Shown here: positions 1 through 46,201 of the stretch, in pieces
Numbering within the stretch: position 1 is the stretch's first letter
Layout: every line of letters begins with the position of its first letter
Assembly: GCA_043739065.1 (NCBI GenBank)
Contig: JAYUEU010000192.1
Coordinates: 1 to 46,201, forward strand
Direction of reading: 5' to 3'
Origin: Synechococcales cyanobacterium
Lineage (GTDB): Bacteria > Cyanobacteriota > Cyanobacteriia > Leptolyngbyales > Leptolyngbyaceae
DNA length: 46,201 bases
Position numbers and translations under genes: made by a program
The notes under the pieces: generated by a model
Database searches by the model: none
What the model was told of the DNA's origin: nothing
Seen by the model: the letters and a program-made list of their open reading frames with translations, nothing else

Positions 1-60
1 CTAGTGACATAACAATTATCAACACCCCATCTATGAAGATATGACATTTAAATCGATCGC

Positions 61-969
61 TTAGTTAACCTGTCTCTGATTTATCCATCCGCAGAAGCGT
101 ACTAAACAGGCGATCGTAATCAATGCCGTCGTCCCCGGAATACTCGCCAAAGGATTACCATTCATTCCCGTCAACCAAGTTGGAACAGAACTAATGGGTT
201 TGATCAAGTTCCCGACATTCAGAATGTAATAACCACCAACCAAACCCGCATGAAGACCAATGGACAATCCCAAACGCCCTTGAGTCACTCGCTTTGCCCA
301 GACTAAGGTGATGCTCAAAATAAACAATGCTGGGAATGTCAACCAACCTGCAATAAATTGATCCCAAGGCCGAATGAAATGGGAAATTGCAAAAACGGCA
401 GAACAAGCGATCGTAGCCGTCCCTTTCGAATAATCACGTTCTAATTCATCTAATAACCATCCACGAAATAGCAATTCTTCCGCAAACCCAATCGCCAAAG
501 AGATTACTAAACTTTCAAGAACAATTTTACTCAAACCGGGCGACGGATTAAACCACTGCATCCAACCCATATCGCCTTGAAAAAAGAACAATATTAAAAC
601 AAATCCCCAGGCTACAAGTAACCCAGAGAAAAGATTTCTAAAATTCAAATTTAACGATCGTAACCCATACCTCTTAAAAGGCTGATTTTCAGAATGAACC
701 GCCGGATTCCAAATTTGAAGAAAACCCACAAACAATAAATACAAAATCGGCATCGTCAACAATGACTGCAAATTTGTATCATTTACTAACAACAGAATTG
801 GCAATGCAAACGGTGCCCAACAGAGTCCCAACATTAACAGAAACGAAATCACCCGAACTGGAGCCGGAAATCGTTTCAAGAATGCAAGCGATCGCATTAA
901 TTTAGACTCTTGGGCACCCAATTGGCGGCTCATTCGTAACTTTGCCACGGGCCTAATCCGCTGGTTCAA
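61..969 (-). CDS. CPBP-family (CAAX-type) intramembrane glutamic protease
   Basis: 302-aa multi-TM ORF carrying the family motifs EELLFRG and FAISHF. The true start may be an internal Met (M13 or M25), which would remove the 17-nt overlap with clpS. Confidence 0.8.
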   Translation of the reverse strand: MNQRIRPVAKLRMSRQLGAQESKLMRSLAFLKRFPAPVRVISFLLMLGLCWAPFALPILLLVNDTNLQSLLTMPILYLLFVGFLQIWNPAVHSENQPFKRYGLRSLNLNFRNLFSGLLVAWGFVLILFFFQGDMGWMQWFNPSPGLSKIVLESLVISLAIGFAEELLFRGWLLDELERDYSKGTATIACSAVFAISHFIRPWDQFIAGWLTFPALFILSITLVWAKRVTQGRLGLSIGLHAGLVGGYYILNVGNLIKPISSVPTWLTGMNGNPLASIPGTTALITIACLVRFCGWINQRQVN

Positions 970-1234
970 TAGAACTATCTAGACCGTGAGTTTTCAACAT
1001 TTCACTATAAAACTCTGCTGGCTCCATCGCACAGGTAATCACCAACCCAAACCCATTATTGTGGGCCTCCATCATCACATTCACGGCCTGAGCTTCCGAC
1101 AGCATCGGCACCGTCTGAATCAACATCTTGACCACGTACTCCATGGAGTTGTAGGGATCATTGTGAAGCAGAACACGATACTGAGGCGCTAACTTACGGA
1201 CGACTTTGCGTTGTTCAATGGTCTCGACTGCCAC
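953..1234 (-). CDS. clpS: ATP-dependent Clp protease adaptor ClpS
   Basis: 93-aa ORF with YRVLLHNDPYNSMEYVV...EAHNNGFGLVITC, the typical ClpS core. Confidence 0.9.
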   Translation of the reverse strand: MAVETIEQRKVVRKLAPQYRVLLHNDPYNSMEYVVKMLIQTVPMLSEAQAVNVMMEAHNNGFGLVITCAMEPAEFYSEMLKTHGLDSSIEPAD

Positions 1235-1551
1235 GGAAATACCCCCATTACATTTCTAGATTACTGAGCCTAAATGCCCGCCCACACAACGGGGTCGATC
1301 GGACCCTTGGCATTCAACAAACTACCTTACCCGTTATAGCACCTCTTTTTCGGATACGGAATCAAGGACCGAACAAATTTCGTAGAAAATTTCGCGACCT
1401 ATGCAAGATGCAGTTTTCACCTTGATTATTCGGAATGCCGTATTATTCCGTGTAATTTCATATATTAGAATGGTCATTAGGTAACAGATATATGTTCACC
1501 TAGCACCAGACTGATTAACCCACAAATTCAAGACTATCAGAGGCGATCGCA

Positions 1552-3291
1552 GTGCAGTATTCCAATAAACAAGCTCAGACGCAACTGCGACGCTATGATG
1601 CAGACGCGATCGCCCGAATGTATCGTTTCCAACCTTGGCTTCTTCTGGGTCGTGCCCTTAAAATTATTTTTCTATTCCTCAGCTTCTTCATTGGCTGGCA
1701 AATTGATGCGTCCATGGGCAAAGCCGAAGGCAACCAACAGGCCCGCGCCGAACAGCTTCGTGATATTTTAACAACCCTTGGACCGACCTATATCAAAGTT
1801 GGCCAAGCCCTCTCCACCCGACCCGACTTAATTCGGCAAGATTTTTTAGATGAATTAATCAAGCTCCAAGACCAACTGCCACCCTTCCCAACCCCGATCG
1901 CCTTGGCTATTATTGAGGAAGAAATCGGGCGTAGCGTTTTCCAGCTTTACAAAGAAATTTCCCCCCTCCCGATCGCCGCTGCAAGTCTGGGTCAAGTCTA
2001 CAAAGCCAAACTCCACACTGGAGAAGAAGTGGCCGTCAAGGTCCAACGCCCCAATCTCTATCCGCTGATCACCCTGGATCTGTGTTTGATGCGCTGGGGA
2101 GCTAAGACCTTTGGTCATCTCCTGCCGCTGAACTTAGGCCATGATTTGGCAATGATTATTGATGAATTTGGCATGAAGCTATTCGAGGAAATGGACTACG
2201 AGAACGAAGGCCAAAATGCTGAACGGTTTGCCATCAATTTTGCGGGCGATCCTGAAGTGAAGGTGCCTTGCATCTATTGGGATTACAGCTCCCAACACGT
2301 CCTCACCTTGGAATGGATTAACGGTTACAAGCTGACCGACGTAGCCGCAGCCCAAGCCGCTGGTCTCGATAGCGATGCCATCATTCGGATTTGCGTAACG
2401 TCCGGACTGCGCCAACTTCTAGAATTTGGTTTGTTTCATGCGGACCCTCATCCCGGCAACCTGTTTGCCATGTACGCCGAACCCGGAAGCAATATTCCCG
2501 GACGCATGGCCTACATTGACTTTGGCATGATGGACCAGCTCGAAGAATGGATGAAGGAAAAAATAGTTGATTCGGTGGTGCATCTCATTAATCAAGACTA
2601 CGAAGAACTGGCCAATGACTTTGTGGCCCTAGGATTTTTGACCGCTGATACAGATATTCGTCCGATCGTACCTGCCCTCGAATCCGTCTTTGCACAAGCT
2701 ATGGGTGCATCCGTCGGCGATTTTAATTTCAAAGCTGTCACTGACCAATTTTCCGGCTTAATGTATGAATATCCCTTCCGTGTCCCAGCCAAATTTGCCC
2801 TAATCATCCGATCGCTCGTTACCCAAGAAGGTCTAGCCCTGACTCTCAACCCCGAGTTCAAAATCCTCGAAATCGCTTACCCCTACGTTGCTCGTCGATT
2901 GCTAACGGGCGAAACCCCGGCCTTCCGCGCACGGTTATTGGAAGTGATGTTTAAAGACGGCAAGCTGCAATGGAAACGCCTTGAAAATATGATCAATATT
3001 GCCCGTAGTGACAGCAACTTTGACCTATTGCCAACGGCTCAAATGGGGCTTCAATTCCTGATGTCCGAAGAAGCCGATGATTTCCGACGGCAGATTATCT
3101 TAGCCCTAACGGAAGACGATCGGCTCCACACGGAGGAAGTGCAACGTCTTTGGAACATGGTGAAAGGAGAACTCAAACCCGATCGGATGCTGAATGAAGC
3201 CTGGCGCGCCCTAGTCCAATTCGGTACGGCACGAACAGTTGAAGCCTTCCCTTCCCTCGCAAATCTATCGGCTTTGACGGGAGGTCGCTAA
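1552..3291 (+). CDS. ABC1/UbiB (AarF) atypical kinase family protein
   Basis: 579-aa ORF with a GTG start. Contains AAASLGQVYKAKL...VAVKVQRP and FHADPHPGN, characteristic of ABC1 kinases. Confidence 0.85.
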   Translation: MQYSNKQAQTQLRRYDADAIARMYRFQPWLLLGRALKIIFLFLSFFIGWQIDASMGKAEGNQQARAEQLRDILTTLGPTYIKVGQALSTRPDLIRQDFLDELIKLQDQLPPFPTPIALAIIEEEIGRSVFQLYKEISPLPIAAASLGQVYKAKLHTGEEVAVKVQRPNLYPLITLDLCLMRWGAKTFGHLLPLNLGHDLAMIIDEFGMKLFEEMDYENEGQNAERFAINFAGDPEVKVPCIYWDYSSQHVLTLEWINGYKLTDVAAAQAAGLDSDAIIRICVTSGLRQLLEFGLFHADPHPGNLFAMYAEPGSNIPGRMAYIDFGMMDQLEEWMKEKIVDSVVHLINQDYEELANDFVALGFLTADTDIRPIVPALESVFAQAMGASVGDFNFKAVTDQFSGLMYEYPFRVPAKFALIIRSLVTQEGLALTLNPEFKILEIAYPYVARRLLTGETPAFRARLLEVMFKDGKLQWKRLENMINIARSDSNFDLLPTAQMGLQFLMSEEADDFRRQIILALTEDDRLHTEEVQRLWNMVKGELKPDRMLNEAWRALVQFGTARTVEAFPSLANLSALTGGR

Positions 3292-3342
3292 GAGCGGTAC
3301 TGTAGGGCTTGGTAATAAAACTTTACGTCCCCAGCCGAACCT

Positions 3343-3792
3343 ATGGATCTTGAAAACATGCCCGTTGACTCGATGATGAACCAGATGCCCGTTGATCAAA
3401 TGGATGCATTTCCGGAGTATTTCATCTCTTTAGATCCACCCATTGTGCTAATTGGGGCGGCGTTGCTGTTCAGCATTTTGTCGGGTGTGGCGTTCCAGGG
3501 TGCGCTAGTGGAAGATTTGAATAATTGGAAAGCAAATCCCAAGGCCCGCAGCATTACGAGTTTGCAAAACATCAATTTAATTCTGCCGTTTTTAGGAATG
3601 GCGATCGGCTCTTCGTTCTTTTTGTCATCGGGAGTTGAAACCTTTGGATTTCCGCCCAAGATTGCCTATGCGATCGCTATTCCGATGGCATTTTCCGTCG
3701 GTTGGCTAGTGTGGAGACAATTGGGTTCAATTTTGCGTCAGATTGAACAAGGTGGTTCGGCGGCGATCGATTTGGATGACGTTGGGTTCTAG
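3343..3792 (+). CDS. hypothetical membrane protein (about 3 TM segments)
   Basis: 149-aa ORF with hydrophobic segments and no recognisable catalytic motif. Confidence 0.45.
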   Translation: MDLENMPVDSMMNQMPVDQMDAFPEYFISLDPPIVLIGAALLFSILSGVAFQGALVEDLNNWKANPKARSITSLQNINLILPFLGMAIGSSFFLSSGVETFGFPPKIAYAIAIPMAFSVGWLVWRQLGSILRQIEQGGSAAIDLDDVGF

Positions 3793-3921
3793 AGTATTCA
3801 ATACCGATCCCTCGTCATTCATGCGGGGGATTTTGACAATACCTATCAAACTGGGAAATGATGATAGAGGTGCCTGAGTTTACTGGATTGTAGAGGGAGC
3901 GATCGGATTTGCCATAACTTT

Positions 3922-3953
3922 ATTTATAGATTTCTGAATTTATAGATTTCTGA
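3922..3953 (+). repeat. perfect 16-bp tandem direct repeat (ATTTATAGATTTCTGA x2) 13 nt upstream of the DUF4160 start codon
   Basis: Read directly: 3922-3937 is identical to 3938-3953. The position fits a promoter/operator of the two-gene module. Confidence 0.9.
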
Positions 3954-3965
3954 TGCGGGGATAAT

Positions 3966-4214
3966 ATGCCAGAGGTATCGAGATTTTACGGAATTGTGAT
4001 TAAGGTTTTCTTCGGAGATCATCCACCGCCTCATTTACATGCCATTTATGGAGAGCATAATGCACTATTTGGAATTGAGACATTACAAGTGATTGAAGGT
4101 GATTTACCGAGTCGTGCAGAAAAGCTTGTGACTGAATGGGCAACACTATATCAGGCTGAATTAATGGAAATGTGGAATAGCCAAGAATTTCGGAAGCTTC
4201 CTCCTTTAAAATAA
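3966..4214 (+). CDS. DUF4160 domain protein
   Basis: 82-aa ORF whose N-terminus MPEVSRFYGIVIKVFFGDHPPPHLH is the hallmark of DUF4160. Confidence 0.75.
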   Translation: MPEVSRFYGIVIKVFFGDHPPPHLHAIYGEHNALFGIETLQVIEGDLPSRAEKLVTEWATLYQAELMEMWNSQEFRKLPPLK

Positions 4215-4229
4215 TACTAGAATTAACTG

Positions 4230-4487
4230 ATGCAAGTTCCTAAAATTGTTTCTGCCAGAGCGATCGATGCTAGAAAACTTATAGTTGAGTTCAGTAGTCA
4301 TGAGATCAAACAATATGACATCTCCCATTTGTTAAATAAGTCAATGTTTTATCCATTGCAGGAATATTCCTTTTTCAACAGTTTCAGTATTGAGCCAGGT
4401 GGTTATGGGTTAGTGTGGAATGATGAGATTGATATTAGTGAGTATGAGCTTTGGAAAAATGGGGTGACAATTAGTTCTAATGTGTGA
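4230..4487 (+). CDS. DUF2442 domain protein (usual partner of DUF4160)
   Basis: 85-aa ORF 15 nt downstream of the DUF4160 gene. It has the pattern KLIVEFSSHEIKQYDISHLL ... GYGLVWNDEIDIS typical of DUF2442. Confidence 0.7.
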   Translation: MQVPKIVSARAIDARKLIVEFSSHEIKQYDISHLLNKSMFYPLQEYSFFNSFSIEPGGYGLVWNDEIDISEYELWKNGVTISSNV

Positions 4488-4591
4488 GCTGATCGGTTAT
4501 CCGAGAATAAGATAATCAATCAATTAGAAATGTCGATAGATTTTGAATTGATTGACTGATAAAATAGGTCGCTGGAGCAAATCGTTAAGCA

Positions 4592-5512
4592 TCACTTGGC
4601 ATCATGTGCTTCGACAAGAAACAGAATATTGGTTGCAGTGAGATTCAGTCCATAGCGAGCGATGTATTCTGGAACTATTATTGGGTCTACTCCCTGGCCA
4701 TGTCCACCGTTTTTGTTTCGAAGCGTAGGTACGCCGCTCTCTAATAAAGAGCGATAGGAACTCATTTGTGAATCAAGATATGGCGGGAGTATTCCTTGAG
4801 TTGTACAGATTCGAATTAGTTTACTTGCTGTGTCAGTCGGGTGACTTTCCCACCCGCGAATTTTACAGATAGCCTTCATTGTGCTTTCAAATGCTGCTAG
4901 TGAATTAACTAAACATCCTTTGTGTCTACCATGCCGATAGTGCTCATGAGCAAGTAAGAATTCGTCATTGGCACCCTTGAAGTCTTCGCCAGACAAGAGT
5001 TTTAGCGTAGGCTTTATAGCTTCAGCATGGAGAAATTCAGAATCAATTCGAATAAGCTTACTCGACTCAAATTGATATCCAACACCATTTTCTTTAAAAC
5101 GTTCATTTAAGGTCAAAATAGCATGATCAGGATTAATAGTTCCAGGTGTATGGCCATATAAGAAGGGATACTCATGTCTAATATTGGTATCTATTACCCG
5201 GAAGCATAAATCAATCGCATCCAATACTTGTTCAATTGACTCTTCTTCTAACAGAAACTTTAAGATTGGATAGACATTAGGCAGAGAATATTGAACGAGT
5301 TGTAAGAGTCCATGTTCTCGGCATAAAATATCCTGCACCAGTTCATAGGCATTGTCTTGCCCTCTATTTATACGTCCATGACCAAATGCATCACGAACTA
5401 TATAAGTAATTTGAACGCGTAACTTATGTGGTAACGAATCATAAACATAGACATCAGGAACCTCACCTTGCTCACGGCGCTGACGTTTAGAAAAAAGTTC
5501 AACGACTGTCAT
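4592..5512 (-). CDS. Abi-like protein (STM4504/CBY_0614-type N-terminus, Abi_C-like C-terminus)
   Basis: 306-aa ORF. The N-terminus FSKRQRREQGEVPDVYVYDSLPHKLRVQI and the C-terminal RNKNGGHGQG resemble abortive-infection AbiJ/Abi_C-type proteins, recalled from memory. No CGATCG hexamer is visible in the gene. Confidence 0.5.
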   Translation of the reverse strand: MTVVELFSKRQRREQGEVPDVYVYDSLPHKLRVQITYIVRDAFGHGRINRGQDNAYELVQDILCREHGLLQLVQYSLPNVYPILKFLLEEESIEQVLDAIDLCFRVIDTNIRHEYPFLYGHTPGTINPDHAILTLNERFKENGVGYQFESSKLIRIDSEFLHAEAIKPTLKLLSGEDFKGANDEFLLAHEHYRHGRHKGCLVNSLAAFESTMKAICKIRGWESHPTDTASKLIRICTTQGILPPYLDSQMSSYRSLLESGVPTLRNKNGGHGQGVDPIIVPEYIARYGLNLTATNILFLVEAHDAK

Positions 5513-5755
5513 AAATCTAATGTTTGCTAGTATTACATCTATTCTATAGAGCGATCTGTGTTATTAATAAGTAATTAAATTTTAGTAGCCATTTTTAAAT
5601 CCAAAATTATCATAAATCGGATGGACATTTTTGGGTAGAGAAGACCTCGATCGCACTTTACATTAGCAGGCAGTTACGGAGACAAAAGCCAAGCCCCATA
5701 AGCTACCACATGTACCTCGACCGCTCCAAAAAGATCAATAAACCTAATGTACTTA

Positions 5756-6601
5756 TCAAATCTTACTCAAAATTCCATTCACCCGATCGACCCACACCCC
5801 ATTTCCCGATCGTTGATATTCTGCTTTTGCAAATTCTAAAACTCGTTTTGCTTCAGGATAGTTTTTCTGTTTCAAGAACGTCATCCCAGCACCATAGTAA
5901 GCATTCGCAAACTTTGGATTGAGTTGAGTCGCCGATCGAAACGCCGCGATCGCATTCGACCAATCACCATCACTATACAAAACTGTCCCCAACGCATAAA
6001 ACGCATCCGAATAATTAGGATTCACTTGTACCGCTTTACGAAAGGCCGCGATCGCACCTCGGTTCCATTTTGTCCGTTGATAGGCAAGACCTAAATGATA
6101 GTAAGGCTCAGGAATACCAGGATTTAATTCAGTTGCTTTTTGGAATGAATTCGCCGAACCTTTAACATCACCTTCAATATTTTGAACTAGTCCTAAATTG
6201 TAATAGGCCATTCCAAGCTTTGGATCAAGCACAATTGCTCTAGATAAATACTCCCGCGATTGTTTGAGATTATTACCTTCAAGAAGTGCCGCGCCCAAAT
6301 TGGCATAGGTCAGCGCATAGGTCGGATCAAGCTGAATTGCCTGATAAAAAGCAGAGGCAGATGCTTGAACTTGGCCCGATTGTCGCAGTGCTAAACCTAA
6401 ATTGTATTGGGCTGCAAAGGATTTAGGATTGATCTGAGCGGCGCTAGAAAATGATCCGATCGCACCCGAAACATCACCCGTTTTCACCTGCGTCAAGCCT
6501 TGCTGATATAAACTTTCAAATGATTGTGCAGAAACTGGCAACTGTAATGGCAATTGCAATATAGAAGCTAAAACAAATGCTGCGATCGGAACCCTTTTCA
6601 T
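5756..6601 (-). CDS. secreted TPR-repeat protein
   Basis: 281-aa ORF with an N-terminal signal-like segment followed by about 7 consecutive 34-aa TPR units (A..Y.LG.....G....A...F..A..L.P). Confidence 0.8.
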   Translation of the reverse strand: MKRVPIAAFVLASILQLPLQLPVSAQSFESLYQQGLTQVKTGDVSGAIGSFSSAAQINPKSFAAQYNLGLALRQSGQVQASASAFYQAIQLDPTYALTYANLGAALLEGNNLKQSREYLSRAIVLDPKLGMAYYNLGLVQNIEGDVKGSANSFQKATELNPGIPEPYYHLGLAYQRTKWNRGAIAAFRKAVQVNPNYSDAFYALGTVLYSDGDWSNAIAAFRSATQLNPKFANAYYGAGMTFLKQKNYPEAKRVLEFAKAEYQRSGNGVWVDRVNGILSKI

Positions 6602-6606
6602 AATGC

Positions 6607-7062
6607 CTAAACCAATCCCTTAACAACCATCAACGACTCATCAATATGTCCTTGAAAGTTTAACTGTGAATTGAACACATGCCGGACAATCCCAGCACGA
6701 TCGATCACATAAGTCACACGACCGGGCAAAATTCCCATAGTCGCCGGAACCCCAAACGCCTTACGTGTCAAATTTCCTGCATCGCTCAGTAAGGTAAAAG
6801 GCAATTGATGCTTGGCTGCAAACGCTTGATGAGAAGCCCTATCATCACTGCTAATCCCAATAACTTCCGCGCCAGCCTCTTGGAATGCAGCATAGTTATC
6901 CCGAAAACTACAGGATTCCTTTGTGCAACCCGGCGTATCATCTTTTGGATAGAAATACAGAACCACGCACTTCTTCCCGATAAAATCTTTCAAATTAACC
7001 GTATCGCCCGTTTGCGATTTCAAACTAACATCCGGAAGCGTATCTCCAACTTTGAGAGCCAT
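6607..7062 (-). CDS. bcp: peroxiredoxin, Bcp/PrxQ type
   Basis: 151-aa ORF with YFYPKDDTPGCTKESC (the Cys-X4-Cys peroxidatic/resolving pair). It lies 5 nt upstream of the TPR gene, so the two are probably an operon. Confidence 0.9.
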   Translation of the reverse strand: MALKVGDTLPDVSLKSQTGDTVNLKDFIGKKCVVLYFYPKDDTPGCTKESCSFRDNYAAFQEAGAEVIGISSDDRASHQAFAAKHQLPFTLLSDAGNLTRKAFGVPATMGILPGRVTYVIDRAGIVRHVFNSQLNFQGHIDESLMVVKGLV

Positions 7063-7179
7063 GTTAAATTACCTAAAAACTAAGAATGAACACAGATCAA
7101 ACTATTGTTAATGCTATAGCAACCAACCTAGAATCAATCACGAAATTACAATTCATACCTTTAGCACCGATTTAGCACT

Positions 7180-7929
7180 ATGGAACCGATTTCAGCGATC
7201 GTCTCACTTCTACTTGGACTCATCGCACCCGTGGGTATTGTCAGCGATCGAATCGCCGAAAATCAAATCCGCAAACAGCTCATCCACACCGAATCCTTAC
7301 AAATCCGGATCGACAACGCCCCAACCTATCAACTCCTTAACGGGAAACTCAACAAAGTACGCCTTGCAGGTCGTGGATTATTCGTCACACCCGATATCCG
7401 AATAGACACCTTGGACCTCGAAACCGACCCGATCGCCCTCGCTGGATTAAGCGCCAAACTCGCTAAACCCCTACAAGGTGCATTTCGCATCGTCTTGACC
7501 GAAACCGACATCAACCGCGCCCTGAACGCCCCACAATTCAACGATCGGCTCAAAAGTGGTCGCTACCAAGTCACCCAACCCCAAGTCAAAATCCTAGAAA
7601 ACGATCGTATTTCATTCCAAGCCCAACTCACCGAAGCCCGCTATCCCGGCCAGCTTAAAATCCTGATTGAAGGTAAACTCAGTAGCACCTCCGGCAAAAC
7701 CCTCCAACTCGAAAACACCACCTTCCAAATCAACAACAAACCCGTCGAACCGATCGTCCTCAAACAGCTCTTCCCCAGCGGCATTCCCGGCATCAACCTC
7801 ACCCAATACGAAGCCCAAGGCATCACGAGCCGCATCCTTAAACTCGACACCCAACCCAACGGTCAACTAGAACTAATCGGCTTTCTACAAATCCGCCCCG
7901 ACACAAGCCTATTAAATCCTAAAACTTAA
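7180..7929 (+). CDS. DUF2993 (LmeA-like) family protein
   Basis: 249-aa ORF with an N-terminal hydrophobic anchor and the repeated 'L.G.L..V.L.G.G' organisation recalled for DUF2993. Confidence 0.55.
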   Translation: MEPISAIVSLLLGLIAPVGIVSDRIAENQIRKQLIHTESLQIRIDNAPTYQLLNGKLNKVRLAGRGLFVTPDIRIDTLDLETDPIALAGLSAKLAKPLQGAFRIVLTETDINRALNAPQFNDRLKSGRYQVTQPQVKILENDRISFQAQLTEARYPGQLKILIEGKLSSTSGKTLQLENTTFQINNKPVEPIVLKQLFPSGIPGINLTQYEAQGITSRILKLDTQPNGQLELIGFLQIRPDTSLLNPKT

Positions 7930-8022
7930 ATCCTAAAACTTAAAATCTAGAATTCAATAGCAGAAACTATATCAATTTAAAATCATTCTATCAGCGCATT
8001 CTATGACCGTTCTATCAGCGCG

Positions 8023-8520
8023 TCATGAATAGGTCTTCATCGCTCGTTGGATATCTCGTTGATCATCTTTGCGACGGCTATCTTCTCGTTTATCATGGAG
8101 CTTTTTACCGCGCACCAAGGCAAGATCAATTTTCACCTTACCGCGCTTAAGATACATTTTCAGCGGCACCAACGTCAGCCCATCTTGTTCCACCCGACCA
8201 ATCAGCTTACGGATTTCTTGGCGATGAAGCAGGAGTTTGCGCGTGCGGCGGGGATCATGATTAAACACCTGAGCCGTAGTGCCATGGGGCGAAACATGAA
8301 CATTGTTGAGCAAAATCTCGCCATTACGAATGGAAGCATAGCCATCGCGCAAGTTGGCCCGACCTTCACGAATGGATTTAACTTCAGTGCCGACCAGACA
8401 AACTCCTGCTTCAAAGGTTTCTAATATTTCGTATTGGAATCGTGCTTGACGGTTATCAGCCACAATTTTGAACCCATCGCCTGAGGGTTTGCTGGTTTTG
8501 GCGTTATTTTTCGTGTTCAT
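8023..8520 (-). CDS. smpB: SsrA-binding protein SmpB
   Basis: 165-aa ORF with NRQARFQYEI...GTEVKS(I)R.G...L.D.Y and a basic C-terminal tail. Confidence 0.92.
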   Translation of the reverse strand: MNTKNNAKTSKPSGDGFKIVADNRQARFQYEILETFEAGVCLVGTEVKSIREGRANLRDGYASIRNGEILLNNVHVSPHGTTAQVFNHDPRRTRKLLLHRQEIRKLIGRVEQDGLTLVPLKMYLKRGKVKIDLALVRGKKLHDKREDSRRKDDQRDIQRAMKTYS

Positions 8521-8584
8521 TTGAGGCAGTAACCATCGCGCAATAACTTCTATCGTAACTCAAAATAATCTGAACATAATCTGA

Positions 8585-9349
8585 TTAAACTCCCGCAAAC
8601 CATTCGTAGCCCTGATCTTCCCAAAAACCCTTCACGGGGTTGAGTCCATATCGCGCGGTGGCCATCACTAGGGCACGATCGGACCTCTCACGTAACCAAA
8701 CAGGAGGCACCAAGGACGAGGTAAACGTAAGGCGCGTGACCCATTTGCTGAGTTTGTAGCCTAACTTAATGGGCGATGCGAGACGGAGGGGTGCACCATT
8801 GGGAATAGGAATGGGATTACCGTTCATTTCGTAGGCTAATACGGTTTGAGGATGAACTAAAGACGCAATATCCCAGCTTTCGTAATAGCCATCAGCGGAT
8901 TGGATATATACATATTTGACCGTATTCGCGGGTTGTGCCAGTTGGACAAGATCTCGCAATGACACGCCAGCCCATTGGACAATAGCAGCCCAGCCCTCGA
9001 CACACACATGACGAATAACCATGGATTTCTTAGAAAATTTATACAAATCCTCCATGGACAAGCTTAAGGACTTGCCAACGTCGCCATCTACGGTCAACCG
9101 AAAGATCTTGGGGTCGATCGCCGGGGCATAGTTAGAAAACCCATTCACAATCAACTCAGCAGGCTGTATTCGGCTCAGGGCAAACTCGGGCACAGGCGAT
9201 TGTTTTAACAACAGGGCTTCAATAGATTGATTAAATCCTTCCGTCGTCATCCCGACCAAATTCGCCAGATCCGCCGAAGCACACCCCGTTAGCCCAAGGC
9301 TCAGTCCCGCACCGCCTGCCAACCTTAAAAAATCTCGTCGTGCAATCAT
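8585..9349 (-). CDS. molybdopterin-dependent oxidoreductase (sulfite-oxidase/MsrP-like) with Tat signal
   Basis: 254-aa ORF with the twin-arginine leader MIARRDFLRLAGGAG and the CVEGW motif of the SUOX fold. Confidence 0.8.
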   Translation of the reverse strand: MIARRDFLRLAGGAGLSLGLTGCASADLANLVGMTTEGFNQSIEALLLKQSPVPEFALSRIQPAELIVNGFSNYAPAIDPKIFRLTVDGDVGKSLSLSMEDLYKFSKKSMVIRHVCVEGWAAIVQWAGVSLRDLVQLAQPANTVKYVYIQSADGYYESWDIASLVHPQTVLAYEMNGNPIPIPNGAPLRLASPIKLGYKLSKWVTRLTFTSSLVPPVWLRERSDRALVMATARYGLNPVKGFWEDQGYEWFAGV

Positions 9350-9767
9350 GCTGGATGTTCCGTGGGTTGATCTGTCGTAGAATGCGCAGGTAAATTTTGT
9401 AGGTAAATCCTATGCGACGATTTCTAGTGTATCGCCATTGCTGGAACGGCGCAGGTTTTGGACATACTAGGATTTCAGATCAAATCAAGGCATGGAATTG
9501 AGCATTGTAAAACGGATTTTAGCGAAGCATTACGGTACAATTTCGTTCGTAAGTATCGACTCCATCACAAACCCTACTGTTATCTTGCCCAGGATTGCAG
9601 ACAAAACCCATTAGATTGGGCTAGGGATTTTACAATCCATTTAAGCAGTGTCAAATAAATCTGTTCAAAGATAAATTTATTTGAAAGATTGTTACTTTTT
9701 TTCATAAAGATTCGTAAACTAAGAGCCAGTCACCGTTCATCGACACCCCTCCAAGGAGAAATAAAAT

Positions 9768-10673
9768 ATGCAAAAACTTGCGATCGCAGAGCGAGCAAGC
9801 TTAGTGGGTCATAGTGTCTCTCTAGCATTTGGACTCGCGGGCCTACTGATTGTTCTGCCCAGTCCAGAAATTATTGCAGCCCTTCCAGCCATTGGCCAGC
9901 AGGCATTCGGCTACAGTATGTCCGGCGGGGGTGTTGTGTACATTGTCCTCGGGGCAATTGTGATGTCTCTGTATGCCTACCGCGTCCTCGGAACAAAGCG
10001 CTGGCTGGGATTCATGGTGCCTGCTGTCGTGTTGTCCTTGGGGAGCGAACTTTTGGGAACCAGCACAGGGTTTCCGTTTGGGGCCTACAGCTATTTAAAT
10101 GGTCTCGGGTACAAGGTTGCAGGGCTGGTGCCATTTACCATTCCATTGTCGTGGTTTTATGTGGGGCTGGCTTGCTATGTCATCGCCCGGTCTGGCCTGG
10201 AGCAGTTTAAGCTGCCGACGTGGGTTCAGGCAGTGGGGAGTGTGTTTGTGGGTTCTGTGCTATTGACGGCCTGGGACTTTGTATTGGATCCGGCTATGAG
10301 TCAAGCGAATTACCCGTTCTGGCAGTTCCAGGATGTGGGCGAGCTGTTTGGGATGCCGTACCGAAACATTACGGGCTGGTTGGGTACGGGGATGGTGTTT
10401 ATGACTCCGGCGGCTTTGATGTGGGGTAACGAAAAACTCAATTTACGCCGATCGCAGCTTTTTACGCCCATGGCCGTTTATTTGATTAATTTTGCCTTTG
10501 GAGCGGCCATTACGTTGGCGCAACTTAATCAAAGCTTCTGGGTGATGATGGCGATTTCGGTGCTTTTGGGAGTAGTTCCAGCCATTTTGCTCTGGCGCAA
10601 GACTCCGATTTCGACTGTGGCTGATTTGGAAAATAGCTTAAAAAATACGCCGCAGGAGCCTGTGACGCTTTGA
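9768..10673 (+). CDS. cruF: carotenoid biosynthesis membrane protein (DUF422; gamma-carotene 1'-hydroxylase CruF-like)
   Basis: 301-aa polytopic ORF with WDFVLDPAMS. It is followed by a GT2 gene, the same adjacency as cruF-cruG of the myxoxanthophyll pathway. Confidence 0.7.
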   Translation: MQKLAIAERASLVGHSVSLAFGLAGLLIVLPSPEIIAALPAIGQQAFGYSMSGGGVVYIVLGAIVMSLYAYRVLGTKRWLGFMVPAVVLSLGSELLGTSTGFPFGAYSYLNGLGYKVAGLVPFTIPLSWFYVGLACYVIARSGLEQFKLPTWVQAVGSVFVGSVLLTAWDFVLDPAMSQANYPFWQFQDVGELFGMPYRNITGWLGTGMVFMTPAALMWGNEKLNLRRSQLFTPMAVYLINFAFGAAITLAQLNQSFWVMMAISVLLGVVPAILLWRKTPISTVADLENSLKNTPQEPVTL

Positions 10674-11869
10674 GCCAATCTCTGAGTCAATTTTATTTAG
10701 CCGCGATAGTCTTTTTACTATTGAGCGCGCAGATTCCAGCGGTGTTGCTATTGCTCTCGCGGATGATGCGCGGTCCCTTTCGCCATCCACCGCTTAAGCC
10801 TAAGCTCAACCCATGCGATCGGCCCAAGACCGTTAGCGTTGTCGTTCCTACATTGAATGAGGTAGAACGGTTGTCGCCTTGCTTAGAAGGACTGGGAGCG
10901 CAAGATTCGACCCTGAGGGAAGTGCTGGTGGTGGATAGCCGATCGACCGATGGAACGGGGAATTTGGTGTTGGCGGCAAAGGAGAAGGACGATCGGTTCC
11001 AACTGATGGAAGATCCGTTGTTGCCGTCCGATTGGGTTGGGCGACCTTGGGCCTTGCACAATGGCTTTTTGGCGACGAGTCCTGAGAGTGAATGGGTTTT
11101 GGGAATCGATGCCGATACGCAGCCTCAGCCGGGATTGATTGCCAGTTTGGTCGAAGTCGCGGAAAAAGGGAATTATGATTTAATTTCTCTTTCTCCACGT
11201 TTTATCTTAAAAAAACCGGGCGAAATCTGGCTCCAACCTGCTCTGCTGATGACCTTGGTCTATCGATTTGGGGCGGCGGGGGAAACGGGCAACGATGCCA
11301 ATCGCGTTATGGCCAATGGGCAATGCTTTCTGTGTCGCCGATCGCTTCTAGTTGCTTTAGATGGGTACACCACGGCCCGCAGCTCATTTTGTGATGATGT
11401 CACGCTGGCCCGGAATGCCGCAGCCCAAGGCGCAAAGGTTGCCTTTTTAGATGGTGCGAAGGTCTTGAAGGTGCGGATGTATGACGGGATGGCTGAGACT
11501 TGGAGAGAGTGGGGTCGATCGTTGGATTTAAAAGATGCAGCAGAACCTGGTCAAGTTTGGGCGGATCTAATATTTTTGGGATTAGTACAAGGCTTGCCAC
11601 TGGTGTTGCTCGTTTTCGCAAGCGGTTTATGGCTCAGCGGTATGACAACTTTGACCGTGTTGGGCTTATTCGTGACGAATTTGGTTTTAGTGGTGATGCG
11701 ATTTGCGCTGTTGTTTGCGATCGCTCCATCCTATGATCTCAGCTCGGCAAGCGGGAAATGGTTATTTTGGCTATCTCCCTTTGCGGATCCAGCGGCAGTC
11801 TATCGCATTTTTCTATCGTCAACTCGGCAACCTAAACAGTGGCGGGGTCGGAGCTATGGAGCGATGTAA
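10670..11869 (+). CDS. cruG: family-2 glycosyltransferase (CruG-like 2'-O-glycosyltransferase)
   Basis: 399-aa ORF with VSVVVPTLNE...VLVVDSRSTDGT. Its TTG start overlaps the cruF TGA (TTGA), suggesting translational coupling. Confidence 0.65.
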   Translation: MSQSLSQFYLAAIVFLLLSAQIPAVLLLLSRMMRGPFRHPPLKPKLNPCDRPKTVSVVVPTLNEVERLSPCLEGLGAQDSTLREVLVVDSRSTDGTGNLVLAAKEKDDRFQLMEDPLLPSDWVGRPWALHNGFLATSPESEWVLGIDADTQPQPGLIASLVEVAEKGNYDLISLSPRFILKKPGEIWLQPALLMTLVYRFGAAGETGNDANRVMANGQCFLCRRSLLVALDGYTTARSSFCDDVTLARNAAAQGAKVAFLDGAKVLKVRMYDGMAETWREWGRSLDLKDAAEPGQVWADLIFLGLVQGLPLVLLVFASGLWLSGMTTLTVLGLFVTNLVLVVMRFALLFAIAPSYDLSSASGKWLFWLSPFADPAAVYRIFLSSTRQPKQWRGRSYGAM

Positions 11870-12010
11870 CACGAGTTTAAATATGTCAGATTGTTGCGGC
11901 GGTGGAATTCTAGAGGGCGATCGCCAGCCATCATAGTAAAGTGAGGATCGGCGGTCAGAGTTTATCTTTCGATCGCTTTAATCTTTTTGACCAAAATGGG
12001 GAATACACTC

Positions 12011-12250
12011 ATGGTTCAGCGTGGTTCTAAAGTTCGCATTCTGCGGAAAGAGTCTTACTGGTATAACGACATCGGTACCGTCGCATCGATCGATGCAAGC
12101 GGCATCAAATACAATGTGGTTGTTCGGTTTGATAAAGTAAACTACACCGGTTTCAGCGGTAGCCCATCCGGGGTTAATACCAACAATTTCGGCACGAGTG
12201 AACTCGTCGAGGTCGAAGCGCCACCAGCAGCAAAAGCAAAAAAAGCATAG
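12011..12250 (+). CDS. psaE: photosystem I reaction centre subunit IV PsaE
   Basis: [28 protein letters not shown]...[12 protein letters not shown]...NNF is canonical PsaE. I prefer the ATG at 12011 to the TTG at 11987 given in the ORF track. Confidence 0.93.
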
Positions 12251-12293
12251 ATTCGTCTATTCTCTATTTGCTCAATACTGGTTTCATCAAACC

Positions 12294-12345
12294 AAAAGGG
12301 ACTTCAATCATTACGATCGGAGTCCCTTTTGATTTGGTGATTTTG
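12294..12345 (+). terminator. rho-independent terminator of psaE
   Basis: Perfect 10-bp stem AAAAGGGACT (12294-12303) / AGTCCCTTTT (12321-12330), followed by T-rich sequence. Confidence 0.7.
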
Positions 12346-12362
12346 TTTGTTACTGTTTGTGA

Positions 12363-12488
12363 ATTAGTCATTCAAACTATGGAAGTGCGATCGATTTGGC
12401 AAACAATCTAATTCTGGTAACGCATAATACACAAGAGTTCGAGCATGTGAATGGGTTGCAACTTGAAGATTGGGAGATAGTAGTTTGA
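12363..12488 (+). pseudogene. C-terminal remnant of a PIN-domain VapC toxin
   Basis: The frame translates to ...GSAIDLANNLILVTHNTQEFEHVNGLQLEDWEIVV*, the typical VapC C-terminus (LVT.N..dF..i.gL.lEdW). An in-frame TGA lies just upstream, and there is no N-terminal PIN half or antitoxin. Confidence 0.55.
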
Positions 12489-12680
12489 GTAAAGAAGAAT
12501 TTTTTGCAATTCAACCGTGAAAATTTTGTAAGGGGCAATCGAGGTTGTATTGGTAAAGCCTATGTCAGCTTTGTATAAAGATTTGTCCTACTGCTTGCTC
12601 CATTTACTGACGTGTAGGTTTTTTACCGTATACATAATGACATGATCAAGCAAATAAAATAAAACATTCACTCAAGTAGT

Positions 12681-13058
12681 ATGTCTGAGAACTCCAGTAT
12701 TAAATTGACGATCGCCTTCAATGACCCGGATTTGGACAATGAAGACCTAGAAGCGCAAGCCCAAAACCTGTTGATTCAAATGAGAGACTTGGACGAAATT
12801 GAAACAGTCGATCGGGTACTTGATCCGAATCCACCGGAAGGAAACAAAGCTGTGGGCGCAGTTTTGGTGGGACTGTTGACGGCTCAGGTGAGTAAAGAGA
12901 ATGTTCAAAAGGTCATGGGATTTTTGGGCGATCGTTTGGGTAATAAGCCGATCGAATTAGAAGTAGAAGCCAACGGCAAAAAGCTAAAGGTTTCAGCCCA
13001 TAGTCGAGAAGAGTTAGAAGCGGCGATCGAAGCAGCACAGAAGTTTGTAGTAGCATAG
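12681..13058 (+). CDS. small acidic protein, EACC1-like (effector-associated constant component)
   Basis: 125-aa ORF with the pattern DLDNEDLEAQAQNLL.QMRDLDEIE.V......PPEGNKAVGAVLVGLL....... followed by IELEVEANGKKLKVSAHSREELEAAI. This matches my recollection of EACC1 proteins encoded next to caspase/trypsin effectors. It ends 10 nt before the caspase gene. Confidence 0.5.
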   Translation: MSENSSIKLTIAFNDPDLDNEDLEAQAQNLLIQMRDLDEIETVDRVLDPNPPEGNKAVGAVLVGLLTAQVSKENVQKVMGFLGDRLGNKPIELEVEANGKKLKVSAHSREELEAAIEAAQKFVVA

Positions 13059-13068
13059 GAAAACAGAC

Positions 13069-15006
13069 ATGGTGAAGGTCGCATTGCTGATTGGGGTTGG
13101 GAATTACGAGTATCCGCATGATGTGATGCCGTTGGTGAGTGCGCCTAAAGATGTGGCAGCGATGCAGCGGATTCTCTTGAATCCTCAGATGGGGGACTTC
13201 TCTGAGGTTATACCGCTGATCGATCCTGACCCGATGCAAATGCAGGAAGCGATCGAAACGTTGTATCGCGATCGGGGAAAAGATGATCTCGTTCTACTAT
13301 TCTTCTCTGGTCATGGACTCAAAGATGATGGCGGCAAACTTTACTTTTCAACGCGATTAACCCGTAAAACGCTGAAAGGTGATCTAGTCAAATCGACAGC
13401 GGTGCCTGCCAGCTTTGTGCGAGAAATTATGGGCAACAGTCGATCGCGACGACAGGTCATGATTTTAGACTGTTGTTTTAGTGGAGCTTTTGACCCATCA
13501 CTTAATGCCAAGGATGATGGATCTCTGGATGTTCAAGGCCAACTCGGTGCAGAAGGGCGCGTTGTACTGACTTCTTCCAGTTCGACTCAGTATTCTTTTG
13601 AGCAACAAGGCTCAGAACTCTCGATCTACACGCGCTTTTTAGTCGAAGGGATTGAAACTGGCGCGGCGGATCGGGATAGCGATGGCAATGTTTCGGTGCG
13701 GGAATTGCATGAGTATGCGACCCAGAAGGTGCACGAGGCTGCACCAAAGATGAATCCCAAAATCATTGTGCTGAAGGATGAAGGTTTTGATGTGGTGTTT
13801 GCGAAGGCGCAAATTACTGATCCGAAGCTAAGGTACCGTAAGGAAGCAGAACGTTATTCAATGCGGGGCGAAATCTCTCCAGCCGGCCGGACGTTGCTTA
13901 ATACGCTGCGAGAGCGACTGGCGCTAACATTTGAAGAAACCCAAGAAATTGAAGATCAGATTTTACAACCGTTTCGGGAGCGTTTGCAGCATTTAGAGAC
14001 CTATCGCTCGACCTTTGTTGCAGAAGTCGAGCGTCAATATCCTTTTATGCAAGAAACTATCAATGAGTTGAAAGACTTACGGGAGATTCTGGGACTGAGA
14101 AAAGAGGATGTTACACCGGTTGAACAAGAAGTTATCTCGCAAATTGTTAGCAAGTCAGAAGCTTATCGACAAAAGCTACAACGGTATGAGCAAGAATTCA
14201 TCAGAGCTATTCAGGCTGAGTTTCCATTGAGTCAACCTGTTAGTGAGGGATTAAACAAGTTTCAAGCTGAATTGGGATTGATCGATGAGGATGTGGTACA
14301 AATCAAGCGCCCCATTCTTGAGCGTCGAGTTGCTGGGGATAAGCAACAAGAGTTAGAGCAGCAAAGGCAACAGGATTCAGAAAAAGTGCGACAACCAAAC
14401 GGGGCAATGCAAAGGCTGAAGGAAGATCATCCTCAACCAGATTCTTCGGCACATATACCTGTTCGTTCTAGCAAGTCACTATTGGCTGGAGCCTGTCTTT
14501 TATCGATGCTTGTTGCCGGAGGTCTTTTCTATTTCAAATCGACTTATCCACAACCTCAATCTGATGTTCAAGAATCGTCTAATTCTTCTGTTACATCAAC
14601 TCCCATAACTTCTCTGCCTTCTCCTCCTAAGCTAATAACTTCTCCATCTCCACAAGTCATTTTACCTAATACTCCTGTTTCTTCTTTATCACCACCTACT
14701 CCAAACCAAATTCTTACCCCAACACCAGTAGCTCGTCATCCGCCCACTCCAACTGTTCTACCTTTAAACGAGCGTAGGTACACAACTATTGAGACTGATG
14801 ATCACAAGATCGAGGTGCGAGAGACCCCTAAAACAGAGACTAAAAAATTTCTGACGCTAAAAGAAAATACAAATGTATTTTGTAGAGAGATAACGACAAC
14901 GGGTGAGAATGTTACGGTTAAAAATAAGTCTAGCGATCAGTGGAGATTCTGCCAAATGCCTGATAACTCTCATGGCTTCATCCACTCACTTCTCCTTACT
15001 CCTTAG
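13069..15006 (+). CDS. peptidase C14 caspase-family protein (orthocaspase) with helical repeats, a TM segment, a Pro/Ser/Thr linker and a C-terminal small beta domain
   Basis: VALLIGVGNYEY..., LLFFSGHGLKDDGGKLYF (His) and MILDCCFSGAF (Cys) form the caspase dyad. Three LGL..EE-type helical repeats occupy aa 270-420, and the TM segment is LLAGACLLSMLVAGGLFYF. Confidence 0.85.
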   Translation: MVKVALLIGVGNYEYPHDVMPLVSAPKDVAAMQRILLNPQMGDFSEVIPLIDPDPMQMQEAIETLYRDRGKDDLVLLFFSGHGLKDDGGKLYFSTRLTRKTLKGDLVKSTAVPASFVREIMGNSRSRRQVMILDCCFSGAFDPSLNAKDDGSLDVQGQLGAEGRVVLTSSSSTQYSFEQQGSELSIYTRFLVEGIETGAADRDSDGNVSVRELHEYATQKVHEAAPKMNPKIIVLKDEGFDVVFAKAQITDPKLRYRKEAERYSMRGEISPAGRTLLNTLRERLALTFEETQEIEDQILQPFRERLQHLETYRSTFVAEVERQYPFMQETINELKDLREILGLRKEDVTPVEQEVISQIVSKSEAYRQKLQRYEQEFIRAIQAEFPLSQPVSEGLNKFQAELGLIDEDVVQIKRPILERRVAGDKQQELEQQRQQDSEKVRQPNGAMQRLKEDHPQPDSSAHIPVRSSKSLLAGACLLSMLVAGGLFYFKSTYPQPQSDVQESSNSSVTSTPITSLPSPPKLITSPSPQVILPNTPVSSLSPPTPNQILTPTPVARHPPTPTVLPLNERRYTTIETDDHKIEVRETPKTETKKFLTLKENTNVFCREITTTGENVTVKNKSSDQWRFCQMPDNSHGFIHSLLLTP

Positions 15007-15063
15007 ACCTACATCTCCTTAAAAGGGCGTTTGAAAGGCCCCTGAGTCGCTAGCAAAAAGCTC

Positions 15064-15094
15064 GATCCCCTAAATTCTCCTTAGCAACGGTGAC
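15064..15094. repeat. solo, degenerate arm of the GATCCCCTAA-type hairpin element
   Basis: GATCCCCTAAATTCTCCTTAGCAACGGTGAC resembles the termini of the elements at 29939-30081 and 44106-44217. Confidence 0.35.
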
Positions 15095-15245
15095 TTTGAT
15101 CCGAATGCTGATTCCTTTTTTTTTAAGAACAGAACGATCAGGTCTCGATTGTCACAACCTTTTTCGGACTATGGTGAGTATTATCTTAGATTTCATAGAA
15201 AATTGTATTTTGTAATAAACTAATTGACCTTTAGTTAACTTCTAT

Positions 15246-15971
15246 GTGTCTTCTATTTCCATGAAAATTAATCGTCGATCGCTGCTGATTCCTTGGGCTT
15301 TGCTGATTGCTTTGTTTGTGGTGATGATTCGACAATCGGTGAGTTATGGGATAACGCGATTGACGATCGTCCTAATAGGAACTGTAGTTATTGCGGGATT
15401 GCTTTATTTTTTGTGGAAGCAAACGATCGTGCGGTGGAGTACGATCGCATTTCTTACAGGCTTTAGTATTTTTCTGATGTTGCCGGGGAATCTGGTGGCA
15501 GGCAAAGATTTACAACCGAACTATGGCGCAATGCTCAGGAGTTATAAGGGTGTGCCCTATGTCTTGGGCGGGGAAAATCACTTTGGGATTGATAGCTCAG
15601 GATTAGTGCGGGAGGGATTGATTCAGGCGAACCTGCATTATGGCTTTGAGACCTTAAATCCGGCATTAATTCGGCGAGGACTGGAGATGTGGTGGTTTGA
15701 TGGGGCGGCAGATGCGCTATTAGGGGAATATCGTGGTTATACACAGCGTCAGTTTGCGGCGGTGAGCATCAATGCGCTTGACCACAGTCGGATTAAGCTA
15801 GGCGACTTAGCTGCGACCAGTGACGGAGAATATATTCTGGCGTACTTGGGCAATAAACAATGGATTGAAGCTGACCCGAATTTACGCAAAGTAGTGATTG
15901 AGTCAGTACCCACCACTAATCCATGGTTTAATACTGCCGTCGAGATTTTGCGGTGGCGGCAATTTATATAA
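15246..15971 (+). CDS. membrane-anchored NlpC/P60-like protein with substituted catalytic residues
   Basis: 241-aa ORF (GTG at 15246; alternative ATG at 15261). YKGVPYVLGGENHFGIDSSGLV matches the NlpC/P60 'Y.wGG...G.DCSG' motif but has Ser where the nucleophile Cys should be. Confidence 0.5.
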   Translation: MSSISMKINRRSLLIPWALLIALFVVMIRQSVSYGITRLTIVLIGTVVIAGLLYFLWKQTIVRWSTIAFLTGFSIFLMLPGNLVAGKDLQPNYGAMLRSYKGVPYVLGGENHFGIDSSGLVREGLIQANLHYGFETLNPALIRRGLEMWWFDGAADALLGEYRGYTQRQFAAVSINALDHSRIKLGDLAATSDGEYILAYLGNKQWIEADPNLRKVVIESVPTTNPWFNTAVEILRWRQFI

Positions 15972-16641
15972 GCGTTGTGTCGGAACGCTGTTTCTGCTTA
16001 CGCTCATAAAACTGACAAGCAAGCTGCCCCAGCCCAAACAATAGCGTCGCATTCCCCGCACTGCCCACCGCCGCACCCAAAACCGGAATCACCTCCACCA
16101 CGCTCATCCCCGCCTTCAGTACACCGCTGCTTCCCGTTGCTAATCCCCAAATAGCCAGAACCTCACCCCGCCGAGTCGGATCAGTCGGCGCAAACCCATA
16201 GATCGCCGCAATCCGATAAATCATTTCCGCTTGCAACGCCGCGATCGCCCCCAAATCGACAGCTAGCAACATCAACGCCAAAGGGGGCACAAAATTCGTC
16301 GCCAAACCAATTCCCGCAGCCTTCCACACCGTATCCATCACCACCCGCTGCGCCAACGAACCATCCGTATCCTGAGGATAGGTCCGTCGTAATTCCGCGC
16401 TCTCTCGCTGCACCACATTCACATCCACCTGCCCCAACGCCGCCATCACCCAACTTCCCCCCGGCACCTTCGTCACAAATTGCATTATCGGGTGAGTTGC
16501 CACAGGTTCTACCACCTGCCCGATCGTCTCTGTCCCCTGTTCCACAAATTCATGCAACCCATCTCCGATCTTCTGAGAAGTTTCCTCCACAAATCGGCTT
16601 ATATCTTGAAAAATACTAGAATTCGGATTTGTCATAGCCAA
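15964..16641 (-). CDS. hypothetical protein, possibly EcsC-like
   Basis: 225-aa ORF with a Gly/Ala-rich hydrophobic core and LQAEMIYRIAAIYGF. The family call is from memory only. Confidence 0.4.
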   Translation of the reverse strand: MAMTNPNSSIFQDISRFVEETSQKIGDGLHEFVEQGTETIGQVVEPVATHPIMQFVTKVPGGSWVMAALGQVDVNVVQRESAELRRTYPQDTDGSLAQRVVMDTVWKAAGIGLATNFVPPLALMLLAVDLGAIAALQAEMIYRIAAIYGFAPTDPTRRGEVLAIWGLATGSSGVLKAGMSVVEVIPVLGAAVGSAGNATLLFGLGQLACQFYERKQKQRSDTTLI

Positions 16642-16748
16642 AGAATGATGGTGCTGAGTAATAGACGTTATAGCAGTTCCAAACCGAGTGAAGTATAGAC
16701 TGTCTCAACGGAAACTAGGCGAACATTGGCGATTTGTTTCAACTCTAA

Positions 16749-17549
16749 TTATTGATTTTGTCCAGATTGGATTTGGAGAATTTGGTCTAGGGACAGTTCC
16801 GTCAGGCGAGCGATCGCATTCAAGCTAATCCCTTCATTAAGCATCGCTAAAACCATCTCCTTCCGTAATGCTTGGCGACCTTTGGCTTCACCCTTCGCTT
16901 CACCCTTCGCTTCACCTTCTTGAAAAATTTCTTGATAGATTACGGATTCTCGCATGATGTCCTCTCGGAAAATACGTTTAAGAATGCTCTTATCGTACTT
17001 CAAACCCGCCATGAGCTGCACGTAGGACGAGACTTGACTTTTTTCTTCAACGGACTCAATTCGATCGATCCGCTCTGATATTTGTTGCAATAATGCGTCA
17101 GATTTTTCTATTTGAGTCAAGGCGGCAAACGGTAACAAAACGGGATCATTCAAAAATAACTCGGTGTCCTGTTCCCACATTTTTACCACAGTAAATTCAT
17201 GAGATGTGGATCCAATTTTAAACCTATTTTCAATGATAGTTTCAGCGGACGGCGGGAGTAGGACCACAACAATTTGGATAATCGGAATACCGTAAAGACG
17301 ATAGAGACGAACCCAGTAATCCAACATTCGCAAGGGCATCGGTGGAATAATCGGCCATTGAGTTTGGAATTCGATGTGAAGAATGTGGCCTTCTGTTTTG
17401 AAAAAAGTGACGGAATCGGCTCGAATCGGTTCAATACTGAGTTCGGTTTTGAGAATGGTAATTTCATCAGGAATATGACCCAAAAGCCAATTGGCAAAAG
17501 GTTTTGGATGTTTTTCAGCAAGCAATTTACAGAGATTATCGAAGGACAT
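16749..17549 (-). CDS. Rpn-family recombination-promoting nuclease / putative transposase (PD-(D/E)XK, DUF4351 tail)
   Basis: 266-aa ORF with the N-terminus FDNLCKLLAEKHPKPFANWLLG...EFQT typical of cyanobacterial Rpn/YhgA-like proteins. It contains a 12-bp x3 repeat encoding EAKGEAKGEAKG. Confidence 0.7.
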   Translation of the reverse strand: MSFDNLCKLLAEKHPKPFANWLLGHIPDEITILKTELSIEPIRADSVTFFKTEGHILHIEFQTQWPIIPPMPLRMLDYWVRLYRLYGIPIIQIVVVLLPPSAETIIENRFKIGSTSHEFTVVKMWEQDTELFLNDPVLLPFAALTQIEKSDALLQQISERIDRIESVEEKSQVSSYVQLMAGLKYDKSILKRIFREDIMRESVIYQEIFQEGEAKGEAKGEAKGRQALRKEMVLAMLNEGISLNAIARLTELSLDQILQIQSGQNQ

Positions 17550-17624
17550 GACAGCACCCGAAATTTACGCTCCCGACTTCCACACCCGTGGAACATCTAA
17601 AAGCCACAACTAAACGTCAAACAT

Positions 17625-20048
17625 CTAAAAGTTAAAATCATCCATTCCAAGGCCCGGTAGATTTGGGGGCACCACGGCCAAGGGAGACGAGACCTTATAG
17701 CCTTCTCGCTTTGTCGCGATCTCAATGGCGATCGCCTCAATCTGAATCTCCAAACTGCCTAAGGGTACGGTGAATGTAGTGGTCGCTTCCATTGAGCGAT
17801 ACTGAGCATCGGGCACAAAATCTACTAAATAGCGCGGACCATCCAGTAAAGTACGGGTTTGCCGATCGTTGATCCAAAGTTTTACATAGAGCTTCGGCTG
17901 AATCATCGGCAGCTTCACTTTCACCATCAACGACTGTCCCGCCACCACTTCATCTACCGCCTCAATTTCCAAACTCGGGGTAGGCACCAATTCATCTACC
18001 CCAATCAAAAGCGGATTGTCGCCTGTATCCAACGCCGCCGGACCGATGTTGAACACATCATCCATAATCACCACGGACTCGGCAGACGGGGAGGTTCCTC
18101 TGGTAGAAGCAAAGGGATTGATGGAAGGTGCATCTGTCGGCGGGATGGCATTGATGGACTCGGTTTTGGTCTCTTCCGCGAAGGCACTCATGCGGTCCAT
18201 GAACCGATCGCCCAAGTTTAAGGATTCAAAGCGATCGTCTGAGGGCGATCGATCGTTAATTTGTTGGGCATTAATGTCGATGGTGAGCAGATCGTCTGGA
18301 TCATCTAAGTCCAACGGTGCACTGGTATTAAAGGCAAATTCCGACTGACTTAAATCAAGATTTTGATCTAGATCGTTATCCAAAAATGCCGCCTCTAGTC
18401 CATCATCAAAACGATCGAACTCTTCATTACTAATCGTTTCGGACGACGCCAATGCTGGAACTGGAAGCAACAGATTTTCTTCTGGTGAAACTTCTGGCGA
18501 AATATCGAACGGAACAGTTGAGGTATTTTCGAGAATCGCATCTTCTAACTGAACATCTTCTGATTGAGTGGGATCATCAAACGAGAATTCATCCAGCATC
18601 ACATCCTCAATCGCAAAATCATCAAACAGGTCCTGGACATCAGCTTCAGGAGTGGGAGCAGTTAAGAATGTGGGCAAAGAAGGAGAAGGCCGATCGTCAC
18701 GATTTTGGTCGGGTTGGTAGAGTTTCGGGGGAAGTTGGGATTTCGGCTGAACTTGAAAAGATGTGGGGGCAGTGGCGGGTTGATTGACCAGACCCAAAAA
18801 TTGATCATCAAGCTCTGGGCCAGACGGTTCAGCAGGCGGATGGGGCAATTCGTCCACAACGGGCGATCGAGTCTGGGATTCAAGGTCTTGCATGGTCGCC
18901 AACAGATCACTCAATGGCGCAAACAAGGTAAACCGATCGATCGCTAACGTATCGCCTGTCCGATTGTCCATTAAACACACTTCGCCCATCAGCATGGAGG
19001 AACCAGGTAATTCAGCCGGAAGCAGCAAACCGAGTTGCATGTCAAAGGGCAACGTAATTAGGGTAAATGGGGTCGAGCGTTCCACCACTAAGTAACCCTG
19101 CTGCGGATCGCGGACTCGCACGACAAAGGTACATTCCGGTAATGATCCAGAACTATTGGCTTGAACGATACCTTCAACAACGATCGTCTGTTCGGCCTGA
19201 ATTTCGTAGCTATTCGGCTGAAGAGAGAGCGTAATGGTTTGGCGATCGATGGAGAGTTCTGGGACAATCGGTTCTGGGGCGATCGGTTCTGCAACAGCCA
19301 AAACAATTGGGGGCGAGGCAATGGGCGGTGGTTCTACGACTTCTACAGATTCCGACGGCAATTCTGGCTGAACAGTCGGCCATTCGGAGATCAAGCCATC
19401 CAAACTCGCGAAAAGATCGTCTTCGGCGGTGGTTAAGTCATGCTCTGATTCATCAGGCATTGCCAAACTCGTCACCAAATCCGCCTCTTGTTGCTCCAAA
19501 GGTGAAACCAAGGGCAGCATCTGCGACGGATGCACTGGATCTGCAACAGGACTCACCGCAGCGTTCGGCTCTGGGTTTGACTCTGGGTTCAGCTCTGATA
19601 TTGGCTGTGGCGTTGACCCTAATTTCACCTCTGGTTCGGGCTGAGACCAGTCGGGTTCCCATTCGCCCGCCACGTCAGATTCTTTGGTCAATACGTGCAA
19701 TTGAACTGAATAGTGTTGAGTGGCACCACGAGCTTCATCACGGCTGGCATCATGGGGCACTCCGATCGCCAGTTCCCAGACTCCCGGCTGCATTTGGGTA
19801 AATGGAATCACCAGCAACAGTCCCTTTGCACTGGTTTCACCCGATCGCACTTGAGTCCGTCGTTTAGGCGGCAACTCGTCCGTAGACTCATGGGTAATCC
19901 GAATGTCCATCACCGTATCAGGCATGGCAGTTTTGACCATGACCCGGTAACGTCCTTCCAAAATTTCGACATCCGGCGATTCCAATGGCAACCAGGATCG
20001 ATCGCCTTCCTGCTGCAATAGAAATTCCCAATTGTTTGGTCCAGCCAT
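17625..20048 (-). CDS. large acidic Pro/Asp/Glu-rich hypothetical protein
   Basis: 807-aa uninterrupted ORF. Beta-rich segments sit at the N-terminus, middle and C-terminus, separated by long acidic low-complexity stretches. I recognise no motif. Confidence 0.55.
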   Translation of the reverse strand: MAGPNNWEFLLQQEGDRSWLPLESPDVEILEGRYRVMVKTAMPDTVMDIRITHESTDELPPKRRTQVRSGETSAKGLLLVIPFTQMQPGVWELAIGVPHDASRDEARGATQHYSVQLHVLTKESDVAGEWEPDWSQPEPEVKLGSTPQPISELNPESNPEPNAAVSPVADPVHPSQMLPLVSPLEQQEADLVTSLAMPDESEHDLTTAEDDLFASLDGLISEWPTVQPELPSESVEVVEPPPIASPPIVLAVAEPIAPEPIVPELSIDRQTITLSLQPNSYEIQAEQTIVVEGIVQANSSGSLPECTFVVRVRDPQQGYLVVERSTPFTLITLPFDMQLGLLLPAELPGSSMLMGEVCLMDNRTGDTLAIDRFTLFAPLSDLLATMQDLESQTRSPVVDELPHPPAEPSGPELDDQFLGLVNQPATAPTSFQVQPKSQLPPKLYQPDQNRDDRPSPSLPTFLTAPTPEADVQDLFDDFAIEDVMLDEFSFDDPTQSEDVQLEDAILENTSTVPFDISPEVSPEENLLLPVPALASSETISNEEFDRFDDGLEAAFLDNDLDQNLDLSQSEFAFNTSAPLDLDDPDDLLTIDINAQQINDRSPSDDRFESLNLGDRFMDRMSAFAEETKTESINAIPPTDAPSINPFASTRGTSPSAESVVIMDDVFNIGPAALDTGDNPLLIGVDELVPTPSLEIEAVDEVVAGQSLMVKVKLPMIQPKLYVKLWINDRQTRTLLDGPRYLVDFVPDAQYRSMEATTTFTVPLGSLEIQIEAIAIEIATKREGYKVSSPLAVVPPNLPGLGMDDFNF

Positions 20049-20120
20049 GATGAATCTTCAGTCATAAGAATTTCGTTAGTCTAACTCAGCACAAGAAGAC
20101 GGCGACGAATCCTGACAATA

Positions 20121-20166
20121 AAAACACTAAAAACCCGATCGCGTAATTACTATACGATCGGGTTTT
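20121..20166 (-). terminator. rho-independent terminator of psaL
   Basis: 8-bp GC-rich stem CCCGATCG (20134-20141) / CGATCGGG (20155-20162), with a T-run on the minus strand (the plus-strand A-run at 20121-20133). Confidence 0.65.
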
Positions 20167-20202
20167 AGGATAAAACAAACACAGTTTTAAGCTAGAGAAA
20201 AC

Positions 20203-20673
20203 TTAGCTCAAACCGCCTTGCATCATGGTGTGAAGAATCGGTAGATTAGTCAAGATCAAGTAGGCAAAAAATGCACCACCCGTTGCTCCAATAAAGAAAC
20301 CACCGGAGAACTTGCTCCAGCCCTGAGCACTTTGAAGATCATGGCTTTTGCCCGATTCATCATTGTGAAAGGTCACCATGCCATAAGCCGAAAGACATAT
20401 GGTGGCGATCATAACTAGACCAATAGCGCCCACTAAGCCAGCCATAGCAGCCATGTTAGTGTGGCGCAAAGGGCCCAATAATGTCCAAGGGCCGACTAGG
20501 AAATATCCATGGGCCATGCCGACTTCCAAGCCACGCAGCAAAGGAGACAATCCTTTACGGTAAGCCGGGAGGTTGCCAATCAGCGCACGGGTAAACGCGG
20601 AATCGCTAACAGGTGTGGAAAGATGACCGACAAAAGGGTCGTTTTTGTAAGCAGTAACTAATGACATACGCAA
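20203..20673 (-). CDS. psaL: photosystem I reaction centre subunit XI PsaL
   Basis: NLPAYRKGLSPLLRGLEVGMAHGYFLVGPW is canonical PsaL. Confidence 0.92.
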   Translation of the reverse strand: MRMSLVTAYKNDPFVGHLSTPVSDSAFTRALIGNLPAYRKGLSPLLRGLEVGMAHGYFLVGPWTLLGPLRHTNMAAMAGLVGAIGLVMIATICLSAYGMVTFHNDESGKSHDLQSAQGWSKFSGGFFIGATGGAFFAYLILTNLPILHTMMQGGLS

Positions 20674-20784
20674 TAATTCCTAACAGATTCTGAAGAGAAA
20701 TCGTCTTCAATAATAAGCTGAGCAATCGAATGGTTTTCCAAAAGCAACCGATCGCTTCAAAAAAGTTCATGATATTAAGAAGGC

Positions 20785-21408
20785 TTGAGATCGCCCGTGA
20801 AAGAATTACAGCAAGGCATTTGTCTACGAAGCGCTCAAGATTATGACGATCGGGCCATTGCTTCACTAGTCAAACAGCTCGGACAGACCCTAAAGCCCAA
20901 TCGCAAAGGCTGGCAACGTCATACGATCGGATTTATCAGTGGATTGTGGATTGTGGCGATGCTGTCTCAAAAGGCATTAGCGTTGGCGTTGCTGGGATCT
21001 GTGATGCTCTTGGGAGTGTTTTGGGGATTAGTGTGGCTGATCAATTGGCTTAATCCTTTGATCACTTGGTCGGACTATTGGGTAATCGAGACCAACGGCA
21101 ACCTGATTGCTTGCGCGAAGCTCTATGAAGGCAACAGCACCTGCGAACTCTACGATGTGTTTGTAGTGCCTCAGTGGCGGGGAAATGGCTTTGGCGCGGT
21201 ACTGGTCAAAACATTGATTGAAAAAGCGCGTTACCCAATTTATTTGGCCTGTTTACCCAATGCGATCGGATTTTACGAAGAATTGGGATTCAGTTGCACC
21301 ACCGAACCCCTAGATGCTGAATTAATGCGTCGCCTCAGTCTGACCAACTCCCATTACAAAAAGCTGGGTCTCACGCCTATGGTTCGATCGGAAAACCCGT
21401 TCCCATAA
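20785..21408 (+). CDS. GNAT-family N-acetyltransferase with N-terminal TM segments
   Basis: LYDVFVVPQWRGNGFGAVLVKTLIE is GNAT motif A (Q/R-x-x-G-x-G/A). The start is uncertain (TTG 20785 or GTG 20797). Confidence 0.7.
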   Translation: MRSPVKELQQGICLRSAQDYDDRAIASLVKQLGQTLKPNRKGWQRHTIGFISGLWIVAMLSQKALALALLGSVMLLGVFWGLVWLINWLNPLITWSDYWVIETNGNLIACAKLYEGNSTCELYDVFVVPQWRGNGFGAVLVKTLIEKARYPIYLACLPNAIGFYEELGFSCTTEPLDAELMRRLSLTNSHYKKLGLTPMVRSENPFP

Positions 21409-21470
21409 GCGTGGGGGATCTTAATCCCAGAAAAACGAAGCGACGTGCCAACAGAATTATTTATTCATCA

Positions 21471-22763
21471 TCAGCTAACATCACTGAGCCGATCGCGCCA
21501 CCCCTCAAACTGACTCGCCAATTCGGCCTGATCCAACTCCGCCTGATCACCAGAAGCCAACCATTTGAGCTGCACCGTCTCCTTCTCTGCCTCAGCATCA
21601 CCCAAAATCAAACAAGCTTTTGCAGACGATCGATCGGCCCGTTTGAACTGCTTCCCAAAGGCACTGCCACTCAGATCCAATTCCGCCTTAAAGCCAGCCT
21701 GTCGTAACTGCTGCACAAGTCGCAACGCCTGATCTTCCGCCGCCGCACCGCGAGACACCACGTAAAAATCAACCGTCGAAGCCGTCGCTAAATTTCCAAG
21801 TTTTTGCAACAGAATCACCAGCCGCTCAAGCCCCATGGCCCAACCGATCGCCGCCGTTTCTGGCCCGCCTAACTCTGTCACTAAACCGTCATAGCGTCCG
21901 CCCGCACAAACCGTCGCCTGTGCCCCCAAATCTGCCGACTGAATCTCAAACACTGTGTGGCTGTAGTAGTCCAGGCCGCGCACTAGTTTAGAATTAATTT
22001 GGCAAGGAATACTCAAATCTGCGAGAAGCTGCTGGACCCGATCGAAGCGAGATTTCGATCCCTCACTCAAATGATCCAGAATACTGGGCGCGTCATGGAG
22101 AATTTTTTGCGTATCTTTATTTTTGGAATCCAGAATGCGCAACGGATTTCGGGTCAGTCGATCTTGAGAATCGGGATCTAGATCTGCCTTATAGGGAGTT
22201 AAATACGCAATCAATGCCTCGCGGAAGTTAGCCCGATCGTCTTTATCGCCAATTGAATTGAGATCAAACGTCAAATCTTTGAGTCCGATGGTTTTCAAAA
22301 TATCCGTCGCAATCGCGATCGCTTCCACATCAGCTCTTGGATCGCCGCTCCCCAGCATTTCCAATCCCAACTGATGGAACTGCCGCTGACGACCCGCTTG
22401 AGGCCGTTCATAGCGAAACATCGGCCCTACGTACCACAGACGCTGCACATCACCCTGAGCATACAAACTGTTTTCAATAAACGATCGCACCACACCCGCC
22501 GTACCTTCTGGCCGCAACGTCAGGCCCCGATCTCCCCGATCGTTAAAGGAATACATCTCCTTACTGACCACGTCCGTCGCTTCACCAATCCCGCGTAAAA
22601 ACAACTCCGTCTGCTCAAAAATCGGAGTCCGAATCTCACTTGCTCCCGCACGGCCTAAAATATCGCGCGCCGCTGCCTCAATGAACTGCCAATAGCTCAC
22701 CTCAGTCAGCAAAATATCTCGCGTACCCCGACTCACCTGAATTCCAGCCATCTCTAAATCCAC
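21471..22763 (-). CDS. hisS: histidine--tRNA ligase
   Basis: 430-aa ORF with GTRD...EIRTPIFEQTELF, YVGPMFRYERPQAGRQRQFHQ and GGGRYDGL, the class II HisRS motifs. Confidence 0.95.
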   Translation of the reverse strand: MDLEMAGIQVSRGTRDILLTEVSYWQFIEAAARDILGRAGASEIRTPIFEQTELFLRGIGEATDVVSKEMYSFNDRGDRGLTLRPEGTAGVVRSFIENSLYAQGDVQRLWYVGPMFRYERPQAGRQRQFHQLGLEMLGSGDPRADVEAIAIATDILKTIGLKDLTFDLNSIGDKDDRANFREALIAYLTPYKADLDPDSQDRLTRNPLRILDSKNKDTQKILHDAPSILDHLSEGSKSRFDRVQQLLADLSIPCQINSKLVRGLDYYSHTVFEIQSADLGAQATVCAGGRYDGLVTELGGPETAAIGWAMGLERLVILLQKLGNLATASTVDFYVVSRGAAAEDQALRLVQQLRQAGFKAELDLSGSAFGKQFKRADRSSAKACLILGDAEAEKETVQLKWLASGDQAELDQAELASQFEGWRDRLSDVS

Positions 22764-22889
22764 TCACTCCCGTCATAGCGATCGTCATCGTACATCACGA
22801 ATCCCAACCTTAATCACCTAGCTTGACTCACTATAGGCCTGACTGGCTGACTAAAAGTTAATAAAGAGCTAATAAAAAATAGATAAAAG

Positions 22890-23156
22890 CTAATCTGCTG
22901 ACGGATAGGGCAAAACACAACAATTCACCCCTTCTAGACAAACCTTGCCCCATTGCAATGCCCATCGAAGTAACGCGACCCGATTATCGGTCTCCGTTTT
23001 AGTCAGAATATTGCTAATGTGGTTATCTACAGTCCGTTTACTGATATCAAGCTTTTCAGCAATATCTTGATTGGTTAAACCGGAAGCGACGAGTTCAAGA
23101 ACCTGTAGCTCACGATCGGAAAGCGAAGATTGAACTTGAAAATCCTTGTCCGCCAT
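22890..23156 (-). CDS. stand-alone LuxR/GerE-type HTH transcriptional regulator
   Basis: LSDRELQVLELVASGLTNQDIAEKLDISKRTVDNHISNILTK. The gene is divergent from the PP2C gene. Confidence 0.85.
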   Translation of the reverse strand: MADKDFQVQSSLSDRELQVLELVASGLTNQDIAEKLDISKRTVDNHISNILTKTETDNRVALLRWALQWGKVCLEGVNCCVLPYPSAD

Positions 23157-23319
23157 GTACGTCCGAACCCAATGCGTAATTATACTTATGATGTAATTCT
23201 ACTCTTAGGAGTCAAATCTTCACTAATCTCTTCTGTGAAAGAGTCTAAGGAAGATAAAAATTCTGTATTCCTAAGAGAAGAATAAAATATATAGAACTGT
23301 CCCGCGTATCCCTACTTCT

Positions 23320-25704
23320 ATGGAAGATATCAAGCTACATTGTCCTAACCCATTTTGCAAACAGCCTAACGATCGAACGGCTGATTTTTGTTATAGCTGT
23401 CACACCTTTTTACCAAAACGCTATTTGTGGGTAGTGGGAAACGATCGTTCTCGACTTGTTCCTGGGATGGTTTTAGGAAATCGCTATGCAGTTTTAGAAG
23501 AAAATACTCTACTAGATTGTTATCCAGAAAATCCACCGGAAATGCCTGCTGAGATTTTTCTATCCCTGGAAGCCTATTTAAAGCTTAGTCATGCCGTTCC
23601 CCATGCACCCAAGGTCTATTGCATTTTAGAGATTGATGGAAAAGATTGCATTGTTTTAGAAGAGACGGCGATTTATTCCTATGTTATTTCAGTAATTCCA
23701 GAGGACGAGACAACGATCGCACCCAAAGCCGGAACATTAATGCCCATATTGCAAGAATGCTGGGGTTCTGCGAGCAATTTTCGTCTCTTAAATTGGATTT
23801 ATCAGATTGCTACGATTTGGGATAGATTCAAGACTCTTGGCGCTTCACAGACTTTATTTGACCCATATTGTATTCGGGTTGATGGCGGATTAATTAAGAT
23901 ATTAGAGCTTCGTTTTGATTCAAAAGAGACTGTCGATAACACTCTTCCAGTTCTTCTCCAACATTTAATTCATTACAGCGATCGATCGAATCTAAAACCA
24001 GATCTAACGATAATGCGCCGTTTAAGAGAAATATATGAGCGATTGATCCACGAGGCCGAGGAAGATCAAAGTTATCTATTATGCGAATGGCTGGATCAAG
24101 AGATGATCCACCATAGTTCTGGATCACTCGATATTGAAATTGTTACTCAAACGGATCAAGGCCCAAATCGAAAACGTAATGAAGATGCTTGCTATCCTAC
24201 TTCTACCCAAAAAGTAACTATTTCCCGATCGAAATCAACTGATCTAGAAAAACCATTGTTAATTGTATGTGATGGAATTGGTGGTCATGAAGGCGGTAAT
24301 ATTGCATCTAATTTAGCGATCGAAACTTTGACAACTGTATTAGATGCTCGAATTCCTAAAGCGATCGGATATGAAAAAAAGGTTGATACAACTCAAGTTG
24401 TACGAGAAGGAATTCAAATTAGTAACGATGCAATTTCCGATCGTAATGATCAAGAAGGTCGTAGCGATCGACAACGTATGGGAACAACTGTTGTTTTAGC
24501 TAGAGTTGAAGGTCAACGATTACAACTTGCTCATGTTGGAGATAGCCGAGCCTATCGAATTACAGCCCGAGCTTGTTACCAACTTACCGTTGATGATGAC
24601 ATTGCTTCTCGGGAAGTAAGATTAGGCTATACGTTATATCGTGATGCGCTTCAGCGTAGTGGGACGGGTGCATTGACACAGGCATTAGGAATGGTGTCAT
24701 CTTCTCTTCTACATCCAAGAATTCAAACCTCGTTTGTCGATGAAGACTGTATTTATTTACTTTGTTCTGATGGACTGAGTGATTACGATCGGATTGAACA
24801 ATGTTGGGCGCAGGAATTGATTCCGGTATTACAGGGTCGAATTCAACTTGCGGATGCTTGTCAAAGTCTAATTGAAATTGCCAATGCTCATAATGGTCAT
24901 GATAATGTGACGGTTGGATTATTATATTGTCGCGTTCCAGACGAAACCGTACTGTCTAATGGTTCTCCAACTCGATCAACATTACTCCCAATTTGGGGTT
25001 CAAAGTCAAGTGCTAAGTCTAAGCGTAAAGACGATCGTGATTTGAGCCAAGTCCCTCCAACAACAACATCTTCAACTCAATTGGTCGAACCGCATAGAAG
25101 AGGGAAACGATCGCAGGGAACTCAGAAATCCAATGGTTCCCAGGGGCGATGGATTTTTCTGTTTTCCGTTTTGGCCGCCATTGGTGTTGTTACTGGAATT
25201 TTAGTTTTACTATTCAAGCCCGATCGTCAAGTAGAATTGCCAACTCCTGTTGCTATTGCATCGCCGTTCCCAAATGGATTAAAAGTGAATCAGCTTATTA
25301 AAGTTGTACCAGTATTGAATCCAATGTCAACTCCAAGTCCAACGTCTAGTTCAGTTCCAAATTTATCCGCTGTGGGCCAGCCTAGTTCAGAAATTCCAGC
25401 CAATTTAATCCTGGTTCCTAAACCGCCGTCACTTCTCGGGACACCTGTTGAAACCTTTGAAGTGAATGTTGGCGAAGTGGCTCCGGGAGCGGTGATGCGG
25501 GTGGTCGATCGGCAAGTGCGAGGAACAAAGCCTTGGATTAAGCTCCAAATTTGTAGTGTGGCAACGATCGGCGAAACTAAGCAGCTGAAACCTGGTGTTG
25601 AGGGGTGGTATGCCGAGCCAATGTTGTTATCGCAGGTTGTTGCTGTGACATCAGAATTGCCCCCTACTGCGCTTTCTGCTTGCCCTATGTTGAAGTCTAA
25701 GTAA
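23320..25704 (+). CDS. PP2C-family Ser/Thr phosphatase with N-terminal zinc ribbon, an uncharacterised ~240-aa domain, a TM segment and a C-terminal extracytoplasmic beta domain
   Basis: CPNPFCKQPN...CYSCH forms the zinc ribbon. PP2C motifs are RKRNEDAC, VCDGIGGHEGG, MGTTVV, HVGDSRAY, LCSDGLSD and GHDNVTV. The TM segment is WIFLFSVLAAIGVVTGILVLLF. Confidence 0.85.
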   Translation: MEDIKLHCPNPFCKQPNDRTADFCYSCHTFLPKRYLWVVGNDRSRLVPGMVLGNRYAVLEENTLLDCYPENPPEMPAEIFLSLEAYLKLSHAVPHAPKVYCILEIDGKDCIVLEETAIYSYVISVIPEDETTIAPKAGTLMPILQECWGSASNFRLLNWIYQIATIWDRFKTLGASQTLFDPYCIRVDGGLIKILELRFDSKETVDNTLPVLLQHLIHYSDRSNLKPDLTIMRRLREIYERLIHEAEEDQSYLLCEWLDQEMIHHSSGSLDIEIVTQTDQGPNRKRNEDACYPTSTQKVTISRSKSTDLEKPLLIVCDGIGGHEGGNIASNLAIETLTTVLDARIPKAIGYEKKVDTTQVVREGIQISNDAISDRNDQEGRSDRQRMGTTVVLARVEGQRLQLAHVGDSRAYRITARACYQLTVDDDIASREVRLGYTLYRDALQRSGTGALTQALGMVSSSLLHPRIQTSFVDEDCIYLLCSDGLSDYDRIEQCWAQELIPVLQGRIQLADACQSLIEIANAHNGHDNVTVGLLYCRVPDETVLSNGSPTRSTLLPIWGSKSSAKSKRKDDRDLSQVPPTTTSSTQLVEPHRRGKRSQGTQKSNGSQGRWIFLFSVLAAIGVVTGILVLLFKPDRQVELPTPVAIASPFPNGLKVNQLIKVVPVLNPMSTPSPTSSSVPNLSAVGQPSSEIPANLILVPKPPSLLGTPVETFEVNVGEVAPGAVMRVVDRQVRGTKPWIKLQICSVATIGETKQLKPGVEGWYAEPMLLSQVVAVTSELPPTALSACPMLKSK

Positions 25705-25815
25705 GATTTGGATTGATCGTGTAAGACACTGACGTTTAGAAATACTCACATTTAACAATACTCACATTTAGAAATACTATGGAGATCTGTATGCACTTGC
25801 CCGATGTGAGTTTCC

Positions 25816-27447
25816 ATGACCATTCCTTCTCTGAATCTTGCGATCGATCGTCTCCGTGCCACGGGAGTTTGTCATTTTGCGGTACATGTAATTAATGCGC
25901 CTTATCGGGCTGGGTATTTGCTGCAAGATGTTCTGTGGGAAGAAGCGATGGCCCAGGTTTGGGGCGCTTGGCAAGAAATGTTTGCGATGCGATCGGTGCC
26001 CATGGTGCCCTATTTGTCTGGAGTTGTAGTTCACGATCGAGCCGCGATAACCGATAGTCCTGGAAGTGCATTGCCCTATAGTGTTCGATTGATGCAAACC
26101 TTAGGAATTCATCTTTGGCAATGGTTGTTCAGTGGTTCAATTCAAACTGCATTAAATCAAAGTCAAGGGATTGCAATGGGTCGAAATCAGCCGTTGCGAG
26201 TGCGGTTGGATGTGCGGGATCCAGATTTAATTGGAATTCCCTGGGAGATTATGCAAGCTCAAGCCGGAGTGCCTGCGATCTCATTAGGACAACAGGTGTT
26301 GTTTAGTCGAACTATTAGCGATGTTGGTGCATTGCGACCGATGCGATCGGACCAGATGGTGAATGTGTTGGTGGTATTGGGGCAAGATGCAACGATCGCG
26401 AATGGACCCATGACTACTTCACCCCCAAAAACTAGCTCCGAAACTAGTTCCGAAACGAAGACAGTCCGTCTACGCCTTGAACAAGAAGCTGTAGCCCTAC
26501 GTCGGGTGCTAGAAAATGTCAGCCACTTTGCCACAACAGCCGGATGCTTTGTCGATACTTTAGTCCAGCCCACACCCGCCGAGCTGTTGCAGAAGTTGAA
26601 TTCTGGTCGATATAATGTGCTGTTTTATGCGGGGCACGGGGTTCCAGCTCCCGATGGTGGGATGTTGTTTTTGAGTCCGACAGGGACTATGAATGGTACT
26701 GAATTGGCTCAGGTGTTGACGCGGGTGGGGGTGAAATTGGCGGTGTTTAATGCCTGTTGGGGCGCGCTGCCAGATCAACGATCGGGGCAAACGATTCCTC
26801 GGAGCAGTTTGGCAGAAGTGCTGTTGCATCATGGGGTTCCGGCAGTGTTGGCCATGCGGGATTCTATTACTGATGATGAAGCATTAGCCTTTATTCAGAC
26901 GTTTGCTCAAGCGTTGGCGGAACGGTTGTCGATTGATCATGCGGTGGCGATCGCTCGTCAAAATCTATTGACCTTATTCAAATTCAATCAACAAGCTTGG
27001 ACGCTTCCAGTGTTGTATATGCACCCCGAGTTTGATGGAGAATTGGTGAAACCCTTAGCCGAGGGCTTAACTCAAATTCCTATGAACCCCACGCAGTTTG
27101 CTAAACGGGTTGCTGTGGCAGGATTGCGATCGATCGATAAAACTCAGACCTGGATTTTGCGAGGCGGCTTAATGAGTGTGGGAATAAGCGATGAGAATGA
27201 TGTGGTGCTAGACGATCCTGGAGTGTCTCGTCGCCATGCCGAGATATTTTGCCGTGATGGATTCACCAATTCTAATGCGCCGACCTATTTTCTTAAAGAT
27301 TTATCCCGGTATGGGACTTGGGTGCTAGATGCTACGGGTTGGCAAAAAATAAATCACCAGGAAGTACAACTTTTTCCAGGAATGCAGGTGAAGTTTGGGG
27401 GGTCGCAGAATATGGCGATGGAGTTTGTGGTGGATGAAGAAAATTAG
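25816..27447 (+). CDS. CHAT-domain (caspase-like) protein with C-terminal FHA domain
   Basis: YNVLFYAGHG and LAVFNACWGA give the His/Cys dyad of the CHAT/caspase fold. The C-terminal VGISDENDVVLDDPGVSRRHAEI...LKDLSRYGTWV is a canonical FHA domain. Confidence 0.8.
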   Translation: MTIPSLNLAIDRLRATGVCHFAVHVINAPYRAGYLLQDVLWEEAMAQVWGAWQEMFAMRSVPMVPYLSGVVVHDRAAITDSPGSALPYSVRLMQTLGIHLWQWLFSGSIQTALNQSQGIAMGRNQPLRVRLDVRDPDLIGIPWEIMQAQAGVPAISLGQQVLFSRTISDVGALRPMRSDQMVNVLVVLGQDATIANGPMTTSPPKTSSETSSETKTVRLRLEQEAVALRRVLENVSHFATTAGCFVDTLVQPTPAELLQKLNSGRYNVLFYAGHGVPAPDGGMLFLSPTGTMNGTELAQVLTRVGVKLAVFNACWGALPDQRSGQTIPRSSLAEVLLHHGVPAVLAMRDSITDDEALAFIQTFAQALAERLSIDHAVAIARQNLLTLFKFNQQAWTLPVLYMHPEFDGELVKPLAEGLTQIPMNPTQFAKRVAVAGLRSIDKTQTWILRGGLMSVGISDENDVVLDDPGVSRRHAEIFCRDGFTNSNAPTYFLKDLSRYGTWVLDATGWQKINHQEVQLFPGMQVKFGGSQNMAMEFVVDEEN

Positions 27448-27759
27448 AGCAAATTGGATCAGAAATGCATTCAGCACGCTGTTTTGAGCTTAAAACCAAG
27501 TCTTGAATCTATAACTTCTTGACTATAAAAATTACGAAACATCATGAAAGTTGTCGAATTGATTGCAATTAGTTAAGTTCTAATTCATAGTTCAGTAAAA
27601 ATTTGTAAACGAGTAGAAATTATAATGAAGCAACCTACTCGAAATCTACCCGATTTATGGATCCAGGTAAGTTGATGTTTTCTGGTTGATTTTTTTTGTT
27701 GTCTCGGTTTGATGGGTCGATCGAAATTTAGCTCTATTTTTTACTAAAGGGACTTTGCT

Positions 27760-28413
27760 GTGATTTATAGCTGTGATCTGCCAAGTGGCCAAACGCTTTA
27801 TCTTCAAAACCAAGGTGATATGACCAATGCAACGGTATTGATGAAGCAATCGGGGCAACAGCAGCAGTCTGGTAGCAGCGTTATGACGGGAACTTGGCAG
27901 ATTCAGCCGGAAGTCTTTGCGATGGTTGGTGGGGCTGTTGTTCGCTTGACAACCTCGACGGGAGTTTGGTCTTTGATGGTTCAGGGGATGAGTTTGTCGG
28001 TACAGTCGGGTGCGGTAGAGATGGGCAATCAAGTGATGGGATTAACTGTGCGGTCTCAGATGCCAAATGTGGCAAGCAGTTCATTCTCAATGCCGCCTAT
28101 GACACCAATGACCTCTATGCCGCCGATGCCGCCGATGGGGATGAATATGAATCCTATGCAAATGCAGATGGGAAATATGGGGATGAGTATGGGTGGATCA
28201 TTGAGTAGCCAAGCGAGTAGTAATGTGAGTTCTAGCAGTAATTCTGGTGGGAATGGTGCGGCAAGTCTTTCGCGAGATAGCCCTTCACAAGATAGTCCAG
28301 GAAAGGCTTCTGGCAATGTGAAATCGGGCAATGTGAAATTCTGTAGCCAATGTGGGACGGGCGTGAAAGTGGACGATCGGTTTTGTTCGAGTTGCGGACA
28401 TCCGTTGCGCTAA
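27760..28413 (+). CDS. Met-rich protein with C-terminal double zinc ribbon
   Basis: 217-aa ORF (GTG start, uncertain). A 36-aa stretch contains 14 Met (MPPMTPMTSMPPMPPMGMNMNPMQMQMGNMGMSMGG, nt 28090-28197). The C-terminus is FCSQCG...FCSSCGHPL. Confidence 0.6.
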   Translation: MIYSCDLPSGQTLYLQNQGDMTNATVLMKQSGQQQQSGSSVMTGTWQIQPEVFAMVGGAVVRLTTSTGVWSLMVQGMSLSVQSGAVEMGNQVMGLTVRSQMPNVASSSFSMPPMTPMTSMPPMPPMGMNMNPMQMQMGNMGMSMGGSLSSQASSNVSSSSNSGGNGAASLSRDSPSQDSPGKASGNVKSGNVKFCSQCGTGVKVDDRFCSSCGHPLR

Positions 28414-28478
28414 CTATTGCGTTAGATAGCGGTTTCTAGGATTTAGATTATTAGGCCAGTTGGCTAAAGGAGTTTAGT

Positions 28479-29294
28479 TTGCAACATCTACACCGATCGG
28501 AACGAACAGAAATTGAACAATTTTGGACCGCAAAAGTTGCAGCGCTGGGTGCCGAATTGGGCGTGGACCGTCGTCGTGCTGAGCGTCTATTACATCGTGT
28601 GATTCATAACTATCGGAATCCTGTCGAACTCGATCGGTATGGGTTGTCTGAACCTGTGATCGGCGTGGGTGGCGTGATGCACTACGGTATGGATGCTGAG
28701 GTTGAAGATTCTTCTTGGACTATTGGATATTTTTGGCGGGCGGATGGGTTGCCGATTTGGTGTGATCCGCTATTGATAGCAAACGATCGGGGAATTACAT
28801 CTATTGAGTCGGGGCAGGAATTTTCCGATCGGTTGGTGCTGTTGTTGGGGATCAGTTCTGATTTTATGAGTTCTGATTTGACGGTGACAGTTCGCAATGG
28901 CACGTTGTATGTGTTTTTGCCGCCGATCGTTTGCGAGCTTCTGTTTTTAAAAGTGGTTCATGCCATTGAGCTGATCGCTGTATTTATGATGATGCCTGTG
29001 CGACTTGAAGGGTTTGGCCCACCTGTTGGCGACATCATTTGTGGGTTTGAGATTATGCCCGGTTTGGATATTTCTGAAGTCAATATTCATCCAGTTCAGC
29101 CTTGGCCTCAATTGTTGGTGTTTAATTCTATTTTGGAACGATCGGCAATAGCAGTGAAATTGACAATGCAGTTTTCTTGGAATGGCCAATGTTTGGAGCC
29201 AATTGAAGAAGTTGTTCAGACTGGTTTTCCTTCTAGTGTATTTCTGCGATCGGCGACTGAGACTCGATCGCTTCAAAGTGCAGTCACGGCGTAA
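28479..29294 (+). CDS. hypothetical protein resembling a fragment of DUF2126 (large transglutaminase-associated family)
   Basis: 271-aa ORF with a TTG start. LYVFLPP...PVRLEGFGPP.D...EVNIHP...W..L parallels the LH.FMPP...V.LEGY.PP.D...VTPDPGVIEVNIHPA.SW.EL block I recall from ~1100-aa DUF2126 proteins. Confidence 0.4.
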   Translation: MQHLHRSERTEIEQFWTAKVAALGAELGVDRRRAERLLHRVIHNYRNPVELDRYGLSEPVIGVGGVMHYGMDAEVEDSSWTIGYFWRADGLPIWCDPLLIANDRGITSIESGQEFSDRLVLLLGISSDFMSSDLTVTVRNGTLYVFLPPIVCELLFLKVVHAIELIAVFMMMPVRLEGFGPPVGDIICGFEIMPGLDISEVNIHPVQPWPQLLVFNSILERSAIAVKLTMQFSWNGQCLEPIEEVVQTGFPSSVFLRSATETRSLQSAVTA

Positions 29295-29470
29295 AGGGTG
29301 TTTAAAGTGACAGAGTGTTTAAAGTGAATTTACGATCGTGAGTTTGATGTTCTAGAGATTTAGGGGTGGGGGAATACTGCGATCGTCTCAGGTTGATTCA
29401 ATCTCTCCGGAAGAGGGAATATTGGAGTTGTATGCATCAGTAACCACTTTGAGATAGGGACAGTTTTGTT

Positions 29471-29911
29471 ATGGATTTTGTAACGCCGTTGTTGGGTTTG
29501 TTGGTGCCGCATTTACCGGGGTTGTTAAAGAAGGCGGCGGAAGATGTTGCGGGGGAAGGCGCGAAGAAGGCTGTGTTTGCGGCGGTGCCTGCGGGGGTGA
29601 AGGCGATTTGGGAGAAGTTGCTGCCGAAGGTCGAGAAAAATCCGGTGGCGAAGGCGAGTGTGGCGGCTGTGGTGGATCAGCCGGAGAATCAGGATTCTCT
29701 TGAGATGCTAAAGCTGGCATTGAAGCAGGTGTTGCAAGGGATCGAGAAGTCGGAACCGGAGTTGGTGGCGGAGTTGCGGAAGTTGATGGATGAGGATAAG
29801 GCGGATGCTTCGGGTGGAAATTCGGCGACAGTAACGGCAGGGACTATTTATAGTTCTGTGGTTGGTGATGGGGCGAATGTGACGCAGACGATCGGTTCTC
29901 CAGAGAAATGA
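29471..29911 (+). CDS. small alpha-helical protein (Bell/HeLo-analogous candidate) with a C-terminal amyloid-type signalling motif
   Basis: 146-aa ORF with a hydrophobic, Gly/Ala/Lys-rich helical N-terminus (MDFVTPLLGLLVPHLPGLLKKAAEDVAGEGAKKAVFAAV...). Its C-terminal 26-mer also occurs at the N-terminus of the next gene. Confidence 0.55.
   Translation: MDFVTPLLGLLVPHLPGLLKKAAEDVAGEGAKKAVFAAVPAGVKAIWEKLLPKVEKNPVAKASVAAVVDQPENQDSLEMLKLALKQVLQGIEKSEPELVAELRKLMDEDKADASGGNSATVTAGTIYSSVVGDGANVTQTIGSPEK
29819..29896 (+). other. C-terminal signalling motif NSATVTAGTIYSSVVGDGANVTQTIG
   Basis: 15 of 26 residues are identical, ungapped, to nt 30226-30303 of the downstream NLR. Confidence 0.7.
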
Positions 29912-29938
29912 ATCTTTGGTTGATCCTATAGAAGACCC

Positions 29939-30081
29939 GATCCCCTAAATCCCTCTTGAGAAAGGGGGACTATGAGAAGAAGGGAAATTATTGATGGAGA
30001 TGTGGTTTGCTTCTTTGATCTTCTCTTTCAATTTTATTTCTTAGTATCCGGTTCCCCCTTTTTAAGGGGGTTAGGGGGATC
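29939..30081. mobile_element. MITE-like hairpin element (GATCCCCTAA ... TTAGGGGGATC termini)
   Basis: The terminal inverted repeats each contain an internal hairpin (CCCTCTTgagAAAGGGGG and CCCCCTTtttAAGGGGG). The element sits in the spacer between the two partner genes. Confidence 0.5.
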
Positions 30082-30180
30082 GAGTTTATTGCAATAACCG
30101 ATCGAATCATTCAATCATTCAATTATTCAGTTCAATTATTCAATTCATCCATTCAATTTTGTATTTCTGGACATATTGTT

Positions 30181-32340
30181 ATGACGATCGTAAATCCCGA
30201 TGATAATCTCAATCTATCTGCAAAGAATTCCGCGAATGTGAATGCGGAAACAATCTACAGTTTGATCATTGGTGACAATGCGACGGTGAATCAGCAGATT
30301 ATTCAGCAGCAACGAAAAAGGAGGTTGTTTCAGCTTGCGGAGGACAGTCCTGATTTTACGGGCCGATCGCAGGAAACGGAAACTATTGAGAAGATTTTGA
30401 AGGGTGATTCTCCGACGGCGATGATTTCGGTGGTGTCGGGGATGGGCGGGGTGGGGAAATCGATGTTGGCGCGACATGTGGGAAATCGGTTGAAGGCGCA
30501 GTTTCCCGATGGACAGCTTTATGTGGATTTGTTGGGGCAGTCGGATACTTGTCGATCGGCGGATTCGGTGTTGGTTGAGTTTTTGGTGGATGGGTTTGGG
30601 GAAGATCCGCAGCATTTGCCGTTTGAGTTGGATGCGTTGCGGAAGTTGTTTCACGATCGCCTTTCTGGTTGCAAGATTTTGGTGGTGTTGGATAATGCGG
30701 GGGATGCGCTTCAGGTGGAGCCGTTGTTGCCACGGGTGCGGGGGTGCGGGGCGATCGTGACGAGTCGGGAGCCGTTGATGAATTTGGCGGGGATGACGGC
30801 GGAGAATTTTGTGTCGTTGGATGTGATGACGGAGGGGGAGGCGACGGAGCTTGTTCAACGGTTGTGTCCTAAGAAGACGGTGGATGTTGGGTTGGTGAAA
30901 TTGTTGGTGGGGCTGTGTGGGCGGTTGCCGTTGGCGTTGACGATCGTGGGGAAACTTTTGCTTCAGACGGCTTCGTTGACGCTGGTGGAGGTGATGGCGG
31001 AGTTGTCTAAGGAACGATCGCGGTTACGTGCGTTGAAGTATGTGGGAAGTGATAATCAGGTGGATGCTCGGTTGGATGTGGAGGCGAGTTTTAATTTGAG
31101 CTATGTGCGGTTGAATGAGTCGCAGCGGGGACTTTTTGAGGCGGTGGCACTGTTGCGGGGACGAGATTTTGGGCGGGAGTTGGCGGCGGTGATGGTGGGC
31201 CGGGAGGAGGCTGAGGTGCGGCGGGAGCTAGATCAGTTAGTGGCGTTGCAGTTGGTGCAGTGGGAGGTGGGGCGTTATGGGTTTCATGATTTGGTGCGGG
31301 AGTTTGGACGGGGGAAGCTGGGGGCGGAGCGGGAACAGGCGCTGACGGAGGTGGCGTTGGGCTGGTATGTGGCGATGGCGGATCAGATGAAAAAACTGTT
31401 GCTAACTGATGAATCGGTTGCAGTTAAAATGGCAATTCAGCAGTTTGAATCAGAGTGGCAAAATTTATTACAAGCAATTACGTGGTCGTCAGAAATCAAG
31501 GAAAATTCGTCAGCTATCAAGCTTTTTCAAGATGTTCAGTATTATGCGTCGTTGCGAGGATTCCGTACTCAACAATTGTTAGAAGTAGGTTTTCAGACGC
31601 TAACAACTGCTCAATTAATCGGCGATCGAGTGGGAGAAGCGAATACGTTAAAAGCGATCGGCGATGTATTGCAATTTCTAGACCAGCGTCAGGATGCGTT
31701 AAATCGATATGAAACGGCGATGGAGATTTATCGTCAAGTGGGCTCTCGACTGGGAGAAGCGAATACGTTAAAAGAGATCGGCGATGTATTGCAGTTTCTA
31801 GACCAGCGTCAGGATGCGTTAAATCGATATGAAACGGCGATGGAGATTTATCGTCAAGTGGGCGATCGACTGGGAGAAGCGAATACGTTAGACAGTTTTG
31901 CCTTAGCAAATTTTTCTGGTGAGAACTATTTGAAAGCGATTGAATGTCACCAGCAAGCACTCGACATTTTTACACTGATTGAATCTCGATATGATATTGC
32001 TTGGTCACTACGATATTTAGGAAAAGTACATCTCAAATTAGGTGATTCATGGAAAGCAAAGGAATTCTTTGAGAAAGCCGCCACACTTTTTGAAGCTTTA
32101 GAAATGGACGATTCAGCTCAAGCTTGTCAGCAGGAAATCAAAAATCTCAATCCAAATATCGTACCCGGCACCTTACCCAAAGCACCCAACATTAGCGACG
32201 ACCTCACCCCCCGCAAGAAAAAGCCACAGTTTCCCCTTTGGCAAAGTGCGATCGTCCTTCTGGTGTTGGGCATTGGCTGGCTAGCCATCAAACCCCATGC
32301 TCCCGCGCCGCAGAATGGTGAAGTGAGACAGGCGAAGTGA
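30181..32340 (+). CDS. NB-ARC STAND NTPase (bacterial NLR) with N-terminal amyloid-type motif, TPR sensor repeats and a C-terminal TM segment
   Basis: Walker A GMGGVGKSMLA, Walker B KILVVLDNA, RNBS-B-like AIVTSRE, GLPL motif CGRLPLAL and MHD-like FHDLVREF. About 6 TPR-like 40-aa units (GEANTL..IGDV....) follow, then the tail FPLWQSAIVLLVLGIGWLAI. Confidence 0.85.
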   Translation: MTIVNPDDNLNLSAKNSANVNAETIYSLIIGDNATVNQQIIQQQRKRRLFQLAEDSPDFTGRSQETETIEKILKGDSPTAMISVVSGMGGVGKSMLARHVGNRLKAQFPDGQLYVDLLGQSDTCRSADSVLVEFLVDGFGEDPQHLPFELDALRKLFHDRLSGCKILVVLDNAGDALQVEPLLPRVRGCGAIVTSREPLMNLAGMTAENFVSLDVMTEGEATELVQRLCPKKTVDVGLVKLLVGLCGRLPLALTIVGKLLLQTASLTLVEVMAELSKERSRLRALKYVGSDNQVDARLDVEASFNLSYVRLNESQRGLFEAVALLRGRDFGRELAAVMVGREEAEVRRELDQLVALQLVQWEVGRYGFHDLVREFGRGKLGAEREQALTEVALGWYVAMADQMKKLLLTDESVAVKMAIQQFESEWQNLLQAITWSSEIKENSSAIKLFQDVQYYASLRGFRTQQLLEVGFQTLTTAQLIGDRVGEANTLKAIGDVLQFLDQRQDALNRYETAMEIYRQVGSRLGEANTLKEIGDVLQFLDQRQDALNRYETAMEIYRQVGDRLGEANTLDSFALANFSGENYLKAIECHQQALDIFTLIESRYDIAWSLRYLGKVHLKLGDSWKAKEFFEKAATLFEALEMDDSAQACQQEIKNLNPNIVPGTLPKAPNISDDLTPRKKKPQFPLWQSAIVLLVLGIGWLAIKPHAPAPQNGEVRQAK
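30226..30303 (+). other. N-terminal signalling motif NSANVNAETIYSLIIGDNATVNQQII
   Basis: It matches the C-terminal motif of the upstream 146-aa ORF (NSA.V.A.TIYS...GD.A.V.Q.I). Confidence 0.7.
31621..31890 (+). repeat. 2.25 copies of a 120-bp in-frame tandem repeat inside the TPR region of the NLR
   Basis: 31621-31740 and 31741-31860 differ at 6 of 120 positions, and their second halves are 60/60 identical. 31861-31890 starts a third copy. Confidence 0.95.
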
Positions 32341-32402
32341 GACAGGGGAGAAGTTCAATATTGTAGAATAGAATAGATTTAGTCCTAATGCCCTAACCTC
32401 TT

Positions 32403-32624
32403 ATGACTTCTCTCACCGAGATTGAAACCGCCATTAGCCGTCTATCTGAACCCAACGTTCGACAGCTTGCTGATTGGTTACAAAACTATCTCAACGATCG
32501 CTGGGATAACCAAATTGAATCAGACGTTGCATCGGGTCGATTAGACGCCCTCATTGCTAAAGCCGAAGCCACGATCGATAACAACCCCGTGAGAAGTCTA
32601 GATGAAGTCCTTTACAACGGTTGA
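32403..32624 (+). CDS. putative type II antitoxin
   Basis: 73-aa ORF overlapping the downstream toxin-like ORF by 23 nt. Pattern: L.E.....LADWL.......WD.QIE.D..SGRLD.LI..A. Confidence 0.55.
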   Translation: MTSLTEIETAISRLSEPNVRQLADWLQNYLNDRWDNQIESDVASGRLDALIAKAEATIDNNPVRSLDEVLYNG

Positions 32625-32859
32625 TTTTTGGCAAGCTTACAATCAACTCTCACCCGACGTAAAAGCAAAGACTCAGAAAGCTTACCAACTCTGGCAAAAC
32701 GATCTAACCCATCCGTCACTTCACTTTAAGAAAGTAGGTAAGAACTTATGGTCCAGCCGAGTGAGTAGTAATCATCGAGCTTTAGCCCTGAAGAAAGGTG
32801 ACGATTACTAGTGGATTTGGGTAGGCACTCATGATGAATACGAAAAGTTGTTAAATTAA
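32602..32859 (+). pseudogene. RelE/ParE-superfamily-like toxin interrupted by an in-frame TAG
   Basis: The ORF ends ...ALALKKGDDY-TAG(32809-32811), but the same frame continues WIWVGTHDEYEKLLN-TAA(32857-32859). That continuation is the conserved C-terminus (W.WIG.H.EY..LL) of this toxin family. Confidence 0.55.
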
Positions 32860-32972
32860 TCCGATCGTTCTTCTGGTGATGAGCATTAGCTGAATGGCCG
32901 TAACCCCCCATGCTCCCGCGCCGTACCATGGTGAAATGAATTGTCTCATTTCACCATTATTCTAAATTTCTA

Positions 32973-35711
32973 CTATTGGTTTTGATTAATTGCGGCTTGG
33001 ACCCGATCGATCGCCGTCCCATCGCCCAGGATTGTATACAACTTCACTGCTTTTTCGAGGGAAAAGATAGCGCCTTGTTTATTGCCTGCGGCTATTCGTG
33101 CAAGACCTTGAACCTCATAGACGATCGGATTTTCGGGTTCTTGATTAATTGCATTGCCGCAGTCTTGGAAGGCTTTGGGATCTTTGTTTTGAGCGCGGGC
33201 AAGACATCGATAGACGCTAAGTTCGGCGGGAATTTGGGTGCCTTCTTCGATCGCTTCTGGTGAAAGGTATGGATCGGGACTGCCAATCATGCTCTGAATG
33301 CTGGCAGCTTCTTCACAAGTTTGGAGAGCGTTGGGCTGTGCGGCACGAGCTTCGATCGAGCATTTATAAGCCAAAGATGCTTTCTCTTGATAATTTAAGG
33401 CGGTGGATTGATTCAAGTCATTCAGAGCTTCTGTATAGTTACCTTGATTGAATTGGGCAATCGATCGCACGTAATATGCCTCGGATTTTAATTCAGGTTC
33501 GGTTGTTAAATCAATGGCTTTAGTTGCATCGGTAAATGATCCACTATAGTCGTAGGCTTGTTGTTTTGATTTAGAACGATCGATATACGCATTTACTTTG
33601 TTGGGTTCAAGTTGAATGGTGCGATCGAGATCTTCAGTTGCGCTTAAATAATTTTTGGCATTTGTTTGAGCAGTGGCGCGACCGTAATAGGCATCGGCAT
33701 TATTAGGTTCTAAACTTAAGGCACGGGTGTAGTTTGCGATGGCCCAATCTGTATCATAAGTTTCGGCTTTTACCTTGGCGCGATCGATCAATTCTTGGGC
33801 GGTGAGTTTTGGGATTGGGCGAGTTGTGAGTTTGATATAACCCTCGGACGTGAGTTGGGTAGGTTGAAGTGCGCTGGTGGCGACGATGCTAGATATATTA
33901 TTGACTATGGTACTAAAGTCTAGTTCTGAATTGTTTTTAGTATTTGTGGGGTGGGACATTTTGGACAAGCCAAATTGATTGCCCAGGGCGAGTAGAGCGG
34001 GCGGATTGAGGTAGGCGTACCCCATATTTTGTTTGGATAAGGGTGCGATCGCGTCTTGGAAATGTTTGGCTTGGTCGAGGGGTTGCCAGGGTTTAGGAAG
34101 GATAGTATTTGCGGTATCGGCTCCACTGAGAATAGCCAAGGTGTCGTCACTTGTCCATTGATAGGCGAAGATGCTGACGGGTTTGCTAGGAGTTAGTTTG
34201 TTGGGTTTAGTAGATTTGTTGGGTTTTCTCGGTTTACTCGGGCCTTCAACCTCCCAACTGGTGAGCGTTGTGCCGTCGATCGTGCGGGTTGCGACTTTGA
34301 ATTCACCTTTGGATAGTTTGATTAATGCAGTTTCGACTTTTTTGAATGCAGCGGTTGCAGCGGGCCGATCGCTCGTTTGGAAAAATCCGCCAAATCCGAT
34401 CGCGAGTTTAGGATCAATTTGGGTTAGCGGGCTGCCTTTGGTGGGGAATGCGAAAGTAACGTATTCTTTGTCCATCCAGGGGAAGATGTCACGATCGTCG
34501 ATGCCTACGATGTTCTGGCTGCTGTCTCGGAAGCTTTTTAGTCCTTTTTTGGTCGTTGGATTAGTGTCTAAAGCGGTAGTGAGGGCGCGCCAGAAGAATG
34601 CAAGATTTGTGCCGTCGCTCATCCCATAGTTGACAGCGGGAAGTCTTGAGATGAGTGCATTAGGGCTGCTGACGGTTTGAATGAATGAATCGGAAATTGC
34701 TGATTTGAAATGGATGCCGACTTGGGCTTGAATGCCTTCAGGGACGGCCCAGACAAATCCGTCCATGCCATCGGAACCGCTGTTAACCAGTTGACTGAGT
34801 TGTTCGGGAGTTTGGCTTTGGAAGAGTGGGAAATTGTTAAATGCTTTTAAGGGGTGGGGGACATTGAGTTGATTGCTTTTAACTAGGTTGCCGAGGTTGG
34901 CATAGCCGGAGACTAGGGCGGTCGCGTAACGATCGTCGGAGATCATGCGCTGGAAGGCGGGGACGCTGGAGAGACGGCGATCGGGTGAAGCTTCGGAATC
35001 GATGATTTGTTGGACGGCGCTAATGCTTTCTGAGGTGACGACAAATCCGCTTTTCAAATAGGCAGCGGCAAATCCACCGATTTCGATCGTTTTTTTCGCT
35101 GTGGTCTTCGCTGTGGTCGGAGTTGCGATGGTTGATGGCGTGTCTTTAACGATCGGGGAAGCAGGCGCTGAGGGTTGTTCTTGGGGTGACGGTTCAAATA
35201 CTTCGGAAAAGAAATCAGGTACTTTCCTGGGTTCCCAGAAGAGAATGCTGGTGCCGTTGTAGAGGCGGGTTGTGGGGAGTTTGTCCTTGCTGCGTTTGAG
35301 CCGATCGAAGAACCGTGGCATTTGGCTGGGGTCTTTGACGGGAGCTATTGTGGCGTAGGTGGTTTTGGTTTGGTCTGGATTGAGCATGATGACAGTGCCC
35401 ACGGGTCCGCCGATCCATGGAGCAATGTCTCCGTGATAGTTGATACCGGAGGCTAGATTTGAGAACATCCAACCGGGAGTTGTGAGGTCTTGTGGAAAGG
35501 TTTTGAATTTGGTTAGGTCTTGCCAGATCTGAGGGTTTGGATTGACGAATACAATGCCGACGATGCTGTCTGGGACTAATTGGCTGACGGCTGGAAATTC
35601 AATGGGCTTTGCAATGATTTCGGCATTAGCAACTCCGGTCAGGGTGAGGGTTGCGGCGATCGGTGTGAGCAGTGAACCCAAAAGAATGAACGCAGCGCGA
35701 TGAGTCGTCAT
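32973..35711 (-). CDS. large secreted protein (DUF3352-like N-terminal region) with C-terminal TPR repeats
   Basis: I prefer the start at MTTHRAAFILLGSLL (signal-like) to the ORF-track start at 35777. The C-terminal ~300 aa contain TPR units (A..Y.RA.......Y..A..D..R.I.L.P). Confidence 0.6.
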   Translation of the reverse strand: MTTHRAAFILLGSLLTPIAATLTLTGVANAEIIAKPIEFPAVSQLVPDSIVGIVFVNPNPQIWQDLTKFKTFPQDLTTPGWMFSNLASGINYHGDIAPWIGGPVGTVIMLNPDQTKTTYATIAPVKDPSQMPRFFDRLKRSKDKLPTTRLYNGTSILFWEPRKVPDFFSEVFEPSPQEQPSAPASPIVKDTPSTIATPTTAKTTAKKTIEIGGFAAAYLKSGFVVTSESISAVQQIIDSEASPDRRLSSVPAFQRMISDDRYATALVSGYANLGNLVKSNQLNVPHPLKAFNNFPLFQSQTPEQLSQLVNSGSDGMDGFVWAVPEGIQAQVGIHFKSAISDSFIQTVSSPNALISRLPAVNYGMSDGTNLAFFWRALTTALDTNPTTKKGLKSFRDSSQNIVGIDDRDIFPWMDKEYVTFAFPTKGSPLTQIDPKLAIGFGGFFQTSDRPAATAAFKKVETALIKLSKGEFKVATRTIDGTTLTSWEVEGPSKPRKPNKSTKPNKLTPSKPVSIFAYQWTSDDTLAILSGADTANTILPKPWQPLDQAKHFQDAIAPLSKQNMGYAYLNPPALLALGNQFGLSKMSHPTNTKNNSELDFSTIVNNISSIVATSALQPTQLTSEGYIKLTTRPIPKLTAQELIDRAKVKAETYDTDWAIANYTRALSLEPNNADAYYGRATAQTNAKNYLSATEDLDRTIQLEPNKVNAYIDRSKSKQQAYDYSGSFTDATKAIDLTTEPELKSEAYYVRSIAQFNQGNYTEALNDLNQSTALNYQEKASLAYKCSIEARAAQPNALQTCEEAASIQSMIGSPDPYLSPEAIEEGTQIPAELSVYRCLARAQNKDPKAFQDCGNAINQEPENPIVYEVQGLARIAAGNKQGAIFSLEKAVKLYTILGDGTAIDRVQAAINQNQ

Positions 35712-35901
35712 AAGAAATCCCAGAGCAGTGAATGGCTTGTGTACTAAGGGTACTTGTTTTATGAAATCCTGCACCATCTCATGACAGATTCATGCATTGA
35801 AATTAATATACTGAAATTTAACGTATTGAAATCCTGGCAGACTGCGCAAATGAATTGTGATTGACTGAAGACATCTAGTAGTAGTTTGGGTGAGGCTGTG
35901 G

Positions 35902-36948
35902 TTATGATTTTAACTTTTGAATGGCGGTATTGATCAAACTTTGGCCTTCTTCAACCGATCGAATTTGGCTCAAACTAGCTCGTAATTCATTGGCTCCTGC
36001 AAATCCTTTACAATACCAAGTCATATGTTTTCGAGATTGATAAATACCTCGATCGCCTTTGTATTCCGCTAGCATTTGCAAATGTTCGGCGGCACATTGG
36101 AGGATTTCGATCGTAGTTGGTTTTGTTTTTTCAATTCCATATTTGAGATAGTAATCGACCTCGCCGACTAAAAACGGATAGCCCAACGTTCCCCGCGAAC
36201 ACATCACACCATCGGCTCCCGTGATTTCTAAACATCTCACCGCCGACTCCACCGAATCAATATCGCCATTTGCAATCACGGGAATATCTAATTGTTCTTT
36301 AACCTGACGAATCCAGTCCCAATCCGCAGGACCATTATAAGCTTGTGCTCGTGTTCTGGCATGAATCGTAATCATTTCAGCTCCAGCGTCTTGCAACCGT
36401 TGTGAAAATTCTAAAATATTAATTTCGTAATTATCCCAACCAATCCGAGTCTTAACGGTAACAGGAACATCGACGGCATTTACCACTTCACGAACAATTT
36501 GCGCTGCTAATTCTGGTTGACGTAATAAAGAAGATCCGCCGCCATTTTTTGTAATTTTATTTACAGGGCAACCCATATTTAGATCGATCGTATCTGCGCC
36601 CTGAGCTACTGCCTTTACCGCCGCTGATGCTAAAAAATCTGGACGACAATCAAATAATTGAATACTAATAGGCCGTTCATCTGGATCAATATCCATAATG
36701 ATTGGTGTTTCTTTTAAATGCTGTAAACTCGCCGCCTGTACCATTTCTGTATACATCATCGAGTCTGGGGCATACCGTCTCACCAACCGCCGAAATACTA
36801 GATCGGTTACCCCTGATAAAGGTGATTGTAAAACTCGGCTCTGAAGTATAACTGCGTTCTTTCCATGGCCGATCGTGAGAGGATCTGTGAGTTGGCGTGT
36901 GATATTTTGGGTGAGTGTTGGAGACATGGGTGAGATCCTATTTACCAA
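35902..36948 (-). CDS. dusB: tRNA-dihydrouridine synthase
   Basis: LAPLSGVTD-type N-terminus (LQSPLSGVTDLVFR), DLNMGCPV, VTVKTRIGW and HARTR are the Dus family motifs. An alternative start at 36927 removes the overlap with the Uma2 gene. Confidence 0.88.
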   Translation of the reverse strand: MVNRISPMSPTLTQNITRQLTDPLTIGHGKNAVILQSRVLQSPLSGVTDLVFRRLVRRYAPDSMMYTEMVQAASLQHLKETPIIMDIDPDERPISIQLFDCRPDFLASAAVKAVAQGADTIDLNMGCPVNKITKNGGGSSLLRQPELAAQIVREVVNAVDVPVTVKTRIGWDNYEINILEFSQRLQDAGAEMITIHARTRAQAYNGPADWDWIRQVKEQLDIPVIANGDIDSVESAVRCLEITGADGVMCSRGTLGYPFLVGEVDYYLKYGIEKTKPTTIEILQCAAEHLQMLAEYKGDRGIYQSRKHMTWYCKGFAGANELRASLSQIRSVEEGQSLINTAIQKLKS

Positions 36949-37556
36949 ATTCGAGTCATACTCAATAGGAATCCTGGCATTACTTCACTACAGTCGATCG
37001 CAGCAGGGGATTCTAATATTTCTGCCGTTTGTCCCGATCGATAGATTTCCACTTGCTTATTTTTAGGATTTATCAATAGTCCTAATTTAACTCCTAGCCG
37101 TTGATATTCCTGCATTTTATTTTGTAATGATTTCAAATCATCTGTTGCAGAACGAAGCTCAATCATAAAATCAGGCACAACTGGAATGAATCCGACAATC
37201 TCTACGCCTTCTAGTCGGGACTTTTCAATCCAAGATACGTCCGGGGATAACTTTCCACCCCCGATCGCTGTAAAATCATAGCCTGTTGATGAATCAAAGA
37301 CTTTCCCTAAACCGCTCTGTCGGTTCCAAAGTCCAGCGTCGATCGTTAAATCAACATTTCGTGCACCACTCTCACCACCTGTTGGAGGCATAACAATCAA
37401 TTCTCCATTAGCGGTTAATTCAAGTCGTAAATCAGGGTTGTCGATGCAGAGCAGATCAAACTGTTCTGAACTAACTGTCAATGCTGTATTGCTAACATTC
37501 AGTAATAATGGATGCTTCTCAATGGTGGTGATGGACGGTGAATCAGCGACTATCAT
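36942..37556 (-). CDS. Uma2-family (DUF820) PD-(D/E)XK endonuclease
   Basis: ELTANGELIVMPPTGGESG..., PDVSWI, PDFMIELRS and the LGLLINPKNKQVEIYR tail are typical of cyanobacterial Uma2 proteins. Confidence 0.8.
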   Translation of the reverse strand: MIVADSPSITTIEKHPLLLNVSNTALTVSSEQFDLLCIDNPDLRLELTANGELIVMPPTGGESGARNVDLTIDAGLWNRQSGLGKVFDSSTGYDFTAIGGGKLSPDVSWIEKSRLEGVEIVGFIPVVPDFMIELRSATDDLKSLQNKMQEYQRLGVKLGLLINPKNKQVEIYRSGQTAEILESPAAIDCSEVMPGFLLSMTRIW

Positions 37557-37923
37557 GAACTTCTCCTAGTAGTTACGAAATCAGCTATGAAATCTAATTA
37601 ATTTAAATCATATTACGACACTGTGGTGCGATCGATAATTTAGCAATTAAATTTAGAATTCTGACAAATCAATACAATATTAGTACTCTATTTAATCCAC
37701 ACCTCTGATTGAACGGCCATTCATTAGTCTAATTGTCTATCAGAATAAATATTTTGTCCAGAAGATTTTTTGATACCCACGAATAGAACCTTTCAACTTT
37801 CCACCGCGAAATGTTCTTGAGTAACATTTTAAAATGGTTACCCTTGATACGCTCAGCTACCTATGGTCAAGCACTTATCTAGTGATTGTTCCTCGCACGT
37901 CGATTCACCATTGCCTGATTTTT

Positions 37924-40158
37924 ATGACTGAAACGGCTAAAACTCAATGCCCTTACTGTGGCGTAGGCTGTGGTTTGGAGGTTTTTCCTCCAGCAATGCC
38001 AGGGAAAAACGTTACGCGGATCGCTGATGGTACTCCCGTTTGGCAGGCACGGGGCGATCGGACTCATCCGTCTAGCCTTGGTCAAGTTTGCGTTAAAGGT
38101 GCGACGGTAGGTGAGTCACTTCACCAAGATCGACTCAAATACCCGATGATGCGCGAATCCTTGGATCAACCCTTCAAGCGCGTTACTTGGGATGTTGTTT
38201 TAGATGCGATCGCGGAGAGAATCAAAATAGTAGTCGAGACTCAAGGTCAAGATGCTATCGCCATGTACGGTTCAGGCCAATTTCAAACCGAGGACTACTA
38301 CGTCGCGCAAAAACTAATAAAAGGCTGTTTAGGAACGAACAATTTTGATGCAAACTCCCGCCTGTGCATGTCTTCCGCTGTGTCAGCTTATGCGCAGAGT
38401 TTTGGAGCTGATGGACCACCTTGTAACTATGATGATCTTGACATTACAGACTGCGCATTTTTAATCGGAACTAATACTGCTGAATGCCATCCAATTATCT
38501 TTAATCGACTACGTAAAAACCATAAAAAAAATCCTGAAACTCGCCTGATTGTCGTTGATCCTCGTGCAACAGATACCTCAAAACATGCGGACCTCCATCT
38601 CGCCATCAAACCTGGAACCGACATCGATCTGATGCATGGCATTGCCTATTTACTGTTGCAATGGAGTCAACAATCGCCTCAATACATTGCCCAGCATTTC
38701 ATTGAAAAATTCACCAATGGATTTGAAGAATACCGTGCGATCGTAAAAGACTATACTCCTGAGAAAGTCGCTGAAACTTGCGGTATTACCGTCGCTGAAA
38801 TCAAACAAGCTGCTCGCTATTGGGGTAAAGCCAAAAATGTTCTCTCCATGTGGTCTATGGGAATCAATCAATCTAGTGAAGGCACTGCAAAAGCCCGAAC
38901 TCTGATTAATCTCCACTTATTGACTGGCCAAATCGGTCGCCCCGGTGCCGGACCTTTTTCTTTGACTGGCCAACCTAATGCTATGGGCGGACGGGAAGCG
39001 GGTGGATTGGCACATTTATTGCCGGGATATCGATTTGTTACGAATGCAGAGTCCCGTCGGCAGGTCGAAGAGTTTTGGAAGCTTCCATCGGGACGGATCT
39101 CAGCTCAGCCGGGATTGACGGTGTGGGACATGATTAAGGCGATGGAATTGGGCGACATCGGACTTTTTTGGGTGGTTGCTACGAATCCGGTGGTTAGTTT
39201 GCCTGATCTCGATCGGGTCAAAAAAGCTTTGCGTAATTGTTCTTTTGTAATCCATCAAGAATGCTATTCCCCGACGGAAATGGCGGAGTTTTCTCATGTG
39301 TTGCTCCCGGCGGCCCAATGGAGTGAAAAAACTGGCGTGATGACCAATTCCGAACGCCGTCTTACGCTCTGTCCTAAATTCCGAACGCCGCCAGGAGAAG
39401 CCCGAGCCGATTGGGTGATTTTTGCCGAGGTTGGGCAGCGCTTGGGATTTGTGCGGGAGTTTTCGTTTAATGATTCAGCGGAAGTATATAGCGAATTTGT
39501 GCGGCTCACAAAAGGCCAACCCTGCGACCAGACGGGGTTGAGTCACGAATATTTGATGAAAAATGGTCCCACGCAATGGCCTGCGCCTAAGGGCAATCTT
39601 CCAACTGTTGGTGTGTCGAATCGCCTCTATTCGGATTTGAAATTCCACACTAATGATCGCCGGGCCAAGTTCATCGCCTGCCACTCTAAAGGACTCGCCG
39701 AACCGCCCGATCGTAATTTTTCCTATGTTTTGACTACCGGAAGACTGTACGGCCATTGGCACACTATGTCTCGCACGGCCCGCATTGAAAAAATCATGAA
39801 AATGCACCCTAAGCCTTTTCTAGAGGTTCATCCTCGTGATGCAAAAGCCTTGTCTGTTCAGGAAGGGGATTGGGTCGAAGTCCGATCGCGTCGTGGATTT
39901 GTGCGGCTTCCGGTGGTCGTAACGAAGGGAATCTCACCTGGAACGGTCTTTATGCCAATGCATTGGGGTGCGCTGTGGGCGGAGAATGCTGAGGCGAATA
40001 TGTTGACCCATCCGATCGCCTGTCCAGTGTCTAAGCAGCCTGAACTTAAAGCCTGTGCTGTCAGCTTAGTTCCTGTTTCTGGGACTGCTGCTTTGGCTAA
40101 AGAACTGAGTTGGACCAGTGGGTTACTCGAAAAACTCTTTCAACGGACTCCCGTGTAG
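37924..40158 (+). CDS. narB: ferredoxin-dependent assimilatory nitrate reductase
   Basis: [20 protein letters not shown] carries the N-terminal 4Fe-4S motif, on a molybdopterin oxidoreductase body. The ATG at 37924 is preferred to the upstream ATG at 37834, whose 30-aa extension has no counterpart in the family. Confidence 0.9.
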
Positions 40159-40258
40159 TGATAGTGCGATCGGGTTTTGGGGAGGTTGAAGAGCGATCGT
40201 CTACTTATTTGGTATTTACGTGGATAAGTTATCGGTCTAAGATCTGCGATCGGGTTAC

Positions 40259-40285
40259 GTATGCGGGAATTTCCCGTCTACATAC
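40259..40285. promoter_or_regulatory. nested palindrome GTATG-CGGGAATTTCCCG-tcta-CATAC upstream of darT (candidate operator)
   Basis: Read directly. It lies 69 nt upstream of the darT ATG. The function is inferred only. Confidence 0.3.
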
Positions 40286-40353
40286 TTGTTAAACTACGCT
40301 TTAGGTACGGGAATAATGGGAGCAAGTTAAATTAAATTTGCGTACAAGCTCTA

Positions 40354-40950
40354 ATGGATTACCTTCAATTGCACGGTATAGAATACCTATACCATATGAC
40401 ACACATAGATAATCTTGCGTCTATCGTTGATAACGGTTTACTCTCTCAGAATGAAGCGCATAGGCAGGGATTAATAGAATCCGATATTTCAGATCCTAAA
40501 GTTCAAAATATTAGAGCACGCACCGTAGACTCTCTATACAAGAGGTCATTGCATGAATACGTGCCACTGTATTTCGCGCCAACGAACCCGATGCTCTATA
40601 AAAGAAGAGAAATGCAGGAAGACATCATTATTCTAGGACTTGATCCTCAACTTCTCTCCGAGACTAACATTATATTTACCAATGGAAATGCTGCGGCAAG
40701 TGGAACTATTTTTTATAGAGACATTCATATGCTTGCTCAATTGCCGTGGGATTCAATTAGAGCAAGGAGTTGGATAGATATCGAGGACGGTAAGCGAATA
40801 AAGTGTGCTGAGGTACTTGTCTACCCAAAAATTGAGCCAAACCGGATTAAGATAGTATTCTGTTACTCTCAAAAACATCGTGAAACAATCATTGCAGCTA
40901 AGCAGAGAACCTCTATCATAGGGAAAGTAAACCGAGATTTATATTTCTAG
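40354..40950 (+). CDS. darT: DarT (DUF4433) ssDNA ADP-ribosyltransferase toxin
   Basis: 198-aa ORF with YLYHMTHIDNLASIVDNGLLS, VPLYF..TNPMLY, FTNGNAA and a KCAEVLVYPKI glutamate, the DUF4433/DarT pattern. Confidence 0.8.
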   Translation: MDYLQLHGIEYLYHMTHIDNLASIVDNGLLSQNEAHRQGLIESDISDPKVQNIRARTVDSLYKRSLHEYVPLYFAPTNPMLYKRREMQEDIIILGLDPQLLSETNIIFTNGNAAASGTIFYRDIHMLAQLPWDSIRARSWIDIEDGKRIKCAEVLVYPKIEPNRIKIVFCYSQKHRETIIAAKQRTSIIGKVNRDLYF

Positions 40951-42089
40951 TGCCCATGCTTCGTTACACTGACACCACCGTTTTTAATGTCGGCGCTCAG
41001 ACGATCGTCAACGCAGTCAACTGTGTCGGCGTTATGGGTGCTGGGCTTGCCTTAGAGTTCCAATTACGATTTCCTGAAATGGAAAAGGATTACGTGCAGC
41101 GCTGCAACCAGAAAAAGGTAACAGTTGGCAGACCTTATCTTTACAAGGACTACAGTGATCCTTTTATTTTAAATTTTCCAACTAAAAACCACTGGAAATA
41201 TCCTTCAAAAATCGAATGGATAGAGCAAGGCTTAGAATACTTTTCTGCTAATTACCAAAGAGGAGGTATCACTTCTATTGCGTTTCCAAAGTTGGGATGC
41301 AGTAATGGGGGACTTGAGTGGGAGATTATATCTCCACTTATGAAAAAGTATTTGCAGAATCTTGATATCGATATATTTATCTGCGAGGACACGGAGAAAG
41401 AAGCTTCAGGTGAAGAGGCTGATATGGTTCGTATGCTCAACAATATTGATGAGCTTCCTTGGTCTGAGAAACTCGGTATTCGAGCAGACATCAAACGAAA
41501 AATTATTTCTGCAATCCCTATTAATAGATTTAGGGATTTGAGGAGAGTTCAGGGAATTGGTAAGCAAACGTACAACGATGTATTTACCTCCTTATACTCA
41601 TTAACCCACTGTGGCGATAATGTAGATTCTACTCAAAAGCTTGAAGTTGCAAATCTCAACTTGTTTGAAGAGCTTGATAGTTCTTACACTCAGCCTACCG
41701 AGCCAGTGACAAACTGCTATCAAGAAACTGAATTAGAAGATATCTCTCAAAAAGTTGAATTAGAAGATATAGGAAAATTCTCTAATGAGCTGAACTCAAA
41801 AGTAGAAGACCTTTCTGACATTAGAAAATCCGAAGGTAAGATTGATAACTTTCCAGCATCGTATGATGCTTTTCATATAATGCTGCCCCATATTGAAAAG
41901 GAACTAAGTGTTGGACAAACGAAAGATGAGATTGCTAATAGATTTGACCTGCCTAAAAAGTTGGTTAGTAACTGGCTAGAAAAAGCAGAAAATCTTGGAA
42001 GAATTAGGAAGCTTTCACGCCGTCCTGTGAAGTATATTGTGGCATCTTCTATCCCAACTGAACAGTTAGAGTGCAGCTTCATCGTGTGA
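40950..42089 (+). CDS. darG: DarG-like macrodomain antitoxin with an atypical C-terminal half (HhH + acidic linker + wHTH-like)
   Basis: The N-terminal macrodomain is QTIVNAVNCVGVMGAGLALEFQLRFPE...FPTKNHWKYPS...SIAFPKLGCSNGGL. The GTG at 40950 overlaps the darT TAG (alternative ATG at 40956). RVQGIGKQTYNDVF is HhH-like. Confidence 0.75.
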   Translation: MPMLRYTDTTVFNVGAQTIVNAVNCVGVMGAGLALEFQLRFPEMEKDYVQRCNQKKVTVGRPYLYKDYSDPFILNFPTKNHWKYPSKIEWIEQGLEYFSANYQRGGITSIAFPKLGCSNGGLEWEIISPLMKKYLQNLDIDIFICEDTEKEASGEEADMVRMLNNIDELPWSEKLGIRADIKRKIISAIPINRFRDLRRVQGIGKQTYNDVFTSLYSLTHCGDNVDSTQKLEVANLNLFEELDSSYTQPTEPVTNCYQETELEDISQKVELEDIGKFSNELNSKVEDLSDIRKSEGKIDNFPASYDAFHIMLPHIEKELSVGQTKDEIANRFDLPKKLVSNWLEKAENLGRIRKLSRRPVKYIVASSIPTEQLECSFIV

Positions 42090-42662
42090 TATTTTAGTAC
42101 GTTATCGCACGGCCTAACAATGCAGTAGATCTGACCGAGAGCATATTCTAGTCCTACCATTACCGATCAGCAGAATCGTTAGACCGATCGGAAATTCTAA
42201 AGATTGAATCGATCGCGAGAACTTAAAATCTTCAAAATTACAATGGCCAGGAATTTTCTTTTAGTTCTAGGCTGTTTTTGATTTTTGTAGCCATACTGCC
42301 TAGAATTTCTTCCCAATTCTGTATCTGATTTGACAAAACCTACGAAAATTTAATTTATTTAGAATAAATGCGATCGAATCTAGAAATCAATTAATAATTA
42401 AAACTGTTTATTACGATACAGAAAATACATGATTGACTTCAATTGATAATTTAAAAACTAAAAAATTTACTATTTTTACTGCTTATCGGTGTGTCTTAAA
42501 ACGGCTACTCAAAGTCACTTATTTCTTATACTTTCTTCTGCACTTCTTTCTGGTAAAGGTTTTCAATTTTTTTTGTTAGCTTCCTACTAAAAAGTTACAA
42601 GGTATACAAATTGCAATATATGGATTAGTAGAATTTAAAAAAAGCATTCAATGTTGCTTTTT

Positions 42663-42676
42663 GTACTTTTACATAC
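42663..42676 (+). promoter_or_regulatory. candidate NtcA-binding site GTACTTTTACATAC (perfect GTA-N8-TAC) upstream of nrtA
   Basis: Exact match to the NtcA consensus, 120 nt upstream of the nrtA ATG. A TAAATT (TAN3T) -10 candidate lies at 42694-42699. A weaker GTT-N8-TAC occurs at 42594-42607. Confidence 0.5.
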
Positions 42677-42795
42677 AAAATAAAGTCTTCAATTAAATTA
42701 ACTTCTCACTATTGAAACTGTTAGTTACTCCCCAGAGTGCAGGCTCTTCGCTAGCTAATTCTCAATTCATACTCATCGATCGGATATACGGACTC

Positions 42796-44103
42796 ATGGC
42801 TAATTTTTCAAGACGAAAATTTCTTCTAACAGTCGGTGCAACGGCAGCCGGAACAATGTTGGCCAATGGCTGTAGTTCCGGCACCAGCTCCAATACAAGC
42901 TCTGTCCCAGCCGTCAACAGTGGTACAGCCGACAGCCCCGAAACGGATAAAGTCACTCTGGGCTTCATCGCACTGACTGATTGTGCACCCTTAGTTATTG
43001 CTAAGGAAAAAGGTATTTTCGCGAAGTATGGACTAAAAGGCGCTGAAGTTAAGAAACAGACATCTTGGGCCAATACCCGTGACAATATAGAACTCGGCGG
43101 AGATAAAGGCGGTTTAGATGGCGCGCACATCTTGACTCCCATGTCCTATATGTTGACCTCCGGCAAGATCACCAAGGGAAACGTCAAAATTCCCATGTAT
43201 ATCTTGGCCCGTTTGAATCTGAATGGTCAAGGCATCTCTATTTCTAATGAATATGCGGATCAGAAATTTGAGGTTAAGGCCGACAAGCTCAAAGCGAAGG
43301 TCGAGGCAATCAAGGCGGCGGGTAAAAAATTCCAATGCGCCGTGACTTTCCCCGGTGGAACTCACGACCTCTGGATGCGCTACTGGCTTGCAGCCAATGG
43401 TGTTAACCCTGATGAAGATGTAGATATTAAGGTCATTCCACCCGCCCAAATGGTGGCCAACATGGAAACCAAATCCATGGATTCATTCTGCGTAGGTGAA
43501 CCTTGGAATCAGCGTCTCGTCACTAAGAAACTGGGTTACAACGCCCTTACGACAGGCGAACTCTGGAAAGATCACCCCGAAAAATCCTTCACCGTCCGCA
43601 AAGACTGGGCTGACAAGAATCCCAAGGCTGCAAAAGCGCTCCTCATGGCGATCCTAGAAGCTCAAATGTGGTGCGATAAGGACGAAAATAAGGCCGAGAT
43701 GTGTAAGCTGACGGAGTCCGATCAATATATCAAAGCACCATCCTCTGACATTTTGGCTCGGATGCAAGGGGACTTTGATTTCGGGGATGGCCGCAAGCTT
43801 GAAAAATCGCCGCTCTTGATGAAGTTCTGGCGTGACAATGCATCGTTCCCCTATAAGAGCCACGACCAATGGTTCGTCACGGAAAATGTACGTTGGGGGA
43901 TGTTCACAGAAGCCGATCTTGCAATGGTTGATACCGTCAATCGATCGGACCTCTGGCGTGAAGCAGCTAAAGCTCTCAAAATTCCTGATGCTCAGATTCC
44001 AAAAGAAGATTCTCGCGGTAAGGAAACGTTCTTTGATGGCGTGACCTTTGATCCAGCCGATCCAAAAGCATATTTAGCTAGCTTGAAAATCAAAAAAGCA
44101 TAG
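42796..44103 (+). CDS. nrtA: nitrate/nitrite ABC transporter substrate-binding lipoprotein NrtA
   Basis: MANFSRRKFLLTVGATAAGTMLANGCSS is a Tat/lipobox leader. LGFIALTDCAPLVIAKEKGIFAKYGL matches the NrtA/CmpA family. The start at 42796 is preferred to the TTG at 42712. Confidence 0.9.
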   Translation: MANFSRRKFLLTVGATAAGTMLANGCSSGTSSNTSSVPAVNSGTADSPETDKVTLGFIALTDCAPLVIAKEKGIFAKYGLKGAEVKKQTSWANTRDNIELGGDKGGLDGAHILTPMSYMLTSGKITKGNVKIPMYILARLNLNGQGISISNEYADQKFEVKADKLKAKVEAIKAAGKKFQCAVTFPGGTHDLWMRYWLAANGVNPDEDVDIKVIPPAQMVANMETKSMDSFCVGEPWNQRLVTKKLGYNALTTGELWKDHPEKSFTVRKDWADKNPKAAKALLMAILEAQMWCDKDENKAEMCKLTESDQYIKAPSSDILARMQGDFDFGDGRKLEKSPLLMKFWRDNASFPYKSHDQWFVTENVRWGMFTEADLAMVDTVNRSDLWREAAKALKIPDAQIPKEDSRGKETFFDGVTFDPADPKAYLASLKIKKA

Positions 44104-44105
44104 TC

Positions 44106-44217
44106 GATCTATCTAAATCTCCCTTGGTAAGGGGCCTAAGAGACTGTTGTAATACGTTGAATTTATGCCAAATATTCGTTCTATCCGGTCTCCCATTACC
44201 AAGGGGACTAGGGGATC
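44106..44217. mobile_element. MITE-like hairpin element in the nrtA-nrtB spacer
   Basis: Imperfect inverted arms GATCTATCTAAATCTCCCTTGGTAAGGGG ... CCCATTACCAAGGGGACTAGGGGATC. The termini are related to those of the element at 29939-30081. Confidence 0.45.
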
Positions 44218-44250
44218 TCTTACTTCTTAACCTTTAAAGGCAATCCCACC

Positions 44251-45072
44251 ATGGTAACCGCTTCTGTCCGTCCCGCAAACCCGATCGTTGAAAAGATTAT
44301 CGAGACGTTTCAAAGTTTAATTGCACCTATTGTTTGTAGTTCCGCAACACTTTTGGTTTGGCAATTGCTATGTTCGAGCGCTGATTCAAAAATGCCAGGA
44401 CCAATTAAAGTCATTAGTCAAACCATTGGAACCATTACGGGTGGGTTTTCGGAAACAGGTATTTGGATGCAGCTTCTAAATAGCCTGACCCGAGTTGGGA
44501 TTGGATACGTTGGAGCCTCAATTTTGGGGATTGCTATTGGAGTTACGATCGGAGTTAACAAATTTTTGCGAGAGGGCTTTGATCCACTCATTCAAATTCT
44601 AAGAACTGTGCCGCCATTGGCTTGGTTGCCGATTTCTACCATTCTATTTTTGCAAACATCAAAACCTGCTGAAAATGCTGGAATATTCCTGATTTTTATC
44701 ACTGCAATTTGGCCCATCATCATTAATACCGCCGTCGGAGTTCAGCAAATCCCAAAAGATTATACTAACGTCGCGAAAGTCCTGAAACTATCCGGTAAAG
44801 ACTTTCTATTTAGTATTCTGATCCCCTCAACAGTTCCCTATATTTTCACCGGATTACGAATTGGAGTCGGCTTAGCATGGCTCGCGATCGTGGCGGCTGA
44901 AATGCTTTCTACAGGTGCTGGCGGAATTGGTGCCTATATTTGGAATGAATACACATCCATGCTTGATGACAGCATTAGCAAAATTGTATTAGCGGTATTT
45001 AGTGTCGGTTTAGTCGGCTTAGTTCTCGATCGGATTGTCGGTTGGTTAGGGTCTTTAGTGGTTGCAGAATAG
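44251..45072 (+). CDS. nrtB: nitrate ABC transporter permease NrtB
   Basis: 273-aa polytopic ORF with the ABC permease EAA-type loop (AKVLKLSGKDFLFSILIPSTVPYIFTGLR) in nrt gene order. Confidence 0.9.
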   Translation: MVTASVRPANPIVEKIIETFQSLIAPIVCSSATLLVWQLLCSSADSKMPGPIKVISQTIGTITGGFSETGIWMQLLNSLTRVGIGYVGASILGIAIGVTIGVNKFLREGFDPLIQILRTVPPLAWLPISTILFLQTSKPAENAGIFLIFITAIWPIIINTAVGVQQIPKDYTNVAKVLKLSGKDFLFSILIPSTVPYIFTGLRIGVGLAWLAIVAAEMLSTGAGGIGAYIWNEYTSMLDDSISKIVLAVFSVGLVGLVLDRIVGWLGSLVVAE

Positions 45073-45170
45073 GCTCATATCTTGAATCTTCAATAGGCTT
45101 GTTCAATAGCGAGGAACTGCATTTCCCCGCATCCCTAGCAAATGTTATTCACACCCTGGACATTACCTCT

Positions 45171-46201
45171 ATGACAATCCTTGTAGACATCGATCACATT
45201 GACAAAATCTATCCCCTTAAGAATGGCGGCGAATATGTCGCATTGCGAAATGTGGATCTTAAAATCAATCAAGGTGAGTTTGTTTCCTTAATTGGTCATT
45301 CTGGTTGTGGGAAGTCCACATTACTGAATATTATTGCGGGATTTGAACAAGCTAGCATTGGCGGAGTCGTTCTTTCTGGCAAACAAATAACCGCTCCCGG
45401 TCCCGATCGGATGATGGTGTTCCAAAATTATTCATTGCTCCCGTGGCTCACCGTTCGTCAGAACATTGCCCTAGCAGTGGATAAAGTGATGACAGAACTG
45501 TCCGCTGACGATCGTAAACAAATCATCGAACAACACATTGATCTAGTCGGACTTCGGGCCGCTGCTGACAAACGCCCTAGTCAACTCTCTGGTGGGATGA
45601 AGCAACGGACGGCGATCGCTCGTGCCCTGGCGATTCGGCCTAAGGTGTTGCTGCTTGATGAACCCTTTGGGGCGCTGGATGCCTTGACCCGTGGCAATTT
45701 GCAAGAACAATTGATGGCCATTTGCCAAGAATATAAAACTACCTGTGTCATGGTGACGCACGATGTCGATGAAGCCTTGTTGCTGGGCGATCGGGTCGTC
45801 ATGTTGACCAACGGACCCGAAGCCCACATTGGCCAAATCCTCAAAGTCGAATTCGCACGTCCCCGGAAGCGAATGGAGGTCGTCAATGACCCTAAATATT
45901 ACGTGAACCGAGCTGAAATCATTAGCTTTCTCAACCAACAAAAACGCGATAAACGTCGTAAACGTAAGGTTGAAGTCGAGAAAATGATTACCCCCGCGAT
46001 CGCCGCCGTTGGGGCCTTAGAAAAATCAGTCGTCACCCTAGGCTACGTGCCCACGACCGATGCTGCCCCGCTGATTGTGGCAAAAGAAAAAGGATTTTTT
46101 ACAAAACATGGTCTAACGCAAGTCAAACTCATCGCCGATTCAAGCTGGCAGGCTATTGCCGACGGTCTTGCAAATCAACGTCTCGACTGCGCTCAGCTTT
46201 T
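45171..46201 (+). CDS. nrtC: nitrate ABC transporter ATP-binding protein NrtC (3-prime partial, runs off the window)
   Basis: Not in the ORF track because it is open-ended. It has Walker A GHSGCGKST, signature LSGGMKQR and Walker B LLLDEP. An NrtA-like C-terminal domain then begins (LGYVPTTDAAPLIVAKEKGFF), which distinguishes NrtC from NrtD. Confidence 0.85.
   Translation, partial: MTILVDIDHIDKIYPLKNGGEYVALRNVDLKINQGEFVSLIGHSGCGKSTLLNIIAGFEQASIGGVVLSGKQITAPGPDRMMVFQNYSLLPWLTVRQNIALAVDKVMTELSADDRKQIIEQHIDLVGLRAAADKRPSQLSGGMKQRTAIARALAIRPKVLLLDEPFGALDALTRGNLQEQLMAICQEYKTTCVMVTHDVDEALLLGDRVVMLTNGPEAHIGQILKVEFARPRKRMEVVNDPKYYVNRAEIISFLNQQKRDKRRKRKVEVEKMITPAIAAVGALEKSVVTLGYVPTTDAAPLIVAKEKGFFTKHGLTQVKLIADSSWQAIADGLANQRLDCAQL

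Follow-up and report, generated by a model that had tools for sequence, protein, structure and literature searches.

The two adjacent genes at positions 12681 to 15006 of the window (the whole stretch of cyanobacterial DNA that we analysed, 46,201 nucleotides) are a divergent cyanobacterial branch of the published EACC1–caspase system (Kaur, Burroughs, Iyer and Aravind 2020, eLife; PMC7159879). This assignment follows from the score of the caspase against the NCBIfam model NF047832, from the homologues of the small protein that match PF19953, and from the linkage of the two genes in 73 out of 81 copies. With a probability of about 0.6, we read the pair as a two-gene cell-death (conflict) module, in which a latent pore-former would be cut by the caspase. 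Both the type of system and its general mechanism have been published before, and NCBI has already named the caspase type; specific to the present case are a constant region (caspase plus helical repeats) that ends at about residue 440, a tail in which a transmembrane (TM) helix and a linker lead to an SH3b-like domain whose two cysteines are invariant, and a swap of the tail cassette at an orthologous locus. The pair consists of:

12681..13058, + strand: ORF of the small protein assigned to the EACC1 family (125 aa, acidic, pI 4.5)
13059..13068, + strand: intergenic spacer of 10 nt, reading GAAAACAGAC after the stop codon TAG; an AGGA overlaps the stop codon
13069..15006, + strand: gene of the EACC1-associated (orthocaspase-like) caspase (645 aa; matches in Pfam, NCBIfam and PADLOC)

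A preliminary description of this DNA had placed a 125-aa acidic ORF 10 nt before a 645-aa caspase gene with an intact His/Cys dyad, and these coordinates confirm it: the dyad motifs SGHG and DCCFSG are found at residues 80–83 and 134–139, and the motifs it had picked out in the small ORF (PPEGNK, AVGAVLVGLLTA, IELEVEANGKKLKV and EELEAAI) could all be located. Neither ORF is interrupted, their start codons, dyad and motifs are conserved, and the orthologues of the two proteins are 71–92% identical. The small protein has homologues in at least 1305 clusters at 90% identity (at least 328 at 50% identity) and the caspase has 2862 homologues; these numbers exclude a chance origin of either ORF. 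By tblastn, this is the only copy of the pair in the window. The two genes are probably co-transcribed; the spacer is 10 nt long here vs mostly 13–44 nt in relatives, and a promoter/terminator scan of 11900..15400 gave signals at chance level, none above it.

Related loci were collected with a 12-sequence alignment of the small protein. The co-occurrence check proposed in the preliminary description came out in favor of a conserved linkage: a caspase gene starts 6–205 nt downstream of the small gene in 73 out of 81 copies (from 80 genome loci), and this adjacency spans many cyanobacterial genera. The exceptions are truncated contigs and loci that are disrupted by IS elements or decayed, or rearranged.

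The small protein from the window has no match to PF19953 (EACC1), and searches against Pfam (to E = 10), NCBIfam and PADLOC returned nothing relevant for it. PF19953 is matched, however, by 19 of its 80 homologues, and no other Pfam family is matched by more than one of the 80. Two of ten homologues tested exceed the PF19953 gathering threshold (GA) of 23.6 (P0228 with 26.4 bits and P0251 with 23.9 bits); their matches span positions 5–106 of the 107 model positions, and they match the window protein over its full length at 1.2e-16 and 3.7e-14, respectively. The sequences of these homologues thus support the EACC1-like nature of the small ORF, as suggested earlier, but they do so transitively, because the window protein itself has neither a direct PF19953 match nor significant similarity to the characterised EACC1 of Ktedonobacter racemifer (KrEACC1). 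The general features of EACC1 were also found: a small protein with a central conserved hydrophobic segment that bears a patch of small/Gly residues between alpha+beta flanks (beta-alpha-beta before it, alpha-beta-beta-alpha after it), encoded immediately 5' of a gene with an N-terminal caspase and a variable C-terminus.

The profile–profile comparison proposed in the preliminary description gave a collinear alignment over 82 columns between our family profile and the Kr family profile (hhalign), but with a low probability and a non-significant E-value (0.038). The comparison of the family profile with the single K. racemifer sequence (WP_007905045.1; E = 0.37) and the hmmsearch of the cyanobacterial family against KrEACC1 (at most 4.7 bits) were not significant either. 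Direct homology to KrEACC1 is therefore not claimed, and any mechanism taken from it is transferred across a long distance, since there is no significant similarity between the two. In the PDB, Foldseek found no match to the EACC1 model at E <= 1e-3, only weak hits to generic ferredoxin-like sandwiches. The parts of the small protein are as follows:

12681..12821, + strand: N-terminal half (aa 1–47), beta1-alpha1-beta2 in the AF2 model, pI 4.05
12822..12860, + strand: flexible loop DPNPPEGNKAVGA (aa 48–60), the block of lowest model confidence (pLDDT ~55)
12846..12848, + strand: codon of Lys56, within the flexible loop
12849..12890, + strand: hydrophobic Gly-containing segment AVGAVLVGLLTAQV (aa 57–70), at the hydropathy maximum
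12951..12998, + strand: amphipathic beta-hairpin IELEVEA-NG-KKLKVSA (aa 91–106), with strands 91–97 and 100–106 in the AF2 model

The AF2 model (pLDDT 83.8) has the order beta-alpha-beta, a low-confidence loop, and then beta-alpha-beta-beta-alpha. By analogy with the N-terminal fragment of KrEACC1 (Evans et al. 2025), the N-terminal half is predicted to be autoinhibitory, and the loop (aa 48–60) is the predicted region of caspase cleavage. Position 56 is a lysine or arginine in 71 of the 80 homologues, whereas nearby residues are less conserved (D48 in 41/80 and R45 in 43/80); hhalign and hmmsearch, in alignments that are themselves non-significant, both place Asp49, the cleavage residue of KrEACC1, one position downstream of K56. 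The hydrophobic segment (aa 57–70), with conserved glycines (G64 in 73/80 and G59 in 53/80 homologues), is the counterpart of the 'TM helix with a patch of small residues' by which EACC1 was defined (PMC7159879); its 19-mer hydropathy is only 1.11, and the AF2 monomer models residues 61–71 as a buried strand. The hairpin alternates hydrophobic and charged residues, and close homologues share K89, I91, E92, V95, E96, G99, K100, K101, L102, V104 and A106 without exception. The model agrees with the published picture, in which the N-terminal fragment completes a sheet with the C-terminal strands and the cleavage lies just before the hydrophobic segment; caspase cleavage and pore formation would fit the modelled position of the loop, the conservation of Lys56 and the amphipathic hairpin.

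The caspase carries a catalytic domain and a region of helical repeats:

13075..13752, + strand: p20-like catalytic domain (aa 3–228)
13312..13314, + strand: codon of His82, in SGHG (residues 80–83)
13474..13476, + strand: codon of Cys136, in DCCFSG (residues 134–139; Cys135/Cys136)
13816..14358, + strand: helical 'LGL..E[ED]' repeat region (aa ~250–430), with three LxL/LGL repeats at residues 284, 341 and 402

Residues 4–223 match model positions 2–210 (out of 211) of NF047832 ('caspase, EACC1-associated type') with 156.4 bits (cutoff 140; E = 7e-46); the protein also matches Pfam Peptidase_C14 (PF00656, 4.6e-17) and the PADLOC caspase model (1.5e-15). Of 120 caspase homologues, 117 retain H82, 120 D134, 119 C135, 118 C136 and 115 D28. 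GHG and LDCCFS align with KrAvs12 (BLASTP, 4e-6), and in an alignment with MALT1 the catalytic-His motif and the Asp of 'PLVDV' are the counterparts of GHG and D28, respectively. D134 precedes the catalytic Cys by two residues, as in the metacaspase/paracaspase 'DxC' motif. The nearly invariant acidic residues D28 and D134, as putative S1 pocket residues, may confer a specificity for basic (Arg/Lys) P1 residues, which are favored by orthocaspases and paracaspases (PMC8283722).

The three LGL..EE helical repeats noticed earlier are present, and together with the caspase domain they form a constant module that ends near residue 440: conservation is 0.45–0.74 up to about residue 420 and falls to 0.07 after residue 450, and homologues cover 55–70% of the query before their tails diverge. 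The repeat region has no Pfam match and no PDB sequence match (only a sub-threshold match to Tic110). Alternative tails in the homologues include TIR, TPR, GUN4, RDD, FGE-sulfatase, WD40, Hsp70, FHA and thioredoxin domains; a constant N-terminal region with many alternative tails is what was described for 'System 4' (PMC7159879). In the window, the tail is composed of:

14473..14541, + strand: single predicted TM helix (aa 469–491; Kyte–Doolittle 19-mer maximum 2.06)
14542..14769, + strand: Pro/Ser/Thr-rich linker (aa 492–567)
14770..15003, + strand: C-terminal SH3b-like beta domain (aa 568–645, 78 aa)

Hydropathy, sequence and AF2 respectively support the TM helix, the linker and the C-terminal beta domain that the preliminary description had recognised, and the location of this domain outside the membrane, also proposed there, is predicted: R/K residues precede the helix, and the putative N-in/C-out topology would put the C-terminal domain in the periplasm. 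The linker differs in length and sequence among orthologues. The C-terminal domain is modelled as an all-beta structure (AF2, pLDDT 87.5) with an SH3-like beta-barrel fold, and its top Foldseek matches are all SH3b/SH3 domains of NlpC/P60 peptidases, muramidases and endolysins (TMq 0.58–0.66, rmsd 1.7 A, prob 1.0, with an E-value of only ~0.03). Two cysteines (C38 and C61 in domain numbering) are invariant. In Pfam, the window tail matches SH3_1 alone (E = 0.15); P0273, an orthologue, has a tail that passes the SH3_4 threshold (26.0 bits, GA 24.1), and other orthologue tails are subthreshold for SH3_3, SH3_4 or SH3_2. We therefore call the window tail SH3b-like, on the basis of its modelled fold and its orthologues.

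The tail belongs to a larger variable piece of the locus, and a vapC remnant lies upstream of the pair:

~12381..12488, + strand: vapC remnant frame, reading GSAIDLANNLILVTHNTQEFEHVNGLQLEDWEIVV and then a stop
14394..15962, + strand: cassette variable with respect to the orthologous locus L007, with the caspase tail (TM, linker, SH3b) and the NlpC/P60 gene
15246..15971: NlpC/P60 gene downstream of the caspase gene

L007, from a related MAG, is homologous by blastn to positions 12387–14393 (83%) and 15963–17135 (90%) of the window, with no homology in between. The caspase tail and the NlpC/P60 gene are replaced by another cassette in that locus, and its caspase has additional repeats and a multi-TM tail at the end instead. 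No homologue of the NlpC/P60 gene (nor of psaE) was found by tblastn in the 85 loci, so that we regard a functional connection of the caspase tail to the NlpC/P60 gene behind it as unproven. The vapC remnant reported just upstream of the pair is confirmed as a frame, and L007 keeps a longer PIN fragment (96 aa) at the same place. The neighbours of the window locus are housekeeping genes (for carotenoids and glycosyltransferases, and psaE), and it is not in a defence island; the loci of relatives lie in conflict islands with Tn7-like genes, vWA genes and other caspases. The preliminary description was right that no STAND/AAA NTPase is adjacent: we found no NTPase domain in either protein or in the flanking genes, and the nearest NTPase-type gene (NB-ARC-TPR, 30181..32340) is 15 kb away. 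But this absence is no anomaly, since EACC1–caspase is a self-contained two-gene system that needs no NTPase (PMC7159879).

The mechanism that we favor builds on a distant homologue. In a preprint, Evans et al. 2025 (bioRxiv, 10.1101/2025.11.14.688446) report that the KrAvs12 caspase cleaves KrEACC1, that only the C-terminal fragment is toxic and that cleaved EACC1 permeabilises liposomes, so that EACC1 is a caspase substrate and a pore-forming death effector, beyond an adaptor. By analogy, the 125-aa protein would be a latent, soluble, autoinhibited pore-former, with the hydrophobic segment (aa 57–70) buried in its alpha/beta fold and the acidic N-terminal half as a cap. The 645-aa protease would be anchored in the inner membrane, with its catalytic domain and helical repeats in the cytoplasm and the Pro-rich linker and a disulfide-bonded SH3b-like domain in the periplasm. 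The caspase would be activated, probably by oligomerisation, when a signal reaches it through the variable tail; the most plausible signal is an altered peptidoglycan or cell envelope. The caspase would then cut EACC1 in the flexible loop (aa 48–60), and we predict the cut after Lys56, given the putative acidic S1-type residues that the protease shares with Arg/Lys-specific relatives; the freed C-terminal fragment (about aa 57–125) would oligomerise into membrane pores and kill the cell. An anti-phage role of the pair and the trigger of the protease are putative.

A more specific proposal, which we consider a guess with rather long odds, is that the TM-linker-SH3b caspase is a periplasmic sensor of peptidoglycan or envelope integrity, so that damage (e.g. 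by phage lysins or predators) would license the EACC1 pore from the outside in, in an NTPase-independent, pyroptosis-like pathway of a filamentous cyanobacterium; the locus would keep its place in the chromosome while the sensor, possibly with the NlpC/P60 gene, is swapped as a cassette.

The conserved TM-like small-residue segment led Kaur et al. (PMC7159879) to propose that EACC1 is a membrane-inserted sensor or adaptor with a true TM helix that activates the caspase, which would process itself and free its variable C-terminal effector. The segment is conserved in the cyanobacterial family too, and a hydrophobic segment past residue 300 is seen in 125 of 182 partner caspases (by a crude hydropathy scan), which would bring both proteins to the membrane. 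But the low hydropathy of the EACC1 segment and its modelling as a buried beta-strand, within a soluble fold predicted with confidence, argue otherwise, as do the KrEACC1 experiments, in which EACC1 is a cleaved toxin, and the tail here, non-enzymatic and predicted to be tethered outside the membrane, fits a sensor or anchor better than a released effector; we regard this proposal as improbable for the window pair. The relic reading, by which the genes are inactive or functionally independent, with the small protein an unrelated conserved neighbour, fares worse still: the adjoining vapC remnant, the visible decay of several related loci (L024, L027 and L066) and the missing direct Pfam match of the small ORF speak for it, but the intact ORFs with their conserved start codons, dyad and motifs, the adjacency across many genera and the identity among orthologues largely refute it, leaving it a very slim chance.

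The same biochemistry could also serve a role unrelated to phages, such as programmed cell death under envelope stress or in development, or a necridium-like breakage of filaments, with the SH3b tail monitoring peptidoglycan integrity. In NlpC/P60 enzymes, muramidases and endolysins, SH3b domains of this structural type serve to bind the cell wall; the gene directly downstream, within the same variable cassette, is an NlpC/P60 gene, the flanks are housekeeping genes, the EACC1–caspase system is associated with a multicellular habit, and EACC1-caspase-DnaK fusions suggest stress-response roles (10.1101/2025.11.14.688446). However, the NlpC/P60 adjacency is not shared by the other SH3b-tailed orthologues or any of the 85 loci, the relatives sit in conflict islands, and the exchange of the tail seen at an orthologous locus typifies immunity genes that diversify, which makes such a role possible but rather unlikely.

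Among cyanobacteria, many 125-aa 'hypothetical proteins' thus turn out to form a large and divergent EACC1 branch missed by current Pfam and NCBIfam thresholds, and from this identity it follows that the many catalogued cyanobacterial 'orthocaspases' would likely have a defined substrate encoded next door. Old and vague ideas about cell death mediated by caspases in cyanobacteria would become a concrete question (is EACC1 cut at Lys56, and does the fragment form pores?), and the membrane-anchored SH3b-tailed variant would be a candidate for NTPase-free envelope sensing. Because the system type and mechanism are already published, the gain is limited to annotation and a testable variant, with no new principle.

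The proposed module can be compared with several known systems. As in bacterial gasdermin–protease systems and eukaryotic caspase–gasdermin pyroptosis, a caspase-family protease would remove the autoinhibitory part of a pore-former encoded by a neighbouring gene; EACC1, however, has no sequence or fold relation to gasdermins, is far smaller, and would have its inhibitory part at the N-terminus, whereas that of gasdermins is C-terminal. With the cyanobacterial orthocaspases (e.g. MaOC1 of Microcystis), as surveyed in PMC8283722 and PMC6426788, the window caspase shares the p20-type C14 domain, the His-Cys dyad and putative acidic pocket residues that suggest a basic P1, as well as varied accessory domains, with a C-terminal TM helix in a minority; the EACC1-associated subgroup differs in being defined by an obligate EACC1 partner, and the searched text of the orthocaspase survey makes no mention of an upstream small ORF. 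The C-terminal 78 aa resemble SH3b cell-wall-binding domains (e.g. PDB 4r0k, 2hbw, 2evr, 8b2f and 4krt) in fold and in their presumed extracytoplasmic location, with marginal sequence similarity, but here the domain would be joined through a TM helix to a cytoplasmic caspase and not to a wall hydrolase.

The closest counterpart is 'System 4', the self-contained, two-gene EACC1–caspase system of Kaur et al. (PMC7159879), in which the 5' gene likewise encodes a small protein whose conserved hydrophobic segment, with its small residues, lies between alpha+beta flanks; it occurs in multicellular bacteria, and a genome can have several copies. It differs in that the cyanobacterial small protein is below Pfam and NCBIfam thresholds and annotated as 'hypothetical', the constant module here adds ~190 aa of LGL helical repeats, and the tails listed in that paper include TM plus periplasmic-binding-protein tails but not TM plus Pro-rich linker plus SH3b-like. 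KrEACC1–KrAvs12 of K. racemifer shares the gene order, the caspase motifs (GHG and LDCCFS), a similar size of the small protein, the predicted cleavage loop immediately before the hydrophobic segment and the proposed logic of a latent pore-former. The EACC1 sequences are not significantly similar, and cleavage is at Asp49 in KrEACC1, whereas the conserved Lys56 lies one residue upstream here; the Asp49 site was placed by modelling in a preprint and is acidic, not basic, which speaks against the mechanism proposed here. The sensors differ as well: that of KrAvs12 is a cytoplasmic Avs12 STAND NTPase recognising phage tail connectors, whereas the window caspase, lacking an NTPase, has a membrane anchor and a predicted periplasmic SH3b-like domain.

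The acidic 125-aa ORF and the caspase-family gene proposed in the preliminary description are both found in the window, whose cyanobacterial source has its nearest relatives among Leptolyngbyales-type genomes. The ORF calls, separated by a gap of 10 nt, are:

12681..13058, plus strand, small ORF, 125 aa
13069..15006, plus strand, caspase ORF, 645 aa

The small protein is acidic (pI 4.5) and contains the motifs PPEGNK-AVGAVLVGLLTA, IELEVEANGKKLKV and EELEAAI. The caspase carries SGHG (residues 80-83) and DCCFSG (residues 134-139), three L[GA]L..E[ED] repeats (at residues 284, 341 and 402), a single strongly hydrophobic 19-mer at residues 469-491 and, beyond it, a stretch rich in Pro, Ser and Thr and a C-terminus rich in beta structure, so that the helical repeats, TM helix, linker and beta domain of the earlier reading could all be located.

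The large protein matches Pfam Peptidase_C14 (4.6e-17) and scores 156.4 bits against the NCBIfam model for 'caspase, EACC1-associated type' (NF047832), above its curated cutoff of 140. Searches of Pfam (up to E=10), NCBIfam and PADLOC gave no relevant match for the small protein, which belongs to a family of 1305 clusters at 90% identity (328 at 50%) whose named members are mostly labelled 'hypothetical'. When 80 diverse members of this family (alignment A1) were scanned one by one against Pfam, 19 matched PF19953 (EACC1), and every other family was matched by at most one member. Among 10 divergent members inspected, two score above the PF19953 gathering score of 23.6 over nearly the whole model, P0228 with 26.4 bits and P0251 with 23.9 bits, and they are similar to the window protein over its full length (1.2e-16 and 3.7e-14, respectively). 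The proposed EACC1-like identity is thus borne out transitively: judged by homology, the small ORF encodes an EACC1-family protein, of a branch mostly missed by the current PF19953 model. The suggested profile-profile comparison gave collinear alignments with the EACC1 of Ktedonobacter racemifer (Kr), but without significance (hhalign E=0.038 for the family profile against that of the Kr family and E=0.37 against the single Kr sequence; hmmsearch <=4.7 bits).

Linkage of the two genes, which the preliminary description proposed to measure as co-occurrence with C14 peptidases, is conserved. In 80 loci from species-representative genomes, with 81 EACC1 copies, a same-strand caspase domain follows 73 of the copies at a distance of 6-205 nt. 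Three of the eight unlinked copies have <600 nt of contig remaining, and the other five lie in decayed or rearranged loci:

L024, IS fragments
L027 (6001..end), EACC1 joined in frame to LGL repeats and TPR, caspase domain deleted
L031 (2874..end), truncated EACC1, then a TIR domain replacing the caspase before the same LGL repeats
L066, truncated EACC1
L014, orphan EACC1 copy adjoining a NACHT-like gene

L027 and L031 are natural rearrangements of the EACC1-caspase arrangement. Several genomes hold several copies (e.g. three loci each in Nostoc foliaceum FACHB-393 and Nostoc sp. P2090).

Relative to the window caspase, conservation over the best 120 of 2862 caspase homologues ranges from 0.45 to 0.88 as far as residue ~420, then drops to 0.27 (residues 421-450) and to 0.07 in the rest; between 115 and 120 of these 120 retain each of D28, H82, D134, C135 and C136. 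After this constant caspase-plus-repeat module, homologues carry TIR, TPR, GUN4, RDD, FGE-sulfatase, WD40, Hsp70/DnaJ, FHA, thioredoxin, SH3_3 or CD225-like tails. Tail exchange is visible in L007, an orthologous locus of a lake MAG with a vapC fragment, EACC1, caspase, ecsC and then an Rpn-like gene. Window DNA is homologous to L007 at 12387-14393 (83%) and 15963-17135 (90%), and the segment in between (14394-15962), which has no counterpart in L007, encodes the TM-linker-SH3b tail and a membrane-anchored NlpC/P60 protein (15246..15971; Pfam 6.4e-06). It is replaced there by extra repeats and a multi-TM, CD225-like tail (L007 6337..7581), with the breakpoint falling just where the constant module ends.

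The last 78 residues of the caspase are predicted to form an all-beta domain (pLDDT 87.5), whose best PDB matches are all SH3b or SH3 (probability 1.0, with E only ~0.03): the SH3b of an NlpC/P60 endopeptidase (4r0k; TMq 0.66, rmsd 1.7 A), NlpC/P60 endopeptidases of Anabaena and Nostoc (2hbw, 2evr), a muramidase cell-wall-binding domain (8b2f) and a phage endolysin (4krt). The tail of the orthologue P0273 is above the Pfam SH3_4 threshold (26.0 bits vs 24.1), those of other orthologues match SH3_3, SH3_4 or SH3_2 below threshold, and the sole Pfam match of the window tail is SH3_1 (E=0.15). The caspase lacks a signal peptide, and basic residues come before its one TM helix; this would place the protease in the cytoplasm and the SH3b-like domain in the periplasm; two invariant cysteines in this domain fit a periplasmic disulfide. 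This TM-SH3b tail, previously unlisted for the EACC1-caspase system, is confined to a small clade (P0271-P0284, P0306 and, weakly, P0292; loci L081-L085) and occurs in none of the 80 species-representative loci. In L085 the SH3b-tailed orthologue adjoins ispH and has a 125-aa gene 10 nt upstream. L081 (Phormidium sp. FACHB-592, JACJOZ010000062.1, 1..14546) is an island of three caspase and two EACC1 genes together with vWA_CoxE, Peptidase_C39-like and Tn7-like TniQ/AAA_22/rve genes. Its SH3b-tailed orthologue (5563..7524, minus strand) lacks an upstream EACC1 ORF of its own and is oriented divergently from an EACC1-caspase-GUN4 pair; no named homologue is closer to the window EACC1 than the EACC1 of this pair. 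No NlpC/P60 homologue was found beside SH3b-tailed orthologues (tblastn, 85 loci). Just past the caspase stop codon (15004..15045, plus strand), another frame still encodes KRAFER, in agreement with the C-terminal extension (…LLLKRAFERRGRLKDF) of orthologue P0272 (78% identical), suggesting that a recent small indel made the present stop.

The caspase domain of KrAvs12 cuts EACC1 into N- and C-terminal fragments, toxicity resides only in the C-terminal fragment, cleaved KrEACC1 permeabilises liposomes, and modelling puts the cleavage site at Asp49, immediately N-terminal to the hydrophobic segment (Evans et al. 2025, bioRxiv 10.1101/2025.11.14.688446). An AF2 model of the window EACC1 (pLDDT 83.8, pTM 0.71), for which Foldseek found no significant PDB neighbour, comprises:

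6-13, beta1; 20-36, alpha1; 40-47, beta2
48-60, loop, low confidence
61-71, beta3 (the hydrophobic segment); 72-86, alpha2
91-97 and 100-106, hairpin of beta4 and beta5; 109-124, alpha3

Of 80 homologues, 71 have Lys or Arg at loop position 56, against 41 that keep Asp48 and 43 that keep Arg45. In the alignments to the Kr family, which are weak but collinear, Kr Asp49 aligns with the residue that follows Lys56. Two nearly invariant Asp residues of the protease, Asp28 (aligned with the Asp of MALT1 'PLVDV') and Asp134 (two positions ahead of Cys136), lie at positions that form the acidic S1 pocket in paracaspases and metacaspases specific for Arg/Lys. A preference of orthocaspases for basic P1 residues has been reported (PMC8283722). 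We therefore predict that the caspase would cut EACC1 after Lys56 and so free residues 57-125. The IELEVEA-NG-KKLKVSA hairpin, strictly conserved and with alternating hydrophobic and charged residues, would suit a beta-strand-mediated oligomer or pore. Cleavage, pore and trigger are what we infer for the window system; with the caspase domains of the window and KrAvs12 related at 4e-6 (GHG and LDCCFS aligned) and no significant EACC1 similarity, the Kr mechanism would transfer at the family level only.

Other genes flank the pair:

11987..12250, psaE (Pfam PsaE, 2e-33)
12381..12488, plus strand, PIN/VapC C-terminal remnant, ~35 aa (...AIDLANNLILVTHNTQEFEHVNGLQLEDWEIVV* / ...LANNLILVTHNTQEFEHVNGLQLEDWEIVV*)
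16749..17549, minus strand, 266-aa protein, (GEAK)3 repeat and C-terminal HTH (weak HTH_7 match)
17625..20048, minus strand, 807-aa very acidic protein, no Pfam match
23320..25704, plus strand, PP2C-domain protein, 794 aa
25816..27447, plus strand, CHAT-FHA protein, 543 aa (another caspase-fold protease)
30181..32340, plus strand, NB-ARC-TPR STAND NTPase, 719 aa

The vapC remnant noted just upstream of the small ORF does read as a PIN/VapC C-terminal end, and since a longer, 96-aa fragment occupies the same position in L007 (4116..4406), the gene has decayed progressively at a site common to both loci. The 266-aa and 807-aa proteins are both conserved beside ecsC in L007, to the contig limit. 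The PP2C, CHAT-FHA and NB-ARC-TPR genes make up a second signalling/conflict-type group, 8-15 kb downstream of the pair. Just after psaE (12285..12345, plus strand), a hairpin seen by eye (AAGGGACT ... AGTCCCTT) followed by a T-run looks like the psaE terminator; it was not reported by a consensus terminator scan, probably owing to its long loop.

A defence role of the pair is plausible, and a role in envelope stress or developmental death is a live alternative. The analysis yields an annotation gap for the small-protein family and a concrete cleavage-site prediction. The preliminary description was right that no STAND/AAA NTPase is adjacent, but this is expected rather than anomalous, since an adjacent NTPase is no component of the two-gene EACC1-caspase system of Kaur et al. 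(PMC7159879). Its overall reading was essentially correct: the window pair is a divergent cyanobacterial member of that published system, which has the same architecture as here, a constant caspase module with varied tails.

What the first reader, a model, noticed from the sequence alone, without database searches (positions are those of the whole stretch)
23320..29294. PP2C phosphatase + CHAT(caspase-like)-FHA + Met-rich zinc-ribbon + DUF2126-like fragment: a possible phospho-threonine-gated protease module
Four co-directional genes follow a divergent LuxR-type regulator.
- A membrane-anchored PP2C phosphatase with an N-terminal zinc ribbon and an extracytoplasmic C-terminal domain.
- A protein with the CHAT His/Cys dyad (FYAGHG / FNACWG) fused to a canonical FHA phosphothreonine-binding domain.
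- A zinc-ribbon protein with an extreme Met-rich tract.
- A 271-aa ORF resembling an internal piece of DUF2126.

Established knowledge: FHA domains read pThr marks that PP2C enzymes erase. CHAT domains are caspase-fold proteases that act as effectors in several bacterial conflict systems.

Inference: the protease could be recruited or restrained by a phosphorylation state that the phosphatase resets. No cognate Ser/Thr kinase lies in the cluster, so the kinase would have to act in trans, or the ~240-aa N-terminal domain of the PP2C protein would have to be a degenerate kinase-like sensor. I am not aware of a characterised system with this composition.
Basis: partly seen in the sequence, partly recalled or inferred. 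Interest (0 to 1): 0.75.

Follow-up and report, generated by a model that had tools for sequence, protein, structure and literature searches.

The report
Pseudokinase-phosphatase paired with FHA-tagged CHAT protease
Two of the four flagged genes, a membrane phosphatase carrying a dead kinase domain and a HetF-like protease carrying a phosphothreonine-reader domain, form a widely conserved and apparently undescribed cyanobacterial gene pair that probably links threonine phosphorylation to regulated proteolysis, while the other two genes are only local neighbours.

Summary
All four ORFs and their domains are at the stated coordinates. Only two form a conserved unit.

- **The pair.** The PP2C gene lies directly upstream of CHAT-FHA, on the same strand, in 46 of 65 cyanobacterial loci with enough flank.
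- **The protease.** Its His/Cys dyad is invariant in 81 of 81 orthologues, and ω is 0.05–0.09.
- **The phosphatase N-domain.** It folds as a protein kinase (best match the M. tuberculosis MviN pseudokinase) but lacks the catalytic residues.
- **A docking candidate.** T-[Q/R]-x-[LIVM] sits just before the membrane helix in 120 of 155 relatives (about 16 expected).
- **The real third partner.** An uncharacterised 209-aa protein ("C1") follows CHAT-FHA in 65 of 76 loci. It is absent from this window.
- **Not module members.** The Met-rich zinc-ribbon gene is adjacent in only five loci and lies in unrelated contexts in three other genera. The DUF2126 piece occurs only in L001–L003. The "LuxR" gene is PedR.
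- **The FHA domain.** It is not fully canonical.

Single-copy occurrence, synteny with housekeeping genes and no PADLOC hit argue for core signalling, not defence. No kinase is linked.

The parts
23320..25704 (+). Gene for a 794-aa membrane phosphatase: zinc ribbon, pseudokinase, PP2C, linker, TM helix, periplasmic domain
   Evidence: ORF. Pfam PP2C and NCBIfam PRK14559/Stp1 matches. An orthologue is directly upstream of CHAT-FHA in 46 of 65 loci.
23341..23403 (+). 4-Cys zinc ribbon (residues 8-28, CPNPFC...CYSCH)
   Evidence: C8, C13, C24 and C27 are invariant in alignment A2. The profile matches RanBP2-type and eS31 zinc ribbons only weakly (E 0.07-5).
23416..24135 (+). Kinase-fold domain lacking catalytic residues (pseudokinase, residues ~33-272)
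   Evidence: AF2 model with pLDDT 87.7 and pTM 0.85. All top 50 Foldseek PDB hits are kinase domains; the best is Rv3910/MviN pseudokinase 3ouk/3uqc (E 2.9e-4, TM 0.46-0.50). No invariant Lys and no HRD or DFG Asp among the conserved columns. No Pkinase Pfam hit.
24148..24939 (+). PP2C catalytic domain (residues 277-540) with all metal-binding motifs
25072..25086 (+). Juxtamembrane S-T-Q-L-V (Thr586): candidate phospho-Thr docking site for the FHA domain
   Evidence: T-[QR]-x-[LIVM] lies within 40 aa before the TM helix in 120 of 155 family members, against 16.3 expected from shuffles. Alignment shown. Its role as a docking site is inferred.
25150..25215 (+). Single transmembrane helix (residues 611-632)
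   Evidence: Maximum Kyte-Doolittle 19-residue window of 2.76.
25216..25701 (+). Extracytoplasmic C-terminal domain with a small beta-rich core and two conserved Cys
   Evidence: AF2 model with pLDDT 76.8. No significant PDB match, only weak SH3-like hits (E > 0.4).
25816..27447 (+). Gene for a 543-aa soluble CHAT-FHA protease
   Evidence: 586 tblastn-confirmed relatives in the GTDB species-representative genomes. dN/dS 0.05-0.09. No TM segment.
26107..26985 (+). CHAT caspase-fold protease domain; His274 (26635-26637) and Cys314 (26755-26757) form the dyad
   Evidence: G-H-G and N-x-C are invariant in 81 of 81 orthologues. The closest named family is HetF (NCBIfam 166 bits, far below the 1200 equivalog cutoff).
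27136..27405 (+). FHA domain: S471-R472-x-H474 retained; 'GR' Arg replaced by Ile457; 'NG' Asn replaced by Tyr499
   Evidence: Pfam FHA 1e-13. In 26 of 26 orthologues lacking Arg457, Arg472 is present.
27760..28413 (+). Met/Pro-rich zinc-ribbon protein: a neighbour only, not a conserved module member
   Evidence: Adjacent to CHAT-FHA only in the window and L001-L004. The family has 118 members, and three checked in other genera lie in unrelated contexts. dN/dS about 0.25.
28479..29294 (+). Short DUF2126-derived ORF: found only in the closest relatives, not a module member
   Evidence: Best Pfam stretch covers positions 328-436 of 826. Present only in L001-L003. dN/dS 0.16-0.32.
22890..23156 (-). 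PedR (LuxR-type) regulator: housekeeping synteny partner, not module-specific
   Evidence: NCBIfam PedR equivalog, 152.5 bits against a cutoff of 120. Upstream only in L001-L012, L016 and L042.

Best explanation
The functional unit is a two-gene core signalling module of cyanobacteria, three genes in most species. It is not a four-gene cluster.

Gene 1 encodes a bitopic membrane protein. Its cytoplasmic part holds a zinc ribbon, a catalytically dead kinase-fold domain and an active PP2C phosphatase. A Ser/Thr-rich juxtamembrane linker carrying a conserved T-[Q/R]-x-[LIVM] motif follows, then one TM helix and a small periplasmic domain. Gene 2 encodes a soluble HetF-like CHAT cysteine protease with a C-terminal FHA domain.

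Proposed mechanism (inferred):
1. A Hanks-type kinase encoded elsewhere phosphorylates a threonine on the phosphatase protein. The most likely site is the juxtamembrane motif, and the pseudokinase domain may serve as the kinase-docking scaffold.
2. The FHA domain of the protease binds that phosphothreonine. This brings the protease to, or holds it at, the membrane receptor.
3. The PP2C domain removes the mark in cis and resets the switch.
4. The protease output is site-specific regulatory cleavage, as HetF does to PatU3, rather than cell killing.

Shown here: domain identities, the kinase fold without catalytic residues, pair conservation, dyad invariance, the motif enrichment and the absence of a linked kinase. 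Inferred: who phosphorylates what, what the FHA domain binds, and the substrate.
For: - Adjacency on the same strand in 46 of 65 loci across several cyanobacterial orders, with different outer flanks. The median gap is 126 bp. A 43%-identical member has a stop/start overlap.
- The dyad is invariant in 81 of 81 orthologues, and FHA Ser471, His474, Gly500 and Thr501 are also invariant.
- Every orthologue keeps at least one of two Arg positions. All 26 that lack Arg457 have Arg472.
- The N-domain model is confident, and all top 50 structural hits are kinases. The best is the MviN pseudokinase. That pseudokinase's phosphorylated tail recruits the FHA protein FhaA (PMC12599244).
- The juxtamembrane motif is present in 120 of 155 relatives against 16.3 expected. 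From general knowledge, it fits the pT-x-x-[I/L/V] preference of many bacterial FHA domains.
- All PP2C metal-binding motifs are intact.
- HetF is an experimentally shown site-specific CHAT protease (PMC9457339).
- dN/dS is 0.05-0.09 for CHAT-FHA and 0.11-0.16 for the PP2C gene, comparable to HisRS.
- The gene occurs once in each of 80 assemblies, and its identity falls in parallel with that of the neighbouring HisRS.
Against: - No experiment exists, and no phosphosite is known.
- In 19 of 65 loci the PP2C gene is not adjacent. It is encoded elsewhere in at least two of those genomes (P0268 for L058 and P0247 for L028).
- The window's FHA domain lacks the canonical 'GR' Arg and 'NG' Asn, so phosphothreonine binding is not guaranteed.
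- In the window clade the motif is S-T-Q-L-V, about 25 residues from the TM helix. It lacks the Lys of the usual K-T-Q and aligns imperfectly.
- Foldseek TM-scores are modest (0.46-0.50).
- The sequences are related by descent, so the motif and covariation counts overstate independence.
- The usual third partner, C1, is missing here, so this lineage may work differently.
Confidence: 0.5

Rival explanations
1. Phospho-degron model. The FHA domain does not dock on the phosphatase. Instead it reads a phosphothreonine on a third protein, which the CHAT domain then cleaves. The PP2C protein antagonises this by dephosphorylating the same substrate, so the two neighbours act in opposition on a shared target.
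For: The pair is conserved. FHA-PP2C antagonism on shared substrates is established in other bacteria (general knowledge). A conserved third gene, C1, follows CHAT-FHA in 65 of 76 loci and could be that substrate. It carries a conserved ...LARPLAYAMRG... stretch, and HetF cleaves after Arg.
Against: The C1 consensus has no conserved threonine, whereas the phosphatase linker has a nearly invariant one. C1 is absent from this window and its clade, yet the pair remains under strong constraint.
Confidence: 0.2
2. Conflict or abortive-infection system. The CHAT protease is a toxic effector held in check by phosphorylation state and released on phage attack.
For: CHAT domains serve as effectors in several conflict systems (general knowledge; CHAT is listed among BASS-associated effectors). 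A paralogue, P0006, sits in a Trypco1-MoxR-CHAT neighbourhood. In this window a Bell/BASS-NLR pair lies immediately downstream. A caspase-domain gene and an AbiJ-like gene lie within the window.
Against: There is no significant PADLOC hit for any of the four proteins and no PHROGs signal beyond generic PP2C. The gene is single-copy in 80 of 80 assemblies and lies in syntenic housekeeping context with PedR, HisRS, PsaL or peptide deformylase. Its ω of 0.05-0.09 is like HisRS. No repeats flank the locus. The downstream NLR pair is not conserved next to it. The closest characterised CHAT is the divisome protease HetF.
Confidence: 0.1
3. The two genes are merely syntenic neighbours with no functional link.
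For: Intergenic gaps are often above 100 bp. A weak promoter-like site lies in the gap at 25752-25780. The pair is separated in 19 of 65 loci.
Against: Adjacency persists while the outer flanks change completely between clades. One domain reads and the other erases the same mark. A stop/start overlap occurs in a divergent member.
Confidence: 0.1

Closest known systems
M. tuberculosis MviN (Rv3910) pseudokinase / FhaA / PknB module
   Same: A membrane protein carries an intracellular catalytically dead kinase-fold domain. This was the best structural match to our N-domain. Its phosphorylated tail recruits an FHA-domain protein (PMC12599244). A PP2C enzyme erases the mark in that system (PstP; general knowledge).
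   Different: Here the pseudokinase is fused to the PP2C eraser itself rather than to a lipid II flippase. The FHA reader is fused to a CHAT protease rather than to a scaffold. Sequence identity is only 14%. The phylum differs, and no kinase is linked.
HetF-PatU3 proteolytic pathway of Anabaena PCC 7120
   Same: HetF is the closest named relative of this CHAT domain. HetF-like proteins are 33-39% identical over ~320 aa, and the NCBIfam HetF model gives 9.6e-49. Both have a Cys-dependent CHAT domain. HetF performs site-specific regulatory cleavage after Arg117 of PatU3 and is a divisome component.
   Different: HetF has a TM helix and a periplasmic TPR domain and has no FHA domain. The window protein is soluble and has FHA. 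It scores far below the HetF equivalog cutoff (166 against 1200). Its substrate is unknown.
FHA/PP2C/Hanks-kinase operons (mycobacterial fhaA-fhaB-pstP-...-pknA-pknB; T6SS PpkA-PppA-Fha1)
   Same: These are genomically linked phosphothreonine reader (FHA) and eraser (PP2C) pairs that control a cellular machine (general knowledge; reviewed in PMC6213207, listed).
   Different: Those operons encode the active kinase. Here only a dead kinase fold is present, and the output domain is a protease.
CHAT effectors of conflict systems (MoxR/vWA ternary systems; NLR/BASS-associated CHAT)
   Same: They share the protease fold. One CHAT-FHA paralogue, P0006, lies in a Trypco1-MoxR-CHAT neighbourhood.
   Different: The window gene belongs to the single-copy orthologous group in conserved housekeeping synteny, which is paired with the PP2C gene. 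It is not in a variable island and has no significant PADLOC hit.

Membership tests
PP2C (PPM) Ser/Thr phosphatases | Profile match above the curated cutoff | tested here: met
   PF00481 34.8 bits (cutoff 20.3) and PF13672 32.0 bits (cutoff 24). PDB tPphA E 4e-21.
PP2C (PPM) Ser/Thr phosphatases | Metal-coordinating Asp motifs (xED, DGxGG, GDSR, SDG, DN) | tested here: met
   NEDA 287-290, DGIGGH 318-323, GDSR 407-410, SDGLSD 483-488 and HDNVT 527-531. They are nearly invariant in A3.
NCBIfam PRK14559 / Stp1 equivalogs | Whole-protein score at or above the equivalog cutoff | tested here: not met
   243.6 bits against a cutoff of 374, and 147.9 against 230. The protein is related but not an equivalog.
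Protein-kinase-like fold (pseudokinase) | Bilobal kinase fold | tested here: met
   AF2 pLDDT 87.7. The top 50 Foldseek hits are all kinase domains with probability up to 1.00 and TM 0.46-0.50.
Active Hanks-type Ser/Thr kinases | Beta-3 Lys, HRD Asp, catalytic-loop Asn and DFG Asp; Pkinase profile match | tested here: not met
   No Pkinase Pfam hit. No invariant Lys or Asp at the corresponding elements: 'LLD' on the third core strand, 'TLF/TLL' after the long helix, 'LEL' in place of DFG. Residues were mapped by order of secondary-structure elements, not by superposition.
CHAT (PF12770) clan CD proteases | Profile match plus the His/Cys catalytic dyad | tested here: met
   74.9 bits against a cutoff of 24. 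His274 and Cys314 are invariant in 81 of 81 orthologues.
HetF (NF045509 equivalog) | Score at or above 1200 bits; CHAT + TM + periplasmic TPR architecture | tested here: not met
   166 bits. No TM segment. No TPR, and an FHA domain instead.
FHA (PF00498) | Profile match above the cutoff | tested here: met
   51.9 bits against a cutoff of 20.7.
FHA (PF00498) | Canonical phosphothreonine-contact residues (G-R, S-x-x-H, N-G) | tested here: inconclusive
   Gly456, Ser471 and His474 are present. The 'GR' Arg is Ile457 and the 'NG' Asn is Tyr499. Arg472 is always present when Arg457 is absent (26 of 26), which suggests compensation.
DUF2126 (PF09899) | Full-length domain coverage | tested here: not met
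   The score is above cutoff (75.3 against 27), but the best stretch covers only positions 328-436 of 826.
Known anti-phage defence systems (PADLOC-DB 2.0) | Any component model matched | tested here: not met
   No hits for PP2C, the zinc-ribbon protein or the DUF2126 fragment. CHAT-FHA gives only BovA at E 0.008 with no stretch passing on its own.
PedR (NF052366) | Equivalog cutoff | tested here: met
   152.5 bits against a cutoff of 120.
Bell/BASS-NLR amyloid signalling pair (downstream neighbour) | A short motif shared between the C-terminus of a small effector and the N-terminus of an adjacent collinear NB-ARC/TPR protein | tested here: met
   15 of 30 residues identical, E 4e-9. NB-ARC plus TPR confirmed. 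The architecture is as described in bioRxiv 10.1101/2020.01.06.895854. Bell-domain homology itself was not tested.

The most novel reading that the evidence does not exclude
Many cyanobacteria, mostly filamentous ones, share a previously undescribed phosphothreonine switch. In it, a pseudokinase-PP2C membrane receptor recruits a HetF-like CHAT protease through its FHA domain, at a conserved juxtamembrane pT-Q-x-L site. The uncharacterised protein C1 acts as substrate or co-factor. The switch would couple an envelope or periplasmic signal to irreversible proteolytic control of a core process such as division or envelope growth. This would be a bacterial case of a protease directly gated by Ser/Thr phosphorylation.
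Probability: 0.3. Interest if true: 0.75.

Novelty: new variant of a known kind. Interest (0 to 1): 0.58.

Why it matters
FHA/PP2C phosphothreonine signalling and CHAT proteases are each well known.

The pair occurs in several hundred cyanobacterial species. It therefore probably marks an unstudied core regulatory pathway related to the HetF division and differentiation protease. It offers a concrete, testable route to how HetF-like proteases are regulated, and to how bacterial Ser/Thr phosphorylation can drive irreversible proteolytic decisions. It also adds a well-defined family to the poorly explored bacterial pseudokinases.

Tried and rejected
- **Homolog searches that failed.** The search for homologous proteins timed out three times. 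I used the exhaustive representative search instead.
- **Exact-sequence lookup.** The window's CHAT-FHA is not on record.
- **Sequence profile of the PP2C N-domain against PDB.** It saw only the zinc ribbon. The kinase fold emerged only from structure.
- **Periplasmic C-terminal domain.** The fold search was inconclusive, with weak SH3-like hits only.
- **C1 in this lineage.** I looked for it in the window and in the window-clade loci by tblastn and by six-frame HMM. It is absent. Pfam and NCBIfam give nothing for C1.
- **HltA.** The 'ubiquitous cyanobacterial PP2C' is a GAF-PP2C of Group II, a different family.
- **PrpJ1/PrpJ2 of Anabaena.** This was a memory lead for a membrane PP2C, and I could not test it. 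The literature search returned no paper describing their architecture.
- **CHAT-FHA in the literature.** Searches for CHAT with FHA in cyanobacteria found nothing relevant. Kaur et al. 2020 mention FHA only sporadically and do not use the term 'CHAT'.
- **Uninformative scans.** Promoter and terminator scans were at or below shuffle expectation. Rfam gave no hits. PHROGs gave only generic PP2C.
- **Pseudogene hypothesis for the DUF2126 fragment.** Rejected on ω of 0.16-0.32 and stable ORF length.

Full report
**1. Observation**

Pfam, NCBIfam and PDB-sequence searches confirm the domain assignments.
- The 88-aa divergent gene is a GerE/LuxR protein and, more precisely, the PedR equivalog.
- The 794-aa protein is a PP2C phosphatase. 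Its catalytic domain spans residues 277-540, and its closest solved structure is cyanobacterial tPphA. It also has an N-terminal 4-Cys zinc ribbon and one strong TM helix at residues 611-632.
- The 543-aa protein carries CHAT and FHA domains.
- The 217-aa protein has a C-terminal zinc ribbon after a Met/Pro-rich tract.
- The 271-aa ORF matches DUF2126, and its best-scoring stretch covers only positions 328-436 of the 826-position profile.

No Rfam family, unusual repeat or informative promoter or terminator signal lies in the region.

**2. Which genes belong together**

An exhaustive search with the CHAT-FHA protein found about 20 full-length CHAT-FHA cluster representatives at 40-58% identity. 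After these, scores drop sharply to HetF-like proteins of 800-1000 aa.

A scan of GTDB species-representative genomes gave 586 confirmed relatives. The best 80 loci come from 80 different assemblies, mostly of filamentous cyanobacteria: Leptolyngbyales, Phormidesmis, Alkalinema, Coleofasciculaceae, Microcoleus, Symploca and others. L001, a Synechococcales MAG, is 96% identical to the window.

I compared all window proteins with these loci by tblastn and clustered all neighbouring ORFs de novo. The results were as follows.
- **PP2C gene.** The orthologue, including its N-terminal domain, lies immediately upstream on the same strand in 46 of 65 loci that have at least 2.6 kb of upstream sequence.
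- **C1.** An acidic protein of about 209 aa lies immediately downstream on the same strand in 65 of 76 loci with enough downstream sequence. It has no Pfam or NCBIfam match and carries the motifs YPWNP...LARPLAYAMRG...EQARLSLAIARYAL. All three genes are present in 36 of 63 loci.
- **C1 in this lineage.** It is absent from the window and from the window's clade (L001-L006, L016, L042), even by six-frame HMM search.
- **Zinc-ribbon gene.** It follows CHAT-FHA only in the window and L001-L004.
- **DUF2126 piece.** It is found only in L001-L003.
- **PedR-HisRS-PsaL block.** It lies upstream only in L001-L012, L016 and L042.

The zinc-ribbon protein belongs to a wider family of 118 proteins. In Pantanalinema, Hydrococcus and Phormidesmis it lies in unrelated contexts with no CHAT, FHA or PP2C gene nearby. 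A homologue (P0381) named for Pantanalinema sp. GBBB05, the genome of L055, is on a 425-kb contig, while the CHAT-FHA locus there is on a 141-kb contig.

A 43%-identical CHAT-FHA (P0014) has the PP2C gene upstream with a stop/start overlap. Where the PP2C gene is not adjacent, an orthologue exists elsewhere in at least two of those genomes (P0268 for L058 and P0247 for L028).

The conserved unit is therefore PP2C followed by CHAT-FHA, followed by C1 in most species. The window carries a derived form without C1.

**3. Anatomy of the pair**

*CHAT-FHA.* The G-H-G and N-x-C dyad motifs are invariant in 81 of 81 orthologues, as are FHA residues Ser471, His474, Gly500 and Thr501. The canonical 'GR' arginine is present in only 55 of 81. 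In the window's whole clade it is Ile, Leu or Met. The canonical 'NG' Asn is usually Tyr, Phe or Trp.

In all 26 orthologues lacking Arg457, the residue after the conserved Ser (position 472) is Arg. Among the 55 with Arg457, position 472 is Arg in only 21. Every orthologue thus keeps at least one Arg at these two positions, which suggests retained phosphate binding with an altered geometry. This is inference, and phylogenetic non-independence applies. The protein has no TM segment.

*PP2C protein.* All metal-binding motifs are intact.

Residues 1-277 were modelled with 39 homologues, giving pLDDT 87.7 and pTM 0.85. All 50 best PDB matches are protein-kinase domains. The top two are the intracellular kinase-homology domain of M. 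tuberculosis Rv3910/MviN (3ouk and 3uqc, E 2.9e-4 and 1.6e-3, TM 0.45-0.50).

The family alignment has no invariant Lys and no Asp at the HRD or DFG positions. No Pkinase profile hit exists, and a sequence profile against PDB finds only the zinc ribbon. The domain is therefore a pseudokinase.

The otherwise variable juxtamembrane linker contains a nearly invariant Thr within [LM]-K-T-[QR]-x-[LVI]. T-[QR]-x-[LIVM] occurs within 40 residues before the TM helix in 120 of 155 family members, against 16.3 expected from shuffling the same residues. The window has S-T-Q-L-V at residues 585-589.

The periplasmic domain model (pLDDT 76.8) has no significant structural match.

*Kinase.* Only one Hanks-kinase signature was found across the 80 loci and the window. 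The writer of the mark acts in trans.

**4. Selection and inheritance**

dN/dS against L001-L003:

| Gene | dN/dS |
|---|---|
| CHAT-FHA | 0.05-0.09 |
| PP2C | 0.11-0.16 |
| HisRS | 0.07-0.11 |
| Zinc-ribbon gene | about 0.25-0.28 |
| DUF2126-like ORF | 0.16-0.32 |

The DUF2126-like ORF is a maintained short gene, not a decaying pseudogene. CHAT-FHA identity falls in step with the adjacent HisRS across L001-L012. The gene occurs once in each of the 80 assemblies, with no flanking repeats. PADLOC finds nothing significant. These features describe a vertically inherited core gene pair, not a mobile defence island.

**5. Mechanism**

The best precedent is the top structural hit itself. [quoted passage not shown]

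By analogy, I propose the following.
1. A trans-acting Hanks kinase phosphorylates the phosphatase protein, most likely at the juxtamembrane Thr.
2. The FHA domain of the soluble CHAT protease docks there.
3. The cis PP2C domain erases the mark.
4. The protease performs site-specific regulatory cleavage, as shown for its closest characterised relative HetF, which cleaves PatU3 after Arg117 and acts at the divisome (PMC9457339 and PMC8406250).

C1 is a candidate substrate or cofactor in most species.

The rivals are a phospho-degron model in which the two proteins oppose each other on a shared substrate, a conflict system, and mere synteny. A CHAT-FHA paralogue lacking the catalytic Cys (P0006) does sit in a Trypco1-MoxR-CHAT neighbourhood. 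The architecture can therefore be recruited to conflict systems, but that is not the orthologous group found here.

**6. Comparison and novelty**

The module works like FHA/PP2C/Hanks-kinase circuits and like MviN-FhaA.

It is not HetF (166 bits against a 1200 cutoff, and a different architecture). It is not HltA, which is a GAF-PP2C. It is not a known defence system. Public sources call these proteins only 'CHAT domain/FHA domain', 'PP2C family phosphatase' or 'hypothetical protein'. No paper in the searchable library describes the pairing, although absence from that library is not proof of absence.

I rate it a new variant of a known kind, with moderate to high interest for cyanobacterial cell biology and bacterial Ser/Thr signalling.

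Noticed in passing
window 29471-29911 (+) and 30181-32340 (+): A 146-aa ORF with no Pfam match is followed by an NB-ARC/TPR (NLR-like) protein. The ORF's C-terminus and the NLR's N-terminus share a 30-residue motif (15 of 30 identical, E 4e-9). This is the Bell-type effector / BASS amyloid-signalling / NLR gene-pair architecture described by Dyrka et al. The pair is not conserved next to CHAT-FHA outside L001 and L003.
   Followed up: partly
window 31621-31890: Three tandem 120-nt units, 96% identical over the two full copies, lie inside the TPR region of the NLR gene. Highly conserved internal repeats are reported as typical of NLRs.
   Followed up: no
L007-L080, immediately downstream of CHAT-FHA (for example L007:11802-12455): 'C1' is an acidic protein of about 209 aa with no Pfam or NCBIfam match. 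It is conserved directly after CHAT-FHA in 65 of 76 loci but absent from the window's clade. Its motifs include YPWNP, LARPLAYAMRG and EQARLSLAIARYAL.
   Followed up: partly
27 loci, for example L015:12900-14333 (-): A second FHA-protease fusion lies convergent to C1. It joins an N-terminal FHA domain to a multi-TM PrsW-like intramembrane protease and is followed by peptide deformylase. It is absent from the window.
   Followed up: partly
L087:1501-8154: A 717-aa CHAT-FHA paralogue (P0006) that lacks the catalytic Cys sits after Trypco1, a MoxR-type AAA+ protein, a 641-aa protein and a second CHAT protein. This is a conflict-system-type neighbourhood.
   Followed up: no
window 13069-15006 (+) and 4592-5512 (-): A 645-aa Peptidase_C14 (caspase-domain) protein and an AbiJ_NTD4 + DUF7014 protein lie elsewhere in the window. 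An ABC1 atypical kinase lies at 1552-3291.
   Followed up: no
window 17625-20048 (-): An 807-aa acidic, Pro/Asp/Glu-rich protein has no Pfam or NCBIfam match. It is conserved in synteny next to PsaL in L001-L004, L006-L008, L010-L012 and L042.
   Followed up: no
window 27760-28413 (+): The Met/Pro-rich tract (MPPMTPMTSMPPMPPMGMNMNPMQMQMGNMGMSMG) of the zinc-ribbon protein recurs in relatives (L001-L004), and in L004 it is expanded into MQPMPG repeats. It resembles Met-rich metal-binding tracts, but this was not tested.
   Followed up: no

Follow-up and report, generated by a model that had tools for sequence, protein, structure and literature searches.

A small helical protein and its NB-ARC/TPR neighbour in a Synechococcales cyanobacterium share a terminal motif and probably form a Bell/NLR-type cell-death pair

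The window, by which is meant the whole stretch of 46,201 nucleotides of a Synechococcales cyanobacterium that was analysed, contains a gene for a small helical protein (the effector), which is followed downstream on the same strand, after 269 nt, by a gene for an NB-ARC/TPR protein of the NLR type (the NLR). Toxin-antitoxin genes adjoin the pair in the window and also in related loci. Promoter and terminator scans gave results at chance level only. The features of the pair are listed below, class A being the motif class of the window.

29471..29911, + strand: effector gene (Bell-type small helical protein with a C-terminal motif); ORF of 146 aa
29471..29812, + strand: helical domain, residues 1-114; AlphaFold2 and family conservation
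29819..29896, + strand: class A motif, effector side, NSATVTAGTIYSSVVGDGANVTQTIG, residues 117-142; ORF translation
29801..30312, + strand: putative specificity cassette (effector tail, spacer and NLR leader); haplotype comparison
29933..30087, no strand: MITE-like hairpin element in the spacer; inverted repeats and fold
30181..32340, + strand: NB-ARC/TPR NLR-type receptor gene; ORF of 719 aa, Pfam
30226..30303, + strand: class A motif, NLR side, NSANVNAETIYSLIIGDNATVNQQII, residues 16-41; BLASTP and local alignment
30382..30981, + strand: NB-ARC domain, residues 68-267; Pfam and sequence motifs
30439-30462, 30676-30696 and 30919-30939, + strand: P-loop, Walker B and GLPL-type motif, respectively; sequence motifs
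31282-31290, + strand: MHD-like FHD, 3' of the Pfam NB-ARC stretch; sequence motif
31594..32130, + strand: TPR sensor repeats; Pfam
31621-31890: 120-bp tandem repeat inside the TPR region, 2.2 copies, 95% identical
32212..32289, + strand: RKKK, then the predicted C-terminal transmembrane anchor FPLWQSAIVLLVLGIGWLAI; Kyte-Doolittle

The structure of the effector was predicted with AlphaFold2 as a bundle of six helices (residues 4-114) followed by a disordered tail, with pLDDT values of 85-94 over most of the helical domain and of about 50 in the tail. Its N-terminus, MDFVTPLLGLLVPHLPGLL, starts with M-D and continues as a hydrophobic helix, an arrangement that has been described for Bell, HeLo and MLKL domains; this helix is presumed to be the one that attacks the membrane. 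A protein homology search returned 66 close homologues of the effector (49-78% identity), and phmmer against 1.8 billion representatives returned 157 remote relatives at E <= 1e-3. Among the matches listed, nearly all are 130-160 aa long and have the N-terminal pattern in common, and P13, L15, P16, L18, W47 and P71 are nearly invariant in 112 members of the family. Some relatives carry BASS6-like tails (VTASGERSVAIGG..TGD), the tail of relative P0046 is BASS10-like (NIEMNGESYDQSSFKQVGKIQADKV as compared with the published IAMNATAYDNSTVKMVGKIEADTV), and others are fused to an NLR (P0108); these relatives were found by phmmer with E = 1e-5 to 1e-8 over the helical domain. Assignment of the small ORF to an unrelated family of known function had been named beforehand as evidence against the proposed role, and profile searches in Pfam, NCBIfam and PADLOC returned no family for it. 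The Pfam model EAD10 matched one of the 112 relatives. Foldseek comparison of the AlphaFold2 model with the PDB yielded no match with E < 1 (best E = 2), and a sequence profile of the 112 members gave only noise against PDB sequences; neither comparison yielded a structural link to HeLo, MLKL or Bab. A metagenome scan with the close-family alignment found no locus. Judged indirectly, by the build and the tails of its members, the effector family looks like the published Bell family, to which it may belong.

That the downstream protein is an NB-ARC protein with TPR repeats had been claimed from its motifs in an earlier note on this DNA, and Pfam bears this out for NB-ARC (E = 1.2e-12, above cut-off) and TPR_12 (E = 1.6e-26). 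The motifs GMGGVGKS (residues 87-94), ILVVLDN (166-172), GRLPLAL (247-253) and FHD (368-370) occur in the order of an NB-ARC STAND protein. Orthologues of the NLR are 719-944 aa long. Near its C-terminus lies the hydrophobic segment FPLWQSAIVLLVLGIGWLAI (residues 684-703, Kyte-Doolittle mean of 1.9 over 19 residues), preceded by RKKK, and the predicted membrane anchor is kept in the NLRs of L001, L009 and L017. The transmembrane helix announced in the earlier note holds as a predicted and conserved segment; its supposed unusualness is to be toned down, such segments having been described for bacterial NACHT proteins (see below).

The effector and the NLR share one stretch of sequence. NSATVTAGTIYSSVVGDGANVTQTIG (effector residues 117-142) and NSANVNAETIYSLIIGDNATVNQQII (NLR residues 16-41) are identical at 15 of 26 positions, gapless, and the same positions that had been noted by eye were recovered. 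By BLASTP this stretch is the sole significant match between the two proteins (E = 2e-6, the next having E = 2.6), in line with the claim that they have no other similarity. The local alignment score of 81 was reached in none of 5000 shuffles (19.9 +/- 4.0, maximum 50), and a six-frame scan of the whole 46-kb window placed the motif above background at just these two sites (next score 34). The composition is that of BASS motifs: of the 26 residues on each side, 21 and 19, respectively, are N, Q, G, V, I, T or S, both 26-mers are free of K and P and contain one L in total, and on the effector side K, P, L and R are absent while T, G, V, S and N abound. The core of the class A motif is VVGD/IIGD, and the tail contains a single copy. 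Isolated tails and leaders had no Pfam match, and searches with the NLR leader and with the 42-aa tail gave nothing useful. By analogy with the published motifs discussed below, the class A motif would be expected to form amyloid.

The motif was compared in a sample of 24 related loci. The conserved N-terminal part of the effector is followed by a variable tail of about 35 aa, of which at least four unrelated classes (A-D) can be told apart; in each class the leader of the adjacent NLR matches. Orthologous pairs with unlike termini would have spoken against a functional motif; partner termini were found to match in every class and to switch together. In ten distinct pairs from classes A-D the tail-to-leader score averaged 59 within a class as compared with 26 between classes, and with one pair per cassette for six cassettes the true pairing of tails and leaders was the single best of 720 permutations. 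Tail identity was 66% within classes versus 31% between them, whereas the values for the helical domain (70% versus 68%) and for the start of the NB-ARC domain (61% versus 66%) hardly differed. Effectors with different tails can be 98-99% identical in their helical domain.

At the DNA level tail, spacer and leader form one contiguous block of about 375-400 bp that is replaced between haplotypes which are 89-98% identical on both sides, and this was observed at two chromosomal sites. For example, L006 (class B) aligns with L011 (class D) over 4.3 kb at 96.4% identity; the alignment is then lost for about 375 bp, which hold tail, spacer and leader, and resumes with 96.8% identity at the PRKASLFQLP box of the NLR. 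The same pattern was seen for L002/L011, L004/L024 and the window/L024. Homology between the window and L024 stops at nt 29800; in closer pairs it is lost at about codon 107 of the small gene and returns at the PRKASLFQLP box, the counterpart of which in the window is RKRRLFQL, from nt 30313. The NB-ARC region 3' of the exchanged block remains 89-97% identical. Not every copy among the related loci is functional: in some the NLR is split or truncated, some effectors are orphans and the class C leader is without a canonical start codon. These comparisons show the exchange of tail, spacer and leader as one DNA cassette. A more tentative reading, less likely than not, is that of a specificity cassette which is present in at least four mutually unrelated amyloid classes and is swapped as a whole by recombination in its conserved flanks in natural cyanobacterial populations.

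A MITE-like element had been noticed between the partner genes, and inverted repeats were indeed found there, at 29933-30087. The terminal repeats of this element are about 40 nt long, its fold has an energy of -75 kcal/mol (z = -2.1), and its terminal repeats are shared by four distinct orthologous loci of class A (the window, L001, L004 and L019). The spacer had no match in Rfam.

Pairs of adjacent Bell and NLR genes that share motifs of the families BASS1-10 were described by Dyrka et al. 2020 (bioRxiv 10.1101/2020.01.06.895854). The Bell effector is a short protein (about 120-140 aa) whose N-terminal domain is all-helical and opens with a hydrophobic helix, residue 2 or 3 being acidic; the motifs are about 20-30 aa long, with an excess of Q, N, G, V and I and a shortage of K, P and L. 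Published BASS1 and BASS3 motifs form fibrils and prions, and the NLR side converts the Bell side. The pair in the window resembles these pairs in its helical effector of similar size (about 120-150 aa), which has a hydrophobic helix at the N-terminus and an acidic residue in second place, in the collinear neighbouring NB-ARC/TPR gene, in the N-, Q-, G-, V- and I-rich motif of about 25 aa at the C-terminus of the effector and the N-terminus of the NLR, and in its cyanobacterial host. The architecture agrees with the Bell/NLR type, as had been proposed, with a predicted helical bundle and disordered tail, an adjacent collinear NLR and matched termini. It differs in its spacer of 269 nt with a hairpin, most published pairs being <= 10 bp apart or overlapping, and in the predicted membrane anchor at the end of the NLR. 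Replacement of cassettes between near-identical haplotypes is not described in the parts of that paper that were consulted.

Classes A-D have no 4-mer in common with the 346 pairs of Table S2 of Dyrka et al. When fifteen 3- and 4-mers from these classes were looked up in this table, nine were absent and the other six occurred only in BASS2, 6, 7, 9 and unassigned BASS3-like rows, none of which was like classes A-D overall. Scores against 56 example sequences of BASS1-10 were at background, except for class A and an unassigned BASS3-like Streptomyces motif, to which the effector side scored 47 (shuffles 30 +/- 4) and the NLR side not above shuffles. Of the outside sequences, this Streptomyces motif, SAVVGDTAHVEVTV, matches class A best, though weakly. 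Judged by k-mers and example sequences, class A has no convincing match in the published BASS1-10. A relation of class B to BASS7 was considered because of their common ending 'TFNFG' and was dropped, the spacing being off by four residues and the score no higher than background. BAB74123.1 and BAY68044.1 (relative P0081) are absent from Table S2. Like RHIM, BASS3 and the fungal PP motif, the class A motif is short, with hydrophobic-x-hydrophobic-G-D at its centre; unlike them it is without the (I/V)-Q-(I/V)-G tetrad. The Pfam RHIM model had no match at E <= 10 in any class of tail or leader.

In the HET-S/NWD2 pair of Podospora anserina, a motif of the HRAM type at the N-terminus of the NLR templates the C-terminal prion-forming region of the effector, which is helical, targets membranes and is encoded by the adjacent gene. 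HRAM motif subfamilies co-evolve in pairs. That system is fungal with a NACHT/WD NLR, whereas the window has a bacterial NB-ARC/TPR protein; the HET-S effector has a HeLo domain and two pseudo-repeats of the motif, whereas the effector in the window has no HeLo or Het-s Pfam match and the class A tail has one copy.

A bacterial pair with an experimentally established mechanism is Bab/Agp of E. coli ECOR25 (BASS11; Ibarlosa et al. 2024, bioRxiv 10.1101/2024.11.07.622273), in which amyloid conversion was directly demonstrated and activates a Bell-related domain, resulting in abortive infection. As in Bab/Agp, the window has a small helical effector with a C-terminal motif that is matched at the N-terminus of the adjacent sensor, and the pair adjoins defence-type genes. 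The conserved region of the N-terminal 'MEPIS'-type helix of Bab resembles the MDFVT of the effector in the window, which at 146 aa is longer than Bab (109 aa); folds vary widely within the Bab superfamily (Ibarlosa et al., 2024). The pair is not Bab/Agp itself, the sensor being an NB-ARC/TPR protein with no GreA/B or PIN match. C-terminal TM segments occur in some clades of the bacterial NACHT/STAND antiphage proteins (Kibby et al. 2022, bioRxiv 10.1101/2022.07.19.500537). These proteins share with the NLR in the window the STAND NTPase, the repeat sensor and the C-terminal TM segment, but their effector is fused in the same chain, whereas the NB-ARC NLR described here has a separate effector that would be recruited by the motif.

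All predictions of the earlier note that computation could address were borne out. It is quite probable that the two genes make up a regulated cell-death module of the Bell/NLR amyloid-signalling type, probably serving abortive infection. Amyloid templating, membrane attack and a role in defence are carried over from the work on BASS motifs, Bab/Agp and HET-S/NWD2. By this analogy the NB-ARC/TPR protein would be the sensor, its TPR array detecting a ligand. Oligomerization driven by the NB-ARC domain would gather the NLR leaders (residues 16-41), which would then take up a cross-beta, amyloid-like fold and template the matching disordered tail of the effector (residues 117-142). Conversion of the tail would free the N-terminal hydrophobic helix from the bundle, and the freed helix could damage the membrane. 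The predicted C-terminal anchor of the NLR would put nucleation at the membrane.

Alternatively, the motif could be a docking element that acts without amyloid formation or templated polymerization. The two segments might pair one-to-one, for instance by beta-strand augmentation, or both might fit one pocket in the TPR array of the NLR, which would hold the effector inactive until activation. TPR domains commonly bind short extended peptides, and a predicted disordered tail also suits a docking peptide. Co-variation and cassette exchange show only that the segments must match and not in what manner they interact. However, the cassette is exchanged while the NB-ARC region that follows it stays 89-97% identical, so that a TPR pocket would need to accept the unrelated peptides of classes A to D. 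Besides, the motif has the composition (rich in N, Q, G, T, V and I, free of K and P) and the length (about 25 residues) reported for BASS motifs, the tails of relatives resemble the published BASS6 and BASS10, fibrils and prions are formed by BASS1 and BASS3 motifs, and in the homologous Bab/Agp amyloid conversion has been directly demonstrated. Docking is considered unlikely on these grounds.

The similarity could also be a functionless by-product of chance composition, local duplication or a split Bell-NLR fusion, with the 146-aa ORF independent of the NLR. Direct fusions of Bell-type domains to NLRs exist (P0108), a mobile-element-like hairpin lies between the genes and some related loci have decayed. 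This reading is very unlikely, as no shuffle out of 5000 reached the observed score and the splitting of a fusion yields no second copy of the motif; moreover, a partner match in each of at least four unrelated classes requires selection for matching. Hardly credible at all is a RiPP precursor with a conserved leader and a hypervariable C-terminal core, with the NB-ARC/TPR protein in an accessory or regulatory role of the HaaT type: the conserved N-terminal part and variable tail of about 35 aa do fit such a precursor and the NLR has a sub-threshold match to the RiPP-associated TPR protein HaaT in NCBIfam (231 bits, cut-off 1125), but no modifying enzyme, protease or exporter lies beside the pair at any genomic site seen, the HaaT and AfsR matches, far below their cut-offs, reflect only the common NB-ARC/TPR architecture, and the copying of the variable tail by the NLR N-terminus would be left unexplained.

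On the amyloid-signalling reading, the pair is a new member of the bacterial Bell/NLR cell-death systems already known and not a new kind of system. One further pair is unsurprising, because cyanobacterial and actinobacterial Bell/NLR pairs that share an amyloid motif have been on record since 2020, and a related pair was shown in 2024 to act by templating in phage defence. The locus and its relatives add motif classes that do not fit BASS1-10, and an NLR with predicted anchoring in the membrane, where the effector would be expected to act. According to Ibarlosa et al. (2024), it has yet to be worked out what Bell/NLR pairs do biologically, and a compact pair from a cyanobacterium, with its clear allelic variants, could be of help in this. 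The most interesting extra of the locus is the cassette polymorphism. At least four naturally exchanged, partner-matched classes on near-identical scaffolds offer a ready-made test of the specificity of amyloid templating, that is, of which leaders seed which tails. If selection maintains the polymorphism, plausible causes are the prevention of cross-seeding between paralogous death pathways and the escape from amyloid decoys encoded by phages. The cassettes would, if either is true, correspond in bacteria to idiomorphic recognition loci and provide natural orthogonal 'wires' for amyloid signalling.

The small protein (the effector) and the NB-ARC/TPR protein (the NLR) were called as ORFs at the following positions:

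29471-29911, + strand, effector ORF, 146 aa
30181-32340, + strand, NLR ORF, 719 aa, on the same strand and 269 nt downstream of the effector ORF

Effector residues 117-142 (NSATVTAGTIYSSVVGDGANVTQTIG) and NLR residues 16-41 (NSANVNAETIYSLIIGDNATVNQQII) were identical at 15 of 26 positions in an ungapped alignment. When both proteins were compared by BLASTP, this stretch was the sole significant similarity (E = 2e-6), the runner-up having an E-value of 2.6. The local alignment score of 81 was reached in none of 5000 shuffles (19.9 +/- 4.0). This confirms the motif that the earlier note had read at the effector C-terminus (the tail) and the NLR N-terminus (the leader), as well as its remark that the two proteins are otherwise dissimilar. 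No further copies of the motif above background were found in six frames of the whole 46-kb window.

The NLR is a STAND protein of the NB-ARC/TPR type. Residues 68-267 matched Pfam NB-ARC (E = 1.2e-12), a TPR_12 match was obtained (E = 1.6e-26), and the P-loop, Walker B, GLPL-type and MHD-type motifs were present in the expected order, which bears out its first description as a bona fide NB-ARC protein with TPR repeats. A 120-bp tandem repeat with 95% identity lies in the TPR region. At its C-terminus the protein has RKKK and then a hydrophobic segment of 20 residues, and this segment is conserved in orthologues from three motif classes. The hydrophobic stretch behind the earlier TM prediction is real. 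It has precedent: bacterial NACHT proteins with TM segments at the C-terminus have been described (bioRxiv 10.1101/2022.07.19.500537). Downstream of the NLR of the related locus L001, a short ORF (6905-7195) repeats the NLR C-terminal anchor sequence (..LAIVLLLLGIGWKAMNSQAPV..QQERGK) and looks like a 3' remnant of a further NLR copy; locus L011 has remnants of this sort downstream too.

That the small ORF might belong to an unrelated family of known function had been raised beforehand; searches of Pfam, NCBIfam and PADLOC gave no match. AlphaFold2, with an alignment of 112 relatives, predicted six helices in residues 4-114 (pLDDT mostly 85-94) and a disordered tail (115-146; pLDDT about 50). 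When 1.8 billion representative proteins were searched exhaustively with phmmer, 157 relatives were obtained at E <= 1e-3. Among the matches listed, nearly all were 130-160 aa long and shared an N-terminal pattern of M-D/E, a hydrophobic helix with the signature LAPxLPxL, and then a conserved W and P; their tails were variable and rich in G/N/Q/T/V, and in a few the helical domain was part of an NLR fusion or linked to a caspase-like CHAT region. Tails of some relatives were like the published BASS6 (ASGERSIAAGGNIGVAITGDG) or BASS10 (IAMNATAYDNSTVKMVGKIEADTV) motifs, which belong to the ten bacterial amyloid signalling families BASS1-10 (Dyrka et al., 2020). The domain has further architectures: in P0109 and P0131 it forms the C-terminus of a CHAT-like protein, and in P0127 it is combined with an added C-terminal TM segment. 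Bell, the helical effector domain of the BASS systems, has been described as a domain of characteristic length whose first helix is hydrophobic, which has an acidic residue in position 2 or 3, and which is at times fused to an NLR (bioRxiv 10.1101/2020.01.06.895854). The effector resembles it in length, in its hydrophobic first helix, in the acidic position 2 or 3 and in having some NLR-fused relatives. Structure and sequence-profile searches of solved-structure libraries gave no fold match for the helical domain. Membership of the Bell family is probable, with good but indirect support.

Related loci were collected from a scan of one genome per species (3 loci) and via the contigs of close homologues, looked up for 12 of 66, giving 26 in total. 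All are cyanobacterial, and those named are 'Synechococcales' MAGs. A full-length effector gene was present in 24 of them, L022 and L023 having a truncated tail. Across the loci the helical domain shows good conservation, while the tail splits into at least four unrelated classes (A-D), and in each class the adjacent NLR bears a matching leader.

Effector tails and NLR leaders of the motif classes
Class A tail (window): ..TVTAGTIYSSVVGDGANVTQTIG
Class A NLR leader: TVSADTIYSSVIGNNAIVNQTIV
Class B tail, with sub-types: ..DVKARDIYGLAQGDRATQTFNFG
Class B NLR leader: DVVKARDIYGLIQGDHAQIENNFYG
B3 leader: SVDGNVFGLQQGNGNVQNFHF, versus DVNARDVYGMQQGDGNNQAFNFG
Class C tail: ..STIVNVDGTDNQALVNVTAKNVVAKVEGGANFH
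Class D tail: ..NIDVKGDENQTTGINHGKTVRMGAVTGDVNL
Class D leader: GKENLNVGINNGTIS, versus GDENQTTGINHGKTV

The mean tail-to-leader score was 59 within classes against 26 between classes, and with one pair taken from each of six cassettes the true pairing was the single best of 720 permutations. The termini of orthologous pairs, on which the earlier note had staked its reading, thus match and co-vary by class.

In the class C loci L003 (4496-4611), L009 (4448-4563) and L010 the NLR reading frame stays open across a leader with weak similarity to the class C tail (PTIVNNSGHGAQIFPDLRAGTFIGKYV), yet the first ATG, GTG or TTG codon in it is the GTG preceding QRKASLFQ. Three independent assemblies agree exactly on this sequence, which represents either the use of a rare start codon or silencing of the leader. 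Signs of decay are seen at several related loci: two ORFs of 226 and 259 aa make up the split NLR of L004 (4618-6043), and in L011/L012 (4624-6538) the NLR is cut to 195 aa and a 488-aa opposite-strand gene takes its place; L021 has a class C effector without an adjacent NLR, and the NLR is absent from L022 and L023.

Motif class is decoupled from the remainder of both proteins.

Identity within and between motif classes
Effector helical domain: 70% within, 68% between
Start of NB-ARC domain: 61% within, 66% between
Effector tail: 66% within, 31% between

Residues 1-105 of effector relatives can be 98-99% identical despite different tails (P0209 and P0175; P0182 and P0185), and the window's helical domain shares 93% identity with the one in P0152, which is of class B. 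At the DNA level, the class B locus L006 and the class D locus L011 share 96.4% identity across 4.3 kb, as far as effector codon ~107; about 375 bp then cannot be aligned, and from the PRKASLFQLP box of the NLR onwards identity is 96.8%. The same break pattern was found for L002/L011 and L004/L024. L024 is syntenic with the window (Zn-ribbon gene, DUF2126-like gene, effector and NLR), but is of class B, and its homology with the window stops at nt 29800. The pattern is that of a single exchangeable unit made up of tail, spacer and leader, a cassette, and this accounts for the joint switch of the two partners. Two chromosomal sites are involved, and several types of cassette segregate at each of them.

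The table of 346 published pairs was searched for fifteen 3- and 4-mers taken from classes A-D: nine had no match, six occurred only in BASS2, 6, 7, 9 and unassigned BASS3-like rows, and none of the rows sharing these six resembled the classes overall. Scored against 56 example sequences spanning BASS1-10 and unassigned pairs, the class A tail was the sole motif above shuffles (47 versus 30 +/- 4), its match being an unassigned BASS3-like Streptomyces motif (SAVVGDTAHVEVTV); the NLR-side class A motif was not above shuffles in this set. No tail or leader matched Pfam RHIM. Judged against example sequences rather than the authors' profiles, the motif provisionally looks like a further family or a BASS3 outlier.

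The inverted-repeat element noted between the partner genes is present at 29933-30087. Hairpin elements of about 150 nt also occupy the spacers of L001 (3355-3470), L004 (4459-4572) and L019 (4462-4612); the inverted repeats at their ends, about 40 nt long, hardly differ between the four distinct class A loci, and the interior varies in length and sequence. Class B and D spacers carry a different palindrome (CCCCCAATTCTGGGGG). Just upstream of the NLR start codon (30101-30167) lies a tandem repeat, AT-rich and built of ATTCAAT-type units (periods 13 and 21), which is present in L019 too. Directly downstream of the NLR, two small ORFs overlap (32403-32811), the second with a weak ParE-like toxin match, and in related loci HicA/HicB, HigB and DUF433/DUF5615 genes adjoin the pair. 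These toxin-type neighbours suggest a setting that resembles a defence or addiction island. Upstream (23320-29294) are a large ORF (23320-25704), a HetF-like CHAT+FHA protein, a Zn-ribbon protein and a 271-aa DUF2126-like fragment. L004 has at the same positions a PP2C phosphatase gene followed by CHAT+FHA, Zn-ribbon and DUF2126 genes, and L005 and L024 retain the latter two. Since the pair occurs at other sites without any of these genes, they are probably not part of the module. The + strand GC skew is unusually strong (0.21-0.37) between 27000 and 36000, with a dip at 32-33 kb; genes lie on both strands.

The computations establish the architecture and the requirement that tail and leader match. 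For this locus the best-supported model is the published mechanism of Bell/NLR-type systems, from which we infer the individual steps. Ligand-triggered oligomerization of the NB-ARC domain would cluster the NLR leaders, which may then nucleate a cross-beta fold and convert the effector tail; this would free the N-terminal helix for attack on the membrane, where the predicted NLR tail anchor might place nucleation. BASS motifs are reported to form fibrils and prions, the NLR side converting the Bell side (bioRxiv 10.1101/2020.01.06.895854). Bab/Agp of E. coli mediates amyloid-dependent abortive infection, with membrane relocation and dependence on the N-terminal helix (bioRxiv 10.1101/2024.11.07.622273). 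The main alternative, that the motif is a non-amyloid docking element, is improbable; chance similarity, a duplication leftover or a RiPP precursor are very unlikely.

The interpretation of the two genes as an amyloid-signalling pair is supported, and the pair is a further case of a type of system that was published in 2020 and proved functional in 2024. Its real interest lies in motif classes that appear to be new, in the conservation of the predicted NLR membrane anchor and in the concerted replacement of cassettes from at least four motif classes.

What the first reader, a model, noticed from the sequence alone, without database searches (positions are those of the whole stretch)
40354..42089. 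DarT/DarG module with a non-canonical DarG C-terminus, inserted inside the nitrate-assimilation cluster
ORF 40354-40950 has the DUF4433/DarT pattern. Its stop codon overlaps the start of a macrodomain protein (DarG-like). DarTG is an established toxin-antitoxin and anti-phage system, in which DarT ADP-ribosylates ssDNA and the DarG macrodomain reverses the modification.

What is notable here:
- The pair sits between narB and nrtABC, which are normally contiguous in cyanobacteria.
- The 1.74-kb pair is visibly more A+T-rich than its neighbours. It contains a single CGATCG and no GCGATCGC, whereas flanking DNA has such sites every few hundred bp. This argues for recent horizontal acquisition.
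- The C-terminal half of DarG contains an HhH-like motif (RVQGIGKQTYNDVF), an acidic linker with an internal duplication (ELEDISQKVELEDIGKF) and a wHTH-like end (GQTKDEIANRFDLPKKLVSNWLEKAENLGRIRK). This differs from what I recall of the DarT-binding domain of characterised DarG proteins, and may add DNA binding or autoregulation.
Basis: partly seen in the sequence, partly recalled or inferred. Interest (0 to 1): 0.65.

Follow-up and report, generated by a model that had tools for sequence, protein, structure and literature searches.

The report
Imported DarT–DarG pair, unusual antitoxin
A 1.8-kb toxin–antitoxin/anti-phage cassette (DarT plus a DarG-like macrodomain protein) has been dropped between two nitrate-assimilation genes of a cyanobacterium. 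Its antitoxin belongs to an undescribed DarG subfamily that has lost the usual toxin-binding domain and instead carries DNA-binding-type modules and a tail resembling a sliding-clamp-binding motif.

Summary
ORF 40354-40950 is a DarT (Pfam 1e-43, catalytic Glu153 intact). ORF 40950/40956-42089 starts with a DarG-type macrodomain (6e-30 to Thermus DarG, catalytic Lys79 intact).

The pair is a mobile ~1.83-kb cassette (about 40305-42138). Three close relatives have narB directly next to nrtA. A co-occurring relative in the source metagenomes skips the region. A foreign contig carries the cassette at 88.5% nucleotide identity with unrelated flanks. GC (0.39) and CGATCG counts are low.

The DarG C-terminal half is non-canonical. 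Canonical DarGs carry a Panacea/DUF4065-like toxin-binding domain. Here the DarG profiles stop at residue ~155 and a profile-profile comparison gives 0.07% probability. In its place are:
- a ComEA-like (HhH)2-type helical module;
- a disordered acidic linker;
- a winged helix shared with PsyrA/RqlI and NADAR antitoxins;
- a disordered tail, QLECSF.

New here: 92 of 120 relatives, whatever their middle domain, end in a β-clamp-binding-like motif (QLSLF, QLSLPL and similar). This suggests an antitoxin tethered to DNA or the replisome rather than one that sequesters its toxin.

The palindrome at 40259-40285 and the acidic duplication are not functional parts of the cassette. Verdict: new variant of a known kind; the mechanism is inferred and untested.

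The parts
37834..40158 (+). narB (assimilatory nitrate reductase), the left neighbour of the insertion
   Evidence: Pfam Molybdopterin, Molydop_binding and Fe4S4 domains. 86-96% identical NarB in relatives L001-L006.
40159..40302 (+). narB 3' flank. It is native, not part of the cassette, and contains the imperfect palindrome 40256-40284.
   Evidence: Homologous to the narB 3' flank of L001 and L002, which lack DarTG. Palindrome arms 40256-40269 / 40271-40284.
40305..42138 (+). Mobile DarT-DarG cassette (~1.83 kb): 49-bp leader, darT, darG-like gene and ~49-bp trailer
   Evidence: 88.5% nucleotide identity to contig L172 over exactly 40305-42138 with unrelated flanks. L173 matches 40309-42113 at 81.7%. 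A contig of run X3 starts matching at 40303. The window-specific segment versus L001 is 40292-42170.
40305..40353 (+). Conserved 49-bp leader of the cassette. It is a candidate promoter/operator, unproven.
   Evidence: Conserved with L172 and L173 upstream of darT. The consensus scan found no sigma-70-like promoter.
40354..40950 (+). darT: ssDNA ADP-ribosyltransferase toxin, 198 aa. Catalytic Glu153 lies at 40810-40812.
   Evidence: Pfam DarT 1e-43. PADLOC DarT 8.6e-46. Thermus DarT 7omv 2e-17 against DarT1 8baq 5e-7. E153 and R54 are invariant, also in canonical DarTs.
40950..42089 (+). darG-like antitoxin gene, 379 aa from GTG 40950. The likelier start is ATG 40956, giving 377 aa.
   Evidence: ORF. 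Homologues start at MLRY.
40950..41399 (+). Macrodomain (residues 1-150): DarG/TARG1-type ADP-ribosyl glycohydrolase with catalytic Lys79 in the FPTK motif
   Evidence: Thermus DarG macrodomain 5m31 at 6.2e-30. PADLOC DarG 7.8e-56 over residues 3-156. K79 is invariant in 52 homologues.
41409..41612 (+). Helical module (residues 154-221), (HhH)2/ComEA-like. It contains RFRDLRRVQGIGKQTYNDVF and is shared by all architectural variants of this DarG clade.
   Evidence: AF2 pLDDT ~90, five helices. Profile against PDB: ComEA-related 2duy E=0.013, ComEA 8dss E=0.034. Conserved in the 240-aa, 330-400-aa and wHTH forms.
41616..41858 (+). Disordered acidic linker (residues 223-303: 20 D/E, 7 K/R). It contains the window-specific 17-residue duplication at 41730-41780.
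   Evidence: pLDDT ~30. Unconserved columns. Composition.
41868..42041 (+). Winged helix-turn-helix (residues 307-364) with a basic wing, GRIRKLSRRPVKY
   Evidence: AF2 H-H-H-E-E topology, pLDDT ~90. Foldseek top hits are Zalpha, ArsR/SmtB, MarR and CodY, target TM-scores up to 0.85. PADLOC PsyrA C-terminus 5e-7. A profile of the module finds 466 representative proteins. Of 82 longer hits, 68 have a DprA/SLOG domain; ten were scanned with PADLOC and six of them are full-length PsyrA. Two carry NADAR domains.
42063..42080 (+). C-terminal tail motif QLECSF (residues 372-377), a β sliding-clamp-binding-like motif with Cys at position 4
   Evidence: pLDDT below 50 for residues 371-379. Q372 and L373 are conserved in at least 90% of homologues. 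The family-wide motif is enriched in tails: 92/120 relaxed and 31/120 strict, against 13 and 0 of 2214 internal windows.
42171..42711 (+). Native nrtA upstream region with an NtcA-type GTA-N8-TAC site at 42663-42676. It is intact downstream of the cassette.
   Evidence: 42217-42900 is homologous to L001 16491-17189. 42589-42726 is conserved in L003-L005. Site located.
42712..44103 (+). nrtA (nitrate ABC-transporter substrate-binding protein), the right neighbour
   Evidence: Pfam NMT1_2 at 1.9e-104. 85-95% identical in L001 and L003-L005.

Best explanation
The locus is a horizontally acquired 1.83-kb DarT2-type toxin / macrodomain-antitoxin cassette. It sits in the narB-nrtA spacer of a filamentous 'Synechococcales'/Alkalinema-like cyanobacterium.

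DarT (Glu153 intact) is expected to ADP-ribosylate thymidines in ssDNA. The DarG-like protein (Lys79 intact) is expected to remove the adduct.

The antitoxin belongs to a distinct, mainly cyanobacterial DarG clade. This clade lacks the canonical Panacea/DUF4065-type DarT-binding domain. Its constant parts are the macrodomain, a ComEA-like (HhH)2-type helical module, and a disordered C-terminal tail resembling a β sliding-clamp-binding motif. The window's protein additionally has an acidic disordered linker and a winged helix shared with PsyrA/RqlI and NADAR antitoxins.

Proposed mechanism (inferred): neutralisation is mainly enzymatic (type IV-like). The antitoxin is positioned on DNA and at the replisome by the HhH module and the tail. 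The winged helix adds DNA binding, possibly autoregulation.

Shown: identity of the domains, absence of the canonical C-terminal domain, modularity, motif enrichment, and the insertion.
Inferred: every biochemical activity, clamp binding, DNA binding, and the absence of DarT sequestration.
For: Domains and catalytic residues.

Loss of the canonical C-terminal domain:
- DarG profiles cover only positions 1-155.
- Plasmid DarGs match the model end to end.
- hhalign probability is 0.07%.
- The canonical C-terminal domain is Panacea/DUF4065-like (PMC13621843).

Architecture: AF2 models. The winged helix by Foldseek. ComEA-like module.

The winged helix is shared with PsyrA and NADAR antitoxins. 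In RqlI that HTH is dispensable for toxin neutralisation (PMC4670107).

In EPEC the macrodomain alone rescues cells from DarT (PMC7003065).

Tail motif:
- Strict clamp-binding pattern in 31/120 tails, against 0/2214 internal windows and a mean of 1.0 in shuffled tails.
- Relaxed pattern in 92/120, against 13/2214.
- It is conserved across three architectures whose middle regions are unrelated.
- Examples match known motifs: Hda QLSLPL, PolC QLSLF, Pol I QLELF.
- PsyrA-type proteins also show tail enrichment: QxxLF in 12/82 tails against 0.3% of internal windows.

Insertion. Every variant follows a darT gene.
Against: - No experiment exists for any member of this clade.
- In the window's own subclass, position 4 of the motif is Cys (QLECSF, QLECF), not Leu. 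Position 4 is one of the residues most important for clamp binding. Only 1 of 49 wHTH-class tails fits the strict pattern.
- The ComEA match is marginal (E=0.013), and no Pfam HhH family hits.
- The 120 proteins are homologues, so part of the tail conservation is inheritance.
- Direct DarT binding by the helical module, the linker or the winged helix cannot be excluded. An acidic linker could mimic ssDNA.
- DarT scores below NCBIfam's equivalog cut-off (137.9 against 150), so its target specificity is unknown.
- No promoter or operator was identified.
Confidence: 0.6

Rival explanations
1. This is an ordinary type II-like DarTG. On this view the novel C-terminal half (helical module, acidic linker, winged helix and/or tail) is just a non-homologous replacement of the toxin-binding domain. 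It would still neutralise DarT by binding and occluding its ssDNA groove, and the QLxxxF tail would be the DarT-docking peptide.
For: - The canonical DarG C-terminal domain sequesters DarT (PMC7003065; Deep et al. 2023, as cited).
- Antitoxins commonly use disordered C-termini to wrap their toxins (general knowledge).
- The linker is strongly acidic, with 20 D/E in 81 residues, so it could mimic ssDNA.
- The cyanobacterial-type DarTs are a distinct subgroup lacking several insertions of canonical DarTs. They could therefore have co-evolved a different partner surface.
Against: - The winged helix and similar tails occur on PsyrA, whose toxin is an unrelated RecQ-like helicase/PRTase, and on NADAR antitoxins. 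This argues for a toxin-independent partner.
- The RqlI HTH is dispensable for neutralisation.
- The ~240-aa forms lack both the linker and the winged helix, yet still pair with DarT.
- The linker is unconserved.
Confidence: 0.25
2. The winged helix is a classical autorepressor domain that binds an operator in the cassette leader and controls darTG transcription. The tail would be unrelated, for example a protease degron that sets antitoxin turnover. This is not exclusive of the best explanation.
For: - The fold resembles ArsR/SmtB, MarR and CodY repressor domains.
- The wing is basic and conserved: G350, K354, R358, P359 and Y362.
- A 49-bp leader travels with the cassette.
- Type II antitoxins typically autoregulate (general knowledge).
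Against: - No inverted repeat or promoter was found in the 49-bp leader.
- The only palindrome nearby is native narB flank.
- Short DarG variants manage without any winged helix.
- The best fold hits are Zalpha domains, which recognise DNA/RNA conformation rather than sequence.
Confidence: 0.3
3. The pair is native and vertically inherited at this site, and the relatives have lost it. On this view it is a deletion elsewhere rather than an insertion here.
For: L001 and L002, the closest relatives by NarB identity (96% and 92%), do not have a clean narB-nrtA junction either. The site is rearranged in several lineages.
Against: - The cassette occurs at 82-88% nucleotide identity in unrelated neighbourhoods, with sharp ends at 40305 and 42138.
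- The pair's GC is ~0.40 in every host, whatever the local GC of 0.39-0.51.
- CGATCG is depleted here.
- Three relatives and a co-occurring population have the empty junction.
Confidence: 0.04
4. The cassette is an inactive, decaying remnant.
For: No promoter was detected. Both proteins score below NCBIfam equivalog cut-offs.
Against: - Both ORFs are full length.
- The catalytic Glu153, Arg54 and Lys79 are intact.
- About 50 full-length homologue clusters have a conserved domain order.
- The sub-threshold DarG score is explained by the missing C-terminal domain, not by decay.
Confidence: 0.05

Closest known systems
DarTG2 (DarT2 / macrodomain DarG) of Thermus, M. tuberculosis and EPEC
   Same: - A DarT (PF14487) gene is followed directly by a TARG1-like macrodomain gene.
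- The DarT motifs and the catalytic Glu are conserved.
- The macrodomain matches Thermus DarG at 6e-30, with the catalytic Lys conserved.
- DarT is closer to Thermus DarT (2e-17) than to DarT1 (5e-7).
   Different: - The Panacea/DUF4065-like toxin-binding domain is absent (hhalign probability 0.07%). It is replaced by an (HhH)2-like module, a disordered linker, a winged helix and a clamp-motif-like tail.
- DarT lacks several insertions found in canonical DarTs.
- Both proteins score below NCBIfam equivalog cut-offs.
PsyrA / RqlI antitoxin of the PsyrTA (RqlHI) system
   Same: - The C-terminal ~80-residue winged helix is homologous: PADLOC PsyrA C-terminus at 5e-7, and a reciprocal profile search recovers full-length PsyrA proteins.
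- Many PsyrA proteins also end in QxxLF-like tails.
   Different: - The enzymatic N-terminus is DprA/SLOG-like in PsyrA, not a macrodomain.
- The toxin is a RecQ-like helicase/PRTase, not DarT.
DarT1-associated NADAR antitoxins (DarG1)
   Same: It is an enzymatic antitoxin that reverses DNA ADP-ribosylation. At least one PF22397 member carries the same winged-helix module.
   Different: The hydrolase is NADAR rather than a macrodomain, it reverses guanine rather than thymine modification, and the DarT subfamily differs.
β-clamp-binding proteins (Pol II, IV and V, Hda, MutS, IS transposases)
   Same: A short motif, QφxLF or QφxLxL, lies in a disordered C-terminal tail. Several relatives carry sequences identical to known motifs: QLSLPL (Hda), QLSLF (PolC) and QLELF (Pol I).
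   Different: No binding data exist. The window's own motif is QLECSF, with Cys where Leu is expected. No antitoxin or macrodomain protein is known to me to use the clamp in this way.
ComEA (HhH)2 DNA-binding domain
   Same: It is the best profile match for the helical module. The second hairpin, G-[IV]-G-K, is conserved, and the size and helix count are the same.
   Different: The match is only marginal (E=0.013). The first hairpin is degenerate, and no Pfam HhH family reaches significance.

Membership tests
DarTG toxin-antitoxin / defence system | Toxin with the DarT (DUF4433, PF14487) ADP-ribosyltransferase fold and a catalytic Glu | tested here: met
   Pfam 1e-43 over profile positions 1-186 of 201. 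PADLOC 8.6e-46. E153 and R54 are invariant with canonical DarTs. NCBIfam equivalog score is 137.9, below the cut-off of 150.
DarTG toxin-antitoxin / defence system | Antitoxin with an N-terminal TARG1-like macrodomain and a catalytic Lys | tested here: met
   5m31 (Thermus DarG macrodomain) at 6.2e-30. PADLOC DarG 7.8e-56 over residues 3-156. K79 in FPTK is invariant.
DarTG toxin-antitoxin / defence system | Antitoxin C-terminal DarT-binding domain (Panacea/DUF4065-like, as in PDB 7YK3) | tested here: not met
   DarG profiles align only to positions 1-155 of 329 or 338. Canonical DarGs align end to end at 435-469 bits. hhalign of the C-terminal halves gives probability 0.07%. No PDB sequence hit. 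Foldseek finds winged helices, not 7yk3.
DarTG toxin-antitoxin / defence system | Adjacent, co-oriented, tightly coupled toxin and antitoxin genes | tested here: met
   The darT stop is at 40948-40950 and darG starts at 40950 (GTG) or 40956 (ATG). The arrangement is the same in all eight loci with full or variant DarG.
DarTG toxin-antitoxin / defence system | DarT toxicity through ssDNA thymidine ADP-ribosylation, reversal by DarG, and phage defence | not testable with these tools
   Requires expression, in-vitro ADP-ribosylation and phage assays.
PsyrA/RqlI-type antitoxin | C-terminal HTH/winged-helix module | tested here: met
   PADLOC PsyrA positions 272-395 of 398 match residues 225-363 at 5e-7. 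Reproduced in P0045 and P0090. A reverse profile search retrieves PsyrA proteins at 1e-81 to 1e-138.
PsyrA/RqlI-type antitoxin | N-terminal DprA/SLOG-like domain and a PsyrT (RecQ-like) partner | tested here: not met
   The N-terminus is a macrodomain and the partner is DarT.
β sliding-clamp-binding proteins | QφxLF or QφxLxL motif in a disordered terminal region | tested here: inconclusive
   The window protein has QLECSF at residues 372-377, in a tail with pLDDT below 50. Positions 1, 2 and 6 fit; position 4 is Cys. Across the clade the strict motif occurs in 31/120 tails against 0/2214 internal windows, and the relaxed motif in 92/120.
β sliding-clamp-binding proteins | Physical binding to the DnaN hydrophobic cleft | not testable with these tools
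   Needs peptide binding assays or complex prediction.
(HhH)2 / ComEA-like DNA-binding domains | Two helix-hairpin-helix motifs in a five-helix bundle | tested here: inconclusive
   Five confident helices, with one clear hairpin in GIGK. Profile against PDB gives ComEA at E=0.013 and 0.034. No Pfam HhH family hits at E<=1.
Horizontally acquired cassette | Absent from the orthologous site in close relatives, present elsewhere with different flanks, and of atypical composition | tested here: met
   Empty junction in L003-L005. A contig skips 40145-42672 in runs X1 and X2. 88.5% nucleotide identity in L172 with foreign flanks. GC and CGATCG statistics.

The most novel reading that the evidence does not exclude
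The tail is a genuine β-clamp-binding motif and, with the HhH module, keeps the de-ADP-ribosylating antitoxin riding on host replisomes. DarT would then be constitutively active but harmless to host DNA, because lesions are erased at host forks. Phage DNA copied by a replisome that does not use the host clamp would accumulate ADP-ribose-thymidine. That would be self/non-self discrimination through antitoxin localisation, rather than release of a sequestered toxin. The same winged-helix-plus-tail unit on PsyrA and NADAR antitoxins would make this a general design for 'repair-type' antitoxins.
Probability: 0.15. Interest if true: 0.85.

Novelty: new variant of a known kind. Interest (0 to 1): 0.58.

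Why it matters
DarTG is a model for reversible DNA ADP-ribosylation, for phage defence, and now for genome-editing tools. All mechanistic work rests on DarGs that both erase the mark and sequester DarT through a Panacea-like domain.

This locus represents a large, mostly cyanobacterial DarG clade that is annotated only as 'macro domain-containing protein'. It lacks that domain and has DNA-binding-type modules and a conserved clamp-binding-like tail instead.

If the tail and modules work as proposed, several things follow:
- Toxin control would be by where the antitoxin sits, not by binding the toxin. That changes how activation by phage should be thought about.
- TA/defence biology would be linked to the replisome.
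- There would be a portable 'winged helix + tail' unit, shared with PsyrA and NADAR antitoxins.

The insertion itself is ordinary TA mobility. It does mark the narB-nrtA spacer as a variable hotspot in this lineage.

Tried and rejected
1. Palindrome 40256-40284 as the DarG operator: rejected. It lies outside the cassette, which starts at ~40305. It is conserved, with one compensatory pair change, in L001 and L002, which lack DarTG.
2. The acidic 'internal duplication' as a functional element: rejected. It sits in a linker with pLDDT ~30 and unconserved columns, and is absent from the 86%-identical P0002.
3. Absence of HIP1 (GCGATCGC) as evidence: rejected as uninformative, because only 0.7 sites are expected. 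The CGATCG count is informative.
4. Sequence search of the C-terminal half against PDB and Pfam: nothing significant.
5. Foldseek of the C-terminal half: only generic winged helices (E 0.02-0.1), no DarG toxin-binding domain, and no separate hit for the helical module in the top 50.
6. Promoter and terminator scan: no promoter upstream of darT.
7. Direct repeats flanking the cassette, or a duplicate of the flank inside the window: none.
8. Phage vehicle: viral contigs hold only distant DarG-like macrodomains (at most 55% identity) and none with the winged helix.
9. Rfam on 39900-42900 and tRNA scan of the window: nothing. Only one relative (L174) has the cassette next to a tRNA-Gly.
10. Literature searches for DarG with a sliding clamp or an HTH: no report of this architecture in the held library.
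11. RNA evidence: only DNA metagenomes hold the cassette well, so transcription was not assessed.
Full report
**1. What is at the coordinates**

ORF 40354-40950 (+, 198 aa) and ORF 40950-42089 (+, 379 aa from a GTG) exist as described.

The first ORF is a DarT:
- Pfam PF14487 at 1e-43, covering profile positions 1-186 of 201.
- PADLOC DarT at 8.6e-46.
- Best solved relative is Thermus DarT 7omv at 2e-17, against 5e-7 for E. coli DarT1 8baq, so it is DarT2-like.
- In an alignment with seven cyanobacterial-type and three canonical DarTs, Glu153 (motif A-E-x-L-V/I-Y/W) and Arg54 are invariant.

The second ORF begins with a DarG-type macrodomain:
- 6.2e-30 to the Thermus DarG macrodomain 5m31.
- PADLOC DarG at 7.8e-56.
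- The catalytic lysine of the FPTK motif (Lys79) is invariant in 52 homologues.

One small correction. The darT stop is TAG at 40948-40950, and almost all homologues start at MLRY. The real darG start is therefore probably ATG 40956, five bases after the stop, rather than the overlapping GTG.

**2. Is it an insertion?**

Yes.

*Relatives.* A NarB search of one genome per species returned six close relatives at 86-96% NarB identity. In L003, L004 and L005, narB is followed directly by nrtA-nrtB. The spacer there is ~175-470 bp and holds no DarT or DarG. L001 and L002 share with the window ~140 bp downstream of narB, but then carry other DNA: an IS-type transposase in L002, and rnc, thrS and others in L001.

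*Cassette limits.* The segment found only in the window is 40292-42170. The cassette's own limits are sharper. Contig L172 is 88.5% identical in nucleotides over exactly 40305-42138 and unrelated outside that range. L173 matches 40309-42113 at 81.7%, and L174 matches 40354-42078 at 82%. A contig of run X3 starts matching at 40303.

*Source metagenomes.* In the two sediment metagenomes that hold the window (X1 and X2), cassette contigs have depth ~5-6. A contig at depth ~9-10 joins 40144 directly to 42673, so a co-occurring close relative lacks the whole spacer.

*Other contexts.* The pair sits in unrelated neighbourhoods elsewhere:
- between a VWA protein gene and purL in Lyngbya aestuarii;
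- next to cobD;
- after a DnaJ-like gene;
- 94 bp after a tRNA-Gly.

*Composition.* This agrees with import. The pair has GC 0.393 against 0.459 for the window (lowest 4.6% of equal-sized windows). It has one CGATCG against 7.8 expected (lowest 1.4%). The pair is ~0.40 GC in every host, whatever the local GC. The absence of the full HIP1 octamer is not informative, since 0.7 sites are expected.

*Effect on nrtA.* The nrtA promoter region, with a GTA-N8-TAC NtcA-type site at 42663-42676, is intact downstream.

*How the cassette moves is unresolved.* It carries no recombinase, has no flanking repeats, and has no close relative on viral contigs.

**3. The antitoxin's C-terminal half**

Both DarG profiles (PADLOC, 329 positions; NCBIfam NF048014, 338 positions) align only to their first ~155 positions. 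The NCBIfam score of 177 bits is below the 250-bit cut-off.

For comparison I fetched canonical DarGs from E. coli, Bacillus thuringiensis and Zymomonas plasmids. They match NF048014 end to end at 435-469 bits. Their C-terminal domain is weakly SocA/Panacea-like (PF13274, E=1.7e-4). This agrees with a published statement that DUF4065 proteins are homologous to the DarT-inhibiting C-terminal domain of M. tuberculosis DarG, PDB 7YK3 (PMC13621843).

A profile-profile comparison of the C-terminal halves gives probability 0.07%.

**4. What replaces it**

AlphaFold models built from 52- and 29-sequence alignments show four parts.

- **Helical module, residues 154-221.** It is a confident five-helix module that includes RFRDLRRVQGIGKQTYNDVF. 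A profile of this module from 36 diverse relatives finds ComEA-type (HhH)2 DNA-binding domains as its best PDB matches, but only marginally (2duy E=0.013; 8dss E=0.034). No Pfam HhH family hits.
- **Linker, residues 223-303.** pLDDT is ~30, with 20 acidic residues among 81 in unconserved columns. The 'ELEDISQKVELEDIGKF' duplication lies here and is private to this protein.
- **Winged helix, residues 307-364.** It is confident, with helix-helix-helix-strand-strand (H-H-H-E-E) topology and a conserved basic wing. Foldseek returns Zalpha, ArsR/SmtB, MarR and CodY domains, with target TM-scores up to 0.85 and E-values of 0.02-0.1.
- **Tail, residues 371-379.** It is disordered.

**5. The winged helix is a shared antitoxin module**

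- PADLOC's PsyrA model matches residues 225-363 with its C-terminal positions 272-395 of 398 at 5e-7. Two distant homologues behave the same way.
- A profile of the module, searched against 1.84 billion representative proteins, finds 466 hits at E<=1e-3.
- Of 82 longer hits, 68 carry a DprA/SLOG domain. Ten of the hits were scanned with PADLOC, and six of them are full-length PsyrA (1e-81 to 1e-138).
- Two hits carry NADAR domains. One matches the DarT1-associated NADAR antitoxin family at 2.5e-85.
- For the E. coli PsyrA orthologue RqlI, the C-terminal ~80-residue HTH is dispensable for neutralising the toxin (PMC4670107).

The module therefore accompanies different enzymatic antitoxins with different toxins. 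That makes a toxin-specific binding role unlikely.

**6. Modularity and the tail**

Relatives of this DarG fall into three architectures. All follow a darT gene:
- macrodomain + helical module + a short tail (~230-250 aa, the commonest form);
- the same plus an unrelated C-terminal domain (~330-400 aa);
- the same plus linker and winged helix (~350-385 aa, about 50 clusters, including this protein).

Whatever lies in the middle, the proteins end alike: QLSLFSL, QLSLPLNF, QLGLFDQP, QLRLFD...QLKLF, QLELNLSY, QLQFPF, and here QLECSFIV.

The bacterial β sliding-clamp-binding motif is QφxLF (consensus QL[S/D]LF) or QφxLxL, and it usually lies at a C-terminus. Published examples are Hda QLSLPL, Pol IV QLVLGL, Pol III α QVELEF, PolC QLSLF and Pol I QLELF (PMC4549789; bioRxiv 10.64898/2026.05.27.728225).

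| Pattern | Last 16 residues (120 relatives) | Internal windows | Shuffled tails |
|---|---|---|---|
| Strict clamp-binding motif | 31 | 0 of 2214 | mean 1.0, max 4 |
| Relaxed motif | 92 | 13 of 2214 | mean 4.3, max 10 |

PsyrA-type proteins show the same tendency after their winged helix. QxxLF occurs in 12 of 82 tails against 0.3% of internal windows, for example QLGLFDE, QLSLPF and QPSLFDG. Canonical DarGs have no such tail.

Three caveats apply:
- The proteins are homologues, so part of the conservation is inheritance.
- In the winged-helix subclass, position 4 is almost always Cys (QLECSF, QLECF), and position 4 matters for binding.
- Nothing has been measured.

I found no report linking DarG to the clamp, or describing this architecture, in the held literature.

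**7. Most likely mechanism**

*Shown:*
- an intact DarT2-like toxin gene and an intact DarG-type macrodomain gene, tightly coupled, on a mobile cassette;
- no canonical toxin-binding domain;
- DNA-binding-type modules and a clamp-motif-like tail in its place.

*Established for relatives:*
- DarT ADP-ribosylates thymidine in ssDNA and stalls replication.
- The DarG macrodomain removes the adduct, and on its own it suffices to rescue EPEC (PMC7003065).

*Inferred for this locus:*
- Neutralisation is mainly enzymatic.
- The HhH-like module and the tail place the enzyme on DNA and at replisomes, where ssDNA and the lesions arise.
- The winged helix adds nucleic-acid binding or autoregulation.

I put about 0.6 on this package overall. 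That breaks down as about 0.9 on identity and insertion, about 0.85 on the architecture, and about 0.4 on clamp binding for this particular protein.

The main rival is that some part of residues 150-379 still sequesters DarT (0.25). An autorepressor role for the winged helix (0.3) is compatible with either model. It is conserved in relatives without DarTG and lies outside the cassette.

**8. Verdict**

The finding is confirmed, and its interpretation is largely supported. The insertion is ordinary TA-cassette mobility.

The antitoxin is the interesting part. It is a widespread, unannotated DarG variant that fails one defining feature of canonical DarG. It shares a C-terminal unit with PsyrA and NADAR antitoxins, and it carries a conserved clamp-binding-like tail.

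Classification: new variant of a known kind. The mechanism is testable with simple peptide-binding and rescue assays.

Noticed in passing
L001:10137-10258, 12372-12454, 14809-14956: The closest relative (NarB 96%) has three copies of the last ~55 bp of narB plus downstream sequence. They bound successive blocks between narB and nrtA: an unknown 219-aa ORF plus rnc; thrS; and a 213-aa ORF plus an HbpS-like gene. This looks like repeated recombination or integration at the narB 3' end, so the spacer is a hotspot in this lineage.
   Followed up: partly
L002:3535-4938: In another relative (NarB 92%), a DDE transposase (DDE_5/DDE_Tnp_1) follows narB at the same position. The start of its upstream sequence is shared with L001.
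   Followed up: partly
window 36942-37556 (-): A Uma2-family putative restriction endonuclease gene overlaps the start of dus by 7 nt. It is reduced to a remnant in L001 and absent from L003, so it is another variable gene just upstream of narB.
   Followed up: partly
window ~3676-5512 and ~13276-15276: Two other stretches are unusual in composition. Around 3676-4300, plus ORF 4592-5512, GC is low (ORF GC3 0.30) and the ORF has no CGATCG. Between 13441 and 15276 there is a 1.8-kb gap without CGATCG, inside and after ORF 13069-15006. Both may be further foreign DNA.
   Followed up: no
L085:2753-3991 (with P0071 at 4001-4744): A short (247-aa) DarG variant pairs with a long (412-aa) DarT that has an N-terminal cold-shock (CSD) nucleic-acid-binding domain. 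A NERD/UvrD-type helicase gene lies immediately upstream.
   Followed up: partly
P0034 (461 aa, homologue): One homologue has the linker-plus-winged-helix unit duplicated in tandem, giving two nearly identical wHTH copies.
   Followed up: no
P0123 (388 aa; representative-library hit): This protein combines a PRTase-CE domain and a NADAR domain with the same C-terminal winged helix and a QLSLSI tail. It is another enzymatic module on the same C-terminal unit.
   Followed up: no
window 40256-40284 vs L001:10308-10336: The narB-flank hairpin is conserved with a compensatory change: CGGG...CCCG in the window against CGGA...TCCG in L001 and L002. It is not followed by a T-run. It could be a structured 3' element of the narB transcript.
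   Followed up: partly
L105, L099, L111 (viral contigs): Some viral-contig DarG-like proteins that include the helical module also end in ...QGSLFPG, ...ESSLFD or ...ENVLFG. The LF tail therefore extends to phage-borne relatives.
   Followed up: partly
L174:4235-4305: In one relative the cassette lies 94 bp downstream of a tRNA-Gly(TCC), a classical integration site. No tRNA is present in the window.
   Followed up: yes
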